This document shows positions 1-64,000 of a DNA stretch of 64,000 bases, piece after piece. Both the position numbers and the translations under genes were made by a program. Within the stretch, counting starts at the first letter, position 1. Every line of letters begins with the position of its first letter. The notes beneath the pieces are model-generated. The model ran no database searches. It was not told where the DNA came from and saw only the letters and a program-made list of their open reading frames with translations. Source of the stretch: Escherichia phage vB_EcoS_VAH1; sequence record MK373792.1; one strand, 5' to 3'.

Positions 1-647
1 CTGAGACTGGCAAAGACGTTACCGCTCGCTCTGTTGGCTCTAAGCTGCGTAAAGAAGGTTTCGAAGTACAGAAAGCTAACGAAGTACAGAAATCTCCGTG
101 GACTCCTGAGCAGGAAGCTGAACTGGTTGATTTCCTGAACGCTCATGCTGGTCAGTATACCTATGCTGAAATCGCTGCTGCTGTAGCTGGTGGTCAGTTC
201 GGTGCTAAACAGGTACAGGGTAAGATCCTGAGTCTGGAAATGACCGCTTCTGTTAAACCAACCGAAAAAGCTGCTGCTGTTCGTTCCTTCACTCCGGATG
301 AAGAAACTGATTTTGTTAATCAGGTTGTTGCTGGGGCTACTATTGAAGCTATCGCTGCTCACTTCGGTCGTAATATCAAACAGATCCGTGGTAAAGCTCT
401 GAGTCTGCTTCGTGAAGGTCGTATCGCTGCTATGCCGGTACAGGAAACTTCAAGTGCTAAAACTCGTGAAGATCTGCTAGAAGGTCTGGATCTGGTTAAC
501 ATGACCGTTGCTGAGATCGCTGAGAAAACTGGTAAATCTGAGCGCGGTGTTAAATCTATGCTGTCTCGTCGTGGTCTGGTTGCTAAGGACTATGATGGTG
601 CCGCTAAGCGTGCTAAACTGGATGCAAAAGCTGCGGCTGCTGAATAA
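1..647 (+). CDS. 5'-truncated CDS; protein with three tandem helix-turn-helix-like repeats (putative DNA-binding/transcription factor)
   Basis: Frame open from the window edge to the stop at 645-647. Three ~40-aa repeats of the form TxAEIAxxxG...K.....L. Codon usage is strongly E. coli-optimal. Confidence 0.6.
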   Translation, partial: ETGKDVTARSVGSKLRKEGFEVQKANEVQKSPWTPEQEAELVDFLNAHAGQYTYAEIAAAVAGGQFGAKQVQGKILSLEMTASVKPTEKAAAVRSFTPDEETDFVNQVVAGATIEAIAAHFGRNIKQIRGKALSLLREGRIAAMPVQETSSAKTREDLLEGLDLVNMTVAEIAEKTGKSERGVKSMLSRRGLVAKDYDGAAKRAKLDAKAAAAE

Positions 648-664
648 TCTGGTAAATTAAACCT

Positions 665-698
665 AAGGGGAGGGGGCTATGCTCCTTCCCCTTTTTGC
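665..698 (+). terminator. Rho-independent terminator after the HTH-repeat gene
   Basis: GC-rich imperfect hairpin AAGGGGAGG...CCTTCCCCTT followed by TTTTTGCATTT. Confidence 0.6.
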
Positions 699-729
699 AT
701 TTAGAAGGCACGAAAGCGTGCAAAGGAGA

Positions 730-2202
730 ATGACCTTGTTTAACGTGCAAGCTGTAGTGTTGAAGATGCTTCTAGCTTCCGAACAGAAGCAAATAGCATT
801 GGAAACATTCTCAAAACTGCATAAAGATCATTTTAATGACGCTTTCTCCTCAATTTACCAAGCCGTCCAGAATTATTATAAAAAATATAACACAATGCCG
901 TCCATTGACGCACTTATGCTTGAAGCTAATAGGAACGCCCGCCTTTCTCAAGCTCTAGTCGTCTTAGCTAACACTCAAATTCCAGAAGTGAGCATGGAAC
1001 AGGCACTTGAAGTCCTAGAGGCCGAATATACACAGGATTTATTCCTGAAGCTTCTAGAAACAGACGTGCTTCAAGATTTAACAATGCTGGATCAGGGAGA
1101 AATTCTCAACCGAGTTGCCTCCCTTCACTTAAAATTAGAAGAGAAAGTAACGAATACTGGAAAAGTATTCAACGCAGATAACATGCGTATTTTCCAGAGA
1201 GAAGAAGATACCAAACTGAACTTAATCGCTCTTGGTATTTGTAATGAGTTCGACGCTCAAATCGGTTTAGCTCGCACAGAAACGTTACTGCTTGGTGGTT
1301 GGCGTGGTACTGGTAAATCCATTATCTGTTCAAACATACAGGTTCAGCAATATTTGAATGGGGATATTGCTCCATACTTCTCAATTGAGATGAAAGAACA
1401 TGAAGTATTTAGACGTAATCTAGCCATGTTAGCTGGTGTATCAGCATTAGCAATGCGTAATAATACTCTAGAAGGTGCAGCTCTGTTGAGATTAGCCAGA
1501 ACTAGAGCTAGAATGTTTAATGGTGGTGAAGAGCTTTTCGACAACTTCGTTAAACAGTATACAATGGCTAAGATGAGTGATTTCTACGATATGGAGAGTA
1601 AGCTAATAGAGGGATATGAACTACATACTCCTATGATTATCGTTTATGACCCTGAACTGTCCATTACAACAGTTGACGTAGAATTAAATAAATTAGTTGC
1701 TAGATATGGTGATAAAGTTACAGTAGCTCTACTTGACTATATTAACCAAACCCGACTTCCAGACTCTAAAACCATTGATATGTATGACTGGAAAGAACAG
1801 ATGGTTGTTAGCTCGTCTTTCAAATCTATCTGCCAGAAACATAACGTGGCTGGTGTAGCTCCTTACCAGATCGATCAAGATGGTAGAACACGTATGTCAA
1901 AGGGTATTCTTGATTCCGCAGATATGGCTGCTAATCTTAATGCTGCAAAAGCTGATAATGGTCAAGGTGCTATTATGTTTGACTTCGTTAAGACTCGTTC
2001 TTCTGATAGCGTGAAGTTTATGCCTAAAATGAACTGGGAAACCTTGCGGATGGATAACACTACCAACCTAGCAATGGAAGATATATCTCAAATGGAAGCT
2101 GAGTTCATTATCCCTATTGAGAAGGATAAGCCGGCTCAACCTAAACGTGCTAAGAAAGACAAAACTGAAAATTCAACAGGTGAACAGGCCAGCGATATAT
2201 GA
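730..2202 (+). CDS. DnaB-like replicative DNA helicase
   Basis: Walker A-like GGWRGTGKS and DnaB-like N-terminal domain. The ORF-track start at 679 lies inside the terminator hairpin; ATG at 730 follows the RBS AAGGAGA. Confidence 0.7.
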   Translation: MTLFNVQAVVLKMLLASEQKQIALETFSKLHKDHFNDAFSSIYQAVQNYYKKYNTMPSIDALMLEANRNARLSQALVVLANTQIPEVSMEQALEVLEAEYTQDLFLKLLETDVLQDLTMLDQGEILNRVASLHLKLEEKVTNTGKVFNADNMRIFQREEDTKLNLIALGICNEFDAQIGLARTETLLLGGWRGTGKSIICSNIQVQQYLNGDIAPYFSIEMKEHEVFRRNLAMLAGVSALAMRNNTLEGAALLRLARTRARMFNGGEELFDNFVKQYTMAKMSDFYDMESKLIEGYELHTPMIIVYDPELSITTVDVELNKLVARYGDKVTVALLDYINQTRLPDSKTIDMYDWKEQMVVSSSFKSICQKHNVAGVAPYQIDQDGRTRMSKGILDSADMAANLNAAKADNGQGAIMFDFVKTRSSDSVKFMPKMNWETLRMDNTTNLAMEDISQMEAEFIIPIEKDKPAQPKRAKKDKTENSTGEQASDI

Positions 2203-2732
2203 TAACACAGGAAAGGCTAAAAGAGTTATTTGATTACTCCCCAGGAACTGGGGAGTTTACTAGAAAAGTATCTAGAGGTAATCAGAAAGCTGGTAGTATA
2301 GCTGGTTCTTTAAGAAAAGATGATTATATATGTATATGGGTAGATGGAAAGCCTTACTATGCGCATCAACTAGCTTTTCTCTATATGGAAGGTTATTTAC
2401 CTGAAGAAGTAGACCATATAAACCGTATACGAAGTGATAATCGTTGGGTTAACCTTAAAGATTCTTCTCACCAAGAGAATAGCAGGAATAAAGCAGCTAA
2501 AAGTAAATCAGGGTATATAGGAGTTAGTTGGAATAAACAAAGGCAAAAATGGCAAGTTCAACTAAGAGATACCAATAAAAAGAAAATATTCGGTGGATAT
2601 TTTGAGTACCAGAATTTAGAATCAGCCGTAGATAAGATTAATAAGCTACGATTACAATTTCATGGGGAAAATGCTATTCAAGAAATATTCGACCCGTCTA
2701 ATTATCCTGCATTAGAGGAGATAAATTCATGA
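2199..2732 (+). CDS. HNH homing endonuclease (MITQERLKEL family, AP2-like C-terminal domain)
   Basis: YAHQLAFLYMEGY...VDHINRIRSDNRWVNL HNH motif. Paralog of 9787..10263 and 42044..42541. ATGA start/stop overlap with the upstream gene. Confidence 0.8.
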   Translation: MITQERLKELFDYSPGTGEFTRKVSRGNQKAGSIAGSLRKDDYICIWVDGKPYYAHQLAFLYMEGYLPEEVDHINRIRSDNRWVNLKDSSHQENSRNKAAKSKSGYIGVSWNKQRQKWQVQLRDTNKKKIFGGYFEYQNLESAVDKINKLRLQFHGENAIQEIFDPSNYPALEEINS

Positions 2733-3619
2733 GTAGAATAACAGAATTACTTGATCTTAAGGGAATTGAGTATAAAGATACTGGTGGAGATATTTTAATC
2801 TGTTGCTTAAATCCAGATCATGATGATAAACACCCAAGTTTGCGTATTGATCCTGAAACCGGGATTATGCACTGCTTGAGTTGCGGGTTTGGCAAAGGTA
2901 TACCTAGTATTTATCATTATTTTAATGAGACTCAATATAGACAATCTCCAAGACTATCCCAAGTACGTAAAAAGATTTCAGAGATTAGAAATGGATCTAC
3001 GAATCTTGCAATCCCAGAATCTGCCTGCCTTTTCGAAGGTGATTTCCGAGGTATCAGTTCTAAGACCTTGAAGAAATATTTTGCTTTCCAACATCAAGAG
3101 AACTGGGAAGGCAGAATTGTATTCCCAATCACAGATGCTGTTGGACGCAATATCCTATTTTTGGGTCGTTCTATAAACAGTTCTGCCCCTCCTAAATACT
3201 TAGTAAAACCAAAACAAGTTTCACCACCGATTTTCCCTGTACGATATAATACTCCAGTTCTTGTTCTAGTTGAAGGTATCTTTGATATGCTGAACCTAGA
3301 GGATAATGGTATAGACTATGCTTCTTGCTGCTTTGGTACACATCAGTTTACCTCGGATAACATTGCAGATAAGTTCAGTCCGTATATTATTGCTGGTGTT
3401 AAAGTTGTTGTTATCTTACTAGATAATGATGCTTCTGGTAATAAAGCCGCACAAGCACTGGCTAAGCTAATTCGTACAAAAACGCGTTTAACACCTGTAG
3501 TTGCTAACTTTCTTCTGCCTGAAGGTAAAGACCCAGGTGACTTAAATAAAGAAGAAATTGATATGTTAGCAAAACGTATTGAAATTTTAGTTGCTGAATC
3601 GCTTAAAGATTTGGTATAA
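2729..3619 (+). CDS. DNA primase (zinc ribbon plus Toprim)
   Basis: CCLNPDHDDKHPSLRID...CLSCGFGKG zinc-binding motif; Toprim-like VLVEGIFDM and ILLDNDASGNKAA. Confidence 0.8.
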   Translation: MSRITELLDLKGIEYKDTGGDILICCLNPDHDDKHPSLRIDPETGIMHCLSCGFGKGIPSIYHYFNETQYRQSPRLSQVRKKISEIRNGSTNLAIPESACLFEGDFRGISSKTLKKYFAFQHQENWEGRIVFPITDAVGRNILFLGRSINSSAPPKYLVKPKQVSPPIFPVRYNTPVLVLVEGIFDMLNLEDNGIDYASCCFGTHQFTSDNIADKFSPYIIAGVKVVVILLDNDASGNKAAQALAKLIRTKTRLTPVVANFLLPEGKDPGDLNKEEIDMLAKRIEILVAESLKDLV

Positions 3620-3645
3620 TAGTCCTAAATAACTGAGGAGCTACT

Positions 3646-3975
3646 ATGGAATATGTATATATTTATGCGGATGTTCCAGTGTATGATAGTATAACACACA
3701 AAGAGGTTAAACTAGAGCGGTTTACAACACTGGAGTCCCTTAATAAACGAAAGAATTTCCATTTATTTGGTGATCCTAAATTACCTGCATCTTATATTTA
3801 CTTTAAAGTAAAAGATACAGGTCAAGAGGTATACCTAACATATGATTGGGCTGTTGTAGAAAATACTGAGCAATCTATGAAAGCGCTAGATGCTTTTCTG
3901 CGTATAGATGAAGAATTTCGGGTACTAGAAAAGCAGCGCAATGAAATGCGTAAATTACTACATACCTATAAATAG
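3646..3975 (+). CDS. hypothetical protein
   Basis: ORF with RBS GAGGAG upstream, embedded in a plus-strand operon. Confidence 0.5.
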   Translation: MEYVYIYADVPVYDSITHKEVKLERFTTLESLNKRKNFHLFGDPKLPASYIYFKVKDTGQEVYLTYDWAVVENTEQSMKALDAFLRIDEEFRVLEKQRNEMRKLLHTYK

Positions 3976-3978
3976 TAT

Positions 3979-4007
3979 TTGCTATTATCCCAATATTTTG
4001 ATATAAT
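3979..4007 (+). promoter_or_regulatory. sigma70-type early promoter upstream of the DNA polymerase gene
   Basis: TTGCTA (3979-3984), 17-bp spacer, TATAAT (4002-4007), in an AT-rich context. Confidence 0.5.
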
Positions 4008-4068
4008 ATATTGGTAAGTTAGAGAAGAAACACTGAAGTTATACTTACTTACCAAGAGGAGATTAAAT

Positions 4069-6636
4069 TTGAAAATCGCAGTAGTTGATAAAGCTCTAAA
4101 TAACACTCGTTATGATAAACATTTCCAGCTATACGGCGAGGAAGTTGATGTATTCCATATGTGTAACGAGAAGTTGTCCGGTCGTTTGCTCAAAAAGCAT
4201 ATTACTATAGGGACTCCGGAAAACCCATTTGACCCGAATGATTATGATTTTGTTATACTGGTAGGTGCCGAACCTTTCCTGTACTTTGCAGGTAAGAAAG
4301 GTATTGGTGATTATACTGGTAAACGTGTAGAGTATAATGGATATGCTAACTGGATTGCGAGTATCAGCCCAGCCCAGTTACACTTTAAACCTGAAATGAA
4401 ACCAGTTTTTGATGCAACAGTAGAGAATATCCACGATATTATCAATGGTCGTGAGAAGATTGCAAAAGCTGGTGATTACCGTCCTATTACTGACCCTGAT
4501 GAGGCAGAAGAATATATCAAGATGGTGTATAATATGGTTATCGGACCTGTCGCATTCGACTCCGAAACCTCAGCACTATACTGTCGAGATGGTTATCTAC
4601 TTGGTGTTTCTATATCTCACCAAGAGTATCAGGGTGTATATATCGATTCTGATTGCCTCACAGAGGTTGCAGTATATTACCTCCAGAAAATCCTGGATAG
4701 TGAAAACCACACTATTGTTTTTCACAACTTGAAGTTTGATATGCACTTTTATAAGTACCATCTGGGACTTACTTTTGATAAAGCACATAAAGAACGCAGG
4801 CTCCATGATACCATGTTGCAGCACTATGTTCTAGATGAACGTCGTGGTACTCATGGCTTGAAATCTCTAGCAATGAAGTATACCGATATGGGTGACTATG
4901 ACTTTGAACTAGATAAGTTCAAAGATGATTACTGCAAAGCACATAAAATCAAGAAAGAAGATTTCACCTATGATTTAATTCCGTTTGATATTATGTGGCC
5001 TTACGCTGCGAAAGATACAGATGCCACCATACGTTTGCACAACTTCTTCTTACCAAAGATTGAGAAGAATGAAAAACTTTGCAGTCTGTATTACGATGTT
5101 TTGATGCCTGGTTGCGTATTCTTGCAACGTGTTGAAGATCGTGGTGTACCTATTTCTATCGATCGTTTAAAAGAAGCTCAGTATCAGTTAACCCATAATC
5201 TGAATAAAGCCCGTGAGAAACTGTACACTTATCCAGAAGTTAAACAGCTAGAACAAGATCAGAATGAAGCGTTTAACCCGAACTCTGTTAAGCAGCTGCG
5301 CGTTCTTCTGTTTGATTACGTTGGCTTAACTCCAACAGGTAAACTGACGGATACTGGAGCAGATTCTACAGATGCAGAAGCTCTGAATGAGCTGGCTACG
5401 CAGCATCCAATTGCTAAAACTCTACTAGAGATTCGTAAGCTGACTAAGCTGATCTCTACTTATGTTGAGAAGATTCTACTGAGTATTGATGCAGATGGTT
5501 GCATTCGTACTGGTTTCCATGAACATATGACTACTTCTGGTCGTCTGAGTTCTTCTGGTAAACTGAACCTGCAACAGCTACCTCGTGATGAATCTATTAT
5601 CAAGGGTTGTGTAGTTGCACCACCTGGATACCGTGTAATCGCGTGGGACTTAACAACTGCGGAAGTTTACTATGCTGCTGTTCTATCTGGGGATAGAAAT
5701 ATGCAACAGGTATTTATCAACATGAGAAATGAACCCGATAAATACCCAGACTTCCACTCTAACATCGCCCACATGGTATTTAAATTGCAATGTGAACCTC
5801 GTGATGTTAAGAAGCTGTTCCCAGCTCTACGTCAGGCAGCTAAGGCAATTACCTTTGGTATTTTGTATGGTTCTGGCCCGGCTAAAGTAGCACATTCTGT
5901 TAACGAAGCATTGCTCGAACAAGCAGCCAAAACTGGGGAACCGTTTGTTGAATGTACTGTTGCAGATGCTAAAGAGTACATTGAGACTTACTTTGGTCAA
6001 TTCCCACAGCTTAAGCGTTGGATTGATAAGTGCCACGATCAGATCAAGAATCATGGATTTATCTATAGTCACTTTGGTCGTAAACGTCGTCTGCATAATA
6101 TCCATTCCGAAGACCGTGGTGTTCAGGGTGAAGAAATTCGTTCTGGATTTAACGCAATCATTCAGTCTGCTTCTTCTGATAGTCTCCTTTTAGGTGCTGT
6201 AGATGCAGATAATGAGATCATTTCTCTTGGTTTAGAACAAGAGATGAAGATTGTTATGTTGGTTCATGACTCCGTAGTTGCTATTGTTCGTGAGGATTTG
6301 ATCGACCAATACAATGAAATCCTGATTCGTAATATTCAGAAAGACCGTGGTATCAGTATTCCTGGCTGTCCGATTGGTATTGATTCAGATTCTGAAGCCG
6401 GGGGTTCTCGTGACTATTCTTGTGGTAAGATGAAGAAACAGCACCCATCAATTGCTTGTATTGATGATGATGAATATACTCGTTACGTTAAAGAAATGCT
6501 ACTTGATGCAGATTTCGAGTATAAGAAACTAGCTGCGATGGATAAAGAGCATCCAGACCACAGCAAGTACAAGGATGATAAGTTTATTGCTGTATGTAAA
6601 GATCTGGATAACGTGAAAAGGATTCTCGGTGCTTAA
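4069..6636 (+). CDS. DNA polymerase, family A, with 3'-5' exonuclease domain (T5 DNA polymerase-like)
   Basis: 855 aa; TTG start after RBS AAGAGGA. Exonuclease motif FDSETSAL; polymerase motif B RQAAKAITFGILYGSG; motif C LVHDSV. Confidence 0.95.
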   Translation: MKIAVVDKALNNTRYDKHFQLYGEEVDVFHMCNEKLSGRLLKKHITIGTPENPFDPNDYDFVILVGAEPFLYFAGKKGIGDYTGKRVEYNGYANWIASISPAQLHFKPEMKPVFDATVENIHDIINGREKIAKAGDYRPITDPDEAEEYIKMVYNMVIGPVAFDSETSALYCRDGYLLGVSISHQEYQGVYIDSDCLTEVAVYYLQKILDSENHTIVFHNLKFDMHFYKYHLGLTFDKAHKERRLHDTMLQHYVLDERRGTHGLKSLAMKYTDMGDYDFELDKFKDDYCKAHKIKKEDFTYDLIPFDIMWPYAAKDTDATIRLHNFFLPKIEKNEKLCSLYYDVLMPGCVFLQRVEDRGVPISIDRLKEAQYQLTHNLNKAREKLYTYPEVKQLEQDQNEAFNPNSVKQLRVLLFDYVGLTPTGKLTDTGADSTDAEALNELATQHPIAKTLLEIRKLTKLISTYVEKILLSIDADGCIRTGFHEHMTTSGRLSSSGKLNLQQLPRDESIIKGCVVAPPGYRVIAWDLTTAEVYYAAVLSGDRNMQQVFINMRNEPDKYPDFHSNIAHMVFKLQCEPRDVKKLFPALRQAAKAITFGILYGSGPAKVAHSVNEALLEQAAKTGEPFVECTVADAKEYIETYFGQFPQLKRWIDKCHDQIKNHGFIYSHFGRKRRLHNIHSEDRGVQGEEIRSGFNAIIQSASSDSLLLGAVDADNEIISLGLEQEMKIVMLVHDSVVAIVREDLIDQYNEILIRNIQKDRGISIPGCPIGIDSDSEAGGSRDYSCGKMKKQHPSIACIDDDEYTRYVKEMLLDADFEYKKLAAMDKEHPDHSKYKDDKFIAVCKDLDNVKRILGA

Positions 6637-7126
6637 TTTCAAATTGCCCGTATATGCTTTACGGGCATTTGTATCAATTGAGCAAGAAGGTGATTATTCC
6701 GTAATTACAACAAGATATAATAAATATGTGCTAGATAACAGGAAGTTGCCTGGTACTTTTTCTCAACGTAGGCTTATTCTATTTGAGAAACGGAAAGAAT
6801 TACCATACAAGCTCTATCCTATTAGAGGTAGAATATCAATGTTGTCTCAATTAGTTGGGTCAAAGCGTAGCCAATTTATAGATTCTGATGGAAATCTTAT
6901 TAACTGGAAGAAAACTACGTTCTATGATGTTGTCACCTCTAAAGTTTTGCATTCAGCTAGAATTTATAACGGAAAATACCAATGCTATGTAGCTAAAGTT
7001 CCATATCCATTTGTATTATCCTATGTTCCAGCTTATATAAGCTATATTCTGGTAAATAATAGCCCTGTTATTTATCAAGTCCATCAAGAGGAGCCTGAAA
7101 TTCCTAGACTTAGAATAAAATTATGA
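6629..7126 (+). CDS. hypothetical protein
   Basis: ORF overlapping the polymerase stop; no recognisable motifs. Confidence 0.4.
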   Translation: MLNFKLPVYALRAFVSIEQEGDYSVITTRYNKYVLDNRKLPGTFSQRRLILFEKRKELPYKLYPIRGRISMLSQLVGSKRSQFIDSDGNLINWKKTTFYDVVTSKVLHSARIYNGKYQCYVAKVPYPFVLSYVPAYISYILVNNSPVIYQVHQEEPEIPRLRIKL

Positions 7127-7275
7127 AGGTTGTTATATCTAATAAAGCCTATTTCAAGCCCGATGATGAACTTTGGGATTATTGTAGTAAGCAAACCACT
7201 TATCACATAGAGACAATGACTAGTAAATACCCTATTATGTATAAGAATAGTGGTGTTGTTGCCCAAAGAGATTAA
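7123..7275 (+). CDS. N-terminal fragment of SF2 DNA helicase (frame 1 of 3)
   Basis: ATG at 7123; 50 codons ending just inside the start of the next helicase ORF in another frame. Confidence 0.4.
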   Translation: MKVVISNKAYFKPDDELWDYCSKQTTYHIETMTSKYPIMYKNSGVVAQRD

Positions 7276-7702
7276 GTGGATTCCTATTACGCGTCTGGAC
7301 TTATTAGATGCTAAAGGAATAAAATACGAATTAGTCGATAAACGCACATTAGCTCCAGTAGATATACCAAAACCTGAGTTCAAGCTGCGTGAAGAAGACC
7401 AGCTCCCAATATATAAAGAGTGTGATGATACCTGTATTATTAATGGTAAGCCTGGATTTGGTAAAACTATCCTAGCCCTTGCACTTGCGTATAAATTTGG
7501 CCAGAAAACTTTGGTAATCTGTACAAATACATCCATACGTGAAATGTGGGCGGCAGAAGTTCGTAAATGGTTTGGGTTTGAACCAGGCATCATAGGTTCT
7601 GGGAAGTACAATATTGATCCACCAATTGTAGTCAGCAATATTCAAACAGTAAATAAACATGCGAATAATCTTTCTAAAGTATTCGGTACTGTTTATAGTT
7701 GA
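7250..7702 (+). CDS. SF2 ATP-dependent DNA helicase, Walker A segment (frameshifted gene)
   Basis: Walker A GKPGFGKT. Ends ...KVFGTVYS* immediately before the helicase motif II in the next frame. Confidence 0.7.
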   Translation: MVLLPKEIKWIPITRLDLLDAKGIKYELVDKRTLAPVDIPKPEFKLREEDQLPIYKECDDTCIINGKPGFGKTILALALAYKFGQKTLVICTNTSIREMWAAEVRKWFGFEPGIIGSGKYNIDPPIVVSNIQTVNKHANNLSKVFGTVYS

Positions 7703-8477
7703 TGAAGTTCACCATTGTGTGGCTACAACTTTCACTAATTTCCTAGAAATATCATGTGCTCGCTATAAAATTGGACTATCCGGTACACTAAAACGAAAAG
7801 ATGGTTTACAAGTTATGTTCAAAGATTTCTTTGGATATAAGATATTTAGCCCGCCGGTTAATAATACTGTTGCACCTACAATCCATAGGTACTCCGTGCC
7901 TGTTGAGCTATCAGGAAACCAAAACGTGCCGTGGGCATTACGTGCTAACGATGTGTATAATCATCCTGAATATCGAGAGACTATTATAAACCTAGCACAT
8001 TTATATGTGAATATGGGGCATAAAGTACTCATTGTAAGTGATAGAACAGAGTTAATCCAAACAGTACTAGAAGCTCTTACGCAGCGGGGTGTTACAACAT
8101 ATGAAATTATAGGGGCAACCCACTTAGATGACCGATTAAAAATTCAGGAAGATATAGCAAAAGGTGGGCCTTGTGTACTTGCAGCAGCTCAAAGTATCTT
8201 CTCTGAAGGTATTTCTCTTAATGAGCTATCTTGTTTAATAATGGGAAGCCTCATTAATAATGAATCTCTCATTGAACAGCTTGCAGGCCGTGTTCAACGT
8301 ATTGTCGATGGTAAACTCGACCCTATTGTTGTAGATCTAATTATGAAAGGTGGCACTGGACTAAGACAGGCTTCTGGACGTATGGCAGTATATCGTAACA
8401 ACGGGTGGAAAACTATTACTATGACCCCGGAGAAAGCAGTTCAATTAGCTAAAATTGCATTTGGCAACAGCTCATAA
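7659..8477 (+). CDS. SF2 ATP-dependent DNA helicase, DExH and C-terminal domain (frameshifted gene)
   Basis: LFIVDEVHH (motif II), LSGTLKRKDG, and C-terminal helicase domain with QLAGRVQR. Confidence 0.7.
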   Translation: MRIIFLKYSVLFIVDEVHHCVATTFTNFLEISCARYKIGLSGTLKRKDGLQVMFKDFFGYKIFSPPVNNTVAPTIHRYSVPVELSGNQNVPWALRANDVYNHPEYRETIINLAHLYVNMGHKVLIVSDRTELIQTVLEALTQRGVTTYEIIGATHLDDRLKIQEDIAKGGPCVLAAAQSIFSEGISLNELSCLIMGSLINNESLIEQLAGRVQRIVDGKLDPIVVDLIMKGGTGLRQASGRMAVYRNNGWKTITMTPEKAVQLAKIAFGNSS

Positions 8478-8489
8478 ATGATGTATAAT
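8461..8489 (+). promoter_or_regulatory. sigma70-like promoter P1 (TTGGCA-17-TATAAT)
   Basis: TTGGCA at 8461-8466, TATAAT at 8484-8489. Shares the 20-mer GTATAATATATACATAAATT with P2. Confidence 0.4.
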
Positions 8490-8562
8490 ATATACATAAA
8501 TTTGAGAGAGAGAAAGTTTCGGATTGATAAGAAAGTCCGAAGCAGAAAAATAAAAATTTTAG

Positions 8563-8592
8563 TTGCTAAATTCTCTCGAAATCTAGTATAAT
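8563..8592 (+). promoter_or_regulatory. sigma70-like promoter P2 (TTGCTA-18-TATAAT)
   Basis: TTGCTA at 8563-8568, TATAAT at 8587-8592. Second copy of the 20-mer containing the -10 element. Confidence 0.4.
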
Positions 8593-8976
8593 ATATACAT
8601 AAATTCGAGGAGAAAACAAAAATTAAATTCTTCGATTATGAAAAGCTATACTTACTAGCTAGAGGAAATTCCGACTTAATTATTAAGTTATTCAAAAGAA
8701 TGCTTACAGAGCCTGATGCTCACCAATTATTGGTCGGTTCCTCATTCATTTTGAATGAATCAACAATAGTTGATAATCAAAATAAATTGTCTAATAGACA
8801 ACTGGCAGAATATCTAGGAATTTTAAGTCTACGAAATTATGCCGAATACAAGTTTACAAACGATCCTAGTTTGGACATACAATATGTTCCAGTATGGATA
8901 CCTCGTTTAGTAATCGACACTAACCCACTAATCGCAATTAACAAATCGAAATTAATCTTTAAAGAGGAAATAAAAT

Positions 8977-9750
8977 ATGGCTAAGTCTTGGGGCGAAACT
9001 ACTGGCGGTTCTAACGATAAAATCGAATTCCTGAAGTTCAACAACGGTATCACTCATGTTCGTATCGTTTCTGGTGTTCTTCCACGTTATGTCTACTGGC
9101 TGACTAATAAAGAGGGTAGCGTAGCTCCTTTCGAATGTCTCCGTTTTAACCGTGACAAAGAGAGCTTTGTTCGTGGTAAAGCTGATCCGGTTCATGAGAT
9201 GGGCTTCTTTGAGAAAGAGCTGGATAAAGATGGTAATCGCGTTCCGCTGAAACCGAAGAAAAACTATATCGCTTTTGTTATCGACCGTTCTGATAACAAA
9301 CTGAAAGTAATGGAAGTCAAAGCTACTATTCTGAAAGGCATCCAGTCTATCATGAAGCAGTTGAGTCTGGCAACTCCGTTTGATATTGATATTTCTATCG
9401 AGAAAAAAGGTAAAGGTTTCGATACTGAGTATGATGTACAGCAGATTGCTGCTATGCAATTCCAGATTAAGCTGCAAGATCCTAACAGTGCAGAATCTAA
9501 GCAATATGCTGCGGATGTAGATCTGATTGGTGAAGCTATGTGTGATGAAGATGGCGACATCATTAAGTTCGAGAAAGTTCCTTCTCTGGAGCAAACCTAT
9601 CCGGTTCCTACCTATGAAGAGCAGAAAGAAGCAATTCAAGCCTTCATGGAAGGTCGTGAGAATAAAGATGATGATGCCAAATCTGGTAACAGCAATGCTG
9701 GTTCCCAGAAAGGTATTGACCAAGAAGCTGCAAGCGATCTGGATGACTAA
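8977..9750 (+). CDS. putative ssDNA-binding/DNA-binding protein with acidic C-terminal tail
   Basis: Strong RBS AAAGAGGAAA; highly optimal codon usage; acidic C-terminus ...QEAASDLDD; followed by a terminator. Confidence 0.55.
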   Translation: MAKSWGETTGGSNDKIEFLKFNNGITHVRIVSGVLPRYVYWLTNKEGSVAPFECLRFNRDKESFVRGKADPVHEMGFFEKELDKDGNRVPLKPKKNYIAFVIDRSDNKLKVMEVKATILKGIQSIMKQLSLATPFDIDISIEKKGKGFDTEYDVQQIAAMQFQIKLQDPNSAESKQYAADVDLIGEAMCDEDGDIIKFEKVPSLEQTYPVPTYEEQKEAIQAFMEGRENKDDDAKSGNSNAGSQKGIDQEAASDLDD

Positions 9751-9755
9751 TAAAT

Positions 9756-9782
9756 AGAGGGGCTTCGGCCCCTTTCTTTTTA
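9756..9782 (+). terminator. Rho-independent terminator
   Basis: AGGGGC-TTCG-GCCCCT hairpin followed by TTCTTTTT. Confidence 0.7.
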
Positions 9783-9786
9783 ACCA

Positions 9787-10263
9787 ATGATTACACAAGA
9801 GCGATTAAAAGAGCTGTTAGATTATAATCCTGAGACTGGAGTATTTACCTGGAAAGTATCTCGTGGTAGAGTTTCAAAAGGATCTGTAGCTGGAACAGCA
9901 GTATCAGTAGGGAATAGGTACACCCGCTGGGAGATTCGAGTTGAAGGAAAAAGATATAAGGCGCATCAGTTAGCATTTCTATACGTTCATGGTTATATTC
10001 CACCTGAGATTGATCATGAAGATAGGAATCCATTGAATAATGCAATACTTAACCTAATAGACTCTTCAAAGTCTCGTAATCAATTAAATAAGAATAAAAA
10101 CTTCGGTAAAGAAACACCAAAAGGAGTCTTTGTAAAAGCCTCTACTGGAAGATACTTCGTACAGATTCAAGGAAAGCACTACGGCTACTTTGATGACGTA
10201 GAACAGGCCAGAACTGTTGCTAATGAGGTATATGATAGGTTGTTAAATGAGAATACTGTTTAG
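9787..10263 (+). CDS. HNH homing endonuclease (MITQERLKEL family)
   Basis: N-terminus MITQERLKELLDYNPETGVFTWKVSRG; HNH motif YKAHQLAFLYVHGYIPPEIDHEDRNPLNN. Confidence 0.8.
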   Translation: MITQERLKELLDYNPETGVFTWKVSRGRVSKGSVAGTAVSVGNRYTRWEIRVEGKRYKAHQLAFLYVHGYIPPEIDHEDRNPLNNAILNLIDSSKSRNQLNKNKNFGKETPKGVFVKASTGRYFVQIQGKHYGYFDDVEQARTVANEVYDRLLNENTV

Positions 10264-11224
10264 TGCTGATCACCATATCAAGCTAGGGCAGGATAAGGTA
10301 CCTAAAGAGTTTCAGAAGCGTCGCTTCCTGATGCTAGGAGAACGGTTAAATGATATATTCCATAATCATAACTGTGATCTTCATATTGCTGGTGGTGATA
10401 TACTTGATGTTGCCGACCCGTCGTCAGAAGAAATAGAACTGCTTGAACAGTTCATGTCAAGACTTGACCATCCAGGCAAAATCTTTACTGGAAATCATGA
10501 AATGTTAACTAAAACCATTTCATGTCTATACCATTATGCGGGAGTTATTAATAAAGTAACTAGTGGGAAGTGGGAAGTAATTACCAAACCATATCGTTCC
10601 CCTGAATTTGATATTGTTCCGTATGATGAGATTCATAAACCCAAGTGGAAACCTGCTGAATCAAAACTATGTTTCACGCATGTTCGTGGTGAAATCCCTC
10701 CACATGTAAAACCAGAAATTGATCTAACTAAGTACAACTGTTATGATACTGTAATTGCTGGCGATTTACATTCTTATACTAATAGCCAGACTATCGGGTC
10801 TACTAGACTCCTTTACCCAGGGTCTCCATTAACTACATCGTTCCATAGAGAACGCACAAAAGGTACAAATGGTTGCTTTATCATTGATACCGACACATTA
10901 AAAGTAGAATGGATTGAACTAGGTGATTTACCACAACTGATTCGTAAAACAATCGGAGCTGGGGAAGAGATGGAACCTAGTGATTATGATCGTGTAGTCT
11001 ACGAAGTTACTGGTGACGTTGTTCAATTAAAGTCTATCAAAGACTCTGATTTATTAGATAAGAAGATTAACCATCGAGTTACTAAAGATGCTAAGTTAAA
11101 TCTTGTTGATCTTGATATGTTGGGCGAACTTGAACTTTACTTCCGTGAAGTCGAGAAGCTATCTCAAGGCGACATTGATAGAATCTTGGCTAGAGCTGCG
11201 AAATATGTCAAAGATTACAATTAA
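10247..11224 (+). CDS. SbcD/Mre11-like recombination nuclease (metallophosphoesterase)
   Basis: Phosphoesterase motifs SADHH, GGDILD, GNHE, GDLH. Confidence 0.85.
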   Translation: MRILFSADHHIKLGQDKVPKEFQKRRFLMLGERLNDIFHNHNCDLHIAGGDILDVADPSSEEIELLEQFMSRLDHPGKIFTGNHEMLTKTISCLYHYAGVINKVTSGKWEVITKPYRSPEFDIVPYDEIHKPKWKPAESKLCFTHVRGEIPPHVKPEIDLTKYNCYDTVIAGDLHSYTNSQTIGSTRLLYPGSPLTTSFHRERTKGTNGCFIIDTDTLKVEWIELGDLPQLIRKTIGAGEEMEPSDYDRVVYEVTGDVVQLKSIKDSDLLDKKINHRVTKDAKLNLVDLDMLGELELYFREVEKLSQGDIDRILARAAKYVKDYN

Positions 11225-13043
11225 GACACTAAAATTTAGTAACGTTATGTCTTACGGTAAGGACATCGTAATTCATTTCGATAAGAATCCAGTTACTCAA
11301 CTAATTGGTGGCAATGGGCTAGGGAAATCCACCATCGCTACTGTTATCGAGGAATTGTTTTATAACAAGAACTCACGTGGTATTAAGAAGGATGCTCTAT
11401 TCTCTTGGAATGCCCCTAAGAAAGAATATGATATGCACGCTTATTTCTCGAAAGATGATGATGAGTATGAGCTGCATAAAGTAGTTAAATCAACTGCTAA
11501 AGTAACGTTGATTAAGAATGGGGAAGATATTAGTGGACATACGGCAACCCAAACATATAAAATGATTGAAGAGATTATGGGCGGTGACTTTCAAACGTTC
11601 ACCAAACTGATTTATCAATCAGTGGGTTCCAACCTAGATTTTCTAAAAGCAACAGATGCAACACGTAAGGCTTTTCTTGTCAACTTGTTTAATCAAGAAC
11701 AATACAAAGAAATGTCGGAAACTATTAAGGCTGACCGTAAAGAAATAGCAAATACCTTAAATAATTTGCAGGGCCAAATGGCTGTAATTACGAAAATCCT
11801 TAATGGAAAAAATAATCTAGGAACTTTGCAGGAACCTATAGAAGTACCGGAGTTTGATGAAGAGCCATTAGCACAAGAACTTACTGAATCGAAAATTAAG
11901 GCGGCATTAGCCAAGTCTCAAGAGGCTAATATTACTAAGTTGCGTAATTTGGACAAAGCTGTACAAGTTGCCGAACAATCTTTCGAACCTTTCAAAAATT
12001 TGCCCGCGCCCACCGACCAAAGTGAAGAGATCTCGAGTGTTACGCGTGACCTAACGATTGTGACCTCACGTGCGAGCGAAGTTAAGAAACGTTATCAGAA
12101 GTTCAAGCAAGAGGCTTCAAATACTGAATGCCCTACTTGTGGCACTCATCTGGATACAACTGCTGCTCAAAAAGCAATGGATATGGCTAGAATAGAATAT
12201 GATCCTCTGTTCAAAGAGAAGCAATCTCTTGAAGCTAAGCTAGAACAGTTGAAGAAAGAACAACTTGAGTACGTTGCGTATACTAGAGCAAAGGATGCTC
12301 TTGATAAAGCGGTGGTAGCTAGAGACGAGTTCAAAAATTCAATGAGTGATGCTTCTTTTGAAGAACTCAATGTGCAAATCCTACAGGTGCAAATACGACA
12401 ATTAGAACAGGCAATCGCTGATGGACGTTCTAAGGTTGCAATTGCCAAAGAGCATAATGCAAATGTCGAATTAGCCAATGCAAAATATAAAGCAAAGCTA
12501 GAACAGATTGAGAAAGCTGAAGCAGAAATGTCTGAGATTACTTCCAAACTGAATGGAGTATCTGAAGCTGTTGCTGATCTCGATATTCTGATTGCTGCAT
12601 TGAAAAATCTGGTGGGATATAAGCTAGAACATAGTGTGAAAGTATTTGAAGAACTAATTAATAAATACCTTTCCATTATGACTGGTGGTAAATTCGCACT
12701 TGGATTCGAACTTGATGAAACGAAGTTACAAGTAGTAATCTTCAATGATGGAAACCGTACCAGTATGGAGAACTGCTCTACTGGTCAGCAAAGTCGAATT
12801 AATCTAGCAACCCTGTTAGCTATTCGAATGCTGTTAACATCTATTAGTAAAGTTAATATTAATCTTCTATTCCTTGATGAAGTAATTAGCTTTATTGATA
12901 CGAAAGGACTTGATACTCTCGTTGAATTATTAAATGAGGAAGAAAGTCTAAATTCTATCATTGTTTCTCATGGGCATACGCATCCATTAGCTCATAAGAT
13001 TACTGTCAAAAAAGATGCAGAAGGATTTTCCTACTTAGAATAA
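11205..13043 (+). CDS. SbcC/Rad50-like ATPase
   Basis: Walker A GGNGLGKST; long coiled coil with CPTCG zinc-hook-like motif; signature CSTGQQSRINLATLLA; Walker B LLFLDEV. Start set at ATG 11205, overlapping the sbcD-like stop. Confidence 0.85.
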   Translation: MSKITIKTLKFSNVMSYGKDIVIHFDKNPVTQLIGGNGLGKSTIATVIEELFYNKNSRGIKKDALFSWNAPKKEYDMHAYFSKDDDEYELHKVVKSTAKVTLIKNGEDISGHTATQTYKMIEEIMGGDFQTFTKLIYQSVGSNLDFLKATDATRKAFLVNLFNQEQYKEMSETIKADRKEIANTLNNLQGQMAVITKILNGKNNLGTLQEPIEVPEFDEEPLAQELTESKIKAALAKSQEANITKLRNLDKAVQVAEQSFEPFKNLPAPTDQSEEISSVTRDLTIVTSRASEVKKRYQKFKQEASNTECPTCGTHLDTTAAQKAMDMARIEYDPLFKEKQSLEAKLEQLKKEQLEYVAYTRAKDALDKAVVARDEFKNSMSDASFEELNVQILQVQIRQLEQAIADGRSKVAIAKEHNANVELANAKYKAKLEQIEKAEAEMSEITSKLNGVSEAVADLDILIAALKNLVGYKLEHSVKVFEELINKYLSIMTGGKFALGFELDETKLQVVIFNDGNRTSMENCSTGQQSRINLATLLAIRMLLTSISKVNINLLFLDEVISFIDTKGLDTLVELLNEEESLNSIIVSHGHTHPLAHKITVKKDAEGFSYLE

Positions 13044-13046
13044 AAC

Positions 13047-13529
13047 ATGGCTGTAGATAGTAGAGAGAAAGGTAAACGTGGTGAATATCAGGTAAGAGAT
13101 ATTCTACGTGAGCGTACAGGTCTTGAGTGGGAACGTGTTCCTGGCTCTGGTGCTTTTGGCCAGAGCCACGGACTGAAGGGTGACATCTACCTTCCACCAC
13201 AAAGCGGGCACATTAGTAAATACTGCTTCGAAGTTAAGTGGTATAAAGATGATAATATATCAAGTAATTTATTTAATGTTGGTGAATCCACTCTAGAGAA
13301 GTGGTGGCAGCAGTGCTCACGTGAAGGTGAGCAGATGAACTCCAAACCTGCATTAATATTCAAAAAAGACAGAGGACAGTGGTTAATAGCTTTGGATAGC
13401 TCAGACCCGATGGTTGACAACTTAATGAGTCGTACCCATATGGTGTTAAATAAGAAAGACATGGAAATCGTAATTGGTTTATTTGAGCCGTGGCTACATA
13501 ATGCATCTGTTGAGGACTTAATTAAATAA
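13047..13529 (+). CDS. putative PD-(D/E)XK nuclease-fold protein
   Basis: GDIYL...FEVKWYK resembles a restriction-endonuclease-like D...E.K motif; lies between the SbcC-like and flap endonuclease genes. Confidence 0.45.
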   Translation: MAVDSREKGKRGEYQVRDILRERTGLEWERVPGSGAFGQSHGLKGDIYLPPQSGHISKYCFEVKWYKDDNISSNLFNVGESTLEKWWQQCSREGEQMNSKPALIFKKDRGQWLIALDSSDPMVDNLMSRTHMVLNKKDMEIVIGLFEPWLHNASVEDLIK

Positions 13530-14404
13530 TGAGTAAATCCTGGGGAAAATTTATTGAAGAAGAGGAAGCTGAAATGGCTTCTCGTCGTAACCTAATGATT
13601 GTCGATGGAACTAACTTAGGCTTTCGCTTCAAACATAACAATAGTAAAAAACCATTTGCCTCAAGTTATGTTTCCACTATTCAGTCTCTAGCAAAATCTT
13701 ATTCTGCTAGAACTACAATAGTTTTAGGGGATAAAGGGAAGTCTGCATTCCGCTTAGAGCATCTCCCTGAGTATAAAGGGAATCGAGATGAGAAATACTC
13801 GCAGCGTACGGAAGAGGAGAAAGCGCTAGATGAGCAGTTCTTCGAGTATTTGAAAGATGCTTTCGAGCTGTGCGAAACCACATTCCCAACATTCACTATT
13901 CGTGGTGTAGAAGCAGATGATATGGCAGCTTATATTGTTAAGCTCATTGGTCATCTTTATGATCACGTTTGGTTGATCTCTACTGATGGTGACTGGGATA
14001 CTTTATTAACAGATAAAGTTTCTCGTTTCTCTTTCACAACACGTCGTGAATACCATCTTCGTGATATGTATGAGCATCATAATGTTGACGATGTAGAGCA
14101 GTTTATCTCTCTAAAAGCAATTATGGGTGATTTAGGGGATAATATCCGTGGTGTTGAAGGTATTGGGGCAAAACGCGGGTATAACATTATTCGTGAATTC
14201 GGTAACGTTCTGGATATTATTGATCAGCTTCCACTGCCTGGAAAACAGAAATATATACAGAATTTAAATGCTTCGGAAGAATTGCTTTACCGAAACCTAA
14301 TTCTGGTTGATTTACCTACCTACTGTGTGGATGCTATTGCTGCTGTAGGTCAAGACGTATTAGATAAGTTTACAAAAGATATTTTGGAGATTGCAGAACA
14401 ATGA
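13529..14404 (+). CDS. flap endonuclease / 5'-3' exonuclease (T5 D15-like)
   Basis: N-terminal LMIVDGTNLGFRF and a helix-hairpin-helix region GIGAKRG typical of FEN/5' nuclease family. Confidence 0.9.
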   Translation: MSKSWGKFIEEEEAEMASRRNLMIVDGTNLGFRFKHNNSKKPFASSYVSTIQSLAKSYSARTTIVLGDKGKSAFRLEHLPEYKGNRDEKYSQRTEEEKALDEQFFEYLKDAFELCETTFPTFTIRGVEADDMAAYIVKLIGHLYDHVWLISTDGDWDTLLTDKVSRFSFTTRREYHLRDMYEHHNVDDVEQFISLKAIMGDLGDNIRGVEGIGAKRGYNIIREFGNVLDIIDQLPLPGKQKYIQNLNASEELLYRNLILVDLPTYCVDAIAAVGQDVLDKFTKDILEIAEQ

Positions 14405-14847
14405 TTAAAATTAAGTTAACTCATCCAGATTGTATGCCTAAGATTGGCTCTGAAGATGCCGCAGGTATGGATCTGCGAGCATTTTTTGGTACTAATCCTG
14501 CAGCGGATTTACGTGCTATTGCACCAGGCAAATCCCTAATGATTGACACCGGTGTCGCGGTAGAAATTCCACGAGGTTGGTTCGGTTTGGTGGTTCCGCG
14601 TAGTTCTTTAGGTAAGCGCCATCTGATGATTGCAAATACCGCAGGAGTGATCGACTCAGACTATCGTGGGACTATTAAGATGAACCTCTATAACTACGGT
14701 TCTGAAATTCAAACTCTGGAGAATTTTGAAAGACTTTGTCAGCTAGTAGTAGTACCACACTATTCAACTCATAATTTTGAAATCGTTGACGAACTAGAGG
14801 AGACTATTCGTGGAGAAGGTGGATTTGGAAGCTCAGGAAGCAAGTAA
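14401..14847 (+). CDS. dUTPase
   Basis: dUTPase motifs AAGMDLRA, VIDSDYRG and C-terminal GEGGFGSSG. Confidence 0.85.
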   Translation: MIKIKLTHPDCMPKIGSEDAAGMDLRAFFGTNPAADLRAIAPGKSLMIDTGVAVEIPRGWFGLVVPRSSLGKRHLMIANTAGVIDSDYRGTIKMNLYNYGSEIQTLENFERLCQLVVVPHYSTHNFEIVDELEETIRGEGGFGSSGSK

Positions 14848-15073
14848 TTTTGTTGATCCTAATATGGTAGGTATTGATACTAATATGTCAACTTATCAGA
14901 CTAAAACTACAGAACCAGAAACATTTGTGCTAAAAACAGACAAAGAAGGTAATGTTACTTTCTGGGATCCTGAAGGTTTTGTAGAACTTTGTACTAATAC
15001 AGATAATGAGCAGTTAAAATTACTACTAACTATTTATAATCTTGGTATTATAGAAGGTTGTAGAAAAGAATAA
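14810..15073 (+). CDS. hypothetical small protein
   Basis: ORF overlapping the dUTPase end; stops just before the bidirectional terminator. Confidence 0.35.
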   Translation: MEKVDLEAQEASNFVDPNMVGIDTNMSTYQTKTTEPETFVLKTDKEGNVTFWDPEGFVELCTNTDNEQLKLLLTIYNLGIIEGCRKE

Positions 15074-15075
15074 CA

Positions 15076-15116
15076 GAAAAAACCCCAGTGGATTTTGTCC
15101 ACTGGGGTTTCTTTTT
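15076..15116. terminator. bidirectional Rho-independent terminator between convergent early and late transcription units
   Basis: A-run, CCCCAGTGGA-TTTTG-TCCACTGGGG hairpin, T-run. Confidence 0.7.
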
Positions 15117-15117
15117 A

Positions 15118-18100
15118 CTATACCTTATTTGCTAGTAGAGAATTAACTACTAGGGTTAGGTCTGCAATTTGCTTTTTAAGATCAGATACTTCTGATTCTA
15201 GGGCTGAGATCCTGCTATCAGATTCTCTGCCTGCCTGTACTAATAGACCTGTTATAGCCGCATAGTCAACAGAATAGAAACGTTCCTCACCAACTAGTTG
15301 CTCACCAGTAAGTGTAGGCCCTTCAAGATCTGTATATTTTGTAAACCCACTTACAGCTTCAGGTAGAGCTTCCATTACTTCCTGAGCTATAACACCAGCG
15401 TAAGGTAGCCCATTTTCCTTAAGGGTATAAGTATAGCCTTTCATTTTACGCAATGATTCAGTGGCGTTTTGGATTTCCTCAATATTATCCTTCAGATCTC
15501 TATCGGATGACTGGGTAATGTTTGTTGCTTCAACTTTTCCATTAACATTAAAAACACGGGATCCATCAGAGCTTTGCTGAGCATAAAACAAATAACCATC
15601 TGATAGCTTACATTCAACAACAGAGGGCCTCCCAGTAGTATTACCCCATAGCAAGATAGTAGCACTTTTTGCGGCTGTCTGATTATTTTCGTAACTAAAC
15701 GTCCTACCATTACCCCGCCGTACAACCACTGCAGATCCATCAGCAAATATACCCCCATTATAATTAGGAGTTCTTAATGTGATATTATCGCTTACAGTTA
15801 GAGTACTGCTATTCATATCGTTATGTATGATAACATCCTTAGCAGCCCCACCTTTCCCCACATACCACAGTCTACCAGAATCTGTTCTACATGCTAAATA
15901 GCCAACTTGAGACGTATCGGTTCCGGTAAGTCTTATCGATAAGGCCTCACCAGCTTTAGTTATCGAAACAGGCACACCAAAATCAGCAAATTTATCTGTA
16001 ATTAATCTGTTCCATGCCCCAATAGTACCACCATCAATACTTCTAGCCCAGAATTTAGATCCACGACCTGCAAACTGGGTAGCATAATTACCGCTAAACC
16101 CTACATGGATACCACCATATACAACATTGTTTTCCGGAGTATTAACTTGACCAGCAATACCATAAAACTTATTGACAGTGTTATGTTGTGTATTCCAGTC
16201 TACACCAGTAGAAGATAGAATACCAGAAGGAGCTGAAAAAGTTCCTTCTTTATTGAAGTTAAAGAATTGATGGTTAATTCCTGCTGGATCTCTAACAATA
16301 ACCTGACCAGCATTTTCACTAGCTCTAAACTCTGCACCATATATTGTATCTCCCACTCTATACCTAGAATAGAAGGTGGCATTAGATACAGATATACCAT
16401 CAGCAATAACACCATTACCAGCCGCTATAGTACCACTAAAAGTAATCTTAGGAGCATATAAAGACAGTTCGTCCCCGACGTTCATACCGTTAGAAAGAAC
16501 TATACGCTCACCATTTCCTATGTAATAGTTCCCTTCCGTTGTTGCTTGATAGAAACCTATACGGTTTAAAGAAAAATCAAACATAGTAAGAACATCAGTT
16601 GAATCTGTTGCAGGATTAGCGGTCCCCCATGCGTAAGTTGTATTTTTATACGTAAAGTTTGACGTTGGTACAGTTACTTCACAGAATGCAGGAACACGTA
16701 GCTGAACAGGAAAACCACGGGCCTCAATATAAATTGCAACATATCTTTCAGCATCTTTGGAAGAAGAAAGAATACATTTCATTGCAATCTCACTTCTCGC
16801 ATAGTTATTGAAGTACCCGTACCCACCATCTTTACGATCACTCCAGCCCCCGCACCTAATAAAGCCATTGAAGCTACAACAGTTCATAGGGTCATTGCCA
16901 GTAGAGGATCGTGTTTTTATATCAATAAAAGCACCAGAGGCATATAGTGAACGGTAAGCAAGATCAATAATGACAGGATAATACTTTCCATCTTCAACAC
17001 CAGCAGGTGCATTAAGTGTTACCCATTCACCACCACCTATAGAGGGTATCTGGAGGTTATTTTTTGCTTCTGATATAGAGCGGCCACCGGTACCTCCTTG
17101 TCCTACTGCAAGAGGTATATATGATCTATTCTCTATATCATAAGCTCCCCAAAGTTTACCACTAGTAATAATGATTTTAGCATTATTACCTGGGTTTAAC
17201 AGTTGGGTCTCAGAGCTAAGCTGTACAAGCCTATTTACATCATCTATTCTAGCATTTTTTGTCCATAAAGGGCCGCTTTCTGGTCTCCAACGATATGAGT
17301 ATATTGCTTTAGTGGACGAGCCTACAAATAAGCCTGCAAATGAAGGTACACCATCAGTACCTGAAATAAATCCTGTAAGAACTGTTTCACCTACTGCTAT
17401 ACTAGGAAAACCTGTAGCCGTTTCATATATTCTTAGAAACCCCAGGAAATTGGAGGGATTACCAGAAATATCTGGACAATCCCTTGGGGAATCCCCAAGA
17501 CCGATAGAAGCTTTCATACCAGAAGCTACATTTTCAGCTTTAGTAGCAGATGCCGCCGCATTAGTTTCTGATGTTTTAGCATTGGTTTCTGATGCTTTAG
17601 CAGCATTAGCACTGTTAGCAGCAGCATTTTTACTATTATTAGCATTAGTTTCTGAAGTTTTAGCCGCAGCAGCCGAAGCACTGGCATTAGTTTCTGATGT
17701 TTTAGCTGCTGAAGCAGAAGCAGCCGCAGCAGTTTTGCTACTATTAGCATTGGTTTCTGAGGTTTTAGCTGCGGTTTCACTAGCCTTTGCTTTAGTTTCT
17801 GAAGTTTTAGCAGCAGTTTCACTAGCTTTTGCATTAGTTTCAGAAGTTTTTGCAGCTTTAGCGCTATTAGCAGAAGCAGTAGCAGAAGAAGCAGACTGAG
17901 TTGCAGACTGCTGAGAAGATGCCGCAGAAATTTCTGCTTCATTTTCAGAATCTTTGGCATTTAGCTCCGACTGTTTTGCATTAATTTCAGATTGCTTAGC
18001 TGCTGCAGCAGATGCTTTAGAAGACTCTATAGCAGAGACTAGCTCTCCTGCTGTAATAGAGCTGATTGTACTTCCCAGAACTATAGTATATTTAGGATAT

Positions 18101-18168
18101 TTACTTGCAGTTATACTATTCTGGTCCATAGTGACCATTTGCTGTAAAATTATTTTAGTTATAGCCAT
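15118..18168 (-). CDS. L-shaped tail fibre protein with C-terminal intramolecular chaperone (peptidase S74-like)
   Basis: 1016 aa; N-terminal low-complexity A/S/T/E/K repeats; C-terminal ...GYTYTLKENG...SDLKKQIADL resembles the auto-cleaving chaperone of phage fibres. Confidence 0.8.
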   Translation of the reverse strand: MAITKIILQQMVTMDQNSITASKYPKYTIVLGSTISSITAGELVSAIESSKASAAAAKQSEINAKQSELNAKDSENEAEISAASSQQSATQSASSATASANSAKAAKTSETNAKASETAAKTSETKAKASETAAKTSETNANSSKTAAAASASAAKTSETNASASAAAAKTSETNANNSKNAAANSANAAKASETNAKTSETNAAASATKAENVASGMKASIGLGDSPRDCPDISGNPSNFLGFLRIYETATGFPSIAVGETVLTGFISGTDGVPSFAGLFVGSSTKAIYSYRWRPESGPLWTKNARIDDVNRLVQLSSETQLLNPGNNAKIIITSGKLWGAYDIENRSYIPLAVGQGGTGGRSISEAKNNLQIPSIGGGEWVTLNAPAGVEDGKYYPVIIDLAYRSLYASGAFIDIKTRSSTGNDPMNCCSFNGFIRCGGWSDRKDGGYGYFNNYARSEIAMKCILSSSKDAERYVAIYIEARGFPVQLRVPAFCEVTVPTSNFTYKNTTYAWGTANPATDSTDVLTMFDFSLNRIGFYQATTEGNYYIGNGERIVLSNGMNVGDELSLYAPKITFSGTIAAGNGVIADGISVSNATFYSRYRVGDTIYGAEFRASENAGQVIVRDPAGINHQFFNFNKEGTFSAPSGILSSTGVDWNTQHNTVNKFYGIAGQVNTPENNVVYGGIHVGFSGNYATQFAGRGSKFWARSIDGGTIGAWNRLITDKFADFGVPVSITKAGEALSIRLTGTDTSQVGYLACRTDSGRLWYVGKGGAAKDVIIHNDMNSSTLTVSDNITLRTPNYNGGIFADGSAVVVRRGNGRTFSYENNQTAAKSATILLWGNTTGRPSVVECKLSDGYLFYAQQSSDGSRVFNVNGKVEATNITQSSDRDLKDNIEEIQNATESLRKMKGYTYTLKENGLPYAGVIAQEVMEALPEAVSGFTKYTDLEGPTLTGEQLVGEERFYSVDYAAITGLLVQAGRESDSRISALESEVSDLKKQIADLTLVVNSLLANKV
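17500..17930 (-). repeat. in-frame tandem nonapeptide-encoding repeats (AAKTSETNA-like) inside the tail fibre gene
   Basis: About 10 imperfect 27-bp units visible on the plus strand as GCATTAGTTTCTGATGTTTTAGC-like repeats. Confidence 0.6.
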
Positions 18169-18590
18169 TATTGAGTTACTCCATCACTAATATAAACTTT
18201 GCCTTCCATAATACGGAAAGAACTAGCAGCACTACCAACAGCTGTTCTAGTAATAATTACATCATAGTATCCAGCTAATCTCTGTCTAGGATTATATCTA
18301 TCCCTTTCTTTAGATGCTTTGGAAGCAATAGTTGTTACGGCACTAACAGGTAGACTTATAGATGCTACACCTTGTGTAGCATCTACAATAGATGTAGTAA
18401 AAGATGCTAAAGTTTCAGCTCCATCTTCTAAACTACTTTTAATACTTCCTCTAAGAGAGAAGCCAGTAAGATCTACTGGCTTAGATGTAGCAGGATAAAC
18501 ACTATCATCTACATCCATAAATTGCATAAGTAAACCATAAGGTACGTTTTCGTCTACTACTAAATCAATAACTCTATTTTCTGTACTCAT
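18168..18590 (-). CDS. tail collar-like protein
   Basis: 140-aa ORF between the fibre and baseplate genes; assignment by position only. Confidence 0.45.
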
Positions 18591-18595
18591 TATTT

Positions 18596-20698
18596 TTACC
18601 TTATATGGATATACCCGTTTTGCAGGTCTATCTTCATTTTGTAAGATCCCTCTGGATTAGAGGATAGTGCTGCTGCACGATCATATATAATATTTACACC
18701 AATTTGTGATAAGAAAGCATTATTAGCAACAATTTTACTAGCAGTTACCGTACCATTAACTATCATATCACCATGTAAAACCATTGCAGGGCTAGCCCAT
18801 GCTGAACCATTCCACTGCCTAGTAAACGCTGTTCCTGGTGCTCCACTTTTATACTCGGTTAATACATCATATTTAACAGGGCCAGTACCAAAGTTAGATG
18901 TAAAGAATGAATTAGCTTGTGAATCATTCCATGCTGTTAAATTAGCGATAGCAAGAGAATACATTCCAGGACCACGTTGTCCTGTATCTCCTGGCCTGCC
19001 ATCGGCACCTGGTTTACCGTCTGCTCCAGGCCTACCATCAACACCTTCTGTACCGCTCCATTGAACCACGTCTGACCAACTAGTTCCAGATACTAACTGA
19101 TTAGTAACAGGGTCTAAAGTACCTGTAGAACAGTAAATATTTTGAGTATTAGATGTTCTATTGGGTGGAGTCTTTGACCAACCTGAAGGTGGGTATGCAG
19201 GGCTTGTAGGTTTAGCAGGTAGTGAGGTTCCTAGAATATAGATAAATACTGTTTGCTTGCCCTGTATACCTGTCTGTATATCAATATCACCATTTGGTGT
19301 ACCAATTACAACCCCGCTAGAAATCCTTAATGTATCTCCATCATAACGTATATACTGAGTAGCATTACCAATATCTAGTTTTGGTTTAGCAGTAGCATTA
19401 TCCATGCCCATCCAGATACCAGATTTTGTATCGCCCCAAGTTTTACCCTGAGTATAGATTGCTGGGTTATCTTGACCGGTTAAATTAGTCATGACAAAGT
19501 TAGCAGCGTTAATAGTTTTAGTTATTACACTTCCATCAACGTTAACTATCTTTTTAATAGGGTCGAAAGATATTGGTGCTTTTCCTTCAGCATCTAGAAG
19601 ACCTATATTAATAGCACCGGTGGAGGCATCTATTAGGAAGGTTTGTTTCCAGGTAGATCCATCTTTAATTTTACCCTTAATGTACGCATAATTTACTTCG
19701 ATACCAGTTTCATTAACAAAACTATTGTCTAACGGTGTGCTCTCATTTAATATAAATGTCTGTACTGCGGAATCAGTAACATCTTGAGCGCCTGGTCCCC
19801 AGGCAATAGATGACACTTTAAATTTATGCTCTACTTTCCATGGGAATGATATAATTGTTGCCGACTGAGCAGCCCCCACGTTGATTTTTTGTGCTTTAGT
19901 CCATCCAGTTCTTGCAAACTCTGCCGAATCTATATAAGATAGAACGAACTCACGAACATTAGCACCTGCACCTCTATTCCAATCCCATTGTACACGCAAG
20001 TCATAGCGTTCTTTACCATCTGCAATACGCGCTGCTTTAAATTCAATATTAATAGGTGCAGTAGGGGGAACAAAATTATACTTAACTTCAAAAACAGTGG
20101 GATACTCATAGTATCCAGATGAATCAATAGTAACACCGTCTGGTAGGCTTATTTGACCAGAAATTCTTACTTTATAGAACCCGATTGGCACACCACCAAA
20201 CATAATAGTTGGCATTAGTGCACCAACGTAATATTTAACCCATGGATTATTGGCATTAGAATTATTTTTTAATTCTATAGTGCAATAATCGGCCTCCCCT
20301 GTAGTATCTATATAAACTATTGGTGCTCCAACACCAACATCTACTAGTTCTGACTCGCATCTAGCACCCATGATTTTGGGTGCTGATTTCATTTTAAAGG
20401 TTTGCTTATCAGATAGGTTAATTCCTATCTGTGCATTAAGGAGTTCAGAGTCTATTATGGAATCATAAAATGCACCCTGAACTTCATAAGTTGTTGTAGG
20501 TTTTAGATTATTAATAGTTACAGAGAAAGTATCAACACCCGTGAAGTCTCTACGAGTAATATTACTACCTTCCTTTAGCCAAAAAGATCTGCCTATAACG
20601 TCATAATCTGAGTAAATAGAATGCTGGATATACGCCAACGTATACCCAGTTAAGACGCTATTTAGGACCATTTTAGCTGGTGCATTATTTGAAATCAT
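18596..20698 (-). CDS. baseplate/central fibre protein with short collagen-like segment
   Basis: 700 aa; G-X-Y run [27 protein letters not shown]; position in the tail module. Confidence 0.6.
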
Positions 20699-23548
20699 TT
20701 AAATAGTAGCCCAACTAACAGATTGTTCTCCGCTTTCTCCTTCAGCCCGTATTCTAAATCGTAATTTACGATTGATACCTAGAGCACTTGAGTTCAGCAA
20801 AGCAAAATCCGCCTTATTATATGTTAATAGGTAATCATAAGTATAGACATCTTCTATTCTAACACTACGAAGCATTCTATCTTGAGAATCATAAATTTCC
20901 AGAGTATAATAGATTTCAGGAATTATCTCCTCCTCTGGAATCTTATCCCAGGCAAGTTTGACATCTGGACCAACAAATTCAGTCACATCTCCTGAAGCAG
21001 TATTAACAACTCTAAAGTTACTAACTACACTTAAGTTCTTAGCTGAATTAAGGTCTACAGATAGTGTAACTGGGGAACTACGTCTACCATTAATATCTAC
21101 TGCGCGTAGCTCAAAAATAGCTAAACCAGCAGGCTCTCCTATAATCTCCTGAACCATTCTTTCATTAGGATTATTTTCCAGTTGTTGAACTATATAGGGA
21201 TCAACATGTCCAGAATGTGCAATAGAATAGTATACTACGTTATTTGTAAGACTAGGAAGCCAGGATAACTCACCATTCTTACCTATAGCACCAACTACGC
21301 CACCTGGAGTAGGGGTGTATTTAAAATCTCTAGGAGGTAGAACATTATTACTAATATCAGGAATATCATTACCACTATTATCTACCTGTTCTGAATTAAT
21401 AAATACATCTTCCCCATACTCTTGGAGAACTAGATTAATTTTACCATCACGAGTATTTTCTACTTCGTCAACCAGGAAGAATTTGTCCTTCCAGCCATAA
21501 CGTTCGTATGTGAAAGCAATAGGATCGTTAGGTTCTATACCTATAAATTTATATGGTACAGAAAAACTTAAAGTACGGGAGTATCTAGATTTCTTAAGTT
21601 CTCTATCTGCGTAACTCCTAGCGGTGTAGTAGTTAGTAATATTTGCAAAAGATAGCTGAAGTTTTTTGTCCAAACCCTTATCTTGTTCTTTAAACTTAGA
21701 GTTATAGAACGTAATAGAGTTTGTTTTCCAGCTTAGTGCAGGGTCTACTAGAGATGCTTGTACTGAGTTAAACTTATTTCTACCAGTAGTATCAGATAAG
21801 TCTAAGTCCCCATAAGTATCTAGAAAACTTATCTTCAAAGGAGTTGTAGAATGTTTTTCTACTGTTATTCTATACTCACCTGATAGGTTATTTATAGCTC
21901 CGCCAAAAGAATCCAGTACTCCTTGAACATTTTTAAATACTGATTCGGAGGTATCTAATATAGTGTTTAACTGAACTACTTGGCGGTGTTCAGAGATAGA
22001 ATCACTCCAACCAACATATCTCCAATATGGTTGCCAGCTAACCTGATAAGATTCATCAATTATATCTAGAATTTTTGCTTCTGATATAATCTTTTGTAGT
22101 GGGAACTGATCTAGAGTTATATTAGCTCCATAACGTTCAGAGGTTAGATAGTCCATAAGCTGCCAGATACCGTTAAGGCTAGTTTTATCAGCTTTAACAG
22201 ACCCATCAGAACTATATACTTTGACTTTCTTACCTTGTACTTCAGCACTAATTTCTGGAATTTCAGTTCTATTCTCATTAATAGTAAATCTAACTACAGC
22301 GTAGGCTGTGTCTAAGAGCTTATAACGAGAATCCCAGTATTCTGGTCCATTGCCGTTTTGATTCTGTAAATAGAAACCTTTTCTTTTAGCAATATCCACT
22401 AATACTTGAGCTGCTGTCTGGTCTGGTTTGCCATGAAAGGTCCATATTCTTATGTCACCATTACCATCATTATACTTATACTCCTGACCATGAACAGAAG
22501 GTTGAGAAGTGCTTGTACCCGCAGCTAATCTATGCATTGTATCACCCACTAGTTTCTTACGACCGAAGCAGGTTCTAGCATTGGAATCCGTTTCATCGAA
22601 ACAGATCATTGGGCTGTCCCCAATATAGAAATCTAGGAATCCGTCAATTTCTCCTTCCGAAAAAGCATAGACTACATACACTATATTAGGGTTATTTAGC
22701 TCAGTATCTGCAAAAATAGGGATACCAGGAATTTTCTGAACTCCATATACAACAGGTATAAATTTAGCAGCTAAGTTAAAGTCTAAGTCAACTTCTTTAG
22801 TTACAGTCTCATAATACTTTTTAAGACTGTAACTTCTTGATAGACCAAAGAGTTTCTTCTTGGACTGAAGTTTATAACGCTCTTCTTTTACTTGATACTT
22901 AGCTAAGATAGTGGTACTTTTATTAGAGTGGAAGAATCCATAGTCTTCTTGGTATTCAGGACGTTTAGCCCCATTAGAAGGCTGTAATTGCCCATTAACA
23001 ACTTCAAGTCCTCGATGAGAAGCATCATCGGTATAACGACCATTCACCCTATCAAAGTCATAGAACTGGTTGGAACAGTTCCATGTGATAACAGAGGTTC
23101 CTATCCCTGAAGTAGTAACATTATCTTTTATTCCGCCTCCGGTAATTCTACCGCGGAAGAATAATAAAGGCCCGTCTGTACTAGGATCTACGGGAAGAAT
23201 ATTTCCTTCTTCATCAATTATCGCTTGGTGTATAGTAATAGTTCTATCTAAGAAAGATACCCCATTTTGAACTAGTTTTAACACTTCATCTTCTGCTGTA
23301 CCAGTTATTGTAAAAGATAAGCTACCAATAGATAGTTGACGGTTCTGCTTATGGGAGCTTATACTTTTTACTTTACCTGATCTGTACAAAATACCATTAT
23401 ATGTAACATCTCTAAAATAGTCTGTCAGGTAGATATAAGTAGCAGCAGAGCCAGATGAACTAGGAAGTTCTAAAGCTATAAGACAAGCTGTTTTTAGCTT
23501 GTCATGAGTATTAAGGTATGTTTTAGCACTATCGAGTATCTGCTTCAT
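20699..23548 (-). CDS. baseplate hub protein (T5 pb3-like)
   Basis: 949-aa ORF immediately downstream of the Dit-like gene in the tail operon. Confidence 0.65.
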   Translation of the reverse strand: MKQILDSAKTYLNTHDKLKTACLIALELPSSSGSAATYIYLTDYFRDVTYNGILYRSGKVKSISSHKQNRQLSIGSLSFTITGTAEDEVLKLVQNGVSFLDRTITIHQAIIDEEGNILPVDPSTDGPLLFFRGRITGGGIKDNVTTSGIGTSVITWNCSNQFYDFDRVNGRYTDDASHRGLEVVNGQLQPSNGAKRPEYQEDYGFFHSNKSTTILAKYQVKEERYKLQSKKKLFGLSRSYSLKKYYETVTKEVDLDFNLAAKFIPVVYGVQKIPGIPIFADTELNNPNIVYVVYAFSEGEIDGFLDFYIGDSPMICFDETDSNARTCFGRKKLVGDTMHRLAAGTSTSQPSVHGQEYKYNDGNGDIRIWTFHGKPDQTAAQVLVDIAKRKGFYLQNQNGNGPEYWDSRYKLLDTAYAVVRFTINENRTEIPEISAEVQGKKVKVYSSDGSVKADKTSLNGIWQLMDYLTSERYGANITLDQFPLQKIISEAKILDIIDESYQVSWQPYWRYVGWSDSISEHRQVVQLNTILDTSESVFKNVQGVLDSFGGAINNLSGEYRITVEKHSTTPLKISFLDTYGDLDLSDTTGRNKFNSVQASLVDPALSWKTNSITFYNSKFKEQDKGLDKKLQLSFANITNYYTARSYADRELKKSRYSRTLSFSVPYKFIGIEPNDPIAFTYERYGWKDKFFLVDEVENTRDGKINLVLQEYGEDVFINSEQVDNSGNDIPDISNNVLPPRDFKYTPTPGGVVGAIGKNGELSWLPSLTNNVVYYSIAHSGHVDPYIVQQLENNPNERMVQEIIGEPAGLAIFELRAVDINGRRSSPVTLSVDLNSAKNLSVVSNFRVVNTASGDVTEFVGPDVKLAWDKIPEEEIIPEIYYTLEIYDSQDRMLRSVRIEDVYTYDYLLTYNKADFALLNSSALGINRKLRFRIRAEGESGEQSVSWATI

Positions 23549-24159
23549 AGACTTTCCCTCAAGGAAAGTGAAATACCAGAATAAGTACCATTGTTATTTA
23601 GGGTAGAACCGAAGGAATCTCCGTTCATTAGCTTAGTTCTAAATAAGATACCGTTAAAAACTGGTTTTTCACTACCCGTAGTAGTAATAAATAGATCAGG
23701 ATACAGGGAAATATTCCATACGTTTCCTGAACTACTAAAATTTGTTATTTTATAAACTTTAGGATGATTAGATAACTTAAATAAATCCCCAGCTTTTGGC
23801 TGCCCAGCTAATGTTCCATTAGTATTTAGTATAATTTGAGAACCTTTTTGACCGGCAGGTATGGTAACACTCTTAGTATCACCACGTACTCTAAATGCTT
23901 CATACTGAGGCAGGAGTACATCTAAATAATCTCCAGTTCTTTTATATTCTAAAAGCCTAGAGTCTAGAAATGCATATTCATCCGGGAAAAGTTCCGGGTA
24001 TGAGATATTAATTCCCCAGTATTGAGCAGATATTTTAACCTCTTTGACTTTACCATTAGGTAATTCATCACGAATCATAGGGTCGTTATCTACTAAATTG
24101 ACGCTTTCAAAACCTAACCCTGGGTACTCTGGGTTCGTGTATGGATCTGGTAGTCTCAT
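23545..24159 (-). CDS. distal tail protein (Dit-like)
   Basis: 204-aa ORF directly after the tape measure gene; conserved siphophage order TMP-Dit-hub. Confidence 0.6.
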   Translation of the reverse strand: MRLPDPYTNPEYPGLGFESVNLVDNDPMIRDELPNGKVKEVKISAQYWGINISYPELFPDEYAFLDSRLLEYKRTGDYLDVLLPQYEAFRVRGDTKSVTIPAGQKGSQIILNTNGTLAGQPKAGDLFKLSNHPKVYKITNFSSSGNVWNISLYPDLFITTTGSEKPVFNGILFRTKLMNGDSFGSTLNNNGTYSGISLSLRESL

Positions 24160-24228
24160 AGTTAATTTCTCCTCTTTAATAACAATATTATAATAGTATT
24201 GGAAAATTTTATCAAGAAATTTTTATTT

Positions 24229-24262
24229 TTCCATAAAGAAAAGGAGGACATAAAGTCCTCCT
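24229..24262 (-). terminator. Rho-independent terminator after the tape measure gene
   Basis: On the minus strand: GGAGGAC-TTTAT-GTCCTCC hairpin followed by TTTTCTTTATGG. Confidence 0.6.
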
Positions 24263-24268
24263 CCAATA

Positions 24269-27200
24269 TTAAGAATTACCAAGAGATTTCAGGGTGGTTC
24301 CATTCTCATTAAGAGCCAGTTCCACGGCATCTCTGAAAGCAGTACTATTATTCGATGCAAAATCTCTGAAGCTTGCTGCATCCATAGTGCTGATATTCAG
24401 GATAATAGGTCTACCAGAAGAGGACCTTGATCCTTCGGAAAGCTGATCATTAGGCGTAGCTTTCATAGGAACCATAGGAGTAATTACCTCGGTACCGTGC
24501 TCACCCATTTGATAGCTTACTCCAGGATACATCATACCGCCTTCCGCACGTGGAACAAAGGAGTTAGCATTACCGATACCTTTATCACCACGTAGATAGG
24601 ATAATTCTCCTGAGCTAGCCTGCATAGATACATCAACGTTCTTCTGTCGTTCACCTAGGGTTAAATACTGAGTAGTATCTGCTCCAGAGTCAGCGATAGA
24701 AGACATACCAGATGCGGAAGATGCCTGAGCAAGAGCTAGTGCACCTGCCAAACCTGCCGCCACCATTAGAGGAATAGAGAACGGATATGGTACAGCTGTT
24801 GCTGCTTGCATTACTGCTACTGCTGTCTGAATGATAATCTGTTTCTTAGCTGCATCCTGTTGAATTTTAAGCTTTTCAGCTTCTAATTTCTTCAGTTTAG
24901 CTTTAGATGCCTCAGATTTACCATCACGCTTCTGTTCTGCGGCAATAGCCTGATCAATTGCACTAACCTGCTGACTAGTACTGTATTGAATCATAGAAGC
25001 CACAGTTTGCATACCAGAAGCAATCATAGACGTAGTATCTAAAGATCCCTGAGAGAATTGAATCATAGCATTAGTTAAATTACCCATGCTTTGAGCCACA
25101 GCGGTTGCTTCGGAATTTAATTCAGATAACTTAGAGATCGCCTGGTCATAAGAAGCCATTCTATTTTGCATATCAGCAAAATCTTTATCTTCTCCGATTA
25201 ACCCAGTAGTAGGAGTATAAGTAGCCCCAACAGAAGATCCTACCTGTTGCTGCATTTGACTTTCTCTCTGCTTTCTGAGTTGCTCTAGAGCAGCAACAGT
25301 TTTATAAATCTCATTACGATACTTAAGCTCTTCTTCCGTATTACCCTTAGATAGTTCCAGCTGTTGCTGCAGAATGGATAGTCTTTCCGTAAGAATTTGG
25401 GATTGGCCAGTAACATTTCTTTGTGTTTGGCTGACTTCTAGTGCATCCATGAGAGCTGATACATGTGAGGCAGTTGCTTGTTTTTCTGCTTCCCATAGCT
25501 CTCTGCTTATTTGTGCTTGCGCACGTCTAGACTGTTCCGCCTCTTTTTGTTTATCTGCCTGTTTTGTATACCATTCGTACTTCTCTTTCTCTATAGTTAG
25601 TTCTAGTTTTAGCTGAGCTAATCTATATTGAGTAGTAGTCATAGTACGGTCATTCAGAAGAGCTATCTCACGATCTACACCAAGAATTTTATCTGTGTAA
25701 TCCTTAACCTTCTTCTGAGCTTCCATACCCTGATTGGTAAGTTTAAGTTTCTCCAGCTGAATTTTTTCAATTTCTTTCTCAACAGCTTTATTTCCCTGGT
25801 TTGTTTGAAGAACACGTCGTAAAGCAGCTTCTTGCTCTTCTAACTGTTGCAACTCTAAACGTCTACCAGCTTCCTGAGCTTTTTCCTTATCCTTAGTTTG
25901 ATTATACACATCAGCTATTTTCTGTTGAACTGCTAACTGATTTTTAGTTTCATTACCAGTTAGTTTAACATACTCAGATAGAGCCTGAGAAGCAGTTTTC
26001 ATCTCAGATAACGTATTATAGCCTAAGTTAAGATTTTTAACGTACTCATCAGCACTTTTACCTGTTCCTATAGATAGGGACTCTATATTTTTTATAACAG
26101 CTACTAAAGTAGCGCTAGTTTTAGCCGCGGTATCTGTACTCTGAGCAACGTTCTGCATATCATTAGCTAAGTCACCAGCTGTTTTCTTAGTTTGATTATA
26201 CGCTTTCTGTTCTTCGGTTAGTCCTTTTAGTACTGCAGAGTTAAAATCATATACAGCACCAGGATCAGTAGTATCCCTATGTAGGTTAATCTGTTTTTGG
26301 AATTCTGGGTTAGCTTTTGCAGCGGCAGCACCCGCAGCTTGATAGGCTGACTTCCAAGCATTAAGGTTTTCAGTAGAGTCATCAACTTCTTTGCTTAACC
26401 TTGCTATCTGTAGTCCCATAGCTGCGGTTTCCTCTACGAACTTTTTATTAGCTTCGGAAGAACCTATGCGCATCCCTCCTACTTCAAATCCCCCAGCAGC
26501 TAACCCAACAGGCATTCCCTCACCCACCAACCTAATAGCGGCGGCAGTACTAGCGTCTGCTTGGGACATTCGTTTATCGAACTCAGATTTTAGCTTATTA
26601 CGCTTATCAAGGGATTCCCTATACATATCTAGAGCTTTATTATACCCTTCTTCAGAAGCGGCTAAACTTAAAGCAACAGCACCAACGTTGGTAGGATCTA
26701 TCTGTCTATTAGTCTTTTCTTGGGCTCTAGCTGCTTCAGCAGATACAGAAGCCTGAGAAGTATAGAATACCGTATTGATGGCATCGATTACTGGTCCTAA
26801 ATACTTAGCAGCAGCCTGCTGAATCTTTCTCAGTGCGGCATCAGCATTAGCGGCAAATTGCTCCCATGGAGTAGCTCGCAGAACTTCATCTAGATACCCA
26901 AAACGTCTGGTAGATTCTGCTATAACAGCATTGGCATACGCCTGCTGTTTCTGGAAAGTAGTAAGACTATTAATGTTATAAGTTATACCTGTGTTAGCAG
27001 CATTTAGCTGTTTAACATAGTCAGCATATGCGTCATTAAGACGAATAGTAACACCAAGTTCATCCAGAAGTTCTATTTCCTGTTTTGATACACCCTTGAT
27101 TACACGATTAAGCGCATCAGTCATATCAACACCAAGAACAGCAGCAGCACGACGAGCTACTAGACCAAATTTATTAAGTTGTTCAGCATCAAATCCGTAC

Positions 27201-27976
27201 GCAGAAGCAGAGGATGCTTGTCTCATTGCTTCTTCAAAGGAGATAGCATATCCGGCAGCTTCTTGTAGTGATCTAGCAAGAGACTGAACAGGAGTACCCG
27301 TCTGAGTACCTACTATAACACCAAATTTTTCTAGACGATTTAGCTGATCACCTAACTTAAGTTGCTCGAATGCAGATTGCAAAACGAAGATGTTGGAAGC
27401 AAGAGCTGCATACATAATAGGTAAACTACCACCGATCTTAGCCATTGCTGCAAAATCACGGGTAGCCCCACGTGCCGAACCAGAAGTATTACCAATAGCT
27501 CTAGAAGCTCTACCAGCGGCACTAGCAGTATCATTAAAACCTCTAGCTGTACCACCTAAAACTCTATTGGTGTCATACAATCTATCTTGAACTTTCTCTG
27601 TTGCAGCTGCAACATCATTACCCATTGCTTTAACAGATCTAGAAACTCCATCGAATCCAATTTCTAGTTTATCTGTTACTTCAATAAGTTGGATAGCCAG
27701 GTAATCTAGCTTATCACCAATACCATCAATGGATTTAGTGATACCAGCCATACCCCTACTAGCCTGCATTTTAGTAAGACTTCTTGCTGCTCTATCTGCT
27801 GCCCTCTCAATGGAGTATAGAGTTTTGGGCATTTTACCTAACTGTTCGTTTGTTAGTTCAGAAGCAGCAGCAGCGTTCTCTAATGCATCAGCTACGTTTT
27901 CAATAGACTTTGCAGTACGGGTTGCCCCCTTCTGTTTAACGTCTATTAATAATTCTCGTATTAGCTTATCAGTCAT
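24269..27976 (-). CDS. tail tape measure protein
   Basis: 1235 aa, largely alpha-helical/coiled-coil with hydrophobic segments, in the tail operon. Confidence 0.9.
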   Translation of the reverse strand: MTDKLIRELLIDVKQKGATRTAKSIENVADALENAAAASELTNEQLGKMPKTLYSIERAADRAARSLTKMQASRGMAGITKSIDGIGDKLDYLAIQLIEVTDKLEIGFDGVSRSVKAMGNDVAAATEKVQDRLYDTNRVLGGTARGFNDTASAAGRASRAIGNTSGSARGATRDFAAMAKIGGSLPIMYAALASNIFVLQSAFEQLKLGDQLNRLEKFGVIVGTQTGTPVQSLARSLQEAAGYAISFEEAMRQASSASAYGFDAEQLNKFGLVARRAAAVLGVDMTDALNRVIKGVSKQEIELLDELGVTIRLNDAYADYVKQLNAANTGITYNINSLTTFQKQQAYANAVIAESTRRFGYLDEVLRATPWEQFAANADAALRKIQQAAAKYLGPVIDAINTVFYTSQASVSAEAARAQEKTNRQIDPTNVGAVALSLAASEEGYNKALDMYRESLDKRNKLKSEFDKRMSQADASTAAAIRLVGEGMPVGLAAGGFEVGGMRIGSSEANKKFVEETAAMGLQIARLSKEVDDSTENLNAWKSAYQAAGAAAAKANPEFQKQINLHRDTTDPGAVYDFNSAVLKGLTEEQKAYNQTKKTAGDLANDMQNVAQSTDTAAKTSATLVAVIKNIESLSIGTGKSADEYVKNLNLGYNTLSEMKTASQALSEYVKLTGNETKNQLAVQQKIADVYNQTKDKEKAQEAGRRLELQQLEEQEAALRRVLQTNQGNKAVEKEIEKIQLEKLKLTNQGMEAQKKVKDYTDKILGVDREIALLNDRTMTTTQYRLAQLKLELTIEKEKYEWYTKQADKQKEAEQSRRAQAQISRELWEAEKQATASHVSALMDALEVSQTQRNVTGQSQILTERLSILQQQLELSKGNTEEELKYRNEIYKTVAALEQLRKQRESQMQQQVGSSVGATYTPTTGLIGEDKDFADMQNRMASYDQAISKLSELNSEATAVAQSMGNLTNAMIQFSQGSLDTTSMIASGMQTVASMIQYSTSQQVSAIDQAIAAEQKRDGKSEASKAKLKKLEAEKLKIQQDAAKKQIIIQTAVAVMQAATAVPYPFSIPLMVAAGLAGALALAQASSASGMSSIADSGADTTQYLTLGERQKNVDVSMQASSGELSYLRGDKGIGNANSFVPRAEGGMMYPGVSYQMGEHGTEVITPMVPMKATPNDQLSEGSRSSSGRPIILNISTMDAASFRDFASNNSTAFRDAVELALNENGTTLKSLGNS

Positions 27977-27988
27977 ATTTTATTTTTC

Positions 27989-28024
27989 CCAATAAAAAAG
28001 GCTCTGGGCAAATCACCCAGAGCC
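27989..28024 (-). terminator. hairpin plus T-run element immediately upstream of the tape measure start codon
   Basis: On the minus strand: GGCTCTGGG-TGATTTG-CCCAGAGCC then TTTTTTATTGGGAAAAATAAAAT-ATG. Confidence 0.5.
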
Positions 28025-28059
28025 AAGCCTCATCGTGGAACGCCCATTGGAGGAAACTT

Positions 28060-28428
28060 TTACCGTGCTCGAGATTTGGCGTGCGGCTTAACGTTAGGTA
28101 TTCTACCGTTTTGCGGCTTATGCTTCTCAGCACGTTTACGTGCAGCGTCTACAGCTTTAGCATCAAATATATTGATGATGTGTAGAACAAATTCTTTTTC
28201 TATAGGATCGGTAATCCCATAAATATCGAATAAAACACCTAAAGCAGCTTTGTCTTTACCTATAAATATAGGAAAGTCGCCAGGTATGAAACAGTCAACT
28301 AGACTATTATAAATATTCATACTAATAGCTACAATAGGTGGAAAATCTTCAAGTTCAACAGGCATAGCCTTAGGATCAGGTTCTATACCCATTGATTCAC
28401 AAAGTATTAAATATTGTTGTTTAGTCAT
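28060..28428 (-). CDS. putative tail assembly chaperone
   Basis: Small ORF directly upstream of the tape measure gene; assignment by position only. Confidence 0.4.
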   Translation of the reverse strand: MTKQQYLILCESMGIEPDPKAMPVELEDFPPIVAISMNIYNSLVDCFIPGDFPIFIGKDKAALGVLFDIYGITDPIEKEFVLHIINIFDAKAVDAARKRAEKHKPQNGRIPNVKPHAKSRAR

Positions 28429-28489
28429 TTTAGATGCTGAGCTTTTAATACACTTATCTGCAAAATCAGCAACAGCATCTAGTAATTCT

Positions 28490-28894
28490 TTACGCTTTTG
28501 AGCTACGAAAAGTGTCTAAATGGAACACTGTCTGGTTGATCCAAGAATCAAACGCAGCAGAGTTCTGCATAAGCATTACAGCATTATCACGACTAAATGG
28601 AACTTCAGTAGCAGGATCAGCATCTGTTTCAATCAGCATCAGTTTTTCAACGTCACCTACAGTCAAACCAGTCCAACCTTTAATCGCAGCATCAACGAAA
28701 GCTTCAATAAACTTATCATCATCTTGTACCTGAATCAAAGTACCATTAACCCACTCGTCACGCTTAGCAGAGGTGATAACTCGTTTAGAAGTAGCACGAG
28801 ACATATAATTAAGCTCTAGCTTAAAGTTCGGCATACCTGGGTATGAAAGAGTGACAGTACGAGTTTCTAGAGTAATATCTTTTAAGTTAATCAT
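28490..28894 (-). CDS. putative tail assembly chaperone
   Basis: Small ORF upstream of the tape measure gene; assignment by position only. Confidence 0.4.
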   Translation of the reverse strand: MINLKDITLETRTVTLSYPGMPNFKLELNYMSRATSKRVITSAKRDEWVNGTLIQVQDDDKFIEAFVDAAIKGWTGLTVGDVEKLMLIETDADPATEVPFSRDNAVMLMQNSAAFDSWINQTVFHLDTFRSSKA

Positions 28895-29790
28895 TATTTT
28901 CTTTCTCCAAAGAAGTTTATTTCTACAGGATCTGAATCAGCAGTAGGAATTACATCATACTCTACCTGATACAAATCTGAGAAGTTTAGGCGTTTTGAAA
29001 TACGTGCTAAAGGGAATGTTATAGAAACATACTTATTTTTAATAATTAGTGGAGTTCTTGTTTCAGGGTCTAGATTCAAGAACTTATCTCCTACCAATCT
29101 CTTAACGTAATAGAAAGCTAGTGTTGCGGAAGCATTCATTTCATTGACATAAGCTCGTTTATTAGTATAAACTTTGTTTATATCAAATATACTTCTATCT
29201 TCTCTCCAAGAACATTGTTGTTGGAAGGACATAGATGCTGAAATTAATGCCGGCAGCGGCGCGCTATTAGTATACACAGCTGGAGGACTATACGGAAGTA
29301 CTTCACCTTGTGTAATTGTATATCCATCACGGAAAGTAGATACTTCAGAGAATTTTCCAGACTCAATACCAACATTTAGAATTGGTACACTCTTATCTAG
29401 AGAAAAATCAACTGTTGATACATAACAGTTTTCGAAATAAATACAGCTATTATTATAATTAATAATATACATATTGAACATAATAGGTTCAATATTAGGA
29501 GTATTTCTTGGCAAAAATAAAGAATTTCCCTCACGCGTGAATCCCATCCAATCAAAGAAATTAGACTCAATAAGCGTAGTACTGAAATTTATTGCCAATG
29601 AAATAGATGAAGGATCTTGAGCATTAATAATAGAGTCTGCATAGTTAGTACGATTATGGATAGTACGTCTAAGAGTCTTAAACTCTTGAAAAGACGTACT
29701 AGCATCATAGTTAGAGAGGGCATCGAAATGATACCCCCTACCATCGTACTCAATAACTATTTTAGACTCTCGCATGAGAGAATAAAACAT
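28894..29790 (-). CDS. tail protein
   Basis: 298-aa ORF between the tail tube and chaperone genes. Confidence 0.45.
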   Translation of the reverse strand: MFYSLMRESKIVIEYDGRGYHFDALSNYDASTSFQEFKTLRRTIHNRTNYADSIINAQDPSSISLAINFSTTLIESNFFDWMGFTREGNSLFLPRNTPNIEPIMFNMYIINYNNSCIYFENCYVSTVDFSLDKSVPILNVGIESGKFSEVSTFRDGYTITQGEVLPYSPPAVYTNSAPLPALISASMSFQQQCSWREDRSIFDINKVYTNKRAYVNEMNASATLAFYYVKRLVGDKFLNLDPETRTPLIIKNKYVSITFPLARISKRLNFSDLYQVEYDVIPTADSDPVEINFFGERK

Positions 29791-29794
29791 TTAA

Positions 29795-31186
29795 TTAACC
29801 ACCTGTTACAGTAATCTGTTTAGTACCTTTAACTCCAGAACCATCTTTAGCAGTAGCTTCTACAGTTACTGCACCAGTTTTACTAGCATGTGCTGTTAAT
29901 AGTCCTGTTGCACTGATAGTAGCTGCATCGCCAGCAGTAATAGCCCAGGTAACATCCTTATTCCTTGCGGAAGAAGGAGTAACTTCAACGCTCATCTGAA
30001 GAGTTTGTCCAGTCCGAACAGAAGTAGCATCACCGGCAGATTTAACAGTAATTGCGGTTACAGCATCAATAGCACCATCACCATTAACAATCAAATTATT
30101 AATAGTTGTTTTGGTATATTTACTAGAGAAGCCCAAGTAACCCTCATCACCAGCATCCAGATCTGACGGAATAGCCTTAAATTCTACCGAAGTACCAAGT
30201 ACATCATCAGTCTCAATAGTAGGAATATTAACGTGTGCCTGTTTAGCTACCAGAATAGCGGCAGGACGTTCATCATCGTATTCACCACCAAGTACCAGAG
30301 CGATTTCGAAGCGGTTAACTACTTTCAGAGTTTTGATAAGATCTTTATACAGTTCCATAGAACCAAGAGATTTATCATTCAGATAGGCAGTTAATGAACC
30401 AGTTAATTCAAAAGCACCAGTAAAGGAACCAATTGGAATAGTAACACGGGACATTACATTAGGTGTTAGGTAAGTAATGTTGTTGTTAATAGTAAAAGTA
30501 CCACCGGTAATTGGTATGTCATAAGACTTATTGGTATCCATATCCTTGATCTTCAAGACGGTTAGTTTGTTCTTAATGTAAGAACCCTGGATAGTCATAT
30601 AAGTTTCATCATCAATACCTATTTCATCCGGATCAAATGGTTGCTCATCCAGCGGGATTAACTGGTTACCATTACCAGACCAAGTTACACGACCAATATC
30701 TTCGATATCAACGTTAACTTCTGCCTGATTAATCTGACAGGAATCAATATAACTCCATGCTTTATCAGTCAGAATATAAATATGTAACATTGCTAACTCA
30801 TGATAGGAGTTATCTTTGAAGTTAACCATGAAGTTAGTTGCGTTATTGTGTGCCCCTGTATTACCTTCTAAGTTAATAGCTTTACCACTAGAAAGTGCAT
30901 GCCATAACATATAGTCAGGAACAATTTGTTTGCTAGTAGTTTTATCTTTATACGGTAGGATGTAAGTAGAGAAACTCCACTCAGCTGCGTTTAAAGAATC
31001 GTTAAAACGTTTAGAACCACGAGTTGGACGCGGACCAGCTTCATTAACAGTAATATCTGTTGAGTTACTGTCCTGACCCCAAGAAATATCATCCTGAACT
31101 AGAATCTCTTGCGTGTTGGTCTTATTATGACCAGTCTTAACCGTAGACACGAAGATTCGAGTATTACGTAATAGTTGTAAAGACAT
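29795..31186 (-). CDS. major tail tube protein with C-terminal Ig-like (Big_2-like) domain
   Basis: 463 aa; C-terminal ...VKSAGDATSVRTGQTLQMSVEVTPSSARNKDVTWAI...VTVEATAKDGSGVKGTKQITV is a typical bacterial Ig-like domain. Confidence 0.8.
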   Translation of the reverse strand: MSLQLLRNTRIFVSTVKTGHNKTNTQEILVQDDISWGQDSNSTDITVNEAGPRPTRGSKRFNDSLNAAEWSFSTYILPYKDKTTSKQIVPDYMLWHALSSGKAINLEGNTGAHNNATNFMVNFKDNSYHELAMLHIYILTDKAWSYIDSCQINQAEVNVDIEDIGRVTWSGNGNQLIPLDEQPFDPDEIGIDDETYMTIQGSYIKNKLTVLKIKDMDTNKSYDIPITGGTFTINNNITYLTPNVMSRVTIPIGSFTGAFELTGSLTAYLNDKSLGSMELYKDLIKTLKVVNRFEIALVLGGEYDDERPAAILVAKQAHVNIPTIETDDVLGTSVEFKAIPSDLDAGDEGYLGFSSKYTKTTINNLIVNGDGAIDAVTAITVKSAGDATSVRTGQTLQMSVEVTPSSARNKDVTWAITAGDAATISATGLLTAHASKTGAVTVEATAKDGSGVKGTKQITVTGG

Positions 31187-31212
31187 TTAATTATTTTCTC
31201 CTAATCTGTAAC

Positions 31213-31698
31213 TTATCTGCGAAGTGACCTACGTGGAGGCTGATACCTCACTGTTACATTTATTTCTGCTAAACCATATGGGGCCAGTAGACCCTCATCT
31301 GTACTAACTGATGTAATGATCATATCAGTTACCTCACATGGGAAGGTCGATCCATTAGGTTTACTAACAGTATATTCTAAATTTCCACCTGTGTCAATAA
31401 CGGTTTTTATATCCGCTACGAGTTTTTCAAGTTGCTCTTGAATGTCTGTTTTCTCTTTATCGTACACCAGGATTGGAAGTTCTAAAAACATCCACTGTTG
31501 GCCTGAAGGAAGATACTGCCCAGTTTCAGTTCCGATATGAACTGCTACATAAGGAAACTCTCGTATTTCCTCAAATTTATAAGTTTGACGAGAAACGTTT
31601 CCATATAGGTTATTAAAATATTCGTCAGGTTGAGAACCATCCATTTGTTTAGAGATTCGGTCAACCATAGCTTGTGCAATACTTGTTCTATGGTCCAT
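31213..31698 (-). CDS. putative tail terminator protein
   Basis: 161-aa ORF immediately upstream of the tail tube gene. Confidence 0.5.
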   Translation of the reverse strand: MDHRTSIAQAMVDRISKQMDGSQPDEYFNNLYGNVSRQTYKFEEIREFPYVAVHIGTETGQYLPSGQQWMFLELPILVYDKEKTDIQEQLEKLVADIKTVIDTGGNLEYTVSKPNGSTFPCEVTDMIITSVSTDEGLLAPYGLAEINVTVRYQPPRRSLRR

Positions 31699-31701
31699 TT
31701 A

Positions 31702-32469
31702 CTAGGTTCCTTGATTAACCTTAATTTTATATCTGGAGTGAATTAGGTCTCTTGCAGCTTTTGCTATAGCCTCACCAATAAGTTTTTGTGGGTTTCTAGC
31801 GCCAGGATAAGGTCGTAGGGATAATCTTCTGTATGTAGATACTGCCGGATTGAACACAGAATATGGACGAGTCATATAATTATATGTTACGTTTAGTTCA
31901 GGAGAGCCTTTACTAGTTTCAGAATCACGAAGCATAACATCTTTAATTTTTAAAGAGTTTGCAAAGCGACCGGTTCTAAACTTTAATGGTGCTCCAGCTT
32001 TTTTCATATCCTTTATTAAGTATTCTTTAGCAACTATCTCTAGTATAATCTTCATATTGCTGTTAGACACGAAACGTCCAGAAGCACCTGTTACTGCACC
32101 AGAATATCCATCTTCAACATCACTAGGATCACCAAAGTTTACCTGCACTCTACCAGTAGAACGTTTTTTACCTACTGAGGATTTTTTACCAGCGGTTGCT
32201 TGTATTAGATTCTCCAGAGCACCTAAATCTCCAGAAAGATCTAAACTAGAGGATACAGCTTTTAATATAGAAGCTGTTCTAATATTAAGGAGATCTTGTG
32301 ATACAGGTTTTGAAAACTTAAAAGATACTTGAGCAACAGTACCATCTCGGGTAGGATCTTTTAACCCTGTTTCAACAGAATATACAACGGTATTCTTATT
32401 GTTTTCAGATCGGCTTGCAGTATCTAGCTGCTCTTTAATAATTTGTCTAGCTAGATCAGAAAGAGACAT
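31702..32469 (-). CDS. putative head-tail joining / tail completion protein
   Basis: Position between the head and tail modules. Confidence 0.4.
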   Translation of the reverse strand: MSLSDLARQIIKEQLDTASRSENNKNTVVYSVETGLKDPTRDGTVAQVSFKFSKPVSQDLLNIRTASILKAVSSSLDLSGDLGALENLIQATAGKKSSVGKKRSTGRVQVNFGDPSDVEDGYSGAVTGASGRFVSNSNMKIILEIVAKEYLIKDMKKAGAPLKFRTGRFANSLKIKDVMLRDSETSKGSPELNVTYNYMTRPYSVFNPAVSTYRRLSLRPYPGARNPQKLIGEAIAKAARDLIHSRYKIKVNQGT

Positions 32470-32981
32470 TATACTCTCCTATATACTTCAATAATAGTAC
32501 GAATATGCTCTGGAATACCAGATTTAGTGTTATTGAAGGTTACTGTTTCACCACCAATTGTTCTAGCTTGGCGATAATCTTGTTTGTGCCAATGATCTAC
32601 TAGCATACATGCTGCAAGTTTGAGATCTTCAGGAATTGGGTTAAATCCACCTTGTGTGTACTCTACATCCATATAACCTTCTGGAGGACTAAATTTAAGA
32701 AGTATAACCCCATCAGAGTATAACTTATACTGTTCGGGATCTATCTCCTTATCATTAATAGTCATTTTGGTTACTGAAGTAGCTGAGGGAGAACTTAAAA
32801 AATATTTTTTTCTAGTAGGTTTTGTATTGATTAACTGGTCTACCGCATCAGCATCATCCATACCTAAAAGGCTAGTAATCAGCGCATTGGCAGCAGTAAT
32901 CATCATCTCTACTCCAGATTCTAGTTCAGGTCGTTTTAACCCGCCGTATAATCTATAGTCTTCAGCTGTGATTATTTGCAT
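32469..32981 (-). CDS. putative head completion protein
   Basis: Position immediately after the major capsid terminator. Confidence 0.4.
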   Translation of the reverse strand: MQIITAEDYRLYGGLKRPELESGVEMMITAANALITSLLGMDDADAVDQLINTKPTRKKYFLSSPSATSVTKMTINDKEIDPEQYKLYSDGVILLKFSPPEGYMDVEYTQGGFNPIPEDLKLAACMLVDHWHKQDYRQARTIGGETVTFNNTKSGIPEHIRTIIEVYRRV

Positions 32982-32988
32982 TTATTTT

Positions 32989-33022
32989 TCCCAATAAAAA
33001 AGGAGAGCCGAAGCTCTCCTTA
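32989..33022 (-). terminator. Rho-independent terminator after the major capsid protein gene
   Basis: On the minus strand: AGGAGAGC-TTCG-GCTCTCCT then TTTTTTATTGGG. Confidence 0.65.
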
Positions 33023-33040
33023 TCGGCTGAAAAGCCTGTA

Positions 33041-34417
33041 TTAAACGGAAGCGTAAGCACCAGATACAACGCCATTATTAAAGTAACGTTGCAGGTTAAC
33101 ACGCTGAGTAACGTAGTATGCGTCACGCTGTTTACCAGCTTGGCGCTCACGTTCAACAGTAACAGCACGCTGACGTGGCATTACGAAGTTATCTTTATAA
33201 ACAATAACTGCGAACTCTTTATCAGCCGCTTTAGCTGGGAAGTACTCAGAAACTACAACCGGCAGACCGTAAATACGACCAACTTGACCTTGCAGTTTAA
33301 CAGCATCATTACCAACCTGGGAAACATCCTGCCATTCTTCATCTTCCAGCAGATCGTAGTAAGCATCCATAGATACAATCAGTACCAGTTTGCTTAGCTT
33401 CAGACCATGACGGCCCAGTTTACGACGCAGTTTAGAGATAGTTTTAGCAGTTACCAGAACAGAACCATCAGCTTTAGCTTCGGTAGTAACTTTAGCACTA
33501 TCTTCACTAGCAAGAGTCAGCAGACCTTTCGGTTTACCAGAACCATCACCAGTCATGAAAGCTTCTTCGATAGAAACAGCATGTGCTTCAATCAGACGCT
33601 TACGCAGCAGCGGCAGCAGGGAGAAGATTGCATCTTCTTCAGTTTCATCAGTAATAAAGGACTTAGCAGCCAGTTTATAGGTCTTAAACTGGATTTCTTT
33701 AAGAGCGCCTTTAACTTCGTTACCAGTAGTTGTATCATTACCATAAGTAGAAGCATCTACCCAAGTAGCTTTACCAGCTTCTGGTTCAACCAGCATAGTA
33801 AGAATCTTACTGGACATCGGCAGTTCTTCGAACAGTGCACCAACTACCAGCTCTTTCTGCAGGTCACGAATGATACGCTGAGAGAAGATAGTTTCATAGC
33901 TTTCACTAGAAACTTCTACAGAAGAAGAGTTATTTACTGCCTTAAGATGATTCTGACCGTGTTCGGTTTCGAATACACCTTTTTCCATTACGTAAGACAA
34001 CAGAACCAGTTTTTCTACTTCATCTTCAAAGTTTTCCTGAGTACCATACAGTGCTTTAGCTACGCTATCACCGACGAAGGAACGACCTTCACGAGCTGTC
34101 AGCAGGGATTTGATTTCATCCTGAAGACCAACAATAGTTTCCTGCTGTTTTTCTACGGTTTGTGCAAACAGTTCTGCACTCTTCTTAGATTTCTCATCCA
34201 GCGACTTAACCAGTTCCAGAGCCTCTTCCAGACGCTTACGGTCTTCGCCAACTGCTTTAGAAACCAGGTCATTCATACGAGCCAGTTCTTTTTCTTCCTG
34301 CTCTTTACGCATACGTTCAGCTTCCTGAGCTTTCTGAGCAGCGGTCAGACCTTCCAGAGATTTAGCCAGATCACCCAGACCAAGTTCTTCTTTCAGCTTA
34401 TTAATATCAATAGTCAT
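33041..34417 (-). CDS. major capsid protein (HK97-fold)
   Basis: 458 aa; follows the protease gene, followed by a strong terminator; optimal codon usage; N-terminal coiled-coil scaffold-like delta domain. Confidence 0.9.
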   Translation of the reverse strand: MTIDINKLKEELGLGDLAKSLEGLTAAQKAQEAERMRKEQEEKELARMNDLVSKAVGEDRKRLEEALELVKSLDEKSKKSAELFAQTVEKQQETIVGLQDEIKSLLTAREGRSFVGDSVAKALYGTQENFEDEVEKLVLLSYVMEKGVFETEHGQNHLKAVNNSSSVEVSSESYETIFSQRIIRDLQKELVVGALFEELPMSSKILTMLVEPEAGKATWVDASTYGNDTTTGNEVKGALKEIQFKTYKLAAKSFITDETEEDAIFSLLPLLRKRLIEAHAVSIEEAFMTGDGSGKPKGLLTLASEDSAKVTTEAKADGSVLVTAKTISKLRRKLGRHGLKLSKLVLIVSMDAYYDLLEDEEWQDVSQVGNDAVKLQGQVGRIYGLPVVVSEYFPAKAADKEFAVIVYKDNFVMPRQRAVTVERERQAGKQRDAYYVTQRVNLQRYFNNGVVSGAYASV

Positions 34418-34434
34418 TTTTAAATAATTCTCCG

Positions 34435-35067
34435 TTATTCTTTAACGTAGCCTAAAGCTATCGCAAGTTTTTCTAGTTCAGAAAGATTACGTTCTTGAGC
34501 TGGGACAGCTTTAGAACTTATTGCAGTAAAAGATTTACGCCATTCAGTATAATCATGACCATTCATGCTCTTAGCGAGATTGAACGTTGAGTCCTGATTA
34601 CAAGGTACAGAAACTACCGAAACTTCGTATAGTTCTAAATCTTTAATAATAAATATATCAGTAGCTTCATCCCACTCTGCATCTAGGCAGCGGAATCCGA
34701 TACTAAAAGTTTTCAGTACACCGTTTTTAATTAGTGAAAAGATAGCCGGGTCAGAACTTTCATAGATCTCGCATTCGATTTCGAGACCCATTTCAGTAGG
34801 GTTAAGATCAATACACTTGCCGATTGGACGACGATGATCGTGTCCGAAAAGAATAATCGGGTTTTTCATGTAGTTAGCAAGTGCATTAGATGTTTTCCAC
34901 GCAGAAGCAGGAATTACATCACCAGCGCGATCTTTACTAATTGTGTTAGCGAATCCACGGATTTTTACAACACCTTCTTTGGATTCGCTATCAATAGATT
35001 TAATATAAGCATCTAAATGAACGGGTGCTGATTTTAACTTGTTATAGTCAATAGCAGCTTGTGTCAT
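34435..35067 (-). CDS. prohead protease
   Basis: 210-aa ORF between the decoration/portal genes and the capsid gene; contains HDHRRPIG-like motif. Confidence 0.7.
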   Translation of the reverse strand: MTQAAIDYNKLKSAPVHLDAYIKSIDSESKEGVVKIRGFANTISKDRAGDVIPASAWKTSNALANYMKNPIILFGHDHRRPIGKCIDLNPTEMGLEIECEIYESSDPAIFSLIKNGVLKTFSIGFRCLDAEWDEATDIFIIKDLELYEVSVVSVPCNQDSTFNLAKSMNGHDYTEWRKSFTAISSKAVPAQERNLSELEKLAIALGYVKE

Positions 35068-35070
35068 TTA

Positions 35071-35562
35071 TTAGCCTCCAACACCAGGATTAACTGTAGT
35101 TACACACTCGTTAGAGGTTAAACTAGCTTGTTTACTATCAGTAACTACTACTTTATAAGTACCAGCGTCATCCTCAGCAGCACTAGCCTTAGTAAAGTTA
35201 GGTCCTGATGCTTCTTCTAGAGGGGAACCATCCTTAGTCCAAGCATACGTATATGGGGCTGTACCGCCACTAACTGTTACGCTTAGATTAATTGCCGCTC
35301 CAGTATCAACTGCCAAAGTTTTCTCTAGATTCTTGGTAAAAGCCAGCGGAGGGGTAGGAGGAGCAGGAGGAACTGCTTTACCATAAGCCTCTACAAATTT
35401 CTTCCATACTTTACGGTTAGTATGCGCAGATGAAAGCCCTAGTTCTCTACGCAGAAAAGCATAGCTAGGAACATATTTATTCGCAGCAACCGTAGCAAAG
35501 AAGATATGAGATTCTGGCAGTTTTTCACCAAAAATGGTCTTTAGACCATTATAATCAATCAT
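35071..35562 (-). CDS. capsid decoration protein with Ig-like domain
   Basis: 163 aa; C-terminal Ig-like segment ...TVSGGTAPYTYAWTKDGSPL.... Confidence 0.6.
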   Translation of the reverse strand: MIDYNGLKTIFGEKLPESHIFFATVAANKYVPSYAFLRRELGLSSAHTNRKVWKKFVEAYGKAVPPAPPTPPLAFTKNLEKTLAVDTGAAINLSVTVSGGTAPYTYAWTKDGSPLEEASGPNFTKASAAEDDAGTYKVVVTDSKQASLTSNECVTTVNPGVGG

Positions 35563-36776
35563 TCTTTATCTCCCTCGGTGGAACCTTGAGGTCTACCACC
35601 TTCTTGACCAGATACACCTGTTGCAGAACCAGCAACGTTAGCAGGAATACGAATCCTATCCATCTGCTCATCATCTAAAGGTTCAAGGTTCAGCTCTAAA
35701 CGAGCTTCGTTACCAGTCATAATACCATTATTAACCAATGAGGTTAAATGTTTAGCCTCAGCTTCTTTATCTGGTGTTAATGCAGCTACCTCCTTAGTAT
35801 TGGGGGTAATCTTATAACCAAAAAAGAAAGTAAGAGAACTAGTCAGTTTGTTCAGCATAGGAATGATAGTCATATAATAGAACAATTCGATGTTTGGTCG
35901 AATATTCGCATTATTACCACCATCAAGTAGTACTTGCGGAACTCCAAAGGCTAGACAAATAGATTTATTAAATCCTTCGATGTCTTCCTTAAAGTCTAGA
36001 TCTTTAAAAGAGGATATTTGGGAGTACGGTTTAGCTTTCATACCACCATCTAGAATCAGGACAGAAGACTGACCCGTACTAGGATTATAATCGAGTTGTA
36101 ATTCTTCTTGTTTACGCTCACGCAATTTCTTGTTCAGGATTTCATCCGTCTCAAGAATAAGACCAATCACGGTTCCGTTATCTAGGAATTTCTCTTTAAA
36201 GTTAAGCATCTTAGAACGCTTCTCAAGAGAATCAATAACAGTAGCAACACGAGATTGTCCAGAAATTTGAGAATTTGTGCCACACACGTAACTGTTATCC
36301 TTTATAAAGATAATCTCATCTACGCGATAGTCTATCTGATTATTAAATATAAATTTTTTGATAAACTTATTGGCATCTGCCTCGACCTGCATAAGAGCGG
36401 CCGGGACATGGTAAAGCGATGTGCCATCCCAATAGATGTATGCACAACCTTCAAAAAGTAGGTCAGTGACTACAAGTCTACGGAATGTGCTTATATCCAT
36501 GAATGGATTAGGTCGTACATTTAAGAGAGTGTCTAGAGTCTTTGTCTTGATGCCATTGGCATACGTGACAATATTATATTTATCTCCGACAGTATAAGAA
36601 CACTCCGCCGCACTATCTATAACCATATTGGCAGTTCGATTGAGAATCTCAATCTTGCTATAGGCTTGTCCAGTGGTAAAAGGCTTACGGTTAGTGCGAT
36701 GACTAACTGGTTCCATGTCTCTTATAATACGTTGACCCGGATTTAACTTTTCAGTAATCCAGCTTTTTAAACCCAT
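35559..36776 (-). CDS. portal protein
   Basis: 405 aa, directly downstream of the terminase and HNH genes. Confidence 0.8.
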   Translation of the reverse strand: MGLKSWITEKLNPGQRIIRDMEPVSHRTNRKPFTTGQAYSKIEILNRTANMVIDSAAECSYTVGDKYNIVTYANGIKTKTLDTLLNVRPNPFMDISTFRRLVVTDLLFEGCAYIYWDGTSLYHVPAALMQVEADANKFIKKFIFNNQIDYRVDEIIFIKDNSYVCGTNSQISGQSRVATVIDSLEKRSKMLNFKEKFLDNGTVIGLILETDEILNKKLRERKQEELQLDYNPSTGQSSVLILDGGMKAKPYSQISSFKDLDFKEDIEGFNKSICLAFGVPQVLLDGGNNANIRPNIELFYYMTIIPMLNKLTSSLTFFFGYKITPNTKEVAALTPDKEAEAKHLTSLVNNGIMTGNEARLELNLEPLDDEQMDRIRIPANVAGSATGVSGQEGGRPQGSTEGDKE

Positions 36777-37213
36777 TATAAGAACCTTGCGAATCCTGAT
36801 TTTATTTCAGTCTTGACTTGTGTCTTTTCTTGAGGATTCTGTAATTTGTCTTTCTGCTTTTGAACCCACACTTTTTGCTTATTAGCAGAAAATAAAGGAG
36901 GTTCTTTTGTGTAAACCTTATGTAATAGTTGGTGATGGTGTACACAAAGGGTAACAGTGTCTTCTACTAGCTCATGCCTATATCGATCATAGAATGCCGT
37001 CCTATTTGAAAGGACTGTTTCTTCGTCAGTGAAATCCAATTGGAGTTCTTTAGCAAATTTTTTAACTAGTAGAGACACCGTATGGTAATGATGAAGCTCT
37101 AATTCTTCAGCACAACCGCAGATAGCACATTGAGAGTCTTTTTTATATTGACTTTTTATTCCGTCTCTCATAAGGGATATAGCATCGCGTTTATATTTTA
37201 TATTGCTTGCCAT
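36776..37213 (-). CDS. HNH endonuclease (terminase-associated)
   Basis: CAICGC...ELHHYH...LCVHHHQLLH zinc-finger/HNH motif. Start set at ATG 37211-37213 after RBS GAGGAG. Confidence 0.7.
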   Translation of the reverse strand: MASNIKYKRDAISLMRDGIKSQYKKDSQCAICGCAEELELHHYHTVSLLVKKFAKELQLDFTDEETVLSNRTAFYDRYRHELVEDTVTLCVHHHQLLHKVYTKEPPLFSANKQKVWVQKQKDKLQNPQEKTQVKTEIKSGFARFL

Positions 37214-37327
37214 AGTGTTCTCCTCAACTGTATGAATATAGTATACATAATCGTATCGAATTTGTAAAGGGGATTTTAAAATACAGGAATGGGATACCAA
37301 CTGAGTAGTATCCCATCCTATACTTAT

Positions 37328-37840
37328 TTATTTACCGCGGGAAATAGAGTAAATTCCATAGCGCAGCGCATCACAAAGGTGAGAGTTAGCATCATGACGT
37401 GGTTTTTCACGTGATAATTTCTCTTCACCTTCTTGGAAATCCCACTTATAGTTCTGCAATGCATGGATTAGTGAGGAACATGAAGCATCTACAATAATCT
37501 TGCCCTGCTGGAATAGCGCTTGCAAGCATGCTAGACCATCTAGGACAGATTTTTTAGCTGGAGCTGATGCAATTTCGTGCTCGTAAGCTAAGTCCTGGCG
37601 GAACTGAGCGGCGGCAGAGTCAACAAAAATACGATCAACTTTATAACGATCTATACAGTGCTGAATATAAGCAGCATGCTGAGCTGTAGTTTTTTCAGCC
37701 TGCTGGTATTCTTCTAACACGTAGTAGGTATCCGTATCGTAATGATATTTAATAGTAAGAACTGCTGTAGGATCACGATAACCAACGTCAATACCAAGCA
37801 ACGTTTCGAATGCTTCATCATCTTTAAAGAAGTGACGCAT
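37328..37840 (-). CDS. terminase large subunit, C-terminal nuclease domain (frame open up to about 37941)
   Basis: Terminase nuclease region. The frame continues upstream as NYFRQEYEADFSVFEGQIFDTFNAIDHV... to a stop adjacent to the frameshift site. Confidence 0.8.
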   Translation of the reverse strand: MRHFFKDDEAFETLLGIDVGYRDPTAVLTIKYHYDTDTYYVLEEYQQAEKTTAQHAAYIQHCIDRYKVDRIFVDSAAAQFRQDLAYEHEIASAPAKKSVLDGLACLQALFQQGKIIVDASCSSLIHALQNYKWDFQEGEEKLSREKPRHDANSHLCDALRYGIYSISRGK

Positions 37841-38643
37841 ACCTTTGAGATCTTTAACATGATCAATAGCATTAAAGGTATCAAAGATCTGGCCTTCGAA
37901 TACAGAGAAGTCAGCCTCGTATTCTTGGCGGAAGTAGTTTTACTAACTGTACGACGTGCTTCCTCAATGTCATTCAGGTCAGCACGTGGGTTATCACGAT
38001 ATGTACCATGAATAGATACCCAGTTAGGCAACGTATCATCAAATCCGTAGGCGTAAAATTCTTTAAACCAGTTACCCCCACGAGGGGTGGAAATAAATAG
38101 AGCTTTAGAATTAGGTTTATCTAGAGTAGGACGCAGCTGAACCCTGAAGGCATCACCACCCACATCGGAAATTGCCGCCTCGTCAAAGATGATAAAATCA
38201 TATGAACGTCCAACTGCGGAGTCAGCCTGAGCCGCGGAAGCTAGTTTAAATAGAGAACCATTAGCTAACTCAATCTCTTTATCTTTAGCGTTTTCACGTT
38301 CGGTTTGTAGGCCATACTTCTTAATAAGACCACGAATCTGAGACCATCCGATATTGGCCAGTGAGTAGTTAGGGGCAACTACTAGCACCTTCACATTAGG
38401 TTCCAGCAATTTTAGGAACCCAAGTGTATACGCTATAAAAGATTTACCTACACGGCGTGATACACACGCCGTTACAAAACGATGTCTAGGGTCTTCTAGC
38501 GCATTGATAATTGCTATTTGAGGGCCGTTAGGTGTAATACCCTCTTGTGCTAGTATTCCGGAAACGGGTAAACGAAAGAAACGCTTATCTATTCCGAAAT
38601 CAATAACATCTACTGTATTAACATAAGGTCTTGATACTTCCAT
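37714..38643 (-). CDS. terminase large subunit, N-terminal ATPase domain (frameshifted gene)
   Basis: Walker A-like SRRVGKS and Walker B YDFIIFDEAA. After ...DIEEARRTVSK the frame turns into low-complexity garbage. Confidence 0.85.
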   Translation of the reverse strand: MEVSRPYVNTVDVIDFGIDKRFFRLPVSGILAQEGITPNGPQIAIINALEDPRHRFVTACVSRRVGKSFIAYTLGFLKLLEPNVKVLVVAPNYSLANIGWSQIRGLIKKYGLQTERENAKDKEIELANGSLFKLASAAQADSAVGRSYDFIIFDEAAISDVGGDAFRVQLRPTLDKPNSKALFISTPRGGNWFKEFYAYGFDDTLPNWVSIHGTYRDNPRADLNDIEEARRTVSKTTSAKNTRLTSLYSKARSLIPLMLLIMLKISKVCVTSLKMMKHSKRCLVLTLVIVILQQFLLLNIITIRIPTTC

Positions 38644-39125
38644 TACTTCTTACCTCCAGTAGCTAGGGAAGTGATTAAGTCCATGTAATTTTGATCCCCA
38701 GCTCCAGCAATAATGTTATTCTGGATATTGGTCTGATTAGCAGGAGCTCGGACGGCAGCTTTAGCTTTTTCTAGCTCTACCATCATCTTCATTTCTTCCA
38801 TCTTCATTTTGTGTGCTTTCCAGAGAATATCCATAATATCTTGGTCAGAACCCATGCCGGTTTCTTCCAGTTCCTCTAGTTTACGCTTGATAACTTCATC
38901 CAGAACACCAAATAAACGATCCCTATTACGGAAACCACTCTCCATAAAAATATCATTTAAGTAGTTCTTAACTTCACTACGATTCATAATATCTCGGAAA
39001 GCAATTTCGGACATTCCAAGACTACGTGCGGCAGAAGGCACATCGCTGCCACACTGTAAATAAGCTTCAATTACATCCATCCCTTCAGGGGACATAAGAT
39101 CTGGTACTAATACATCATTTGCCAT
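38643..39125 (-). CDS. putative terminase small subunit (HTH protein)
   Basis: 160-aa ORF immediately upstream of the terminase large subunit; HTH-like [19 protein letters not shown]. Confidence 0.5.
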
Positions 39126-39135
39126 ATTTCCTCCT

Positions 39136-40665
39136 TTAGGTAAGGCGTTGAACTGTTACTCTTAATCTAGGTAGGAAAACTGCGCTACCCAAACTCACGT
39201 GCATAACTACTCCTAACTCTACATTTCCATTTCCTAGATTTTTAACGGTATATATAAAACTGTTTCTACTAAGAGCATTGTTAGGTGTATATCTAAAAGC
39301 AGATGTAGTATGAAAAGGTACTAGATAACCCACAGGTAGCGTTAAAATCTGGTGGAATATTGCATCTCCATTACTATAACTATGCGCTTTTCTTCCTTGT
39401 ACTTGAAATACACCATTATTCCATGTATTAGCTGGAACACCCGCACAATTAAGATTACCTGATATAACTTCAGTAGTAAGAATTACGGTAGCATTTCCGC
39501 CTGGTATACCTAGCCCAATAGTTGATAAACCAACGTATCTATCCCCAGTTCCTGGATAGTGGGGTGTAATATCATCTCCCATATAAGAACTACCTACATT
39601 TCCACTAAAAAGTCGAAGTGGAACTGCTGATGGTCCCCAAACAATCCCATGTTCATTACCAATAGTATTATTATTTGAGTTTACATACCATTGTTTACCG
39701 GCCCCAAATTTATAAATACTAATTTGAGATTTAGCCCCTCCGTAATCTACAGGAGACCACAACCCTCCATTACTAGACCCTACAAGTTCACACCTTGCAG
39801 TGGTATCCCCAAAAACCCCAGTATACGCTGCGTTATTCCCTATATACTCCATATCAGGACGGTAACCTAGGTTACCAAAAGCATTCTGATTTATAAATTT
39901 ATACCCGGTATTAGGGAGACTTACCCCTTTAATTATGAAATTAGAAGGAGATATAAGAATATCAGAACCAGTAAAGGGATTGCCTGAAATACTCATACCT
40001 CCATTCGAGTACCTTAAATTAAGAACATACCAAATAACCTTAGTAGGAGTTATATTATACCAGTCCTGTATTACCGTAGGATTGCCAGACTGATTAGCCA
40101 AATTAGTAGTAGATCCCCTACAAACAAATCTGTTCCCACCGTCGTGGTACATAGTATTTACACTACCTGGGAGCCCTTGCCTAACCCCACCATACCCACG
40201 TATATTAGAATTACAAACATAAAACCAATCATGCCCTCTATGCGCTGCTCCTAGAGGTGACATCCATCCGGGATCCCAATAGTACGGGTTATTCCCATCT
40301 ACAGGTACTGTACTACTGTTAGTAGGAAACCCTAATTGTGCAAAAGCTTCTGCAACAGTAACACCTACAGGAGCTCCCGCACCGGGCCTAACTATACCAT
40401 GGTAGGTACTATGTAATGTAGTACCCCCTGTGCCACTCCTAGATATAGATTCTTCATGCCCTAGAGAGGGATTATAATTATAAGTTCCAGATGCTAGACT
40501 ATTACCAAAGGCAAATCCACTGGTTTGAGAAACACTAGCAAAAGATCTAAAGGGATCTGCCTGGGTGGCAACTATAGTTTGACCAACTTTACTCTGAGTA
40601 CCATTAAGAAAAGCTCTGTGAGTACCATTTATCTCAATAGCAGTTAGTAACTCTACCTGGGTCAT
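39136..40665 (-). CDS. receptor-binding tail protein (T5 pb5-like), C-terminal part
   Basis: 509-aa Gly/Asn/Thr/Ser-rich ORF next to a divergent llp-like lipoprotein gene; overlaps the preceding 85-aa ORF by 32 nt in another frame. Confidence 0.55.
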
Positions 40666-40891
40666 TAGATTTAATATTTATTATGTCAGAGGGCATTTGA
40701 CATACAAAAAACCCATTCCCGGCATTACCTAATGCAGCCTCATAAGTACCATCAACTAGGACAAATGGCATATCACTATGAAAAATACTATTGGCATTTG
40801 GACTATAGTGACGATTAATGTCACCACCAGATTCAGTATTTAAAGATAGTACGGTCTTACCATCGCTATATTTTCCAGCGAAAAAACCCAT
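40634..40891 (-). CDS. receptor-binding tail protein, N-terminal 85-aa fragment
   Basis: Strong RBS AGGAGA before the ATG at 40889-40891; ends in frame conflict with 39136..40665. Confidence 0.5.
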   Translation of the reverse strand: MGFFAGKYSDGKTVLSLNTESGGDINRHYSPNANSIFHSDMPFVLVDGTYEAALGNAGNGFFVCQMPSDIINIKSNDPGRVTNCY

Positions 40892-40916
40892 ATAATCTCC
40901 TATTATAAAAATGTAT

Positions 40917-40945
40917 TTGCTTTCATCCCTCTATTTTGCTATAAT
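40917..40945 (+). promoter_or_regulatory. sigma70-type promoter for the llp-like gene
   Basis: TTGCTT (40917-40922), 17-bp spacer, TATAAT (40940-40945). Confidence 0.55.
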
Positions 40946-40976
40946 AGATTCATAAATTAGAAATGGAGAGATAAAT

Positions 40977-41243
40977 ATGAAAAAGTTTGTGATTGCACTA
41001 GTTGCCGCAGTTATGTTGTCTGGTTGTGCACCTACCCCCAAACCATTTTGTACGGGATTTGTAAAATCTTTTGGCGGTGCTGGGGAGGAGCATTACGGCC
41101 TCAAGGTTCAAAAAGTTCGTATTAAGGGAGATCGCTTCCCAGTAGTACAGCTCCGTACTAAGTTTGGGTGGTGGGATCTCAGTCAGTTTGACCTTAAATA
41201 CGGTGATTGTAAATTTAAACTAGAGCAATCTAACTACCTGTAA
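40977..41243 (+). CDS. llp: lipoprotein, Llp-like receptor-blocking/superinfection-exclusion candidate
   Basis: Signal peptide with lipobox LSGC (MKKFVIALVAAVMLSGC); divergent to and adjacent to the receptor-binding protein gene, as for llp/oad in T5. Confidence 0.65.
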   Translation: MKKFVIALVAAVMLSGCAPTPKPFCTGFVKSFGGAGEEHYGLKVQKVRIKGDRFPVVQLRTKFGWWDLSQFDLKYGDCKFKLEQSNYL

Positions 41244-41419
41244 TTAGTATAAAGCAAAAAGACATCCAAGTAAACTAAATTTTTTATTTCTTGGATGGTG
41301 TACTGGCAGAAACCACTATATAAGAAAAGTAGAAGTCCTTCTAGGAGTTCACAGGCACGGTTGGTTGTACACAAATTATAGAATATTTCAAAAATCACAT
41401 TTATAGGAGTATGAAAGAT

Positions 41420-41548
41420 ATGTCAAACAAAAGAAAGAGCAGACGCGGAGAAGTGTACGATAGCTGGATTAATAGTTTTGGACTTGGTACTATCCTATTC
41501 TTTATTTTCGTAGGTTTTTGGTTAGCAGCTATGGCGGGGTGGATTTAA
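41420..41548 (+). CDS. small membrane protein (42 aa)
   Basis: Basic N-terminus plus one TM helix; RBS AGGAG about 10 nt upstream; stop overlaps the next start (TAATG). Confidence 0.4.
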   Translation: MSNKRKSRRGEVYDSWINSFGLGTILFFIFVGFWLAAMAGWI

Positions 41549-41655
41549 TGGAATGGGTAATTATTGCACTACTAGGGATTGTGATTATCGGGCAATGTAT
41601 TTTAGATAATCACTTAGCTAGAATTGAAACCTTATTAACGGAGAAACGTAAATGA
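41548..41655 (+). CDS. small membrane protein (35 aa)
   Basis: One TM helix; translationally coupled to its neighbours. Confidence 0.35.
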   Translation: MEWVIIALLGIVIIGQCILDNHLARIETLLTEKRK

Positions 41656-41846
41656 TGGAAGTAGTAGCTACACTAATAGTAATACTAGTATGGGCAACTT
41701 TCATTGTTTCTTATAACGCGTATGTTCGCCTAAAAACTCTAGAAGCTCAAGTAAAACAACAACAAGTTACTCTAGAAAAGCTAGTACTACTGCAACGTTG
41801 TGATAGCACCCGTATTCTGCAAATTGAGAGGGAATTAGATGTTTAG
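41652..41846 (+). CDS. small membrane protein (64 aa)
   Basis: N-terminal TM helix followed by a coiled-coil-like tail; ATGA overlap with the previous ORF. Confidence 0.5.
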   Translation: MMEVVATLIVILVWATFIVSYNAYVRLKTLEAQVKQQQVTLEKLVLLQRCDSTRILQIERELDV

Positions 41847-42057
41847 TATTATAATTGCTTTTATTATCGGGGTACTTGCGGGAATTTTCGGAATGACTGC
41901 GGCTATTAACAAGCATCGTAAGTATACTGCGGAAGTATCGCGGGAGATTGCGGAAAGGGAGCGGAAGTTTGACGAGAAACGTGCGGAGTTTGAGCGGGAG
42001 TGGAATGATGGTTCAAGAAGTTCTCGGAGGAGATTCAAGATAGATGGCAAATCATAA
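41839..42057 (+). CDS. small membrane protein (72 aa)
   Basis: N-terminal TM helix and a charged C-terminal tail. Confidence 0.5.
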   Translation: MFSIIIAFIIGVLAGIFGMTAAINKHRKYTAEVSREIAERERKFDEKRAEFEREWNDGSRSSRRRFKIDGKS

Positions 42058-42541
42058 ACCTCTACTTCCCTTAGCAGAATACCAGAAGAAATTTGATTAT
42101 GACCCTGAAACCGGTATGTTTACTTGGAATTCAGGGAGTCGTAAAGGTAAACCAGCAGGTAGTAGAAATAGTTCAGGAATATCCCTATCAATGGGTAGTA
42201 ATGGGCTATATAAGGCCCATCGGGTAGCGTATCTATACATGACAGGAGAAGACCCGGGTGAATTTCTCATTGATCACAAAGATCAAGACCCCTTCAACAA
42301 TAGGTGGAATAACTTACGTAAAGCAACAAATGCAGAGAATGGAAAAAACTCTTCGGGATGGAAGAATGAGTCTACAGGGGTTAAGGGAGTATATAAACGC
42401 GAGGAGGGAAAGTTCGAAGCAAAACTACGTGTAAATGGTAATAGAATTACCATAGGAACTTTTAAAACTCTTGAGCAGGCTGAAAAAGAACTTAGAAAAG
42501 CCAGGGAGCATTACCACGGTGAGTTTGCAAACCATAATTAA
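42044..42541 (+). CDS. HNH homing endonuclease
   Basis: PETGMFTWNSGSRKGKPAGS...YKAHRVAYLYMTGEDPGEFLIDHKDQDPFNNRWNNL; same family as 2199..2732 and 9787..10263. Confidence 0.8.
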   Translation: MANHKPLLPLAEYQKKFDYDPETGMFTWNSGSRKGKPAGSRNSSGISLSMGSNGLYKAHRVAYLYMTGEDPGEFLIDHKDQDPFNNRWNNLRKATNAENGKNSSGWKNESTGVKGVYKREEGKFEAKLRVNGNRITIGTFKTLEQAEKELRKAREHYHGEFANHN

Positions 42542-42716
42542 TTAGCGCTATTAACCTTTTTGCCAAATTCTTTGGATTACGTACGCGTGGGTGTGCTCAC
42601 TGCCACCGGCGAAAATACTTAGTCTGCTAACCGCCACCCCCGTTACTATTACCATGCTAACTGTTTCACCCTGCAACCATTTTAATTGCAAGGTGAAACA
42701 ATTTCAACTTTAATTA

Positions 42717-43451
42717 TTACGCAACTTTTAATTTCTCAATATACTGTTGCGGGCTGCAACTATATTCTGCGCGTTCTTCTTCAGTCATACCTTCCCAACA
42801 TAATTGCAAGCGATCGGCTAGGAACTGATAATCATTATCATCCTCAAGAGATTCGTCAATAAAGGTTTCACCTATCAATGTGACACCGATTGATAGAATA
42901 TCATTAACGGCTTGCGCGTCCAGCGTTTTAAATCCGTATGATGCCGCCGCTGCCAATACTCCCTTATGATCGTCGATCATCGTGAAATCAGCGTTCGGAT
43001 ATAGCTGTTTAAATAGCTCAAAGTAATGACTTTTATATATAGCGTCCTTACTGTGGTATATTTCGCTAACCTTATCAGCTTCAAAATATTTGTGAAGCGT
43101 ATCGCGGGAAAATACACGGATATTACTATTTCCACGCCCTCGCAGTCCTTGTTTGCGCAGGTAATAATAATCTGACTTGCTCATCAGTCGAGCGGTACAA
43201 ATAACGTTTAACGTGTTGGCGTCATTCATGCACTGGCGCATATATGTAACAAGCGGCAATAGTGTATCTTGCATTATTAAATCATGTTTGCAGGCTTCAT
43301 TTTTATACTTATTTAAATCTAAATTGCCCTCGCTATCAAAGCAAGGCGCTACGCGATGGAAAGAATTGATGATTGTTCCGTCCAGATCCCAAATCATGAC
43401 GCGGGAAATATGCGGGAAATTACGGGTAATATTCGTTTTAACTTGATTCAT
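42717..43451 (-). CDS. dmp: 5'-deoxyribonucleotidase, HAD-superfamily (T5 dmp-like)
   Basis: HAD motif I IWDLDGTI; 244 aa; adjacent to the A1/A2-like genes. Confidence 0.75.
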   Translation of the reverse strand: MNQVKTNITRNFPHISRVMIWDLDGTIINSFHRVAPCFDSEGNLDLNKYKNEACKHDLIMQDTLLPLVTYMRQCMNDANTLNVICTARLMSKSDYYYLRKQGLRGRGNSNIRVFSRDTLHKYFEADKVSEIYHSKDAIYKSHYFELFKQLYPNADFTMIDDHKGVLAAAASYGFKTLDAQAVNDILSIGVTLIGETFIDESLEDDNDYQFLADRLQLCWEGMTEEERAEYSCSPQQYIEKLKVA

Positions 43452-43491
43452 TTTGTTACGTTCTCCGTTTAAGGGATTAGATTAATTCAGC

Positions 43492-43518
43492 ATTGCCCGC
43501 TTATAAATAGCGGGCAAT
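43492..43518 (-). other. perfect 9-bp stem-loop downstream of the A2-like gene
   Basis: ATTGCCCGC-TTATAAATA-GCGGGCAAT; no U-tract follows on the minus strand. Confidence 0.4.
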
Positions 43519-43531
43519 AATAAATCAACTA

Positions 43532-43927
43532 TTAAAGACCATAAGCCAACGCATCAGCGATAAAACTAATATCCTCACCTGATACATCGGAACGGATGCC
43601 CGCGCATGTAAATACCTTCGCGCTCATTAGCTGATCATCAAGGCAAGCGGGGCAAGGCGCGACAACTGCAAAGGCTAGGCCTGATTTCACCGCGTCGATG
43701 ATAATCGTTTCCTGTTTTACCGTGTCAATGTAAACGCCTTTCGCCTTGATGCGGCTGGATAGTTTGCCCGTGGTATAGGCGAAAGTCGTGATCTGAAGCG
43801 CCTCGTTAAACTCCATCAAATCATCAACAACGTGACCGGCCTCAACGTGATACCGCTCACCATTTGAATAAACTAGGACGATGGAAGAATGAGCGCGATC
43901 GAATGGAATACGGTTATTAATAGCCAT
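43532..43927 (-). CDS. pre-early protein, A2-like by position
   Basis: 131-aa ORF immediately downstream of the A1-like gene; called by synteny with T5 only. Confidence 0.4.
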   Translation of the reverse strand: MAINNRIPFDRAHSSIVLVYSNGERYHVEAGHVVDDLMEFNEALQITTFAYTTGKLSSRIKAKGVYIDTVKQETIIIDAVKSGLAFAVVAPCPACLDDQLMSAKVFTCAGIRSDVSGEDISFIADALAYGL

Positions 43928-43996
43928 GTTTATAACTCCAATTAATTTAATAAACTTTTATAGCGGCGGTATATTTCATCCGCCCGCCTGATTTAA

Positions 43997-45661
43997 TTAC
44001 GAGAAAAATTTACCATTTTTAAAGTCGATCAAGGTGCGTTGACCGTTTGCATAGGTAATAACATGCGTTTGTGTCCAGCTTGACGCGCCAACGTTATAGC
44101 CCATATCAAGGGAACCAGACACGCCAGCGGTATAAACGCCGCCGTAGATGCTGGCGGTGTGAGTGTGCCCCGTGTTTAATTTGCCCAATTTCTTAAACTG
44201 TTTTGGATTTCCACGGCTCCCGTTAATGCCGTTGTGACCATGTACACCGCACTCAATGCCTGCAATCTTGAAAGATTGATCAGTCGTTAGGAAAATTGCG
44301 TTAAACTCACAACCTGCAACCTTGCGCAGCGCATAATCTAGCACGTTGAAGGTGTCATCTTTTTCTGCAATAGCTCCGTAAATCGCAGCATTAAGGCGGT
44401 GATACAGTTCCGCGTTGGCTGGGTCGTCTTTAATGTTGGCGTTACGATCATCCAGCCAACGTGATAGCGCCAGATCGTGATTAGATTCAACAATGATTGT
44501 TTGACTAAAATCACGTTCCATCGATTCCAGCACGCGCCCCGTATCGATAAGATCATCCAGAACTTTATCACGTCCGGCTGCATATTGTTTTGCTAGGAAT
44601 ACACCGGACGCACGATTATGATGATTGCGCGATGTAAAATCATGCACGTCATGGATAAACTGATATTTTGGTTTAAGAATATCAAGCAAGCTATTTTCGC
44701 CAGCCCATGACGCAGCGGCGCAATCGTCATCTAATTTTTCGGCGTGTATGTCACCGTATTGTAAACCTAAAACATGCCCCGATGTTTCATAGCATCCTGC
44801 GGGAGTAGCGCAAACATTCAGATCATAAAACACGCCGCTTTCGTCCATCGTTTCAAGCTGGCGCACAAAAAACTCACCGTCTTCGTCGAACTCAACAATA
44901 AGCGCACCGAAGTTATGCAGCGCCTCGGCCTTTTGTCCTGCTTTCTGCTGGATGTAATTTTTTAGCGTCGCCGTGCCGGTTGAATACATACGGCGTACTA
45001 CTTCACCTTTTAAAGCTGGAACGCTTTCGGCGGTGATTTTAGCGTGACCAATTGCCAGACCTTCAAGATTAAGCGCGGTTGCAGTTTCAGCGAATCCAGA
45101 AAGCGGATAATCTGCGGTGGGCAAAACATTAATTTCAGCCATGAAAGCAAAGCGGCGATTGTTTAAAAACACGTTTTTATTGCAGATATATTTGTCAAAC
45201 GCGGAATCATATTTGATTCCGTCAGCACCTTCCCCATTTTGAAAACCGTTTTTATTATAAATATACTTGCTAACCAGCAAATCAGCGCCAATAAATTGGG
45301 CATATTGTTCAAGCGAGGCTAAAAAGTTTTTATGCGGGAAAGTATTATTCTGAATCGATGTAATAATAAAGCGTTTACCTTGTTTTACTTCCCAGCTTTC
45401 CACCGTGCTAGAAATAACTCCAGCGGCTTCAGGGCGGTCATCGTTTTTTATGGCTTTTGCTACTTTCGCCGCTTTTGGTTTCGCTGGTTTATTTGCTTCC
45501 AACCAGTCACAAATCGCGGTCGAGTGTTTTGTAGTATCATAGACCGCTTTTGAAATATCGTCGCAGACTTCCAGTTTAGTAGCGCGCAGACGTTTACCGT
45601 AGAAATTGAAATCAGCGGCCATTTTCAGGATAACGGTTTGTTTTTCTGCGGAAATAATCAT
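43997..45661 (-). CDS. A1: pre-early A1-like protein with calcineurin-like metallophosphoesterase motifs
   Basis: 554 aa; metallophosphoesterase-like motifs GDIH, ESNHD, GHTHT; higher GC than the surrounding genome. Confidence 0.7.
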   Translation of the reverse strand: MIISAEKQTVILKMAADFNFYGKRLRATKLEVCDDISKAVYDTTKHSTAICDWLEANKPAKPKAAKVAKAIKNDDRPEAAGVISSTVESWEVKQGKRFIITSIQNNTFPHKNFLASLEQYAQFIGADLLVSKYIYNKNGFQNGEGADGIKYDSAFDKYICNKNVFLNNRRFAFMAEINVLPTADYPLSGFAETATALNLEGLAIGHAKITAESVPALKGEVVRRMYSTGTATLKNYIQQKAGQKAEALHNFGALIVEFDEDGEFFVRQLETMDESGVFYDLNVCATPAGCYETSGHVLGLQYGDIHAEKLDDDCAAASWAGENSLLDILKPKYQFIHDVHDFTSRNHHNRASGVFLAKQYAAGRDKVLDDLIDTGRVLESMERDFSQTIIVESNHDLALSRWLDDRNANIKDDPANAELYHRLNAAIYGAIAEKDDTFNVLDYALRKVAGCEFNAIFLTTDQSFKIAGIECGVHGHNGINGSRGNPKQFKKLGKLNTGHTHTASIYGGVYTAGVSGSLDMGYNVGASSWTQTHVITYANGQRTLIDFKNGKFFS

Positions 45662-45757
45662 ATTAATAAAACTCCATTAAAGGGATTAAAAACGTTTGTT
45701 ATTGGCAAATATTGCCAAATATAACGCCTTGAATAATAGGCGTTATAATTTGCAACA

Positions 45758-45955
45758 TTAATTTAAAGGCATAAGGCTAGAACTAACACCACAAGCAACG
45801 GCAACAATAAAGCAAAGTAAGCCTAAACGCTTCGCTAGTTTAGATTTACGTTTAAAATAATATGAATCTAAATCATTTTGAAAATAAGCAAATAATAATG
45901 AGGCCGCCATAATAAATAAGCCTAGAATGAGGGATTCAGTAGGGTAAAAGATCAT
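45758..45955 (-). CDS. small membrane protein
   Basis: 65 aa with two predicted TM helices. Confidence 0.45.
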   Translation of the reverse strand: MIFYPTESLILGLFIMAASLLFAYFQNDLDSYYFKRKSKLAKRLGLLCFIVAVACGVSSSLMPLN

Positions 45956-46011
45956 TTTAAAACTCCAGTCAAAGGGAAATTATAGTGGGGAATATTCCCC
46001 ACTAATTAAAT

Positions 46012-46428
46012 TTATTCACCTGCGGCCTGTTTTACTTCATCGGCAACGCCCAATAGTTGCGCCACGGCGTCCAGCGTTTCCAATTTTGCGCTTTCCAGTG
46101 ATGCCAGATCGTCAGCGTCTTTGATAATGCCGGAATCGATGGCATGTTTTGCAATGACGCGTACATAATGCGCCTTGCGAATTGAACTGCCGCCGCCAAC
46201 TTTGCGCGGCTTATCGCTTTTCTGATACGCTTTTGCGCTGGTCAATTTTGAGCGAACAGACACGGGAGAAGCCGCGCCAACTGTTTTTGCAATCTCTTTC
46301 AGGCCGTCGCTGTTAGCGAACTCCAAGCCGTTTTCATTGATGAGCTGTTGATACATGGTAACAGCCTGTTGGGTGTTTTCTTCATTCCATGCGAATTTTG
46401 CGGATTTTTCGGTTTTAACGTTAGCCAT
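46012..46428 (-). CDS. hypothetical pre-early protein
   Basis: 138-aa ORF with RBS GGAG; preceded by an operator-like palindrome. Confidence 0.5.
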   Translation of the reverse strand: MANVKTEKSAKFAWNEENTQQAVTMYQQLINENGLEFANSDGLKEIAKTVGAASPVSVRSKLTSAKAYQKSDKPRKVGGGSSIRKAHYVRVIAKHAIDSGIIKDADDLASLESAKLETLDAVAQLLGVADEVKQAAGE

Positions 46429-46463
46429 GATTGTAACTCCTATCGATTTAATTTAAGGGATAA

Positions 46464-46512
46464 GATTAACATAATGTTAATCGTTATATACCCCGAACTA
46501 CTGGGGTATATA
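46464..46512. promoter_or_regulatory. operator-like 19-bp palindrome plus 10-bp-stem hairpin
   Basis: GATTAACAT-A-ATGTTAATC (46464-46482) and TATATACCCC-GAACTACT-GGGGTATATA (46485-46512). Confidence 0.45.
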
Positions 46513-46526
46513 AAAGTAACACTAAA

Positions 46527-46778
46527 TTACGCTACAGCTTCCCATTTTTCGTTGCGCTGGATAACCTTTACAACGTCGCCGGATTTAACCCGAACGCTAT
46601 AAATAGTTTTTCCGTTGTTACTCCGTTCCGTTTCAGCGTATACCGCGTCAATCACATCAAACGGCATAAGCGCCGCGCCTTTGATGCGTTCGGCCTTTCC
46701 GGTTAATTCGTCCGTTTTAGTAACGAAAGGGATGAAAACGGATTGACCAATTTTTGGCGCATTAGTAACGTTTTTCAT
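46527..46778 (-). CDS. hypothetical pre-early protein
   Basis: 83-aa ORF with RBS GGAG. Confidence 0.5.
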   Translation of the reverse strand: MKNVTNAPKIGQSVFIPFVTKTDELTGKAERIKGAALMPFDVIDAVYAETERSNNGKTIYSVRVKSGDVVKVIQRNEKWEAVA

Positions 46779-47010
46779 GGTATAAACTCCAGTTTATTCA
46801 GTGGATTGTTCCGCATTACCTGCTGTAAAAATAGTGGCAGGTAATAAGTAACAATCCGCTCGCCATTATAATCAATTTAAAGAACTCCTCTCAGGCCGCT
46901 ATATCCCAGTTAGGGGGCGGGGCACATTATGGTAAGTGCCGACCGTCAAATTGTATCAAGTTATCGCTCTTATCGAACTGGGTACATCTTAAAGCCTATC
47001 GGCTAGGGTG

Positions 47011-47214
47011 TCAAACAATTTTTTGCAGTTTTTTATGATTTTCTTTCAAGTCAATCATAATGTTTCGCCAGATCATTTCCAGACCTTGCTGGCGGCCTTT
47101 CTTGTACTGCGTGAATCTATATTTTACGGATTGCTGAGCTATTGTCAACAATTTTTTAGTAGTACCATCCAATTTTTTGGCGGGTTTACCAGTGATCAAT
47201 AAAGTTTGTTTCAT
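47011..47214 (-). CDS. hypothetical basic small protein
   Basis: 67-aa Lys-rich ORF. Confidence 0.4.
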   Translation of the reverse strand: MKQTLLITGKPAKKLDGTTKKLLTIAQQSVKYRFTQYKKGRQQGLEMIWRNIMIDLKENHKKLQKIV

Positions 47215-47715
47215 ATCTGCGATTCCTTATATTATATAAGTTTTCCGCCGATAGACTTTAAGATATACCCAATTTTTAAAGAGCGCGGCGGTAAACTTCC
47301 CCGCCGTTGTAGTCCGTTGCCGTCCTACGAGATAAATAATAGGTGATTCCCAAAAATGGCGCAACCTTATTTTTGTAAAGAAACGTAAAGAAAGCAAATA
47401 ATCGCAGGGTGTCCGGCGATTGCCTAAGTTTAAAGGAAACGGGCGCGCGAATACCATAAAACCGAGCAGATAGGCAAGTAATTTTTTCATTTATATTTGC
47501 TTTGCCCTACTTGACAAATCTTAAAAAGCTCGTGGTAGCGATAAACGAGGGTAGGCAATGCAATGGCATACCTGAAAATTTTACCGCTTTCTAGGGCGTT
47601 TTAGGCGGCTCATTTTCGATTTAACAAATATTTAACAAAAGCAAAATTGAAAAATAGTTTGAAAAGGTATTGACTTTTTAAAATCAAGACTAAACGAGTT
47701 ATTTTATAAAATTAA

Positions 47716-48234
47716 TTAATTGACAATTCCAAATTCAGCTTTTTTAGTTTCTACCCATAATAATAACTCTTGTAAATCATAACCTGATTTACTAACACTT
47801 TTGTTACTAGTAGGATCTTTAACTATAGCGCGCAAATAGTTTCTTCCGTTATTATCAACTCTAGAACCATTATAATAGATATGCTTAGGCAACTTATTAG
47901 CACGCTTATAATCTTTCTTGTTATTCATATTCTGCTTATGATCTACTAAGCGAAGATTATTAATGTTATTATTAGCACGGTTACGATCATTATGATCGAT
48001 TGTTAGATTGCTATCAATCTCACCATTAAATAATACCCATATTATTCTATGCACTGCGTATTGTTCGCCTGCTAACTTTACTCGATAGTAACCTGTGTTA
48101 CTATAATGCCCTGCAATATCACCCACCTTACTATTACCTTTCTGTACTTTCCACCTTAGAAATGATGGGGATGTTTCATCATAATAAAAGTTATCATTAG
48201 CAAGCGAATAATCTATATCTTTAAATAGACCCAT
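47716..48234 (-). CDS. HNH homing endonuclease
   Basis: YAVHRIIWVLFNGEIDSNLTIDHNDRNRANNNINNLRL HNH motif; AP2-like C-terminal domain. Confidence 0.75.
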   Translation of the reverse strand: MGLFKDIDYSLANDNFYYDETSPSFLRWKVQKGNSKVGDIAGHYSNTGYYRVKLAGEQYAVHRIIWVLFNGEIDSNLTIDHNDRNRANNNINNLRLVDHKQNMNNKKDYKRANKLPKHIYYNGSRVDNNGRNYLRAIVKDPTSNKSVSKSGYDLQELLLWVETKKAEFGIVN

Positions 48235-48425
48235 TGTTATAGTTTCCTTATGTTATTAGTTTAATCTCTATTATATTATATCAAAATCATTAGCAGACTA
48301 CCTAATGAGTTTTTCAGGTTTAATTAGCAGACTCATAATCACTCTAAAAACCTATTAGCCAACTAACTATATTTTATTATATAATAACAACATAAATTAG
48401 TTAGTGAGAAACACTATCATTTAAG

Positions 48426-48533
48426 TTATCCACAGGTTTATACATTTTGTAAATTTGATTGACACAATAGGAAGGCTTTATAGCACTTTTACACAGACTT
48501 ATCCACAGGTTATTCCACTGTATAAATATACAG
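48426..48533. promoter_or_regulatory. DnaA-box pair plus 16-bp palindrome module (copy 1)
   Basis: TTATCCACA at 48426-48434 and 48499-48507; palindrome CTGTATAAATATACAG at 48518-48533. Confidence 0.55.
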
Positions 48534-48799
48534 GGTAAAGGGGAAGCATATTATAATGATGCCCAAAATAAGCGGCCTAAAACGCTTTCTAACGAGCTAA
48601 ATGCGGTGGGGTAATATTAAAGTAAAGCCTTCACCCGTCGCCCTGGTGGCTTCACCGTGTTTTGCTCTTTACTGTACCGCTGCGCGGTTAGCATAAAACT
48701 AGGCGTTAGGCAAGGAAAATAAAAAGGTAAAATAATATTTGCCTATGCTAGAAAATTACCTTTACCATTCACTCACCGATTAACGAGGGAGGCCAACAA

Positions 48800-49777
48800 A
48801 TGAGGCTGTATAAACCAGATAACGCAACCGTCTTAAAAGGTGCGCTGCGTAACCTGCTGGACGGTAGCAGAACAACCAGCATCAAACATTTTGTTAACAA
48901 GGCCGAAGATATTCACCAAAACTTTTTTGATGATTTCGATGCCTATGATATGAGTAGTTTTTTGCAACTGTATAAGCAAGGGGCAACGATTATCTTGTAT
49001 AATCGAGATAATCACTTGCTTACTAGCAGGGGGCCGGATACTGATTTTATAATCGTAAAAGGTAGCATAGTAAAAGCCTATGATACTGGGGCGGGCTTAG
49101 AAGTTTTTTCAATAGAAAATTATGAAGCCAACCCCAATGATCTTTATGACGTAGAAAATTTTCTCGATTCATTTTGGCGTTATTTATCAGTTGGCTGGAA
49201 TCGGTCAATTGGTGACGGGTATCGTCTGGCGGCTGTAATGGCTTTTGATGACGATGGCAATTTTTTGCTACCACGGGAGCTATACCCATATGTATATGAT
49301 GGCGACATCGAAAGCGCGGGCTTTTCTTTCTGGAAGGAGGAGGATCAGCCTATTGACAACACGGAAAAACATGCTGTAAATTCTAACACTCAAACCATTG
49401 AAAACAAAGGAAAAAATGCCATGACCAAGATCGCTAATATCGTTGCCGCTAATAAGTCCGCCGTTGTAAATGCTGCAAAACTGGAAGCGGGTAAAATTGC
49501 ACTGACTCAAATTACGAAAGTAGCGGCTAAAAAAGCACCGTTTATTATCAAGGGTTATATTGATACGCCGATTGGTCGGGTAGTGATTGCCAACCTGCTG
49601 AGCGTAGCGGTTGACCAGTACGCCCCAAGTAACCAAAAGGCGAAAGCGGTAGCGGATGCAGCTATGGAAGCGGCTATGTTAGAAATGGTGCAATCTTTTA
49701 ACATTGCTGAGATGATTGATGAAATGGTGAAAGGTATTGATATTTCTACTTTTACCGTTAACACCGAAAACGAGTAA
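48800..49777 (+). CDS. hypothetical protein (pre-early region)
   Basis: 325-aa ORF with RBS GAGGGAGG; no recognisable motifs. Confidence 0.55.
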   Translation: MRLYKPDNATVLKGALRNLLDGSRTTSIKHFVNKAEDIHQNFFDDFDAYDMSSFLQLYKQGATIILYNRDNHLLTSRGPDTDFIIVKGSIVKAYDTGAGLEVFSIENYEANPNDLYDVENFLDSFWRYLSVGWNRSIGDGYRLAAVMAFDDDGNFLLPRELYPYVYDGDIESAGFSFWKEEDQPIDNTEKHAVNSNTQTIENKGKNAMTKIANIVAANKSAVVNAAKLEAGKIALTQITKVAAKKAPFIIKGYIDTPIGRVVIANLLSVAVDQYAPSNQKAKAVADAAMEAAMLEMVQSFNIAEMIDEMVKGIDISTFTVNTENE

Positions 49778-49897
49778 TAGTTAACCTAGTGTAAAGTTTT
49801 GTAAAGGTCGCCATAATCGGCGGCCTTTTTTGTTATAATGCCTTTACACCGTTCGAGGACGGTTGAAAATTTTCCCAAAAAATTTTGGAGGCTTAAA

Positions 49898-50128
49898 ATG
49901 GTTGCATATTCTTCTTCTGACGCTCTTTTCACTGGAAAAGGCTGGGTATCAAATCGCTGGATCATTCAAGAAATGGTGCAAGAATACGGCATTGCTAAAA
50001 CTTACACTACCATTCAGGCGCTTTATGATAATGATCAAATTGATCAGCAAACAGCGGGCTTTTTGCTGGATACCCTGAAGGCGGAACATTGCACTAAAAA
50101 ACAAGCTGCAAAAATTATTTTAATGTAA
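49898..50128 (+). CDS. hypothetical small protein
   Basis: RBS TGGAGG before ATG 49898; the ORF-track start at 49838 is an upstream in-frame Met without an RBS. Confidence 0.45.
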   Translation: MVAYSSSDALFTGKGWVSNRWIIQEMVQEYGIAKTYTTIQALYDNDQIDQQTAGFLLDTLKAEHCTKKQAAKIILM

Positions 50129-50177
50129 GTAATAACGGGGGATATACAGTATCCCCCACTAACTAGGGGAAATAAAA

Positions 50178-50324
50178 ATGGTTATTTTTCGGTCAATTCT
50201 AGCGGGTATCTTGGGCGCTATTTTATCCCTTTTTGCAATAGCTTTCGACGTTCACGCGGTTACTATTGGCGCGGGTATCGCTGTTTTTTCTTATTTGCTG
50301 GGCTGCATGAGTAAAGGAGAATAA
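50178..50324 (+). CDS. small membrane protein (48 aa)
   Basis: RBS AGGGGA; two hydrophobic helices; preceded by hairpin GGGGGATA-TACAG-TATCCCCC. Confidence 0.4.
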   Translation: MVIFRSILAGILGAILSLFAIAFDVHAVTIGAGIAVFSYLLGCMSKGE

Positions 50325-50326
50325 AA

Positions 50327-50539
50327 ATGATTCGTAACGTTTCCCTTGCCCGTTCCAAAGGCTTTAAGCTGGTGGACGTTAACACGTTCGAACGGGAAGA
50401 CTGTAAAATCGAATATATAGCACGGAATAAAAACGCCTTTCGTGTTACAGAAAAGAAATTTGATAAGCGTGGCAACGTGATAGCTGAAAAGGTTAAATAT
50501 TTTGCCACCTTTTACGCTGCATTTCGTGGGGTACTATGA
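50327..50539 (+). CDS. hypothetical small protein
   Basis: 70-aa ORF tightly packed after the previous gene. Confidence 0.45.
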   Translation: MIRNVSLARSKGFKLVDVNTFEREDCKIEYIARNKNAFRVTEKKFDKRGNVIAEKVKYFATFYAAFRGVL

Positions 50540-50766
50540 AAAGCGTTGTTGTTATTATCCTTGCAATGGTTGGCGGTTTTACTGCCACCTTATTTAAGAA
50601 TGATCCCCTTTTACTGGGGATTTTTATGCTTTTATCTGGTTATCTGATTGGGAGGCTAACAAATGATTCAACAAATTAAAAGGGCGTTCCAATATTGGGG
50701 CGTCCTGCCTTCAATCGGTTTTATTCTGATAATCATTAGTCAGCTAATGATTATAGGCGGAACTAT

Positions 50767-51126
50767 TTGGGAGCTATGCAAATGGTAATTTATGAGGGCA
50801 ATCGCTTTGTTACTAATTGCCGTCCGGCATTGTTAGCAAACTACTTAAACCAGCTTTCACCTGAATATAAGGGCGTCATTAATATTTACGAGGGAAAAGC
50901 GCATTATAAAATCAATGCGGTCGTTGCCCGTGAACTAGCGTTTCAATTTTTAACCTTTGCATCGTGTGATATTCAGGTCATGGGTGAGGCATTAATTGCA
51001 GAAAATGAAGACGATTTTATTAATATTTTTCGCAAGGTGTGCACCGAGCGCCTGATCATGAAAGGCGCATATATTCAATCAACGGCGGATAGTATTGAAA
51101 CAGCGTTTCGAAAGGTGGCGCAATGA
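50767..51126 (+). CDS. hypothetical protein
   Basis: 119-aa ORF. Confidence 0.5.
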   Translation: MGAMQMVIYEGNRFVTNCRPALLANYLNQLSPEYKGVINIYEGKAHYKINAVVARELAFQFLTFASCDIQVMGEALIAENEDDFINIFRKVCTERLIMKGAYIQSTADSIETAFRKVAQ

Positions 51127-51227
51127 GATTATATATTTTCATTGGTAATGTTAAGGCTGCAAATGATTCCGCCGGGGGCGATAATGTTCGCCACTATTGG
51201 CAAAATTATATTTACTAGGGCGTTATT

Positions 51228-51422
51228 ATGAGCAATAAAATTATTGTAACCAAAACTACCACAATGGTTGACGTTTTTTATGTGCCCGATACGCTGGAAA
51301 ACCGGCAAGCGGTCGAGCGTGGCGAGTATGATAAAGTGATTTATGATCACGATGGTTATTATAAGCATTTGGTGGATTCCTACGGGGAGGAGGAAAAAAT
51401 CACGCATCAATTACCGGACTGA
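51228..51422 (+). CDS. hypothetical small protein
   Basis: 64-aa ORF with an acidic C-terminus. Confidence 0.45.
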   Translation: MSNKIIVTKTTTMVDVFYVPDTLENRQAVERGEYDKVIYDHDGYYKHLVDSYGEEEKITHQLPD

Positions 51423-51661
51423 CAACAAGCGGGGCGCAACTATCAGGGAGTGCCCCCAATTCTCAAATGAGAATGATTCTCATTTGACCGCGCCCGCGAT
51501 GGTTAGCCTGCTAATGATTAGGGTGTTACGTGTCGCCTTGTGTGATAGTTAGCGAGCTAACTAATTTTCAAGCCTCCTCCAATTTTGCCCTTGTTTTAGT
51601 ATCCCCATCAAAATAAAACGCGTTAGAATGCGATTCAGGGCGTTTTAGGCCTATATTAGAA

Positions 51662-51789
51662 TTATCCACTGTGTAGGAATACTGTATAAATATACAGTAG
51701 GATAAGCTGTGGATAAGTCTGTTGATAACGCTTCAAAATGGCTAGAATTCTGTCAAGGCAAATCGTGCTGTTGATAAGTCTGTGGATAA
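51662..51789. promoter_or_regulatory. cluster of five DnaA-box-like sites plus 16-bp palindrome (copy 2)
   Basis: TTATCCACT (51662-51670), TGTGGATAA (51708-51716, 51781-51789), TGTTGATAA (51720-51728, 51769-51777); palindrome CTGTATAAATATACAG at 51682-51697. Confidence 0.6.
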
Positions 51790-51814
51790 CTTAAATAACA
51801 GTGTTTCTCACTTC

Positions 51815-51980
51815 CATTCTTAAATGAGAATCATTATCATTCGTATTCCACTTTTTAAATGAGAATCATTTCACTTTTTAAATGAGAATCATTTCACTTT
51901 TTAAATGAGAATCATTCCCTTTCTTAAATGCGAATCATTATCATTCGCATTTCACTTTTTAAATGAGATTGATTCTCATT
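51815..51980. repeat. tandem array of about six ~21-bp repeats (consensus TCACTTTTTAAATGAGAATCATT)
   Basis: Direct reading: repeated TTAAATGAGAATCATT cores with sub-repeats CATTATCATTCGCATT. Confidence 0.75.
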
Positions 51981-51999
51981 ATCATTCGCATTCAGGCGA

Positions 52000-52017
52000 G
52001 CAGGGCAATTGCCCTGC
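52000..52017. other. perfect 18-bp palindrome GCAGGGCAATTGCCCTGC
   Basis: Perfect dyad, followed by a short T-run (GCTTTTG). Confidence 0.5.
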
Positions 52018-52022
52018 GCTTT

Positions 52023-52803
52023 TGTGCAAATCCGACATTTGCTCCAAGGGTTACGTGCTGGCGTGTATGTGCGAATCCGACAATTTTTGGTAGTGTGCAA
52101 ATCCGACCCGAAAAATTTTTATAGTGTGCGAATCCGACAATGAATTTTCCCAAAAACTCCAGCAATCACGAACTGCGTTCGAATCCTGTGGGATATGTGC
52201 AAATCCGACACGGTTTTTCTAGGATTAAGATGTGCGAATCCTACAAGATTTTTGTGACTTCGATGAGAGGGTGTGTGATTGTATAGGTTTGAGGAGAAGT
52301 TGAGAGAGCGAGAAAAATTTGGGGAGCTAGAAGGATGTGGGCGCAGGATTGGTGCGAAGCACCTGATTTGCGGGGATTTTGGGGAAGAGTTGAGATAATT
52401 TGGGGAAATTTGAGATAGGTGCAGAAAAAGTAAAATTTTATTAGCAAAATGGGGCAAAATAGCTTGACAAGTGAAAATTCTTGTGGCTCTAAAAACTCAG
52501 GCAATCATGGGCCTTCGGCCCGAAATAATGCTGCTATTTTCAGGAGAGTAAGAGTTCCTAAAAACTTAGGCGTTTGTGCAAATCCGACCATAAATTTCTA
52601 GAAATGCAGTGTGCAAATCCGACAGTAATTTCTGGAAATGTGTTTTCAAAAAATGTCTCCTAGAAATAACCGCCCTCCCTATAACCGCCCTGTATTAAAC
52701 CGCCTAGTATATGTAACGTTGGAGAGAAACTGCCCTAGAATATGTGCAAATCCGATGAATATTTTTGTGCTTATCAATTTCCTAGAATATGTGCAAATCC
52801 GAT
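52023..52803 (+). repeat. dispersed array of ten 15-bp iterons, consensus TGTGC(A/G)AATCCGACA
   Basis: Copies at 52023, 52068, 52095, 52125, 52196, 52231, 52575, 52610, 52743 and 52790, all in the same orientation. The last two lie in a duplicated ~35-bp unit; TGTGCTTATCAATTTCCTAGAA is also duplicated. Confidence 0.75.
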
Positions 52804-53176
52804 GAATATTTTTGTGTGATCTCTAGAATTTGTGCTTATCAATTTCCTAGAAACTTAGGAGTCTAGAAGAAAGTGTTGTGCCATCCTAGCAGATGAGCGG
52901 CAACCGGTGTATCATCTTGAACACAGATATTGCCTTTAAATATTATAAGGTAAATTAAAAGTAAAGTAGCCCCCATTACATGTGTGCTTACTCGTGGGGC
53001 GCGTGATTAATTACGTAAGTCCTCGACTGTCATACCCCTGTTGCTCGGTCGCAAAGAGTTAACGAAGTCTCGTGTAATAATCATCGCCCCTAGAGTTCAA
53101 AACAAGAGTTGTTTTTAATCTATGTGATTATTATAACATGTGCCGCAATGAGTTGTCAAGAAGATTTTGTTAACTT

Positions 53177-53560
53177 TTATTCCTCCTCTTCGAGATTGGT
53201 ATTGGGATCGTAAATTTTCTTGGCTCCTGTATTTAATAGGAATCGCTCTGCAAGTTGTGGGTGAATATCAAAGAACTCTGTGCATCCTTCGAATCCCTTT
53301 AAATTACAGCGGTATTTCTTAAAGTAGATATGAGCAGCGGCTTCTAGATCTCTAGGATTATGGGTTTCATAAATCCCATACACGTATAAATCGTCAAAAC
53401 CTCGATAGACTATCTTATCTAAGTTTAGTGTTTGAATCCTATTATGTGGATTCATACTGATACCGATCTTTGTTCTTTTAGGGATCTTCGTCAGATCCCT
53501 ATTTGCAAGAATATATACTTTATATAGTGACATTCTTTCTAGCCTTGAGTTTGATACCAA
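53177..53560 (-). CDS. T5orf172 (GIY-YIG-like) domain protein
   Basis: KVYILANRD...KIGIS...RIQTLNLD...YVYGIYETHNP...GCTEFFDIH matches the T5orf172 domain pattern; TTG/ATG start ambiguous. Confidence 0.6.
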   Translation of the reverse strand: MVSNSRLERMSLYKVYILANRDLTKIPKRTKIGISMNPHNRIQTLNLDKIVYRGFDDLYVYGIYETHNPRDLEAAAHIYFKKYRCNLKGFEGCTEFFDIHPQLAERFLLNTGAKKIYDPNTNLEEEE

Positions 53561-54236
53561 GAGATGCGAAGTAGATATAAGTTGCTAAATAGGACATAGC
53601 AGATCCTGTCTCTTCGTAAGAGAGAGTTCCTTTCACGTACCTCTTATATTCTGGCTCTAGATTAATAATCGTAGTACTTGGCAATCCTAGCGAATTACAT
53701 AATGATTTGAATGTTTCTTTATCTCTATGAATCGCATAGTGAATGGCTTTCTCCATTGGAGTTAACTCTAGATCTTTGGTAATGGCTACATGCAAACTCG
53801 CTATAGTCATGCCAATCCCACGATACGTTTCTTCTTTATTAAGGGAAGGTCTCTGTTTTTCTAGCTCAGGAAGATGTGCAAATTCTCCCTTCTTTCTAGG
53901 AATCTTATCATCACTAAGTAATGCTGTTAAGAAATCTGTTTCTTCATAGGCTGGGAGCACTTCATCAATTAATACTAGAATAGAGCTAGCATTGATACCT
54001 TTCGCACTAGGATCTAAAGATTTTAATGCTTTATTAGTTTCAACGTAGGAGCCTGCTAACACAACTTTTGAGCTATTCCGATCATATTTAATTTTATTCG
54101 CTTCCCAACGCGCAGGACGATAATCAGATAGAAACATTACCGCATACTTTTGTTCATCTGTTAGCTCGGAGAAACATTTCTGGTTTGATTCTTTTGCTAG
54201 CGCAATAAGGTGCTTTAGTTTTTCTGCTTTATTCAT
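53520..54236 (-). CDS. hypothetical protein (possibly the N-terminal part of the T5orf172 protein)
   Basis: 238-aa ORF overlapping the downstream ORF by 41 nt in another frame. Confidence 0.5.
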   Translation of the reverse strand: MNKAEKLKHLIALAKESNQKCFSELTDEQKYAVMFLSDYRPARWEANKIKYDRNSSKVVLAGSYVETNKALKSLDPSAKGINASSILVLIDEVLPAYEETDFLTALLSDDKIPRKKGEFAHLPELEKQRPSLNKEETYRGIGMTIASLHVAITKDLELTPMEKAIHYAIHRDKETFKSLCNSLGLPSTTIINLEPEYKRYVKGTLSYEETGSAMSYLATYIYFASLGIKLKARKNVTI

Positions 54237-54238
54237 TG

Positions 54239-54628
54239 TTAGACCTCCTGAGCTTTATCTTCTGTATAGAAATCTTCGGTAGCTTGATAATGTAATGTAA
54301 AGAATTCAAAAGACAGGCAATCTGATGCTGTATTTTGAATGTATCTTAATTCATTAATAAAGGATTCTTTGAAGATCTTACGGTTAGGTTTTAGTTCTAT
54401 CAGTTGGTTAATAAGCTCATCGATTAATTCTATTGCATCATCTATATACTCATCCATAAATACTGGGGATTCATAGATTATTTCTTCAACTCCGTTAGTA
54501 ACTAAAGCGACTACAATTACCTCTCCCGTAGTTTCTTCAGGGTAAAGATAACCTGAATCTACTTTACGAACAGTAACGCGAGTTTGGCTAGTAATTTGAC
54601 GATTTATAGCAATAATATAATGTAACAT
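54239..54628 (-). CDS. hypothetical acidic protein
   Basis: 129-aa ORF. Confidence 0.5.
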   Translation of the reverse strand: MLHYIIAINRQITSQTRVTVRKVDSGYLYPEETTGEVIVVALVTNGVEEIIYESPVFMDEYIDDAIELIDELINQLIELKPNRKIFKESFINELRYIQNTASDCLSFEFFTLHYQATEDFYTEDKAQEV

Positions 54629-54702
54629 AAATTCTCCTAATATGCCTCTCCTATTAAAAGGTCTGGAGAGGCGTAGACCTATAAATTAGTTAACGATCTT
54701 TA

Positions 54703-55296
54703 TTAATCCTTTTTACTTTCGTTAATAACAGCTCCCAGTGCTTCCATAATTGTATCTTCTAGACTTCCATGTTTATCAGGATTGCTTAAGTGAATAGTAT
54801 ATGAGTTCCTAGAAACTCCAGAGTCCACAGGTGCTACGCTTTTCATGTCAGATTCAAAAGCTTCTTGAGTATGTTTCAACTGTGCAGAAGGTCCATAATC
54901 TTCACCAAACTTATATGACTGCGTACTACTTACCACACCCCCACAAGGAACATTGTGCAAATCCGATGATTTATTTAGCATTGAGATTGTCCCTGACTGC
55001 CACGGATCTCTAATAGTCACAGGAGTACTAGGACGGTTCACCTCAGTCTTCACGAGTTTATAGCCAGCATCTATTAATGCGTTAATAAGGTTATCAGCTG
55101 GAATGCGAGCCTTGCCAAAAATCTCACGAGCGTTGTTGAGCCTACCTTCAAAACCTTTACATGCTCTAATATTAGTGTGTGCAAAGGTTAGCTTCATAGA
55201 TTTGAATTGTACAGTAGCAGTTAAATCTTTAAAGCTATAATCCCATGTGTTCAGTTCATGGTCTGGTACTACTTGAATAGGTTGTTGTGTAAACAT
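54703..55296 (-). CDS. hypothetical protein
   Basis: 197-aa ORF. Confidence 0.5.
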   Translation of the reverse strand: MFTQQPIQVVPDHELNTWDYSFKDLTATVQFKSMKLTFAHTNIRACKGFEGRLNNAREIFGKARIPADNLINALIDAGYKLVKTEVNRPSTPVTIRDPWQSGTISMLNKSSDLHNVPCGGVVSSTQSYKFGEDYGPSAQLKHTQEAFESDMKSVAPVDSGVSRNSYTIHLSNPDKHGSLEDTIMEALGAVINESKKD

Positions 55297-55481
55297 TATT
55301 TATTCTCCAGTTTGTCTAACAGTTTATGGGCTGCTAGATTATATTGTTTGAGTTCACGATTAAGGATTTGGTTCTCACACTTTAGTTCTATGTTCTCCTT
55401 ATTAAGAATACTACAGATTAATAGGAGTGCTAATATAACTACTAACGAACCTACGAGCATTAAAAGAAAAAGAGTTTCCAT
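55296..55481 (-). CDS. small membrane protein
   Basis: 61 aa; TM helix plus coiled-coil tail. Confidence 0.4.
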   Translation of the reverse strand: METLFLLMLVGSLVVILALLLICSILNKENIELKCENQILNRELKQYNLAAHKLLDKLENK

Positions 55482-55714
55482 TATTTAATTCCCATATAGC
55501 GTTTGAGATACGTGATGAAGTCTTCCGCTGTATGCGCTACGCTACCTTGAGCTACAAATACTTTTAAGGTCGCTCGCTGTAGTTTAAGGGTAGCCAACTC
55601 ACCACGTAATTTTGTTATATCTTCAGCTAGTTCTCTAGCTCTGCGCATAATAGCAAATGATACAAATGTTACAATAAATAACATAACTGCTAAAATAATT
55701 ACTATGATCTCCAT
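55481..55714 (-). CDS. small membrane protein
   Basis: 77 aa; N-terminal TM helix. Confidence 0.4.
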   Translation of the reverse strand: MEIIVIILAVMLFIVTFVSFAIMRRARELAEDITKLRGELATLKLQRATLKVFVAQGSVAHTAEDFITYLKRYMGIK

Positions 55715-55992
55715 ATTAACATCCAGCTCTTATCGTATATTTGGGCATGTTCTACTAATTCATTTATCGATGTAGAATTATCGTAGATACCCTCTAGTAA
55801 ACGTTTTCTGTCAAATTTATCAACCAAGTACTCTGTGCCATTTATCACTACCCTATACAGCTCTGGAACTAAGGGGTGTTTGTTTGGTATTGGACGACTA
55901 CCTAAGTCTATTTCATTATACCCCCACGTTGTTTTAAATAGTTTATTACTAAGTGCTGCTAGTGGGTTTGACCATACAATATAGCTACTCAC
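55702..55992 (-). CDS. hypothetical protein
   Basis: 96-aa ORF. Confidence 0.45.
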   Translation of the reverse strand: MSSYIVWSNPLAALSNKLFKTTWGYNEIDLGSRPIPNKHPLVPELYRVVINGTEYLVDKFDRKRLLEGIYDNSTSINELVEHAQIYDKSWMLIWRS

Positions 55993-56431
55993 TACTTATC
56001 TCCATTCTTAACTTTGAAAACTTATTATACCAAACTATGTGATTATCGTCAATTACAAATTTATGGTAACATGCTGGTACGGTATAAGTTCCATAATCCG
56101 TGACACGCTGCACAACCTTGTGTGCACACAGTCGACACCCATGCCCTTCTAAATGAGATCTAGCAGTTTGCCAGTAATAACCATCATGATCTGGACAATA
56201 GATCTCGACTTGCTGTTGCATTGTCTTATAATTTACACGCTCATACCCGAAGAAAGCTCCATGAGCTGCAATGGCTTTCTTGATAAATATAAGGTTTAGT
56301 GCTTCTTGTTGAAAGTCGGGGTGTAGTTGCTTAATCTTAGTTCTATTAATAGACCCATCCGATTTGATGAACCTATTTATTGGGAAGTTGTTAGCTTCCT
56401 CGATTAATAATTCATTTACTTTCTCTCTCAT
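55985..56431 (-). CDS. hypothetical Cys/His-rich protein (putative zinc-binding)
   Basis: CPDHDGYYWQ...HGCRLCAH; start set at the internal ATG at 56429-56431, 2 nt downstream of the upstream gene's stop codon. Confidence 0.45.
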   Translation of the reverse strand: MREKVNELLIEEANNFPINRFIKSDGSINRTKIKQLHPDFQQEALNLIFIKKAIAAHGAFFGYERVNYKTMQQQVEIYCPDHDGYYWQTARSHLEGHGCRLCAHKVVQRVTDYGTYTVPACYHKFVIDDNHIVWYNKFSKLRMEISSE

Positions 56432-56432
56432 A

Positions 56433-56636
56433 TTATATACTCTCACAACTAAGGTGGAAACATTCGTAAGCATCCCCAGTAAACTCTTTATCTTGTAATA
56501 AGCACTTAGCCTGGTCTTCCGGTACTCCAGCATCTAATAATTGTTGTTTACTTGGCTTTTCAGCGAATACTTTTACAAAGTACTCACCATCTTGATTATA
56601 CTCATTTATATCTCTAGTAAGGACATATACTTGCAT
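56433..56636 (-). CDS. hypothetical small protein
   Basis: 67-aa ORF. Confidence 0.4.
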   Translation of the reverse strand: MQVYVLTRDINEYNQDGEYFVKVFAEKPSKQQLLDAGVPEDQAKCLLQDKEFTGDAYECFHLSCESI

Positions 56637-56692
56637 TTGAAGTTCCTTAAAAACATAAAAGGCCAGAACAACTAAGTCCTGGCCTCCTAAAA

Positions 56693-57064
56693 TTAATGAA
56701 GCTGTTTACCACTTCTTAACATAGTGGCCGTTTCCATAAGACCTAGCGTAGCATCACGCTTATTGATCTGTTTACCAAGTTCATCAGTACGTTTACTGAT
56801 GTAAGCATTAATAGCCATATTCATAGCTGTAGCGAGATCTTCTTTGGTTATCTCTTCATCGTCTAAAGCTAATTTAGCCAAAGAATCAAATGTGCTAGAG
56901 AGTCCTATAAGATCTGAGGTTTCTCCCGCCAAAATAAGATTAATATTATCTACTGTTACTTCTAGCATGGAGTTGACAATATCTTCACCGTCTATTAGAC
57001 CAGTTTCAATATTACTCTCCCACTCCTTCATCTGCTCCAATAATGGATTTTTCTTTTCTGTCAT
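56693..57064 (-). CDS. hypothetical protein
   Basis: Start set at the Met of MTEKKNPLLEQ; the ORF-track start at 57130 overlaps the upstream gene. Confidence 0.45.
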   Translation of the reverse strand: MTEKKNPLLEQMKEWESNIETGLIDGEDIVNSMLEVTVDNINLILAGETSDLIGLSSTFDSLAKLALDDEEITKEDLATAMNMAINAYISKRTDELGKQINKRDATLGLMETATMLRSGKQLH

Positions 57065-57473
57065 GGTAGAGGTTTCCTGTGTCAGTCGGTAAGAATGATG
57101 ATTGCGTTTTAGGTGGGTGTTGTTTAGCAATCCAGTTAAGAATCAGCACGCGACTAGGAACAATATCGGTATTATACCAAAAATCGTGAACCCATTGACG
57201 AGCATCTTCAAACTTACCAAATTTATATGCTTTCTTAAACAATTCAAATCCAAAACAATCTGGTGTAAAATCTACTTCGCGATATTGAATTACTTTAGAA
57301 CCAGTTAGGTCTTGTATCGCTGCATTAATTTCTGTATGTGAGAATTTTGTTTCATGAAACTTATTAAAGAATCGGTAGTTGAAGCGTCCGTTCGTTTCGA
57401 CAAACAACTGGATGAAAAGATCGTTAAATTGGTTATCAAACCAGTAATTCTGTAGTTGTTGTAGTGCTGTCAT
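57012..57473 (-). CDS. hypothetical protein
   Basis: 153-aa ORF. Confidence 0.45.
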   Translation of the reverse strand: MTALQQLQNYWFDNQFNDLFIQLFVETNGRFNYRFFNKFHETKFSHTEINAAIQDLTGSKVIQYREVDFTPDCFGFELFKKAYKFGKFEDARQWVHDFWYNTDIVPSRVLILNWIAKQHPPKTQSSFLPTDTGNLYHDRKEKSIIGADEGVGE

Positions 57474-57670
57474 TTACGAACCCCGTTAATCGCCATAATG
57501 ATGCCTTCATACATAAAAGGAAGTAACCCAGAAGTATAGAATATATTTTCTGTTATTTCTAGATGTCGAAAAAGTATATTAAATAATGCTGTTAGAAATA
57601 CAATCTGAGGCAGTAATACAAAATACTCAGTTACAATCTTTGGTGCCTGATAAACAAGACGTTTTACCAT
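57470..57670 (-). CDS. small membrane protein
   Basis: 66 aa, hydrophobic. Confidence 0.4.
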   Translation of the reverse strand: MVKRLVYQAPKIVTEYFVLLPQIVFLTALFNILFRHLEITENIFYTSGLLPFMYEGIIMAINGVRK

Positions 57671-57769
57671 TGTTTTTAAGTCTCCTTATTACTTTGGCCT
57701 GCTCCACAATAATGAAAACTGCGAGCACTAATAGTGCTATTAGCCCCGCAGTAATTGGTACTAAATCAA

Positions 57770-58096
57770 TCATGGGAGACGCCATACATAATTAGCTGTC
57801 TGTAGAACCTTAGGTGTGTCATCATGGTACATTACTACAGACTTTGGTGAATAACTATCAGCTAGTTCTTTACGAATCATCTTACATTCTTCACCAGTAT
57901 CGATATTTTTAACTATCACTTTCATATTAAGAGGTGTTAATACAGAAAGCGGTTTCCAGGAGTCCTCAATCTCAATTCCTACCTTTTTCTCGATTACCGT
58001 GAGAACTTCTAGTGTATCATCTGGAATACTAATATTATTATTCACAAACTGTAATATCTCATGTAAGGTATTTAATTCATTAAAATTAAGCTTCAT
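57770..58096 (-). CDS. hypothetical protein
   Basis: 108-aa ORF. Confidence 0.5.
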   Translation of the reverse strand: MKLNFNELNTLHEILQFVNNNISIPDDTLEVLTVIEKKVGIEIEDSWKPLSVLTPLNMKVIVKNIDTGEECKMIRKELADSYSPKSVVMYHDDTPKVLQTANYVWRLP

Positions 58097-58301
58097 CTTT
58101 AAGAATATCCTCTACCATATCACAGGACTGTTGCAATTCGTCAGCAATACGTTTAATATCGGTTTTTGTTACTTTACCAACTAACATCACCAGTAACATA
58201 GAAAAGATAATAAGTGGAACTGGAATAACAAATAAAGCTACCTTAACAACATTCTTTGGCGTCCATGTGTGGTACTTGGTAACCAGTACACCAAACCACA
58301 A
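58086..58301 (-). CDS. small membrane protein
   Basis: 71 aa with a TM segment. Confidence 0.4.
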   Translation of the reverse strand: MWFGVLVTKYHTWTPKNVVKVALFVIPVPLIIFSMLLVMLVGKVTKTDIKRIADELQQSCDMVEDILKDEA

Positions 58302-58336
58302 TCAAATAAAACGCTAGAATAAACATCATCATTTTT

Positions 58337-58612
58337 TTAATCTCCGTAATTATCTGAGCACGCATCATCACTTTTTGGTAATTTTGTATTCCCAGCTATT
58401 GCTTCAATATTGTTTAGTTTTTCTTTTAGAATATCTGAGCGTCTCTGTGCTAGTTCAATATCTTGTTCTTGTTCTATTAAGCGGCAGTGAAGTCCATCAT
58501 TAGTAATAAGCATACTTTCCATGTTTTTTCGTGCGTTTACAATCCCAATAACTCCACCAATCGCTACTAGTGTAGTAAGAACTAGTAACCCAATAAGAAT
58601 TTCTGTAATCAT
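58337..58612 (-). CDS. small membrane protein
   Basis: 91 aa; N-terminal TM helix. Confidence 0.45.
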   Translation of the reverse strand: MITEILIGLLVLTTLVAIGGVIGIVNARKNMESMLITNDGLHCRLIEQEQDIELAQRRSDILKEKLNNIEAIAGNTKLPKSDDACSDNYGD

Positions 58613-59148
58613 TTATTTAATTCCTCTAAAGTAGGTAAGGGTTTTGTATGATCAAAAGTTTCTATAACAGCGTTAGGCCCATGTAGTTCTAAACGTAGTT
58701 CATTAGCTCTTTGAACTGCCAACTCTAAATCTAGATACCTAAAGTAGCCTCCGTGTACTGTAATGCTTTCGGCGCTTCTGGCCTGGACTCTCCATTGTTG
58801 TCGATCTTTTTTCCAGGTAACTCCTAAGTATCCCCGAATTAGATTGAGCGATTCTGCTACGATTATTCTCTTGGGACGTACAATCTTTTAAATTACACCA
58901 TTATTATCTTTTCTTATATTATTTAAGTGGTGTACTAGATTTGGAATATACCCCTCCATGTACAAAAAAGCTAACCTATGGGCTGCATATCTTTTTCTAT
59001 TTATTCCAATAAATATATATAACCATCCTTATCAGGACTACCAGCAATACTACCTGCTTTACCTCGCCCTCTACTGACTTTCCTTATAAATTCGCCCGTT
59101 TCCGGGCGGTATTCAAATAGCTCTTTTAATCTTTCTTGTGTTATCATT
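58613..59148 (-). pseudogene. degenerate HNH homing endonuclease (MITQERLKEL family) with multiple frameshifts/stops
   Basis: Minus-strand translation from ATG 59146-59148 gives MITQERLKELFEYRPETGEFIRKVSRGRGKAGSIAGS... then a stop; HNH-like pieces (AHRLAFLYMEGYIPNLVHH, KDRQQWRVQ..., ...LELHGPNAV) continue in other frames. Confidence 0.6.
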
Positions 59149-59374
59149 TTTTCTTTAATTGCTTAACTTCACGCTCAAAGCTAGCCGCTCGTCGTTCTGC
59201 CACTGCTTGATGCTCCTTAGCAAAGCGTGCCTCTTGTTTTGCTAAGTTAAAGGCCATAGCGTTCTTGTTAAGAGAATCGTACATCTTCTTCATCGCCGGA
59301 ATAGACATTTTCATCAGTTGCCCCTCAAATCCTTGCATATCGAGGAGAATTGCCAGAACGTTAGCCATTTTCAT
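59144..59374 (-). CDS. hypothetical protein
   Basis: 76-aa ORF. Confidence 0.45.
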   Translation of the reverse strand: MKMANVLAILLDMQGFEGQLMKMSIPAMKKMYDSLNKNAMAFNLAKQEARFAKEHQAVAERRAASFEREVKQLKKK

Positions 59375-59471
59375 TTTTAGTCATGTTTTCCATTAGAATT
59401 TCCTCTCTCATTAATTTATGAACTTATTATACAGAATTTTAAGGCTTAAAGCAACTGAATTTTTTAATTAC

Positions 59472-59903
59472 TTACCAATCGTTAACAACACCAGAGAACT
59501 CAGAAGCAAAAACTTTTTCAAATTTTTCTGCAATTTCAGGATGATCTTTGCAGATCAGCTCAATGCATGCTTCTGGAGTCATTCCTTCATCTTCAGGATC
59601 ACCATAGTATTTATCCCAAAGATCATCGGGAATGATATGCTCTGCCAAATCTTGGAAAGAGATTAACTGATAACGTTCTGCCTCCTCAGCGATAAGAATT
59701 TCGCACAGATCTTTATCTATATCGCTACGATAATCCGCAATTAATAAGGCATTGCAAGCATGACATTCCCAGACCATCAAACGTTCAGAGATAGGATTAG
59801 ACTTATCCTGAACGTAAGACTGGAACAAGGTTCGGAAAGTTGCCTTAACTTGTTCAAACTTATCTGCTGCTGCGAAAACTAGAGCTTTATCAACTTTGTT
59901 CAT
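59472..59903 (-). CDS. hypothetical acidic protein
   Basis: 143-aa ORF. Confidence 0.5.
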   Translation of the reverse strand: MNKVDKALVFAAADKFEQVKATFRTLFQSYVQDKSNPISERLMVWECHACNALLIADYRSDIDKDLCEILIAEEAERYQLISFQDLAEHIIPDDLWDKYYGDPEDEGMTPEACIELICKDHPEIAEKFEKVFASEFSGVVNDW

Positions 59904-60070
59904 TTTGATTCCTTCTCATCAATTTATAAAGTAATTATACAGAAACTTAAGCATTTTAGCAAATAAAACTTTCAATTAAAATGCCTAATCCTGTGCCAAT
60001 AGCAATACAAATGATTATAAGTATTGCTATCGCTTGTATGCTTCGTTTAATAATAGCCTCAGCTATATAC

Positions 60071-60665
60071 TTAGACATTTATATCGCCACGTAATACAGC
60101 AGCTACATCTTCCCCTATTTGTAATACTTCGCCAGTAGTACAATTAACTACTCTATCATAGCTAGTAAACTTACCAGACACAATATCCTCTAGTGGAATT
60201 GGAGTTTTACTCATTTCAAATGAGACATTAATATAACGTGGATCACGTAAAGAAGTAGTATGTACATGTCCGTGAATATTTAGTTTTTGCCACGAAGTTC
60301 ATTAGGGTGCAAAGGGCAGTGAGATAGCCAAAACTTTTTGCCACCTCCAGTCTGTTTGCCTAGAGCTTGAATATCGTCATAAACTTCCGCTAAGTCCCTA
60401 ATACTCAGTCCTTGACGCTCCGCATCATGATTACCCATAATGAGTTGATTAGGGACATTGGATAAACCGACTTTAATTTGGCCAGACCTTCACGACCTAC
60501 TGCAATATCTCCTAGCAAAATAAGTTTTGTTCGTTTACCAATATGCTTGGATAAAGTATCTAGAATATACTCATCGTGCTCTTTCATGTTCTTAAACCAC
60601 GGACGGAAACGTAGTGCTCCGGGGTGGTCTAAGTGCAAGTCTGACCAGAATTTAACCTTCATCAC
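60071..60665 (-). CDS. calcineurin-like metallophosphoesterase, interrupted by two apparent frameshifts
   Basis: Frame 1 (60405..60665) has SDLHLDH...LLGDIAVGREG; frame 2 has MGNHDAERQGL; frame 3 has IHGHVHTTS... running to the stop at 60071-60073. Confidence 0.65.
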
Positions 60666-60682
60666 TTACTCCTTTTTTTGTA

Positions 60683-60952
60683 TTAAATTATATCAACCCA
60701 GGTAGTTAATACTCTAGTTTTAAACTCCTCGGGAGTCTCTCCTTCCTTAAGGTCTACCTCATTAAGGTAGGTAGTAAGCCTTGTTTCTATCTCTATTTCA
60801 GCAGGAGAATTAAAACAAAAATTGACTGCTATTCCAGAATATATTACTCCGGTATCTCCTTTGACGAAAGCATTAACTAATGCTCTCCAACGAAGGGCAT
60901 CAATACGCATTGCTCGTAATTCTTCTTGTACTTCTTTCATTCTATCATTCAT
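60683..60952 (-). CDS. hypothetical protein
   Basis: 89-aa ORF. Confidence 0.45.
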   Translation of the reverse strand: MNDRMKEVQEELRAMRIDALRWRALVNAFVKGDTGVIYSGIAVNFCFNSPAEIEIETRLTTYLNEVDLKEGETPEEFKTRVLTTWVDII

Positions 60953-61022
60953 TAAAGAATCCTCTGTACACCACAGCTATCTTCGAAGCGTGGTAAATGT
61001 TGTGATTTTCCCAGTTTCATCA

Positions 61023-61826
61023 TTAACTTGCGCAACCGTCAACTGCCCGTTGAAAAACACCGCCAGTATCAAGATAAACACGGTTCTGGTATAAAATCGG
61101 GTAAGGTACTCCAGTATGCCCGTGAAACACGAAATCTACCCCTTTAACTTCTGGCACTTCTACCATGTATTTCTCTTTAAACCCTGCATAACGCTGGAAA
61201 TATGAGTGTTCTTCACCATTTTTAGATAAGTGAAAACCTATTTCTTGGATTACATCTCGATCCCATAAGTATGGTTCAACATGGTATCCAGGATGGTCAT
61301 GTGTGGGTCTTCCTTAGATGCTTCTACTTGTGCAATAAGGTTATCCCATACTGGGGTTTCTACTTCGTTACCACATTCTTTGTACGTAAAAGGTACACCA
61401 CCATGAACAACACCATACTTTTTACCACGATGCAATACAGTCAGAAATACTGGCATTTTTTCAGCCATGTCTTCAGCAATATTTTTAATGGTATCTGCAT
61501 CTAGTTCATTCATAGCCCACATACCACCATTATACATCCAGTTAGCCCAATCTCCCACAATCATAAATTGGTCATGATTACCTCGGACACTGATAAAGCG
61601 TGGATTATACAGGAATTTGGAAAACTTGTAGGTTCTGCGTGCCTCGATCAATTAAATCTCCCACGCATACAACACAATCTTTCTTGCCGTTATAGCCAGC
61701 TAATTGTAGTGCATCTTCTAGTAAATCGTTACATCCATGAATATCACCAACGAAAAACAAGTTGGCGTCATCCGGCACTACTAGAGTTTTATGTACATTA
61801 AATTCTTTTTTCATAATTATTCCCAA
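61023..61826 (-). CDS. Ser/Thr protein phosphatase (PPP family, lambda-PPase-like), interrupted by two apparent frameshifts
   Basis: GDIHGC and GDLIDRG in 61605..61826; GNHD and VVHGG in 61250..61651; FVFHGHT in a third frame ending at about 61023. Confidence 0.7.
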
Positions 61827-62155
61827 ATAACAGTTAAAATAGTTGTGCCATAATCATTAGATAGCTGGAGAGTATAACCCTCTTTATAGAGGGCTTTTAT
61901 AGCTTCATAACTAATTTCATCACGATTAAACTGTACAAAACCCCCAATCTCCACAGAAGAAACTATTCTCTTTTAACATACTTATATGGTTTCTTTCTGC
62001 TCTTGAGAAGAGCAGCTCTATTAACTCTAGCTAAATGTTTTGCTTGCTCTGCTAACATTTAATCCTCCTATCAATCTATATAAATAGTATACCAAAATTT
62101 TTAGCAAAAAGCAAGTAAAATAAAAGCCTGATCCGCTAAGATCAGGCTTGGTTTA

Positions 62156-62455
62156 TTAATCCTCTGGATTATCGTCTAGGAAATTTTTAATAGCTTCGTG
62201 CATAGTTTCTTTACGAAGCTGACGTCCAACCAAAATATGATTAGCTTCTACTCGACCATTAGGTAAGCGATCCGCTAGAACTACTACAGGAACAGCTCTT
62301 ACTCCGAACTTCTGCATTAATTCTGTATTATCAGTCTCTTTGTGGACTTCCAAATTATAGTCATTGACTACTTTATCAAATACTACTGGCTCGAAAAGAG
62401 CACAAGGACGACACGTGGAACCTTTTAATAAATAAATAACTTTGCTCATATACAC
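62156..62455 (-). CDS. glutaredoxin/thioredoxin-fold protein (NrdH-like)
   Basis: CxxC motif CRPC near the N-terminus; about 95 aa. Confidence 0.6.
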   Translation of the reverse strand: MYMSKVIYLLKGSTCRPCALFEPVVFDKVVNDYNLEVHKETDNTELMQKFGVRAVPVVVLADRLPNGRVEANHILVGRQLRKETMHEAIKNFLDDNPED

Positions 62456-62560
62456 TCCTATTTTACTTGTTAAGCTCTTCTAAATCTGGTATATATCCAA
62501 GAAACTCCTCAATTAAAGCGTACTCCCCAGCAATCTCCTGTCTAGACTTATTCGCTAAGT

Positions 62561-62996
62561 CTACTGCAGAGCTAAGTCTTCATAATTGAAGATTCCTTTC
62601 ATACGTTTTCGGCCTGTTTCATCCGTAATTTGAACTCTCCATTTCTGCCTATCTTTAGCCCACATAACATTTGCATATCCGGATTTGGATTTTATGCTTT
62701 TATTACGACAATTTTGTGGTTTAGATGCAGAACGTAAATTTTTCCATCGGTTATTTTGTGGATTTCTATCTATGTGATCCACAAATTCAGGTATATATCC
62801 TTCCATATATATAGGCCCATCTATGGGCTCCCTGCCTCTCCCCTTCCCACCATTATCATTATGTAATCATTGTTGTACAGGGTTCCAGCTTCCATTCCCC
62901 TCTTTACATACTGATTATTACCATCTATCTTCCAGGTAAACACACCCGTTTCCGGGTTATAATCTAGTAATTCCTTTAATCTTTCTTGTGTTATCA
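62561..62996 (-). CDS. HNH homing endonuclease (MITQERLKEL family), apparently frameshifted
   Basis: GTG start at 62994-62996 gives VITQERLKELLDYNPETGVFTWKIDG... then a stop; the C-terminal HNH part YMEGYIPEFVDHIDRNPQNNRWKNL... is in another frame (62561..62806). Confidence 0.6.
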
Positions 62997-63003
62997 CAAT
63001 TTA

Positions 63004-63210
63004 TTAATGGCCTCCAAGAAGTTTTTTCATGCACCTAACAGTTGCAGTGCTGAGATCTAGAGTAGTTCCTAAACATTCTGTTAATGCTGCCTGGTAAGGC
63101 GCTTTTAAACGCCCTTCAGGGACTTCTACCTTTTTGTAGGTTTTATTCTTTACTTTATCCAACATAGCTTCAAGAACATTGAGAGGCAATTTCGCACCCT
63201 CAATATTCAC
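63004..63210 (-). CDS. hypothetical small protein
   Basis: 68-aa ORF with GTG/ATG start overlapping the upstream stop by 11 nt. Confidence 0.4.
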   Translation of the reverse strand: MNIEGAKLPLNVLEAMLDKVKNKTYKKVEVPEGRLKAPYQAALTECLGTTLDLSTATVRCMKKLLGGH

Positions 63211-63397
63211 ACCACATTTCGGTCAGCATGTTATTAAGATCAATACGAGTAAGTTTCTTGCCTTTAGACATAGTAGTTCCTGCCCTCTTCTCAAGTTTTT
63301 TACGCTCTGGTGAATCGAGGTCACGTAATGCGATGTTCAACTCATATGGAGCCATGTTATAATGTTCCGCCATTTGAGTGTAGAAACGATCAGACAT
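63200..63397 (-). CDS. hypothetical small protein
   Basis: 65-aa ORF. Confidence 0.4.
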   Translation of the reverse strand: MSDRFYTQMAEHYNMAPYELNIALRDLDSPERKKLEKRAGTTMSKGKKLTRIDLNNMLTEMWCEY

Positions 63398-63472
63398 AAT
63401 ATATACCTCTCTTAACTAATTTATGTATATATTATATAATAACTAGGGCTAAAAGTCAACTACTTTTTTATC

Positions 63473-63889
63473 TTAATCTACTACATGTATAAATCTTTTT
63501 CTAACTAGATACATAGTTATTGGGTAAATTGAGTACATAAGTATCGGGGAGAAAAGGGTGAAATACGCTGTAACTCCCCCAGCTAACATCAAAGGTATTA
63601 ATGCTAGAGTAAGGGCCATAAGAATCATACCGAATGAAACAGCCAAAGCTATGGATATAGGATTCTCTAGTTCCATCCATAACCAACAATATTTCGTATC
63701 TCTATGGCAATTGCATTTACAAACGCCGAATGAACCCATAATTATATACTCTAGTCCGTGAATAACCTTTATTAATAAGCTATTTCGGGTAGTTAATGCA
63801 ATGATAGTAAAGACTATCATTAAAACGAATACTACTAGACTTATTTTCCAGATACCTAGCAGCATCATAGTGAATAGTTCTGCAAACAT
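63473..63889 (-). CDS. integral membrane protein
   Basis: 138 aa with about four hydrophobic helices. Confidence 0.5.
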   Translation of the reverse strand: MFAELFTMMLLGIWKISLVVFVLMIVFTIIALTTRNSLLIKVIHGLEYIIMGSFGVCKCNCHRDTKYCWLWMELENPISIALAVSFGMILMALTLALIPLMLAGGVTAYFTLFSPILMYSIYPITMYLVRKRFIHVVD

Positions 63890-64000
63890 GGCTTTCTCCT
63901 ATCTTCAAAAATTTATTAAAGCCCCCTTTGCCTAAAAAGGCGGGAATATTCCCGCCTAAGTTATTAATTAAACTAGTTCGACATGACCGCCATCATAGGT

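Follow-up and report, generated by a model that had tools for sequence, protein, structure and literature searches.

A non-coding interval of Escherichia phage vB_EcoS_VAH1 as the probable orthologue of Repeat Region 3 of phage T5, with a repeat block that looks like an array of Fur binding sites

The non-coding interval at positions 51423-53176 of Escherichia phage vB_EcoS_VAH1 is very probably the orthologue of Repeat Region 3 of phage T5 (positions are those of the window, the whole 64,000-nucleotide stretch of sequence record MK373792.1 that was analysed). As such it would be an untranslated region containing the cis-acting injection stop signal (iss), the 8% nick and the inner boundary of the terminal repeat, together with ordered arrays of putative protein-binding sites. 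We draw for this reading on the homology with T5, on the anatomy and conservation of the repeats, and on the match of several of them to the consensus sites of host factors. From left to right, the arrays would comprise paired DnaA boxes (which recur in inverted form 3.3 kb upstream), at least nine Fur-box-like sites, an 18-bp palindrome with the nick, six iterons, a G-rich tract, an invariant terminus block and a further four iterons.

Homology with T5, gene setting and conservation

Window positions 51588-52921 aligned with T5 9317-10608 at 89.4% identity over 1345 bp, and the match to AY543070 (88.6% over 100% of the query) lies over an 'iss' feature. The label 'injection stop signal (iss)' is carried by the T5 records NC_005859 (misc_feature 9140..10149) and AY692264; the GenBank annotations of T5 place the iss at 9140-10149, the nick at 9748/9749 and the left terminal repeat at 1-10219. 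By alignment, the counterpart of this terminal repeat is window ~42594-52489, and homologues of A1 and A2 sit within the same repeat as the region. The phage is T5-like, and in the assembled window its terminal repeat is collapsed.

A sequence-only reading of this DNA had located the region between pre-early-like genes and minus-strand early genes, at the place of the T5 iss, and had proposed alignment to the T5 iss region as a check; the alignment was run and agrees with that location (89% match to T5 9317-10608). Its suggestion of an undescribed DNA-level system was wrong: the T5 region was named Repeat Region 3, its DnaA-box pairs, DRE/DRC repeats, palindromes and nine DRD repeats were listed, and the same repeat classes were catalogued across 25 T5-like phages (Davison 2020, bioRxiv 10.1101/866236). 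The region, to judge from its sequence, is not new, being an orthologue of the annotated T5 iss whose 25 relatives were compared before. In the literature, the DNA-transfer pause is known for T5 and BF23 only.

The interval extends from the last plus-strand pre-early ORF, which ends at 51422, to the first minus-strand ORF, which ends at 53177, and it is flanked by converging genes, pre-early on the plus strand and early on the minus strand (ORF list). It is bordered by small pre-early ORFs and by one ORF that is homing-endonuclease-like; the gap itself holds no gene. The earlier description of about 1.3 kb with no convincing ORF was right as to the absence of an ORF and too small as to extent, the gap being the whole of 51423-53176.

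Database searches returned from 474 to 609 T5-like records matching the region, and the order of the arrays is kept in Tequintavirus, Epseptimavirus, Sugarlandvirus and Erwinia phage KEY. An alignment of 8 phages, to which all figures for invariant columns refer, showed the motifs to be the conserved parts of the region. Vibrio T5-like phage D415 does not share the architecture (iterons are absent, and there is one Fur-like pair only), and Proteus phage 1 is without the T5 iterons and has a weak Fur-like array.

Anatomy of the repeat arrays

Five DnaA-box-like 9-mers, an 18-bp perfect palindrome, ten iterons in one orientation and a purine-rich tract had all been claimed by the sequence-only reading, and each was recovered in this analysis. 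Its 16-bp perfect palindrome does not exist; what it described there is a 9+2+9 inverted repeat TACTGTATAaaTATACAGTA (TACTGTATA-aa-TATACAGTA) at 51680-51699, with 90% invariant columns over the 8 phages. Its ~21-bp tandem array proved to be a genuine array with a period of 23 bp, part of a family of 7 copies. That reading overlooked the homologue of the nick site, the terminal-repeat boundary, the inverted partner at 48403-48533 and the likeness of the tandem block to Fur boxes.

The DnaA boxes, of which two are perfect, lie at 51662 on the plus strand and at 51708, 51720, 51769 and 51781 on the minus strand. The first (51662-51670, TTATCCACT) has 1 mismatch by box scan; the other four form two pairs with 3 bp between boxes (51708/51720 and 51769/51781, spanning 51708-51789), which are the core of IRD'-spacer-IRC' in Davison's layout. 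The clustering of the boxes is real, since five were found in 128 bp vs ~0.04 expected from the shuffle mean; over the whole window such boxes were not enriched (14 vs 20 expected). The distant inverted partner (48403-48533; Davison's IRC-spacer-IRD, 'Repeat Region 2') is 88-90% complementary to 51682-51812 and carries perfect DnaA boxes at 48426 and 48499.

To the right of the boxes lies the DRE/DRC block (51808-51995), with 7 copies of TTAAATGAGAATCATT by repeat search and a Fur-box-like array by matrix scans; within it, a 23-bp tandem array at 51845-51939 has 4.1 copies at 91% matches. A double Fur-box-like site of 30.7 bits, formed by the 12+1+12 palindrome TCAAATGAGAAT-g-ATTCTCATTTGA, is located further left, at 51463-51487. 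A BLAST search with the 23-bp block in 5,426 E. coli genomes gave nothing useful, short operators falling below BLAST significance in 28 Gb, and was replaced by matrix scans of K-12. A matrix prepared from the phage copies of the 23-bp repeat block only was run over three annotated K-12 segments (105 kb), and its top 7 matches were all in Fur-regulated promoters, i.e., fecI, fepB/entC (two sites), fhuA, fecA, fepA/fes and fepD/entS. The reciprocal, E. coli-derived matrix gave 11 matches in a 561-bp block vs 0.25 expected (P 4e-15), with scores (13.5-17.9 bits) inside the range of its training operators (8-20.7 bits), and enrichment at the same place was seen in 12/12 sequences tested (the window, T5, nine other T5-like phages and Phapecoctavirus anhysbys). 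Seven sites with no more than 5 mismatches from GATAATGATAATCATTATC occur in the 561 bp, vs 4.5 expected per 64 kb, and the unrelated Phapecoctavirus shares the double Fur-like box (29 bp, 97% identity). The sites match the 19-bp palindromic consensus, or overlapping hexamer array, of Fur; they do not overlap an iron-regulated promoter, as operators would, and lie between converging genes. The 23-bp repeat block looks like an array of Fur binding sites, and we found no earlier report of this: 'Fur' occurs 0 times in Davison 2020 (bioRxiv 10.1101/866236), and no such link appeared in full-text searches of the openly readable literature.

The 18-bp perfect palindrome GCAGGGCAATTGCCCTGC (52000-52017; 89% invariant columns) is followed by GCTTTT and is terminator-like on the plus strand. 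Directly beyond it, at 52019-52020 on the minus strand (ccctgcgc/tttt), lies the site homologous to the 'major DNA single-chain interruption' of T5 (T5 9748/9749 by T5 annotation; the 8% nick), which is near-invariant (mean conservation 0.98, 86% invariant columns in the 8-phage alignment). The T5 FST shear point, placed at T5 ~9618 (Davison 2020, bioRxiv 10.1101/866236), maps via the alignment to window ~51885, inside the DRE/DRC block.

The iteron TGTGCRAATCC(G/T)A (TGTGCRAATCCGA) is present at ten plus-strand positions. Six copies make up cluster 1 (52023-52243; starts 52023, 52068, 52094, 52125, 52196 and 52231), inside the terminal repeat, and four make up cluster 2 (52575-52802; starts 52575, 52610, 52743 and 52790), outside of it. 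Over the whole window the motif gave 14 matches vs 1.5 expected, a count that 0/100 shuffles reached. The 10th iteron is supplied by a 47-bp duplication (52734-52780) that is specific to the window. Compared by eye with operators of CRP, FadR, PurR and TyrR, the iteron appeared to fit none of them. Also on the plus strand in this right part are three AACCGCC(C) repeats (52661-52705; 71% invariant columns) and, by repeat search, two identical 24-bp direct repeats TTTGTGCTTATCAATTTCCTAGAA (52764-52852); the conserved right border of the repeat region follows at 52861-52921, the T5 alignment ending at 52921.

Between the two clusters, the plus strand holds a G-rich purine tract (52255-52440; 67% purine, G:C = 69:12, GC skew +0.50) that includes a 20-bp tandem, TTTGGGGAAGAGTTGAGATAA x2, found by repeat search at 52378-52417. 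Next to it is the most invariant block of the region (52441-52543; 82-93% invariant columns), in which are found the hairpin GGGCCTTCGGCCC (52511-52523) and the right-hand limit of the direct terminal repeat. This boundary corresponds to the physical right genome end, ~52489/52490 (...cttgtggctc/taaaaactc): the T5 right-end alignment stops at 52489, and the junction ctc/taaaaactc, 86 bp ahead of iteron cluster 2, is identical in T5 NC_005859, Sepoy (PhageTerm) and Shivani. By homology with these phages, the interval would contain a physical end of the phage genome. The annotation of the terminal-repeat end is inconsistent among records, being given in T5 at 9749, 10139 or 10219 and varying by up to ~470 bp; the Kenya-K18 and poul149 records place it 100-200 bp further left.

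Proposed role in DNA transfer, and alternative readings

If the interval acts as Repeat Region 3 does in T5, the left genome end would enter the cell first and transfer would pause as the region reaches the cell envelope; in T5, the Fur-box block is where the sheared first-step fragment ends. Host DnaA and Fur may load on the first two arrays during DNA entry. The pre-early genes of the repeat would then be expressed, and A1 and A2 would restart transfer; the iterons could be bound by a phage protein (A2 or the small terminase subunit) that acts in restart, in the cut that forms the terminal-repeat end during packaging, or in both. That transfer pauses at this region in the window phage we infer wholly from its homology with T5. 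Several points do not sit easily with the scheme: proteins bound on the cytoplasmic side are not an obvious stop for DNA that is being pushed in, the Fur-like boxes are without promoter context, the terminal-repeat end is annotated inconsistently, and both D415 (no iterons, one Fur-like pair only) and Proteus phage 1 (no T5 iterons) depart from the pattern. Fur binds DNA only when iron-loaded, and for this reason an essential role of Fur in the stop is doubtful.

It is extremely improbable that a gene for a small protein or a structured RNA is concealed in the interval. Several GenBank records annotate 'hypothetical proteins' across the region, and ORFs within the interval reach 112 aa; however, the 8-phage alignment revealed no ORF common to relatives across the interval, and its indels (1, 2, 8, 10, 23n or 47 bp) are not multiples of 3. 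A PHROGs search with the four longest ORFs of 51423-53176 gave 0 matches, ARAGORN found no tRNA in the interval, and the sole Rfam match to it was a chance miRNA (E = 0.66), with no family assigned. A conserved coding gene across the interval, or lack of the repeat architecture in relatives, had been named beforehand as an outcome that would count against a DNA-level function; no gene is kept among relatives, and all the enterobacterial relatives examined have the architecture. A reading as the regulatory region of some gene was dropped because promoter-like matches inside the region were weak and at chance rate in a promoter scan (9 vs 7.8 expected). A replication origin, which the sequence-only reading had offered as an option, is very unlikely: the five clustered DnaA boxes, the ten iterons and a GC content of 33% at 51600-51900 would suit one, but no initiator gene, such as an iteron-type origin would have, adjoins the region or its iterons, the iterons straddle a genome end, and there is no local GC-skew switch of origin type. 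No 13-mer-type unwinding repeats were noticed on a plain reading of the sequence. Mapping in T5 put the origins close to the centre of the genome, and first-step DNA does not express replication genes (Davison 2020, bioRxiv 10.1101/866236).

Two further readings concern parts of the interval. The right half (iterons, G-rich tract and terminus block) could be mainly a packaging or terminus signal, the injection stop being a separate function of the left half; we regard this as a serious possibility, though at somewhat less than an even chance, and it is compatible with orthology to Repeat Region 3. In this reading, iterons to the left and right of the cut, all in one orientation, would be bound by the small terminase subunit, which would thereby set the right end of the terminal repeat. 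The two clusters flank the terminus in the most invariant block, and in keeping with what may be a packaging signal, the boundary falls between them in every record checked with the T5 10219-type or a nearby annotation, the most invariant 100 bp span the terminal-repeat junction, which is the same in T5, Sepoy and Shivani, the clusters are 344 bp apart in the window and in T5 and 343-344 bp apart in four other Markadamsvirinae, and all iterons share one orientation; the DRD iterons were given no role in Davison's model (Davison 2020, bioRxiv 10.1101/866236). Against packaging, no iteron lies near the left genome end (~42594), the boundary annotation differs between records by as much as ~470 bp, and a transfer-restart role fits equally well, cluster 1 starting 3 bp past the nick and ~130 bp past the T5 shear point. 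For the left half, the DRE/DRC block might consist of functional host Fur operators, with Fur-Fe2+ and DnaA coating the first-step boundary and aiding the pause or iron-tuning pause and restart; we hold this tentatively and put it on the unlikely side. The seven E. coli operators picked out by the phage-only matrix, the seven close sites in 561 bp, the operator-like scores, the enrichment at one position in 12/12 sequences, the position of the T5 shear point (~9618) within the block (T5 9552-9717) and the same double box in an unrelated Phapecoctavirus all point toward Fur. Other points speak against it. The boxes are placed between converging genes rather than in a promoter; iron starvation, the state in which FhuA-type receptors are most abundant, leaves Fur inactive; the ligand may instead be a phage protein of like specificity; Proteus phage 1 has a weak array and Vibrio phage D415 almost none; and no supporting publication was found in the openly readable literature searched.

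A joint reading, in which the block at the T5 first-step boundary would be made of conserved, genuine Fur operators, Fur and DnaA on the incoming DNA would be part of an injection brake or of iron tuning, and the DRD iterons would be a packaging or terminus signal, is unlikely in our estimate. If it is true, the double box in the unrelated phapecoctaviruses would suggest that virulent coliphages make broader use of Fur than has been recognised. By itself, the region is one more copy of a known T5 feature and adds nothing new. Since the 1960s no explanation has been found for the stop of T5 DNA after 8%, and most of the conserved repeats have no role in the published DnaA model; the Fur-like boxes around the shear point and the iterons on either side of the genome end would turn parts of this set of repeats into specific, cheap experiments.

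Comparison with known systems

The interval resembles T5 Repeat Region 3 in nucleotide sequence (89% identity), in position and in order (DnaA-box pairs, DRE/DRC, 18-bp palindrome, nick, DRD iterons, purine tract, repeat end). It differs from it in having ten iterons vs nine, through the duplication at 52734-52780, in one extra perfect DnaA box and in the copy number of the 23-bp unit; moreover, the upstream 170 bp (51419-51587) are replaced in the window by a segment with the palindromic Fur-like box, which does not align to T5 and is shared with DT57C and Kenya-K18. With DnaA clusters of the oriC/datA type the window has in common boxes of consensus TTATCCACA in close pairs; unlike those clusters, it showed no unwinding element on a plain reading and has no initiator context, the T5 origins lie elsewhere, and its boxes recur in inverted orientation 3.3 kb away.

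E. coli Fur operators (e.g., fhuA, fecI, entC and fepA) and the phage sites are alike in the 6-bp offset of overlapping sites, in the match to consensus (up to 15/19 in the window and, by our own comparison, up to 16/19 in DT57C and anhysbys) and in being mutually recognised by independently built phage and host matrices. The phage sites differ in that they have no promoter or regulated gene and form a tandem array, with 23-bp or 35-bp spacing, inside a terminal repeat, and their binding of Fur is putative. Known terminase recognition regions, such as the cosB R-sites of lambda and the concatemer-junction repeats of T7, lie beside genome ends. Unlike these, the left genome end of the window phage is without such repeats, and terminase binding is putative; the likeness would be that in the window, too, short repeats of one orientation lie on both sides of a fixed cut site, with a conserved hairpin next to the genome end.

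Organisation and identity of the repeat region

We examined the non-coding gap at 51423-53176, which is bounded by the last plus-strand pre-early ORF on one side and the first minus-strand ORF on the other, and on which transcription from both flanks converges according to the ORF list. The gap holds a 12+1+12 palindrome (51463-51487), a single DnaA-like box (51662), a 9+2+9 inverted repeat (51680-51699) and two pairs of DnaA boxes (51708/51720 and 51769/51781; 3 bp between the boxes of each pair). Seven copies of TTAAATGAGAATCATT occupy 51808-51995, among them a tandem array (51845-51939; period 23 bp, 4.1 copies); an 18-bp perfect palindrome (52000-52017) separates this block from iteron cluster 1, six plus-strand repeats of TGTGCRAATCC(G/T)A (52023-52243). 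Further right lie a G-rich purine tract (52255-52440; 67% purine, G:C 69:12), a block with a GGGCCTTCGGCCC hairpin (52441-52543) and the four plus-strand iterons of cluster 2 (52575-52802); the right-hand part of the region also has three AACCGCC repeats and a 24-mer in two identical copies. The feature noticed in the sequence-only reading was real, highly ordered and correctly located; its tandem period is 23 bp rather than ~21 bp, and the 16-bp perfect palindrome it listed does not exist in the region.

The repeats of the region are not due to chance. The iteron core occurred 14 times in the window versus 1.5 expected, a count attained by no shuffle, with 10 of the 14 in the region and all of these on the plus strand. 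DnaA-like 9-mers showed no enrichment window-wide (14 seen, 20 expected) and were clustered in the region (5 in 128 bp versus ~0.04 expected). The tenth iteron is supplied by a 47-bp duplication (52734-52780) that, among eight aligned phages, is present only in vB_EcoS_VAH1, so that iteron copy number drifts by unit duplication.

When eight Markadamsvirinae were aligned, the conserved parts were the motifs themselves, indels measured 1, 2, 8, 10, 23n and 47 bp, and no ORF was common to the eight. The longest ORFs of the region matched no PHROGs family, in keeping with the earlier view that it has no convincing ORF, and neither Rfam nor ARAGORN found RNA genes there; a hidden gene is unlikely. 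The order DnaA boxes, 23-bp-type repeats, iterons was also found in Epseptimavirus, Sugarlandvirus and Erwinia phage KEY; in Proteus phage 1 the T5 iterons are missing, the tandem block is weaker, and DnaA boxes and a tract of purine-rich repeats persist; Vibrio phage D415 is diverged here. Within Proteus phage 1 (Novosibvirus; 2950-3140), about ten 15-18-bp repeats GAATAATAGAATGGNGGG (T5 orientation) replace the T5-type G-rich tract, so that a strand-asymmetric purine tract beside the repeat end seems to be kept without sequence conservation.

Megablast with the region matched 474 phage records, all T5-like. Alignment of T5 showed that the window is a circularly joined assembly of a T5-like genome, in which the terminal repeat has been collapsed: the left terminal repeat, T5 1-10219, corresponds to window ~42594-52489, and the alignment of the right-end copy ends at 52489, the final base of the T5 genome. 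T5 9317-10608 aligned with 51588-52921 at 89.4%. T5 GenBank records label 9140-10149 "injection stop signal (iss)" and place the "major DNA single-chain interruption" (the nick) at T5 9748/9749, which is window 52019/52020 within a near-invariant ccctgcgc/tttt. As judged from alignment and annotation, the best-supported statement is that the region is the T5-type iss together with the terminal-repeat junction. The proposed placement at a T5-like iss was borne out, whereas the suggestion of an undescribed system was not: Davison (2020; bioRxiv 10.1101/866236), comparing 25 T5-like phages, had itemised it element by element as Repeat Region 3 (IRD'-spacer-IRC' with paired DnaA boxes, DRE and DRC repeats, palindromes, nine DRD repeats, which are the iterons, and DRA repeats). 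The inverted partner IRC-spacer-IRD that he reports upstream was found at 48403-48533.

Several neighbouring elements were also observed. The 170 bp from the last pre-early ORF to the conserved repeats (51419-51587) did not align to T5 and bear a palindromic Fur-like box common to DT57C and Kenya-K18; the T5 counterpart (T5 9144-9317) contains an annotated terminator. Just before the left genome end (~42594), a 165-aa ORF (42044-42541) occupies a segment without alignment to T5 (42044-42593). A perfect minus-strand sigma-70 promoter (TTGACA, 18 nt, TG-TATAAT; 53130-53159) lies just below a homing-endonuclease-like ORF and is directed leftward into non-coding DNA; the 226-nt RNA downstream (52900-53125) folds more stably than shuffled sequences do (z = -2.6), has its end close to a hairpin with a U-rich run behind it, and may be a small RNA. 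T5, where alignment ends at 52921, lacks this segment, whereas the megablast match to DT57C covers it.

Fur-box character of the 23-bp repeats

A single base distinguishes the repeat core, AATGAGAATCATT(ATC), from that of the Fur consensus, GATAATGATAATCATTATC. A 21-nt matrix, made solely from 63 distinct repeat copies in nine T5-like phages, was scanned across 105 kb of E. coli K-12; its top seven non-overlapping matches (24.2 to 12.7 bits) were all in Fur-regulated promoter regions (fecI, fepB/entC with two sites, fhuA, fecA, fepA/fes and fepD/entS), which represent ~1.1% of the sequence scanned, and the eighth-ranking match scored 10.0 bits. The reciprocal matrix, for which the literature Fur consensus served as seed and 18 K-12 sites as input, gave 11 matches of at least 12 bits within 51440-52000 versus 0.25 expected (P = 4e-15), and was enriched at the homologous block in 12 of 12 sequences tested (the window, T5, nine other T5-like phages and Phapecoctavirus anhysbys). 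The phage repeats (13.5-17.9 bits) scored inside the host-operator range (8-20.7 bits). By these scores the block is an array of Fur-box-like sites; Fur may bind them, and such binding may be of importance. No Fur link to the region occurs in Davison (2020), where the word is absent, or in full-text literature searches, older subscription papers being outside their scope. The shear point defining first-step DNA, T5 ~9618 (Davison 2020; window ~51885), falls inside the block, whose T5 coordinates are 9552-9717.

The unrelated myovirus anhysbys has three Fur-like boxes in a non-coding gap, including a 29-bp stretch 97% identical to 51925-51953. Within this 150-kb genome the segments concerned are 2480-2590 and 2800-2870, the flanking genes converge, and TTTGAGATAA repeats, similar to those of the T5-like purine tract, lie ~250 bp past the boxes; several other phAPEC8-like phages likewise match. 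The top Fur-consensus match of the window (42821-42845; at most 3 mismatches, 17.9 bits) is inside the dmp gene, ~230 bp from the left genome end, with an identical T5 copy, and may be chance because it is coding sequence (EDDNDYQ).

Iterons and the genome end

T5 (NC_005859), Sepoy (PhageTerm) and Shivani agree in their annotation of where the terminal repeat ends on the right: all three use the junction ...gtggctc/taaaaactc, 86 bp before the first cluster-2 iteron (20 bp in IME260). In other records the repeat end is put up to ~100-200 bp further left, and in one T5 record at the nick; apart from this last, every annotated end lies in the interval that separates iteron clusters 1 and 2. Invariance within the region peaks in the 100 bp across the junction (82-93% invariant columns among the eight Markadamsvirinae), and the distance between clusters is fixed at 344 bp in both the window and T5 and is 343-344 bp in four other Markadamsvirinae (iteron start positions). 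A window scan found no iterons near the left genome end. In phages generally, the DNA packaged last is ejected first. The left end of T5 is first into the cell (Davison 2020), so packaging would begin at the right end, and the iterons could therefore be a terminase recognition array, or else sites for the pre-early protein A2 where second-step DNA starts.

Repeat ends are inconsistently annotated (T5 9749, exactly the nick, 10139 and 10219; Kenya-K18 and poul149, 100-200 bp left of the T5 10219-type junction; BF23, 9743 from PhageTerm, PMC10644984), and a strand-specific nick next to a palindrome may mislead read-pileup end mapping. The A2 start codon is preceded, at a distance of 36-60 bp, by a near-perfect 9+1+9 palindrome, GATTAACAT-a-ATGTTAATC (46464-46488; GATTAACATtATGTTAATC in the A2 sense), which comes directly after a terminator-like hairpin; it is conserved in T5, is not conserved in Erwinia phage KEY, and could be an operator ahead of the A2-A1 genes.

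The transfer pause

Phage DNA would enter left end first, transfer would pause on arrival of the region at the envelope, and A1 and A2, encoded in the same terminal repeat, would restart it. The T5 tail tube (~160 nm) has room for about 500 bp, so that a shear point level with the cell surface would put DNA from ~0.5 kb rightward, in the purine tract or terminus block, at the portal; from this geometry, the brake could act at either end of the 1.3-kb region. A replication origin, which the sequence-only reading had also listed, is unlikely here. The sole published mechanistic proposal has membrane-bound DnaA capturing the DnaA boxes and A1/A2 cutting the DNA free, and by its author's own statement leaves the other repeats unexplained (Davison 2020). 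As the DNA enters, Fur would probably join DnaA on it as a second host protein, and a phage protein would occupy the iterons. The region is already known, and the overall interest, which is modest, comes not from the region itself but from the Fur-box and iteron points, both of them testable contributions to a long-standing problem that is still unsolved.

Follow-up and report, generated by a model that had tools for sequence, protein, structure and literature searches.

What holds the DNA of a T5-like phage at the boundary between the two steps of its injection, and could the repeats at this boundary be part of the answer? Why T5 transfer stops at ~8% of the genome is a question that is decades old; the mechanism of arrest is still called poorly understood, with unspecified "host components" invoked (2026 paper). 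Classical T5 transfer arrest needs no protein synthesis (Davison), and A1 and A2, the latter of which binds DNA, are required for transfer to resume (Davison; annotation). In T5 Repeat Region 3, the IRD′-spacer-IRC′ segment is followed by DRE1/2, DRC1-4, palE-palJ and then nine DRD repeats, and the function of these repeats has been called "impossible to guess" (Davison, bioRxiv 10.1101/866236). Here we analyze the corresponding array in the window, by which we mean the whole stretch of 64,000 nucleotides (64 kb) that was studied. On balance, we consider it probable that the array is an operator cluster for host Fur, embedded in the cis-acting injection stop signal (iss)/Repeat Region 3, which lies at the terminal repeat's inner end.

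The window comes from a T5-like phage that is ~91% identical to BF23. Its A2 protein is 100% identical to BF23 A2. Over the left terminal repeat of BF23 the alignment shows ~91% identity, and BF23 nt 1 falls at the left end of the terminal-repeat segment given in the table. The end of the BF23 left terminal repeat (9743) projects to ~52480 and that of the Kenya-K18 DTR to ~52425, which places the array ~500 bp inside the right boundary of the repeat. The array occupies an ORF-free gap of ~1.75 kb (51423-53176) between convergent genes, rightward pre-early and leftward early, and this gap aligns to the Kenya-K18 DTR, the T5 LTR/iss and the BF23 LTR. In the T5 reference record, 9140-10149, inside the left terminal repeat, is annotated as the iss, and the major single-chain interruption is annotated at 9748/9749. 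With the 2.1 kb surrounding the array as query, 474 phage records (Salmonella, Escherichia and Klebsiella T5-likes) matched at ~90% identity, and no plasmid did. An origin of the plasmid or phage-plasmid type, suggested by the combination of DnaA boxes and iterons, was therefore rejected.

By this alignment, the array is the iss/Repeat Region 3 element of a BF23-like phage, catalogued before without an assigned function; the putative role of a T5-type iss is to arrest DNA transfer in cis at ~8% of the genome. The array shares with T5 Repeat Region 3 its position between IRC′ and the DRD repeats, and both are flanked by paired DnaA boxes, a GC hairpin with the nick and TGTGCAAATCCGAC repeats; the region is ~90% identical to T5, DT57C and BF23. 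It differs in that the window has three short units, whereas T5, DT57C and NR01 have other numbers. The repeats themselves were already catalogued for T5 (as DRC, DRE and pal), and what is new is their match to Fur operators. In the papers on Repeat Region 3 that we found, only DnaA is discussed, IHF and FIS are loosely mentioned and Fur is absent. No paper linking Fur to the T5 iss or terminal repeat was found in the searchable literature, which does not take in older subscription papers.

The elements on either side of the array are equally recognizable. On the left, DnaA boxes occur at 51662-51670 (TTATCCACT), at 51708-51716 and 51781-51789 (TGTGGATAA), and at 51720-51728 and 51769-51777 (TGTTGATAA); the last four form two pairs, 51708-51716/51720-51728 and 51769-51777/51781-51789, with 3 bp between the boxes of each pair. 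Paired DnaA/DnaA* boxes in IRD′-spacer-IRC′ have been described for 25 T5-like phages (Davison, bioRxiv 10.1101/866236). On the right, the hairpin proper covers 52000-52017 and is followed by GCGC. The window carries an exact copy, at 52000-52023, of the nick-bearing T5 sequence GCAGGGCAATTGCCCTGCGC|TTTT (nick at the vertical bar), and the homologue of the major single-chain interruption is accordingly predicted between 52019 and 52020. The array ends ~30 bp to the left of this predicted nick.

Table. Coordinates of the array, its flanking elements and box arrays in other phages (window coordinates unless a locus is named).
Feature	Position	Strand	Remarks
Terminal-repeat segment	42595-52480		right boundary approximate, projected from the BF23 LTR end
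Isolated Fur-type box AATGAGAATGATTCTCATT, perfect palindrome	51466-51484		inverted repeat I13; 23.9 bits
DnaA-box cluster (T5 names IRD′-spacer-IRC′)	51662-51789		sequence; direct repeat D12
Array unit 1 (35-bp long)	51814-51848		strong Fur-type box 51823-51841, overlapping +6-bp partner 51829-51847
Array units 2-4 (three 23-bp short units TCACTTTTTAAATGAGAATCATT)	51849-51917		13-bp core AATGAGAATCATT only; predicted weak/half Fur sites
Array unit 5 (35-bp long)	51918-51952		strong box 51927-51945, +6 partner 51933-51951
Array unit 6 (long)	51953-51993		box 51962-51980; partners +6 at 51968-51986, +12 at 51974-51992
GC-rich hairpin GCAGGGCAATTGCCCTGC, then GCGC/TTTT	52000-52023	+	terminator-like; homologue of T5 7.9% nick
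Iteron-like repeat TGTGCRAATCCGA x10 (T5 'DRD')	52023-52802	+	repeat family D3; directly downstream of array
phAPEC8-type arrays	L125 2495-2600 (phAPEC8); L124 2474-2579 (tuntematon); L126 9574-9679; L164 11652-12687 (ECO340P1)		
IMG/VR near-consensus arrays	L173, L006, L069, L187, L256, L192, L212, L239, L242, L031, L238		

A preliminary description, made from the sequence alone, had reported about six head-to-tail copies of an AT-rich, ~21-bp repeat with nested sub-repeats, immediately after a DnaA-box cluster. Most of this stands. The array is a real tandem repeat of six head-to-tail units (51814-51993) by both Tandem Repeats Finder and repeat families, it directly follows the paired DnaA boxes (51708-51728 and 51769-51789), it is AT-rich (GC 0.29, a local minimum), and the nested sub-repeat TCATTATCATTCGYATT is found inside the three long, 35-bp units (family D8). 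The period needs correction: the unit quoted is itself 23 nt long and the period is therefore 23 bp, with three units extended to 35 bp. Tandem Repeats Finder gives 51845-51939 with period 23, 4.1 copies, 91% matches and a score of 153, and in repeat family D2 the units start at 51814, 51849, 51872, 51895, 51918 and 51953, a spacing of 35, 23, 23, 23 and 35 bp. A seventh D2 copy stands isolated from the array at 51457-51484; the box within it lies ~300 bp upstream of the second DnaA-box pair, directly past the last rightward pre-early ORF. Allowing up to two mismatches, the 64-kb window contains 14 occurrences of the 13-mer core AATGAGAATCATT where 3.9 are expected; none of 100 shuffles reached 14, and 11 of the 14 fall within 51466-51980. 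Unit 5 is a palindrome with a 10-bp stem (inverted repeat I14), which appears as a hairpin in the fold. As single strands, the palindromic units fold very stably (z = -6.2), which is expected of palindromic operators and so does not discriminate between readings. A structured RNA was rejected, since an Rfam search of the region yielded only two sub-threshold matches (15-20 bits against gathering scores of 92 and 627).

Which protein might recognize such units? To describe the Fur operator independently of phage sequences, we used thirteen intergenic regions of well-established Fur-repressed K-12 operons (fepA-fes, fepD-entS, fepB-entC, fhuA, fecI, tonB, cirA, fiu, ryhB, exbB, fhuF, fhuE and sodA), with no phage or iucA input, and sought a palindromic 19-mer motif de novo, with no consensus supplied. 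The search recovered the Fur box, with AATGATAAT-n-ATTATCATT as its register; in a leave-one-out analysis, the 13 true E. coli sites score 9.5-21.1 bits (median 17.8). The half-site ATTCTCATT/AATGAGAAT, which dominates the phage array, is carried by the natural ryhB, fhuA, exbB, fecI and fhuE sites, and ATTCTCATT itself by those of ryhB, fhuA and exbB. When the 64 kb were scanned with the Fur matrix, using the phage's own base composition as background (maximum possible score 25.3 bits), the best four sites of the window all lay in the array region: 51823-51841 (24.6 bits), 51466-51484 (23.9), 51927-51945 (22.5) and 51962-51980 (19.9). About 0.004 sites of at least 19.9 bits are expected by chance in 64 kb, although the boxes are duplicates of one another and their scores are therefore not independent events. 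The best score in 2000 dinucleotide shuffles of 51440-52000 was 16.6 bits.

Weaker sites surround the strong ones. The partners offset by +6 bp score 10.2 (51829), 13.7 (51933) and 15.8 bits (51968), and the +12 partner 7.5 bits (51974). The 19-mers of the short units score 6.7 (51858), 6.7 (51881) and 13.5 bits (51904), and we read these three central 23-bp units as predicted weak or half Fur sites. Compared with the classical Fur consensus GATAATGATAATCATTATC, 51965-51983 agrees at 16 of 19 positions. The aerobactin operator GATAATGAGAATCATTATT has exactly the core found here, AATGAGAATCATT. This operator is among the published iron boxes (PMC10665472), and we located it ~20-60 bp upstream of iucA in a ColV-type plasmid; 804 plasmids carry it.

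Known Fur clusters are built of overlapping sites 6 (or 3) bp apart, and the array's +6-bp partners have this spacing (Chen et al., 2007, PMC2189734). As in these clusters and at iucA, whose 13-bp core it shares, the array consists of near-maximal 19-bp palindromes, with overlapping sites 6 bp apart and a mixture of strong and weak sites over >100 bp. It differs from them in lacking promoter overlap and lying between convergent genes in a virulent phage, in having its sites phased in tandem (23/35 bp) instead of in a contiguous run of hexamers, and in the predominance of GAGAAT half-sites. The only promoter-like match that overlaps the boxes (51958-51985) agrees at just 9 of 12 positions, no more than shuffles give, and a promoter array was rejected because the promoter scan yielded no more than shuffles did. 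Since the genes are convergent, terminator-like hairpins bracket the boxes and no promoter above chance lies on them, the usual role as a repressor site does not fit the array. Two features of the phage boxes speak against Fur. At matrix position 6 they favor G (66%, versus 23% in E. coli sites, which favor T), and this could point to a different protein. In addition, the 9-bp spacer is conserved about as well as the core within Tequintavirus, and in part in My1; recognition by a second factor, or of the unit as a whole, is possible.

Are the boxes conserved? T5-like loci were collected using the DnaA-box pair as anchor; five of 17 distinct anchored sequences were unrelated. Twelve T5-like loci were scanned. 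All 12 carry three to six boxes of at least 17.8 bits at fixed positions: every locus has a box at +55 from the DnaA anchor, two or three further boxes lie at the distal end, and a box upstream of the anchor (-302) is present in nine; in T5, L138 and BF23, no box was found at this position. Changes in the number of weak 23-bp units make the distance from anchor to hairpin vary between 233 and 340 bp. The same division extends to four further genera of the Demerecviridae, in which the strong boxes hold their position and the weak 23-bp units vary in number. Sugarland, a Klebsiella phage of another genus, lacks 23-bp units; between its DnaA boxes and the GCGC motif stand three boxes (21.8, 21.6 and 21.8 bits) spaced 35 bp apart. 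My1, a Pectobacterium phage of another subfamily whose A1 is 66% identical, has boxes of 20.7, 22.0, 17.6, 21.8 and 21.6 (+19.2) bits at 35/35/23/35-bp spacing, with TGTGCAAATCCGAC repeats directly after them, ~500 bp inside the end of its LTR. In the Proteus phage Stubb, two boxes are kept, of 19.4 and 14.9 bits. In all three the order of elements is kept (DnaA boxes, Fur-type boxes, GCGC nick motif, TGTGCAAATCCGAC repeats), and the DRD-type repeat TGTGCRAATCCGA also follows the boxes. The Vibrio phage Thalassa, a T5 relative, has no array, only scattered boxes.

Since the strong boxes keep position and score while the weak units vary, the strong boxes are the conserved element; the short 23-bp units look like slippage-prone expansions between them. 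A comparison of copy number between related isolates had been proposed in the preliminary description as a check on whether the repeat is neutral. Its outcome is divided, with neutral-looking variation in the weak units and conservation of the strong boxes.

Some of these relatives also have boxes near mapped or predicted genome ends. In My1 (L166), a Fur-type box of 18.1 bits occupies nt 17-35, 17 nt from the left physical genome end, and no counterpart was seen in BF23 or Stubb. PhageTerm places the repeat ends of Sugarland (L165, ~3270) and Stubb (L167, 11415) at the CCTGCGC nick motif that closely follows the last box, or no more than ~20 bp from it, whereas the repeats of T5, BF23 and My1 run ~500 bp further; what was called a terminus in the former two phages may be the nick.

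Boxes of this kind are not confined to T5-like phages. The array part of the sequence also matches unrelated ~150-kb myoviruses of the phAPEC8 group, in which a non-coding gap holds four boxes at an exact 29-bp spacing (24.6, 16.5, 22.5 and 14-18 bits) and one box has the canonical AATGATAATCATT core. In a tblastn search of coliphages with the window's proteins, A1 and A2 homologues were found in T5-like phages only (126 Escherichia records each, versus 196 in the DNA search, which includes the phAPEC8 group), and the phAPEC8-group boxes are therefore not explained as A1/A2 sites. At least 120 contigs of IMG/VR matched in a scan for the exact pattern. Among the matches listed, 116 loci are neither T5- nor phAPEC8-like, and 17 loci have at least three strong boxes within 400 bp; the arrays among them range in GC from 0.21 to 0.53 and contain 3-9 boxes with unrelated spacers, some with partners offset by 6 bp. 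A scan of IMG/VR with the 14-mer AAATGAGAATCATT gave mostly single chance matches. When ORFs within 1.5 kb of the boxes were clustered for the 116 unrelated contigs among the matches listed, no recurrent DNA-binding family appeared; the largest families were large terminase subunits, and 4-5 of 13 array-bearing unrelated loci among the matches listed adjoin a large terminase gene. As the spacers and phages differ and share no phage partner, the site is best explained as that of a conserved host protein, which, judged by its match, would be Fur.

Several further details of these phages were recorded. The phAPEC8-like gap also holds AACTTTAAAT and TTGAGATAA repeats, and the TTGAGATAA repeats downstream of the boxes resemble the DRA repeats TTTGGGGAAGAGTTGAGATAA of the window. 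In ECO340P1, boxes of 23.7, 19.5 and 19.5 bits occur in another non-coding region, ~13 kb from the first. A ~10-kb terminal repeat of ECO340P1 with boxes at 9.6 kb was considered and rejected, since its ends share 55 bp, most likely an assembly overlap. In IMG/VR, the arrays directly beside large terminase genes are those of L192, L031, L238 and L256.

If Fur binds the array, how might it contribute to the stop in transfer? From the features described above, we infer both the binding and an effect on DNA transfer. Fur is abundant and present in the cell before infection, so it would need no phage protein synthesis. As the DNA enters, Fur could nucleate on the strong boxes, spread over the weak units and coat ~180 bp, and together with DnaA on the adjacent paired boxes it could form a host nucleoprotein complex. 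This complex would sit at the boundary between first-step and second-step DNA, slightly left of the 7.9% nick, and could help to hold or mark the DNA there until A1 and A2 act. An arrest that occurs without phage protein synthesis (Davison) fits a pre-existing host protein, and the array lies inside the T5-annotated iss, left of the nick. Counting against this proposal are the lack of the 51466 box in T5 and BF23 and the lack of an array in the Vibrio relative; moreover, it is not obvious how a cytoplasmic protein could halt entry by binding DNA that is already inside. T5 forms plaques on fur mutants, and the expression of FhuA, its receptor, is highest with Fur inactive. Fur binding would therefore not be essential for infection.

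Could Fur instead act in DNA maturation, as a host architectural factor for the terminase, nickase or terminal-repeat duplication machinery near the repeat boundary? We hold this to be unlikely, and it is the main rival to a role in injection. It would account for the nearness of the array to the terminal-repeat boundary (~500 bp) and to the conserved nick motif (at most 30 bp), for the PhageTerm ends right after the last box in Sugarland and Stubb, for the My1 box at the left terminus, and for the large terminase genes directly beside arrays in unrelated contigs among the matches listed; strong Fur clusters also lie upstream of nohA and nohB, prophage homologues of the terminase small subunit (Chen et al., 2007, PMC2189734). 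However, T5 and BF23 have no strong box at the left terminus, the only nearby site (16.0 bits) being inside dmp, and the association with terminase may be biased, since assemblies break at tandem repeats and contig ends often lie close to terminase genes; the array contigs, too, may not be independent. IHF acts as a host architectural factor at lambda cosB. There, as here, sites for a host DNA-binding protein lie in a non-coding cis region near a genome end or packaging signal, and box arrays in other phages abut terminase genes; the difference is that Fur-type boxes would serve another protein, with many sites rather than one, and that their link to packaging is circumstantial. Alternatively, the boxes may be operators for a phage protein, such as A2 with A1 or a virion protein, and their resemblance to Fur boxes coincidence or mimicry. 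The need for A1 and A2 when transfer resumes, the DNA binding of A2 (Davison), the systematic preference for GAGAAT over GATAAT and the conserved spacer would all suit such operators, to which we give only a small chance: the matrix, built solely from E. coli promoters, gives scores of up to 97% of its maximum, the boxes recur in phAPEC8-likes and many unrelated contigs that have neither A1/A2 nor a recurrent DNA-binding neighbor, and arrest happens without phage protein synthesis.

It has also to be asked whether the boxes bind Fur to no structural end, with phage DNA titrating Fur, or occupancy reporting iron status, and so altering host iron-gene or phage transcripts. Four strong boxes per terminal repeat (3-6 in relatives) and two repeats per genome, multiplied by hundreds of genomes per cell, would by our inference rival the Fur pool. 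Arrays of consensus boxes in the non-coding DNA of many phages would suit a sponge, and a perfect sigma-70 promoter (53159-53130, minus strand) is oriented toward the region. Derepression of host genes would, however, be of little value to phages of the T5 type, which destroy host DNA early (Davison). Convergent genes and terminator-like hairpins enclose the array, no strong promoter overlaps it, and a sponge leaves the fixed position of the array between DnaA boxes and nick unexplained; we regard titration or sensing as quite improbable. The suggestion of the preliminary description that the periodicity reflects cooperative binding of IHF or Fis, or a DNA unwinding or bending element, survives in part: a cooperative array for a host protein beside the DnaA boxes remains a probable reading, with units that match the Fur operator in place of the proteins named. 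The IHF consensus WATCAANNNNTTR has no match in 51400-53600, and IHF sites were rejected for the region on this ground; its five matches in the whole window include none between 38636 and 60438. An origin-type module, with the repeats as an unwinding element or as IHF/Fis bending sites that help DnaA, finds encouragement in the side-by-side DnaA boxes, AT-rich array (GC 0.29) and iteron-like repeats, and oriC likewise has a DnaA-box cluster adjoining AT-rich repeats. Unlike oriC-type modules, the region has no IHF consensus, and its repeats are Fur-type palindromes, not 13-mer unwinding repeats. It is moreover iss/Repeat Region 3 and has no plasmid relatives, and T5 origins lie near the genome middle, the first-step DNA lacking replication genes (Davison, bioRxiv 10.1101/866236). 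The region is thus probably not the phage origin, and we consider an origin-type role very improbable. Less credible still are neutral, slippage-prone repeats or simple hairpin or terminator elements with no protein ligand. The copy number of the 23-bp unit does vary between close relatives, the palindromic units do fold well as single strands, and one unit was flagged as terminator-like; yet the strong boxes stay in place and close to the consensus in genera with diverged flanking genes, no more than three G-C pairs are found in the AT-rich stems, and convergence on the Fur consensus in unrelated phages would not be expected.

If the array is a Fur platform at the injection stop, what would follow? 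The repeats beside the DnaA boxes are the best-conserved part of the iss region, and their probable identity as Fur operators offers a candidate ligand and makes the old question of two-step injection directly testable. These would be Fur operator clusters outside a promoter, in a cis element of a virulent phage. A broader idea, which we put forward tentatively and with some doubt, is that host Fur is a structural cofactor of phage cis elements, in which arrays of consensus operators outside promoters assemble a host nucleoprotein complex at a genome end, injection stop or packaging site, both in T5-likes and, independently, in phAPEC8-like and other phages. Were this so, DNA transfer or maturation would be coupled to host iron status, and the missing host component of T5 two-step injection would be supplied. 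If the arrays of unrelated phages also bind Fur, the protein may serve phage DNA handling generally, beyond promoter control, and phage infection may be tied to the iron status of the host.

Finally, we note several features elsewhere in and near the terminal repeat. The iteron-like TGTGCRAATCCGA copies are irregularly spaced and straddle the terminal-repeat boundary, with a degenerate extra copy at 53429, and tandem TTTGGGGAAGAGTTGAGATAA repeats (T5 'DRA') at 52378-52417 lie within ~100 bp of the projected boundary. The minus-strand sigma-70 promoter (TTGACA, 18 nt, TATAAT, with TG) is just downstream of the last leftward ORF and directed into the non-coding repeat region, with no ORF or known RNA after it. 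In Repeat Region 2 (48400-48530), where the DnaA-box module is present as an inverted copy, a Fur-like site of 16.2 bits (48403-48421) abuts the DnaA boxes, and the counterpart on the array side (51794-51812) scores only 8.4 bits. The Fur-box-like sequence in the 3′ part of the dmp gene (42821-42845, 16.0 bits) matches the classical consensus at 16 of 19 positions on both strands, is separated by ~230 bp from the terminal repeat's left end and is identical in BF23.

Follow-up and report, generated by a model that had tools for sequence, protein, structure and literature searches.

The array of same-orientation 15-bp repeats analyzed here is the catalogued "direct repeat D" (DRD) family of bacteriophage T5 and its relatives and is, as such, not a new observation. 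What emerges from a comparison of T5-like genomes is its setting: as judged by alignment, the array brackets the conserved right-end cut site of the genome, abuts a nick site, and has a core that is conserved as far as Vibrio phages. The reading that explains this arrangement best, to which we give a probability of roughly one in three (about 0.35), is that the two clusters of the array constitute a pac-like recognition platform for terminase, which would position and orient the right-end cut. Two T5 questions are touched by the array: how DNA injection is stopped and restarted, a question more than 50 years old, and how the terminase recognizes and cuts concatemers to give terminal repeats of 10 kb. 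The comparative picture offers a 13-bp core, two proteins that may read it (A2 or the small terminase subunit), and a conserved cut site located between the clusters.

The array and its genomic context

The window, that is, the whole 64-kb stretch of DNA analyzed, derives from a T5-like phage (Demerecviridae), and all 447 phage records matching the array region are T5-like. The map obtained by alignment to the full T5 genome contains a single copy of the terminal repeat (Table 1); the source record is therefore one with a collapsed terminal repeat, with the array at the right edge of this repeat. The genes flanking the array are pre-early and early genes with other or unassigned functions. The array itself is situated between convergent transcription units, and a consensus minus-strand promoter is directed toward it.

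Thirteen matches to TGTGCRAATCCGACA with at most two mismatches are present in the window, as opposed to 0.14 expected from shuffled sequences (largest shuffle value 2), and all 13 are found on the plus strand. Ten of them make up the array, five being exact, three carrying one mismatch, and two carrying two mismatches. The start-to-start spacings amount to 45, 26, 31, 71, 35, 344, 35, 133, and 47 bp and, given the gap of 344 bp, define two clusters (52023-52245 and 52575-52804) rather than a single even array. The initial annotation had described ten near-identical copies in one orientation, irregularly spaced up to position 52803, with the last two inside a duplicated unit of about 35 bp. 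Copy number, orientation, and irregular spacing are borne out; however, the last copy ends at 52804 and the span is that of two clusters. The duplicated unit corresponds to two identical 36-nt stretches at a distance of 47 bp, one around copy 9 and the other around copy 10. Among the other T5-like loci examined, no such duplication was seen; their spacing lists contain no final gap of 47 bp.

Outside the array, the window harbors just three copies. An adjacent pair within the D13 (SbcC-like) gene encodes VQILQVQIRQ and has an equivalent in T5 at 78935/78950, and a single copy with two mismatches is antisense within an early ORF and homologous to a T5 copy at 12153. An insertion of DRD units into D13 was considered and rejected, there being no length difference from the BBMuffin and Proteus homologues of the gene. 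The whole T5 genome holds nine array copies and three copies elsewhere, excluding the six repeated in the right terminal repeat. The DRD sites are asymmetric, share a single orientation, and are essentially unique in the genome. The array is non-coding: the ORFs overlapping it are short and unconserved, no gene is annotated at the array in T5, and the spacings between copies vary among relatives by 10 bp, which is no multiple of three. Neither a similar motif density across the genome nor a location of the copies in conserved coding sequence of homologues, both of which the initial annotation had proposed to check, was encountered.

Table 1. Features of the window that bear on the array (positions in the window; a slash within a sequence marks a cut or nick)
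Feature	Position	Strand	Remarks
Region equivalent to T5 67.4-111.4 kb	1 to ~42000		Replication, tail, head, and terminase genes (alignment to full T5 genome)
Region equivalent to the T5 terminal repeat	~42594-52489		One repeat copy (alignment to full T5 genome)
Region equivalent to T5 from 10220	52490 onward		Early region (alignment to full T5 genome)
Stray adjacent pair of DRD-like 15-mers	12371-12400 (starts 12371, 12386)	+	Inside the D13 gene
Small terminase subunit gene	38643-39125	minus	Candidate reader; phrog_3802, E 1e-90
A1 gene	43997-45661	minus	
A2 gene	46012-46428	minus	Candidate reader; phrog_1725, A2 family, structure model, literature
Paired DnaA boxes	51706-51790		Upstream of the array, about 250-300 bp away
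G+C-rich hairpin GCAGGGCAATTGCCCTGC, then T run	52000-52022	+	Terminator-like; overlaps T5 nick consensus CCCTGCGC/T
Nick predicted by homology	between 52019 and 52020	minus	Precedes copy 1 by 3 bp
DRD cluster 1, six copies	52023-52037, 52068-52082, 52094-52108, 52125-52139, 52196-52210, 52231-52245	+	Homologous to T5 "direct repeat D copies 1-6"
CYAAAAACTYAGGC, four copies	52150-52163, 52489-52502, 52558-52571, 52847-52860	+	Motif starting at the repeat end
G-rich, C-poor spacer	52250-52463	+	Several TTTGGGG runs; GC skew +0.48 to +0.69; cluster 1 to repeat end
Conserved right-end element TTGACAAGTGAAAATTCTTGTGGCTC/TAAAAACTCAGGC	52464-52502	+	Homologous base is the last of the T5 genome
DRD cluster 2, four copies	52575-52589, 52610-52624, 52743-52757, 52790-52804	+	T5 equivalent has three copies
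Identical 36-nt units	52734-52769, 52781-52816	+	Carry copies 9 and 10
Consensus promoter	53159-53130	minus	Directed toward the array
Stray single DRD copy	54954-54968	+	Two mismatches; antisense within early ORF

Identity with direct repeat D of T5

The nine motif matches of the T5 array fall exactly on the sites named "direct repeat D copy 1" to "copy 9" in the GenBank record AY587007. The copies lie within "repeat region 3", the region containing the injection stop signal, with "palindrome J" and "major single-stranded nick 1, 7.9%" ahead of them. In RefSeq NC_005859, copies 1-6 are located inside an "injection stop signal (iss)" feature (9140-10149) and the nick is placed at 9748/9749. The array of the window phage consists of the same 15-bp unit, on the strand reading left to right in the T5 map and with the copies in the same order. 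It lies directly behind the 7.9% nick and palindrome J, in non-coding DNA that separates the rightward pre-early operon from the early genes. The terminal repeat contains six of the copies, and about three more are found shortly beyond its end (6 + 4 in the window, 6 + 3 in T5). The two arrays differ in copy number, nine in T5 as opposed to ten in the window phage, because of the 47-bp duplication, and in the position of copy 5, which is shifted by 10 bp in the window (spacings of 71 + 35 instead of 81 + 25 bp). The source for the T5 repeats is the repeat region as treated by Davison (2020; bioRxiv 10.1101/866236, citing Heusterspreute 1987 and Wang 2005), which extends 270 bp past the terminal repeat; his model gives DRD no role. 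No role has been assigned to DRD in papers from 2020 to 2026, and the 2026 papers describe the stop signal just as a repeat-rich non-coding region.

Sequence elements around the array

Context that was absent from the initial annotation places the array across the right end of the direct terminal repeat, i.e., the boundary of first-step transfer, and has it begin 3 bp past a conserved nick site. The 7.9% nick of T5 is annotated at the position equivalent to the hairpin and CCCTGCGC of the window (52000-52019), and by homology the window phage would be nicked on the minus strand just before copy 1. The published T5 consensus reads R/GCGCRGG on the nicked strand and is said to be insufficient by itself for site choice. 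CCTGCGC is found 3 nt before copy 1 in four lineages (T5, the window phage, GZ8, and BBMuffin); before the first copy of My1, the nick consensus was not found. DRD was rejected as the recognition sequence of the nickase itself, given that the other three major T5 nick sites share CCYGCGC/Y and a downstream RTTACR and are devoid of DRD. Adjacency of nick and DRD is conserved only at the nick site of the terminal repeat.

The terminal repeat of the window phage probably ends, by homology, after base 52489. Cluster 1 is thereby placed within the repeat, 258-466 bp left of its right end, and cluster 2 in unique DNA, 86-301 bp to the right of this end. The element at the right end follows the pattern GGGGGCAAAA..TTGACA..GAAAA..GTGGCTC/TAAAAAC. 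It is preceded by a G-rich spacer, and the motif that starts at the repeat end recurs on either side of it (Table 1). At the left end of the terminal repeat no comparable repeats were found, only a hairpin.

Other identities of the repeat were tried and rejected. The DnaA box (TTWTNCACA or TGTGNAWAA) is matched at 8/9 positions by TGTGCAAAT; however, lineages differ at its first T, which can be T, A, or G, and ATCCGA, the most conserved part of the core, lies outside any DnaA box. As for promoters or terminators, none of the ten copies is called a promoter and the counts equal the shuffle expectation. An RNA element or tRNA remnant was dismissed because the core, although resembling a tRNA T-loop (GTTCGAATCC), has no stem; a search of 51400-53700 turned up no tRNA, and the Rfam matches did not improve on E 0.59.

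Conservation among T5-like phages

Two groups of repeats with the same core and relative orientation, divided by the recorded right end of the terminal repeat, are found in Klebsiella phage GZ8 (Sugarlandvirus), Pectobacterium phage My1 (Mccorquodalevirinae), and Vibrio phage BBMuffin (Ermolyevavirinae), whose A1 proteins are 73, 66, and 34% identical to that of the window phage, respectively. GZ8 has 4 + 4 copies to the left and right of an end at 9949, My1 has 6 + 3-4 copies around an end at 12854, BBMuffin has 6 + 3 copies, the nearest at -51 and +6 bp relative to the end, and in T5 the 6 + 3 copies surround an end at 10219; several genome ends in the databases were possibly set by homology to T5, so that not all of them are independent. 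In T5, GZ8, My1, and BBMuffin, the cut site bracketed by the clusters has the form TTGACA-N13-GTGGCTC/TAAAAAC. Position counts over 37 copies from four lineages reveal an asymmetric 13-bp core, GTGCAAATCCGAY, with invariant G2, T3, G4, A8, and A13 and with flanks that are unconserved except for a weak T-rich stretch downstream. The core is almost unchanged across lineages despite the divergence of A1 down to 34% identity. Its conservation across subfamilies, in contrast to the surrounding sequence, fits an array of sites for a sequence-specific DNA-binding protein, as the initial annotation had proposed.

When 2.9 million viral contigs were searched for pairs of core copies with a spacing of 5-35 bp, 48 stretches were recovered, nearly all on contigs of 86-123 kb, which corresponds to the size of T5-like genomes; two other contigs measure 12 and 47 kb. 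At about 40 IMG/VR loci, TTGACA-N13/14-GTGGCT occurs once between the clusters, and in T5-type genomes copy 6 precedes it by 218-220 bp, whereas copy 7 follows at 88 bp. In nine IMG/VR contigs, the sequence stops 1-2 bases past this element.

In Proteus phage 1 (Novosibvirus), the array was not found anywhere in the genome. This phage keeps CCTGCGC followed by one degenerate copy, TGTGCGTAATCGACT, and it also keeps the right-end element with TTGACA..GTGGCT, other repeats having taken the place of cluster 2. To judge from these remnants, the array has decayed or been lost in one genus with the cut site kept, and Proteus phage 1 represents a natural loss-of-array lineage for comparison.

Candidate readers

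The statement of the initial annotation that no protein of the window is an obvious partner of the array was too strong, since A2 and the small terminase subunit are both encoded there. According to the literature, A2 is a DNA-binding pre-early protein essential for second-step transfer. Its structure model (pLDDT 81) is helical and features an N-terminal three-helix domain, for which Foldseek returned weak matches, all with E > 1, to helix-turn-helix domains that bind asymmetric sites as monomers. The model is consistent with DNA binding and silent on specificity. The likely recognition helix, SVRSKL, is nearly invariant across the A2 family including BBMuffin, with SVRTKL in Proteus phage 1. 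In the small terminase subunit, the presumed recognition helix of the helix-turn-helix differs between the window phage and BBMuffin (PVAEVEAQLKK), which have the same DNA core; the subunit of Proteus phage 1 is 50% identical. Sequence searches with A2 and the small terminase subunit against solved structures gave no match. All array-bearing phages compared have A2. The small terminase subunit was compared in two of them, BBMuffin and the window phage, and is present in each; both proteins are also present in the array-less Proteus phage 1, and no candidate emerged when the partner was sought by presence or absence of the array. In T5.072, T5.085, and T5.089, T5 ORFs common to BBMuffin and absent from Proteus phage 1, no DNA-binding domain was found.

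A possible packaging signal and its alternatives

Among the roles that the initial annotation had offered, that of a site for a packaging factor fits best, whereas a replication initiator is least supported and control of transcription is unlikely for an array flanked by convergent transcription units. Signals of pac and cos systems contain or adjoin the point at which the genome end is made. The right genome end is likewise located in the gap between the clusters, within conserved sequence, in every lineage with recorded ends, which we count in favor of packaging. Such signals are also essentially unique in the genome, and here three stray copies and no left-end array are found. The absence of left-end repeats points to one recognition region per unit, as in pac and cos systems. 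A packaging signal is further supported by the confinement of the array to T5-like contigs among the viral contigs scanned, by the conservation of the core while flanks and proteins diverge, and by the one-way arrangement of asymmetric sites (13/13 in the window), as expected of a polar signal.

The first step would be the loading of a DNA-binding subunit onto the repeats that flank the cut site in the replicated concatemer; this would nominally be the small terminase subunit, possibly assisted by a helper protein. The complex would derive its polarity from the uniform orientation of the repeats. The large subunit would then cut ...GTGGCTC/TAAAAAC... and the DNA to the left would be packaged, terminal repeat first. 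The left end enters the cell first and, by a last-in, first-out rule that is general and not derived from T5 data, would therefore be packaged last, making the right-end cut the initiating one. Cluster 1 would stay on the packaged right end and cluster 2 with the next genome unit, and the nick site abutting copy 1 may belong to the same end-processing region. It is a tentative proposal, and a somewhat doubtful one, that the clusters together with TTGACA...GTGGCTC/TAAAAAC represent the terminase recognition and cutting signal of T5-like phages. If the array is a packaging signal, it could aid in calling the ends of hundreds of T5-like genomes deposited with collapsed or arbitrary ends. An element fixing the right edge of the repeat would, if real, also account for the proximity, within about 0.5 kb, of the end of the first-transferred DNA to that of the terminal repeat.

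Evidence against a packaging signal comes from the small terminase subunit, whose recognition helix is not conserved where the motif is, and from Proteus phage 1, which keeps the cut-site element without the array, so that the cut site is apparently usable without DRDs. Moreover, copies are located up to 466 bp from the cut, farther than in classical pac sites, and three stray copies lie elsewhere in the genome. The geometry itself would also be expected for a boundary of first-step transfer, because the T5 boundary and the repeat end lie so close together. The main rival explanation, itself rather unlikely, is that the DRDs form the platform where transfer pauses at ~8%, a bound protein either blocking passage or restarting transfer. 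Given that the stop does not require newly synthesized protein, a blocking protein would come from the host or the virion. For a restart, A2 that has just been made would bind the stalled DNA, together with A1, while the repeats are entering the cell. Cluster 1, at 8.0-8.2% of the T5 genome in the left terminal repeat, does lie inside the annotated injection stop signal, the literature maps the stop to the repeat-rich region and no more finely, leaving its mechanism open, and the polar entry of the DNA matches the one-way orientation of the repeats. A2 would be a suitable agent: it is required for second-step transfer and encoded in the window, its model suggests, by weak matches, a helix-turn-helix-like N-terminal domain, and the near-invariance of SVRSKL parallels the invariant DNA core. 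However, the shear point defining the first-transferred DNA has been estimated at 9618, to the left of copy 1 at 9672 (AY587007), and the sites would therefore still be outside the cytoplasm at the pause, which weakens injection readings. Cluster 2 lies beyond the terminal repeat altogether, Proteus phage 1 has lost the array and kept a T5-like A2 (SVRTKL), and the published candidates for the stop signal are elements located leftward, i.e., DnaA-box pairs, the IRD'spacerIRC' inverted repeat, and the DRE and DRC repeats. In a stronger version of the packaging reading, one protein on the DRD sites would serve both packaging and the injection pause.

The remaining alternatives are improbable to differing degrees. 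The array might position or protect the nick at 7.9% and 99.5% as a nick-linked element of end processing, the nick priming, for example, strand-displacement copying of the terminal repeat, or it might be a polar barrier, with an oriented roadblock separating the convergent pre-early and early transcription units or obstructing replication forks. This would be in keeping with the insufficiency of the nick consensus for site choice, with the presence of CCTGCGC directly upstream of copy 1 in the four lineages named above and of the degenerate copy in Proteus phage 1, and with the annotation of the T5 polymerase as strand-displacing from nicks; a roadblock would suit a location between convergent operons, toward which the minus-strand promoter fires. 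Such a role nevertheless has a low probability, given that no DRD adjoins the other three major T5 nick sites (the nearest is the pair 360 bp from the nick at 78573), that synthesis from a nick at 9748 would duplicate the repeat incompletely, and that My1 has no nick consensus before its first copy. The viability of nick-deficient T5 mutants also counts against it. We regard it as similarly improbable that the DRDs are targeted by a protein, different from DnaA, that is conserved among the hosts Escherichia, Klebsiella, Pectobacterium, and Vibrio. Such a protein would account for the constancy of a core that is unchanged where A1 is 34% identical and the hosts belong to different orders, and the nearby DnaA boxes are conserved likewise; however, the array has been lost in a Proteus phage whose host should keep conserved factors. 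We know of no convincing match to the consensus of CRP, Fis, IHF, MatP, SlmA, XerC, sigma-54, or DnaA, the best likeness being 8/11 positions of the XerC arm of dif, with no XerD arm after it. Very improbable, finally, is a set of replication-origin iterons, in which repeats and DnaA boxes would be read by an initiator such as the UL9-like origin-binding helicase T5.108, encoded outside the window. The other strand of the herpesvirus UL9 box, CGTTCGCACTT, contains AGTGCGAA, as do some DRD copies, which is a lead only. The array is situated near the paired DnaA boxes, and Davison notes a resemblance to oriC. According to the literature, however, T5 origins map near the genome center and the replication genes are not expressed from first-step DNA, and the origin-binding homologue is present in the array-less Proteus phage 1.

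Comparison with known systems

Like origin iterons, the DRDs are direct repeats in one orientation close to DnaA boxes. They differ in that no initiator gene is adjacent, that irregularly spaced repeats of 13-15 bp contrast with the typical phased iterons of 17-22 bp, and that T5 origins are located elsewhere, all of which counts against an origin. The layout also resembles that of packaging signals. In P1 pac, 4 + 3 hexamers flank the cut, and in SPP1, pacL and pacR are arranged around pacC. The T5-like array shares with both the short repeats of the same type on both sides of the cut, the presence of one region per unit, and a directional asymmetry. It differs from them in its length of ~780 bp, as opposed to ~160-270 bp, and in its product, which would be a precise end with a terminal repeat of 10 kb, whereas P1 and SPP1 produce headful ends. 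The R sites of lambda cosB, next to cosQ, resemble the DRDs as multiple short sites beside a precise cut and in their polarity, and they are read by the small terminase subunit in lambda. While the lambda R sites lie on one side of the cut, with IHF bending the DNA in between, the T5 repeats, for which no bending site was identified, are found on both sides.

Spacing of the DRD copies

The spacing of the 15-bp direct repeat D (DRD) varies among T5-like phages. One T5-like relative, represented by two metagenome contigs (L044, 86 kb, at 5102-5215; L063, 47 kb), has six DRD units, AGTGCAAAWCCGACT, in a head-to-tail tandem that repeats every 15 bp. The protein that reads the repeat must consequently cope with distances ranging from 15 bp to beyond 45 bp. 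Between phage groups, copy 5 of the array is displaced by exactly 10 bp, corresponding to one helical turn (window 52125-52245 versus T5 9855-9975); the spacings around it are 71+35 versus 81+25 bp, their sum being 106 bp in both.

Sequence elements in and around the array

Features accompanying the DRD array or carrying stray DRD sequences
Feature	Window position	T5 position	Remarks
Adjacent pair of DRD-like 15-mers	12371-12400	78935-78964	within the D13 (SbcC-like) gene
Lone stray DRD copy	54954-54968	12153	array orientation; antisense within an early ORF
Nick-site regions	12003-12070; 52013-52060
Second repeat family, CYAAAAACTYAGGC	52150-52163; 52489-52502; 52558-52571; 52847-52860		interleaved with DRDs
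Spacer	52175-52475		strongly G-rich, C-poor; between cluster 1 (copies 1-6) and the terminal-repeat end
Direct repeat C and palindrome units (AATGAGAATCATT, AATGCGAATCATT)	51808-51993		neighbours of the DRD array
Predicted sigma-70 promoter, perfect consensus	53159-53130		minus strand; just downstream of the last early ORF

The second repeat family carries no annotation in T5 records. One of its copies begins precisely on the terminal repeat's last base, and after each of the first two come AATCAYG and a small hairpin. Within the spacer, the GC skew reaches +0.69 and several TTTGGGG runs occur; similar runs, TTTTGGGG, are found in Klebsiella phage GZ8, Vibrio phage BBMuffin and one metagenome relative. 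The direct repeat C and palindrome units have TG.GAATC in common with the DRD core; this family and DRD may be related, or related proteins may read both.

Nick sites and stray DRD copies

The four major T5 nick sites (9748, 22336, 39746 and 78573) have more sequence in common than the published consensus, namely CCYGCGC|Y, followed after about 30 nt by RTTACR(Y)GTG. Earlier authors asserted a need for 'additional sequence' at these sites, and the pattern extended by RTTACR(Y)GTG may be that sequence. At the nick site of the terminal repeat, the spacer between the two parts holds DRD copy 1. The nick consensus site at window position 12003 (T5 nick 78573) lies about 360 bp from the DRD-like pair in D13. 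This pair encodes VQILQVQIRQ, part of a coiled-coil stretch; compared with its homologues in BBMuffin and Proteus phage 1, the gene has no insertion there. The lone stray copy is also present in T5.

Genome ends and the cut-site element

In three IMG/VR loci (L026, L039 and L040), a DRD-like sequence directly follows TTGACA...GTGGCT in the cut-site element, replacing TAAAAAC, as exemplified by GTGGCT|CAAATCCGACAC. Such junctions could have been created by the assembly at collapsed repeats, or they could reflect genuine recombination. The annotated terminal-repeat end of Salmonella phage Kenya-K18 (L002 3727) lies about 110 bp to the left of the conserved T5 cut site, and one IMG/VR genome (L018) ends 38 bp past copy 6. 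Both deviating ends are probably imprecise end calls; they nonetheless fall within the gap between the two DRD clusters. In Proteus phage 1 (L010 4380-6820, reverse strand), the DRD array is reduced to one degenerate copy adjoining CCTGCGC. The conserved cut-site element is retained there, and new repeats occupy the region: some ten GAATAATAGAATGG units plus three units of 46 bp.

A promoter facing the array

The predicted promoter, composed of TTGACA, 18 nt and TATAAT with a TG, is directed toward the DRD array. The first 243 nt (window 53122-52880) contain no ORF of note and fold better than shuffled sequences (z = -3.1). A small RNA, or transcription that enters the packaging region, could originate from this promoter. 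Proteus phage 1 has a very similar promoter at the equivalent position.

Follow-up and report, generated by a model that had tools for sequence, protein, structure and literature searches.

The locus in a T5-like phage genome

The window analysed here (64,000 nt of Escherichia phage vB_EcoS_VAH1, sequence record MK373792.1) derives, by its sequence, from a T5-like phage of the Tequintavirus type. A non-coding region extends in it from about 51423 to 53176, and the gene order is syntenic with that of T5 and HdH2: the rightward pre-early operon lies on one side, the first leftward early gene on the other, and dmp-A1-A2 at the opposite end of the terminal repeat, which is the location of the injection stop signal (iss) and Repeat Region 3 of T5. 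The dmp-size ORF is found at 42717-43451(-), and the A1 homologue at 43997-45661(-) shares 91-98% identity with A1 of close T5-like relatives and 32-74% identity with that of other genera. Positions 51400-53200 are matched by 609 phage records, T5-like, while the plasmid comparison returned no match to the region among 72,556 plasmids. A plasmid origin, suggested by the presence of iterons, DnaA boxes and a LexA box, was rejected, as the region has no plasmid match and is that of a T5-like phage.

The ordered repeats that characterize the T5 iss and Repeat Region 3 could be traced along this region. They comprise a pair of DnaA boxes in an inverted repeat (51708-51789), DRC-type repeats (51822-51974) and, on the plus strand, palindrome J, an intrinsic terminator-like hairpin of sequence GCAGGGCAATTGCCCTGC followed by a T run (52000-52027; hairpin 52000-52017), which overlaps the T5 major nick motif CCCTGCGC (the 7.9% nick; 52012-52019, plus strand). 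The G-rich tract under study (52260-52460, hereafter the tract) lies between two iteron blocks, both on the plus strand and in one orientation: six copies of GTGC(A/G)AATCCGAC, in full form GTGC(A/G)AATCC(G/T)AC, at 52024-52244 (T5 direct repeat D, or DRD, copies 1-6) and four copies of GTGCAAATCCGA(C/T) at 52576-52803 (DRD copies 7-9 and one extra), the latter outside the terminal repeat. The extra, fourth right-hand iteron comes from a 47-nt duplication in vB_EcoS_VAH1, and the DRD copies number ten in total. An earlier sequence-only reading of this DNA, which described the tract as embedded between iteron blocks, is borne out on this point, though it did not identify the DNA as the iss and terminal repeat of T5. 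A neighbouring candidate ncRNA (53123-52958, minus strand) has a hypervariable core that is beyond alignment with MAFFT.

Alignment places the tract at about 9910-10110 of T5 (AY587007), between DRD6 and DRD7, where it covers the direct repeat A copies DRA2 and DRA3, within both the T5 iss as annotated and the Repeat Region 3 of Davison, the untranslated part of the terminal repeat. The two regions are orthologous DNA (AY587007, AY543070), with 85-97% identity over the tract in close relatives, and they are alike in the order of palindromes, DnaA-box inverted repeat, DRC, nick, DRD, DRA and DRD and in the terminal-repeat junction; apart from the 47-nt duplication of vB_EcoS_VAH1 they differ in nothing essential. 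As judged from this correspondence, the tract is an already catalogued non-coding piece of the T5-like genome. The DRA has been listed as a repeat in the T5 literature with no role assigned to it (Davison, bioRxiv 10.1101/866236; Heusterspreute 1987 and Wang 2005, as cited there), and in the T5 literature that we searched we found no description of its C poverty, of its 10-bp phasing or of its fixed 30-bp distance to the repeat boundary, which are described below. The region has the iterons and DnaA boxes of an iteron origin, but the tract is G-rich and is not an A+T-rich unwinding element; the origins of T5 map near the centre of the genome (Davison, bioRxiv 10.1101/866236).

Composition and motifs of the tract

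The base composition of the tract is A 0.318, C 0.065, G 0.363 and T 0.254, with 68% purine, as compared to C 0.198 and 49% purine in the whole window. Among the 63,800 overlapping 201-nt windows of the 64 kb, the tract ranks 13 in purine content (maximum 0.69 at 52262), the lowest C of all (0.060) is likewise found at 52262, and the GC skew of the tract, +0.70, rises to its maximum of +0.72 at the same position, a skew of +/-0.6 being reached nowhere else. By binomial tail, the probability of 13 or fewer C in 201 nt is 9e-8 and that of 137 or more purines 4e-8. The base-skew check hence confirms a strand-asymmetric tract, the strongest of the 64 kb. Its description as almost pure G/A is an overstatement, given that a quarter of it (25%) is T, and its extreme trait is the poverty in C (6.5% vs 19.8%). 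The tract is also atypical for this AT-rich genome in its strand asymmetry and not in its G+C content.

The motifs of the plus strand are similarly concentrated. All three TTTGGGG heptamers of the 64 kb are inside the tract, as are three of the five copies of TTGAGA[TG]A in the window, and five of the 70 GGGG runs of the 64 kb fall within 200 nt, with no second cluster like it. The two longest C-free runs of the window, of 47 nt (52262) and 50 nt (52372), flank a C-containing central island.

Such clustering of G runs could reflect a G-quadruplex, and the purine bias H-DNA or another triplex, acting as a barrier to replication or transcription or as a structural mark; we consider non-B DNA of this kind quite improbable. 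H-DNA, which had been raised from the sequence, calls for a mirror repeat of homopurine-homopyrimidine sequence that spans at least about 15 bp; it is excluded because the longest unbroken purine run of the tract is 9 nt, T interrupting the purines throughout, and the longest run of the window (16 nt) lies elsewhere, at 51384. For G-quadruplexes, defined by four G3+ runs separated by 1-7 nt (in a looser form by up to 12 nt) or by a G4Hunter score of >=1.5, the five GGGG runs in 200 nt are unique in the window and the G4Hunter score averaged over 100-200 nt has its 64-kb maximum here. However, the tract harbors no G3+ N1-7 or N1-12 motif and would need loops of 17 and 45 nt, its G4Hunter score in 25-nt windows reaches 1.2-1.5 only at 52317-52345 and 52363-52406 while other sites of the window score higher, and no promoter that might open the duplex is predicted. 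Canonical or near-canonical motifs do occur at the equivalent place in relatives, those of Klebsiella phages agreeing with the above definition and that of Erwinia KEY coming close to it (loops of 7, 15 and 2 nt).

Anatomy of the tract

The tract can be divided into four parts, all described on the plus strand. The left arm (52262..52341) is nearly C-free G/A/T sequence that includes the 47-nt C-free run, a DRA-like unit TTGAGGAGAAGTTGAGAGA at 52289-52307 and the sequence AAATTTGGGGAG with GGGG at 52321-52324; the segment in which relatives differ most is its right part (about 52320-52340), whose indels are of lengths not divisible by 3. The central island (52342..52372) holds seven of the 13 cytosines of the tract and forms a predicted hairpin with an outer CGCA/TGCG stem and an inner stem GGTGC-GAA-GCACC (52351-52363), with a DNA folding energy of -7.3 kcal/mol (z -2.3). 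The inner stem is retained across Tequintavirus and Epseptimavirus with a loop that varies among GAA, GGA, TTCA and TTTA, and Klebsiella relatives have another hairpin, CGCAG-TTTG-CTGCG, in its place. The core of the right arm (52372..52419), which belongs to the 50-nt C-free run, has GGGGA (52372) ahead of a tandem 20/21-nt unit, TTTGGGGAAGAGTTGAGATAA at 52378-52398 and TTTGGGGAAATTTGAGATAGG at 52399-52419, these being T5 direct repeat A copies 2 and 3; TRF also detects here a 10-nt period, ATTTGGGGAA, repeated 4.5 times over 52366-52412. The two C-free arms carry the TTTGGGG and TTGAGA motifs; as single-stranded DNA, they fold to 0 kcal/mol. The final A-tract-rich segment (52420..52463), with AAAAA, AAAATTTT and AAAAT GGGG CAAAAT, is at about 10-bp phase with the preceding G runs and is highly conserved, Klebsiella T5-like phages included. 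An inverted 7/8 copy of the T5 nick motif, GCGCAGGA at 52341, was considered as a nick site within the tract and rejected, as it lies on the wrong strand and Epseptimavirus does not keep it.

That the tract yields a small protein (39 aa, TTG start, 52279-52398) or a structured RNA or leader is highly improbable. The ORF exists and homologous positions are annotated as CDS ("hypothetical protein") in HdH2, Sepoy and others, but it is missing in nine of 30 relatives, and elsewhere the same DNA is read in another frame, with 1-nt indels that are not multiples of three. Across these 30 relatives the ORFs are not frame-conserved on either strand, and coding potential was rejected on this ground; long minus-strand ORFs are an expected artefact of a C-poor plus strand. 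We conclude that the "hypothetical proteins" called across the tract in many T5-like genomes are probably annotation artefacts. For RNA, the fold of 52260-52530 has a z of -2.3, but its minimum free energy structure has an ensemble frequency of 0.0007. Searching Rfam with the tract gave no match at E<=1, and no sigma-70-like promoter was predicted in the tract or just upstream of it. The idea of a structured RNA leader is accordingly not supported, there being no such promoter or Rfam match, a plus-strand terminator upstream (52000-52027), no plus-strand gene downstream and no fold in the arms.

Helical phasing and conservation among relatives

The A·T tracts and the G runs of the tract are phased at about 10 bp. 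The strongest 10-bp periodicity of A-tracts in the 64 kb is found at 52351-52481 and 52471-52671, with the tract at the 99.4th to 99.5th percentile, and TRF identifies the 10-nt period and the 20-nt tandem unit. A further copy of the unit lies 90 nt upstream. A peak at 10.0-10.25 bp is present in nearly all Tequintavirus, Epseptimavirus and KEY sequences (P 0 to 0.04 vs shuffles). Repeated units together with a bend, the features looked for in a terminase site, are thus present as the 20-nt tandem unit and this strongest, conserved phasing.

Absence from relatives would have spoken against the tract, and it is kept in >500 phage records. In 30 distinct T5-like sequences the GC skew of the 210 nt to the left of the boundary block (described below) is +0.49 to +0.77, a bias that chance pattern matches do not have. 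Klebsiella relatives can be aligned only at 52418-52495, yet they retain the G runs and the C poverty, and Erwinia KEY has a like layout with a skew of +0.83 directly ahead of the shared boundary block. Composition, strand, position and phasing persist in Klebsiella and Erwinia relatives whose sequence has diverged. Purine-rich arrays are also kept in Proteus and Vibrio relatives: the array of Proteus phage 1 consists of C-free purine tandem repeats with a skew of +0.94, and Vibrio BBMuffin has the motif ATTTTGGGGGATTTGGGCAGAAATTTGG within about 100 nt of its repeat boundary. The boundary in BBMuffin has the iterons directly beside it, the T/G-run motif is located outside the repeat and a purine-rich array about 300 nt inside, and the adjacency of a tract-type block to the boundary is therefore not invariant across the family.

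These comparisons make it very doubtful that the tract has no function of its own and is a by-product of local repeat amplification or a spacer between the iteron blocks. The middle of the left arm is variable and has indels, one relative has a poly-G expansion, and motif sequences differ from genus to genus, all of which favor this reading. Against this, strand bias, clustering of G runs, helical phasing and position persist in genera that are otherwise unalignable, and the right arm is conserved as well as the neighbouring blocks that look functional.

The terminal-repeat boundary

The most conserved non-coding block across genera is the boundary block TTGACAAGTGAAAATTCTTGTGGCTC|TAAAAAC (52464..52496, plus strand), within which, at 52489|52490, the direct terminal repeat terminates on its right (inner) side. 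This repeat is about 10 kb (roughly 9.9 kb) in length, and the tract, which ends 30 bp before the boundary, represents its last 30 to 230 bp. We mapped 52489|52490 by alignment to four annotated genomes, and it falls between DRA3 and DRD7. The annotations of T5, Shivani, Sepoy (PhageTerm) and Klebsiella GZ8 all put the end of the repeat at the junction ...TGTGG(C/A)TC|(C)TAAAAA, with vB_SenS-3 4 nt off, the boundaries in the databases having been set by mixed methods and that of the Kenya-K18 record lying 101 nt to the left. The block is not a sigma-70 promoter, because the TTGACA at 52464 has no acceptable -10 hexamer to accompany it; the block spans the repeat junction instead.

At 20 nt outside the boundary there is a hairpin, GGGCC-TTCG-GGCCC (52509..52521, plus strand). 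Klebsiella relatives have a different hairpin at the equivalent position, (A)CGGTG-ACA/GCA-CACCG(T), such that the structure is kept while the sequence has changed. The sequence AAATTCTT(G)TGG near both repeat boundaries of vB_EcoS_VAH1 was considered as a shared motif and rejected; it is absent at the left boundary of T5 and its recurrence is therefore probably due to chance.

Possible roles in packaging, injection and recombination

T5 is a classical model phage, and its two-step DNA injection and the making of its 10-kb direct terminal repeats are still mechanistically unexplained. The two processes meet in a cis region of which the tract is a documented component. The experimental target is now delimited to about 230 bp, the 33-bp junction block and the hairpin. 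This DNA element is conserved, helically phased and strand-specific; it is not a gene, an RNA or H-DNA.

We tentatively favor, as the best though far from secure explanation, that the non-coding tract acts in cis at the DNA level in T5-like phages and serves as a bent protein-landing pad for terminal-repeat cutting and packaging initiation. A protein landing pad was among the options raised from the sequence, and it is the one that we prefer, inferring it from the repeated 20-nt units, the conserved ~10-bp phasing and the fixed 30-bp distance to the boundary. Phased and anisotropically bendable DNA with repeated units may wrap or position a protein complex beside the repeat boundary. This complex would most likely be the packaging machinery, with the tract as a recognition site of the small-terminase type, comparable to lambda cosB or SPP1 pacL. 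The initiating cut would be made at 52489|52490, and the DNA just to the left of it, i.e., the tract, would enter the capsid first; the strand asymmetry could also supply strand polarity for cutting or nicking. The left end of T5 is injected first, and the right end should therefore be packaged first by a last-in-first-out rule. The tract lies 30-230 bp from the annotated repeat end, a terminase site being expected no more than about 200 bp away from the cut and on the side first packaged; for this repeat end, its status as the end first cut and first packaged is deduced from this left-end-first injection. The D iterons on both sides of the boundary are an equally good candidate for a terminase-binding array. 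Our literature search on a defined T5 pac site, a small terminase recognition site and transcript maps of the region found nothing specific. The location of the tract in a region classically assigned to injection control is counted against the packaging reading.

A more specific form of this proposal is possible, though we regard it as rather unlikely: the phased block may, along with the invariant junction block and the covarying hairpin next to it, constitute a packaging-recognition and terminus-defining site, where the small terminase would be wrapped as at cosB and the inner edge of the repeat would be set. The location of such a module one tail length past the stall point could also explain why the limit of first-step transfer and the repeat boundary nearly coincide. 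If this were true, a near-coincidence that has been unexplained since the 1960s would gain a cause.

Palindrome J and the nick (52000-52027) mark the approximate end of the first-step-transfer DNA about 250 nt upstream of the tract. The tract follows the 7.9% nick and shear point at a distance of about 250 to 450 nt. This position also bears on a role in injection control, in which the tract would be bound by pre-early A1/A2 or a host protein at restart, or its curved or hairpin DNA would aid the stall in the tail tube or portal, a role that we consider unlikely. The tract lies within the annotated iss and Repeat Region 3 of T5, the conservation of which Davison reads as an injection function (bioRxiv 10.1101/866236), and the mechanism of the iss, as of 2026, is still called poorly understood. 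Starting about 250 nt past the nick, the tract would belong to the DNA that enters first when transfer resumes, phased curvature is present, and the tract is within one tail length of the stall point by our own estimate (0.34 nm per bp for a tail some 180-250 nm long). On the other hand, a tract beyond the nick and shear point is outside the cell during the injection pause and therefore out of reach of cytoplasmic proteins, which weakens a cytoplasmic binding role at the stall. T5 also ejects its whole genome into FhuA proteoliposomes in vitro, which argues against a purely DNA-intrinsic block, and injection control leaves the fixed distance from the tract to the repeat boundary unaccounted for.

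The orientation of the tract raises the further alternative of a recombination or annealing substrate, in which 5'-to-3' resection of the right chromosome end would expose an unstructured, C-poor and G/T/A-rich 3' tail, well suited to recombinase loading or to annealing with a second copy of the terminal repeat, leading to circularization, concatemers and recombination-dependent replication. The G-rich strand does run 5' to 3' toward the right terminus, the C-free arms lack single-strand structure, and a mirror bias is seen in the first 80 nt at the left terminus (plus-strand skew -0.41, 2.9th percentile). We nevertheless find this improbable, as the left-end bias is weak, the T/G-run motif of Vibrio BBMuffin, being outside the repeat, is not at a physical end, and both the tandem units and the ~10-bp double-helical phasing suggest that the DNA is recognized as a duplex. 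A search of the tract for Chi or near-Chi sequences found none, and a Chi-like recombination signal was rejected.

Comparison with known packaging and end systems

The landing-pad reading can be set beside known sites of DNA packaging. Lambda cosB consists of R3-I1-R2-R1 together with an IHF bend, and SPP1 has pacL and pacR. The tract resembles these in having short repeated units within about 150 bp of the putative cleavage position, on what would be the side packaged first, in bending that is intrinsic or protein-induced, and in being non-coding, orientation-specific and lineage-specific in sequence. It differs in that a T5-like phage makes long direct terminal repeats and not cohesive ends or headful cuts, and in that the role of the tract with terminase is putative; the flanking iterons could be the real binding sites.

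In T7 and T3, the concatemer junction comprises pacB and short repeat arrays flanking a 160-bp terminal repeat, with a hairpin intermediate. These are likewise direct-terminal-repeat phages whose left end is injected first, and short motifs and an inverted repeat occur at the repeat boundary here too. However, processing in T7 needs the pausing of its own RNA polymerase at the junction, whereas the tract has no evident promoter or pause signal; the repeat is 10 kb here as against 160 bp, and there is no sequence similarity.

A third comparison is with G-quadruplex-prone and telomere-like T(2-4)G4 repeats. The last 30 bp before the repeat end of vB_EcoS_VAH1 are not G-rich, unlike such repeats, and the tract has just three to five units, its loops are long and it lacks a canonical G4 motif. 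The likeness lies in the TTTGGGG and TTTTGGGG units on the strand that runs 5' to 3' toward the chromosome end and in the canonical G4 motifs carried by relatives of vB_EcoS_VAH1.

Correspondence to T5 and the terminal-repeat boundary

The tract at 52260-52460 (plus strand) aligns with T5 ~9910-10110 (AY587007), where DRD copies 6 and 7 (direct repeat D, the iterons) bracket it and DRA copies 2 and 3 (direct repeat A) lie inside it, and the 'injection stop signal (iss)' annotated in AY543070 encloses it. It also falls within 'Repeat Region 3' of the comparative study of Davison (bioRxiv 10.1101/866236), in which DRA2 and DRA3 are among many repeats catalogued and are given no role, and the base bias is unmentioned; the mechanism of the iss is still poorly understood according to papers from 2026. 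For T5 the element has been catalogued before, viz., as DRA2 and DRA3 of the iss and Repeat Region 3, and the copy described here is an ordinary orthologue. A total of 609 phage records match the surrounding region (51400-53200) over its full length with 84-90% identity, and all are T5-like (Salmonella, Escherichia and Klebsiella phages of Demerecviridae); a search of plasmids found no relative of this region.

The T5 left-end sequence begins at ~42593, followed by a dmp-sized ORF and A1 homologue (42717-45661, minus strand). With a right boundary at 52489, the window holds one complete ~9.9-kb direct terminal repeat, which has unique DNA on either side, the layout of a collapsed assembly or concatemer junction. 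The first 80 nt at its left (outer) end (42593-42672) are C-rich on the plus strand (skew -0.41, 2.9th percentile), with the same skew value in the first 80 nt of T5; thus, the G-rich strand at either chromosome end is the one pointing 5' to 3' outward. A near-Chi GCCGGTGG at 42603-42610 (minus strand) is not conserved in T5.

The right (inner) repeat end is annotated at the same junction in T5, Shivani, Sepoy (from a PhageTerm prediction) and Klebsiella phage GZ8 (Sugarlandvirus), where ...TTGACA-N-AAATTC(C/T)TGTGG(C/A)TC is followed across the junction by (C)TAAAAA. The repeat end of vB_SenS-3 is 4 nt off, and the annotated DTR end of Salmonella phage Kenya-K18 (OQ291031; position 10020 of our sequence L004) lies 101 nt left of the shared junction, amid the DRA repeats, which probably reflects a difference in annotation or method rather than biology. 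In the window the junction maps between 52489 and 52490, so that the tract forms the last 30-230 bp of the terminal repeat; in the right-hand repeat copy it is sub-terminal DNA of the virion chromosome. In Klebsiella T5-like phages only the junction block of a 261-nt query (52240-52500) still aligns. A hairpin, GGGCC-TTCG-GGCCC, lies 20 nt outside the junction and is replaced in the Klebsiella lineage by CGGTG-ACA-CACCG at the equal position, a swap between different sequences at one place that indicates selection for structure.

Composition and anatomy

The base fractions of the tract are A 0.318, C 0.065, G 0.363 and T 0.254. The sequence-only reading, which described it as almost pure G/A, overstated its purine content (68%, with one quarter T) and was right about its strand asymmetry, as the GC skew is +0.70 and the cytosine poverty extreme. 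Purine content, C poverty and GC skew all peak at 52262 over the whole 64 kb (201-nt windows), a skew of +/-0.6 is reached nowhere else, and the binomial tails for the tract are ~1e-7 and 4e-8. All three plus-strand copies of TTTGGGG in the window lie inside the tract, and its five GGGG runs over 200 nt form a unique cluster. The two arms (52262-52341 and 52372-52419) have C-free runs of 47 and 50 nt, respectively, longer than any other in the window, and seven of the 13 cytosines are confined to a 31-nt central island (52342-52372), which forms a hairpin.

The tract is indeed embedded between iteron blocks, with six copies of GTGC(A/G)AATCCGAC to its left and four to its right in a single orientation. 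This iteron (DRD; 52024-52803) is kept as far as the T5-like phages of Vibrio, in which A1 identity has dropped to ~33%; Vibrio phage BBMuffin (L044, 1-260) has seven copies directly at its terminal-repeat boundary, and T5 has two further copies in the exo2 gene, at 64.9% of its genome. CTAG is enriched in 52200-52900 (11 in 700 nt, mainly as CTAGAA) and often adjoins iterons (CCTAGAATATGTGCAAATCC), and CTAGAAG is likewise the building block of the purine array in the Vibrio relative; CTAG may be a second recognition motif.

Conservation of character and helical phase

Conservation in relatives, a point raised by the sequence-only reading, is borne out by 509 records that match the tract. Among 30 distinct T5-like sequences drawn from GenBank and IMG/VR, the GC skew of the 210-nt stretch on the left of the junction ranges from +0.49 to +0.77, and eight chance matches of the search pattern to unrelated contigs lack such skew. 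In Tequintavirus the right arm and the A-tract segment (52420-52463) are nearly invariant, and the left arm has a variable middle, in which indel lengths are not multiples of three. The character of the tract persists where its sequence has diverged, in Klebsiella, Erwinia, Proteus and Vibrio relatives. The layout recurs in Erwinia phage KEY, where the skew is +0.83 directly before the same junction block and hairpin. Proteus phage 1 (Novosibvirus, MT679223 ~89190-89350; L046, 3692-3848) has, at the equivalent place in its non-coding DNA, a tandem array of purine-rich sequence free of C, made of 9.4 copies of an 18-nt unit (AATAATAGAATGGTGGGG type) with a skew of +0.94 and 75% purine. In Vibrio phage BBMuffin, GCTAGAAGGAT-type repeats rich in purines lie within the terminal repeat, and a ATTTTGGGGGATTTGGGCAGAAATTTGG motif lies at most ~100 nt from the repeat boundary, on the unique side. 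The biased strand is always that reading from the pre-early genes to the boundary. That the tract has no function at all appears improbable.

TRF identified a 10-nt period, with 4.5 copies of ATTTGGGGAA, along with a tandem unit of 20/21 nt. By Fourier analysis, the A/T tracts have their strongest 10-bp periodicity of the 64 kb at 52351-52481 and 52471-52671; this maximum is centred on the right arm and junction, the tract proper being at the 99.4th to 99.5th percentile. An A/T-tract peak of 10.0-10.25 bp is present in nearly all Tequintavirus, Epseptimavirus and Erwinia KEY sequences and is usually shared by the G runs (P 0-0.04 versus shuffles), and the band power is likewise significant in the Klebsiella group. 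A·T tracts alternating with G runs in helical phase are the signature of an intrinsically curved or easily wrapped duplex.

Coding, RNA and non-B DNA

That the tract encodes a gene product is very hard to credit. A 39-aa plus-strand ORF was rejected, since nine relatives lack it and others have it in a different frame, and long minus-strand ORFs are an expected by-product of a C-poor plus strand. 'Hypothetical protein' CDSs across the tract and junction are annotated in many GenBank records (for example, HdH2_00018 at L001 3365-3499 in HdH2, and gp021 and gp022 at L007 1223-1339 and 1415-1552 in Sepoy); given ORFs without frame conservation, these are likely over-annotations.

The structured RNA leader suggested earlier finds no support: the tract has no Rfam match at E<=1, no promoter-like site in or before it and no plus-strand gene downstream, its C-free arms are without structure when folded, and the fold of the whole region is unconvincing (ensemble frequency 0.0007). 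An intrinsic terminator lies at 52000-52027 (plus strand). The tract is probably not transcribed. Triplex or H-DNA, also proposed from sequence, is contradicted by a longest purine run of 9 nt. G-quadruplex or other non-B DNA is improbable as well; in Klebsiella relatives the G runs, spaced every 10-12 nt, yield canonical G4 motifs, and the tract of this phage has no such motif and only borderline G4Hunter values. No Chi-like site is found in the tract, and a nick site was rejected, the T5 nick motif (CCCTGCGC, plus strand) being present only as an inverted, imperfect and non-conserved copy.

A putative packaging landing pad

T5 injection starts with the left end, and DNA packaging and injection in tailed phages follow a general last-in-first-out rule; hence, the right end should be packaged first. 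The initiating terminase cut would then be made at the inner repeat boundary (52489|52490), with packaging proceeding leftward through the tract. In lambda cosB and SPP1 pacL, the small-terminase recognition region is bent, contains repeats, and lies at most ~150 bp from the cut on its packaged side. The position and anatomy of the tract match these regions, and on this ground we rate a landing pad for packaging or terminus definition as the best, albeit tentative, explanation. The flanking iterons are an equally plausible candidate for the terminase array, and the Vibrio relative has its elements arranged in another order at the boundary; both points are caveats to the landing pad.

A role in two-step injection is rather doubtful. 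The tract does lie inside the classical iss, but it would be outside the cell during the pause, as the T5 7.9% nick motif (52012-52019) and the shear point of first-step transfer, estimated at ~51970, place it 250-450 nt past the transferred DNA, and the candidates in the literature are left of it. We consider it unlikely that the tract serves as a recombinogenic, unstructured 3' tail once the ends are resected, a role with which the weak mirror bias at the left terminus would agree but the duplex-phase signal and the Vibrio arrangement would not.

Relative to the T5 papers examined, only descriptive points are new, viz., that no other part of the genome segment has so strong a strand bias, that composition and helical phasing are kept where sequence is not, and that the tract keeps a fixed 30-bp spacing from an invariant repeat junction. 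Interest would be higher should the tract prove to be a packaging or terminus determinant.

Neighbouring elements

A candidate conserved non-coding RNA outside Rfam lies at 53159-52958 (minus strand). Its candidate promoter, a perfect sigma-70 site (TTGACA-18-TATAAT with an upstream TG, 53159 to 53130), points leftward to the repeat boundary and is followed by a 5' leader that is conserved (AUAGAUUAAAAACA...), then by an imperfect hairpin ~100-130 nt long and by a GGGGG stem with a U run (fold -45.2 kcal/mol, z -3.5). Fourteen distinct T5-like sequences carry this promoter, and most of them, Klebsiella relatives included, also have the leader; Erwinia KEY keeps the promoter and not the leader, and in T5 itself the promoter was not found 300-1100 nt from the boundary. 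Each sequence folds into a long hairpin despite a wholly different core between lineages, which MAFFT could not align. The corresponding DNA is matched in 259 phage records.

On the left, TACTGTATAAATATACAGTA (51680-51699; T5 'palindrome D') has one mismatch to the E. coli LexA-box palindrome, is the sole match in 64 kb (0.01 expected), and adjoins two DnaA-box pairs (51708-51789). A CTGT-N8-ACAG palindrome adjoins DnaA boxes also in Erwinia KEY, Proteus phage 1 and Vibrio BBMuffin; the papers examined on the region discuss the DnaA boxes and not a LexA site. Seven copies of AAATGAGAATCATT (T5 'direct repeat C' type; 51465-51478 and 51822-51974) resemble the core of the Fur box, a likeness that is weak because only 51965-51983 is within three mismatches of the 19-nt consensus, and that is intriguing in a phage group using the iron-regulated receptors FhuA and BtuB.
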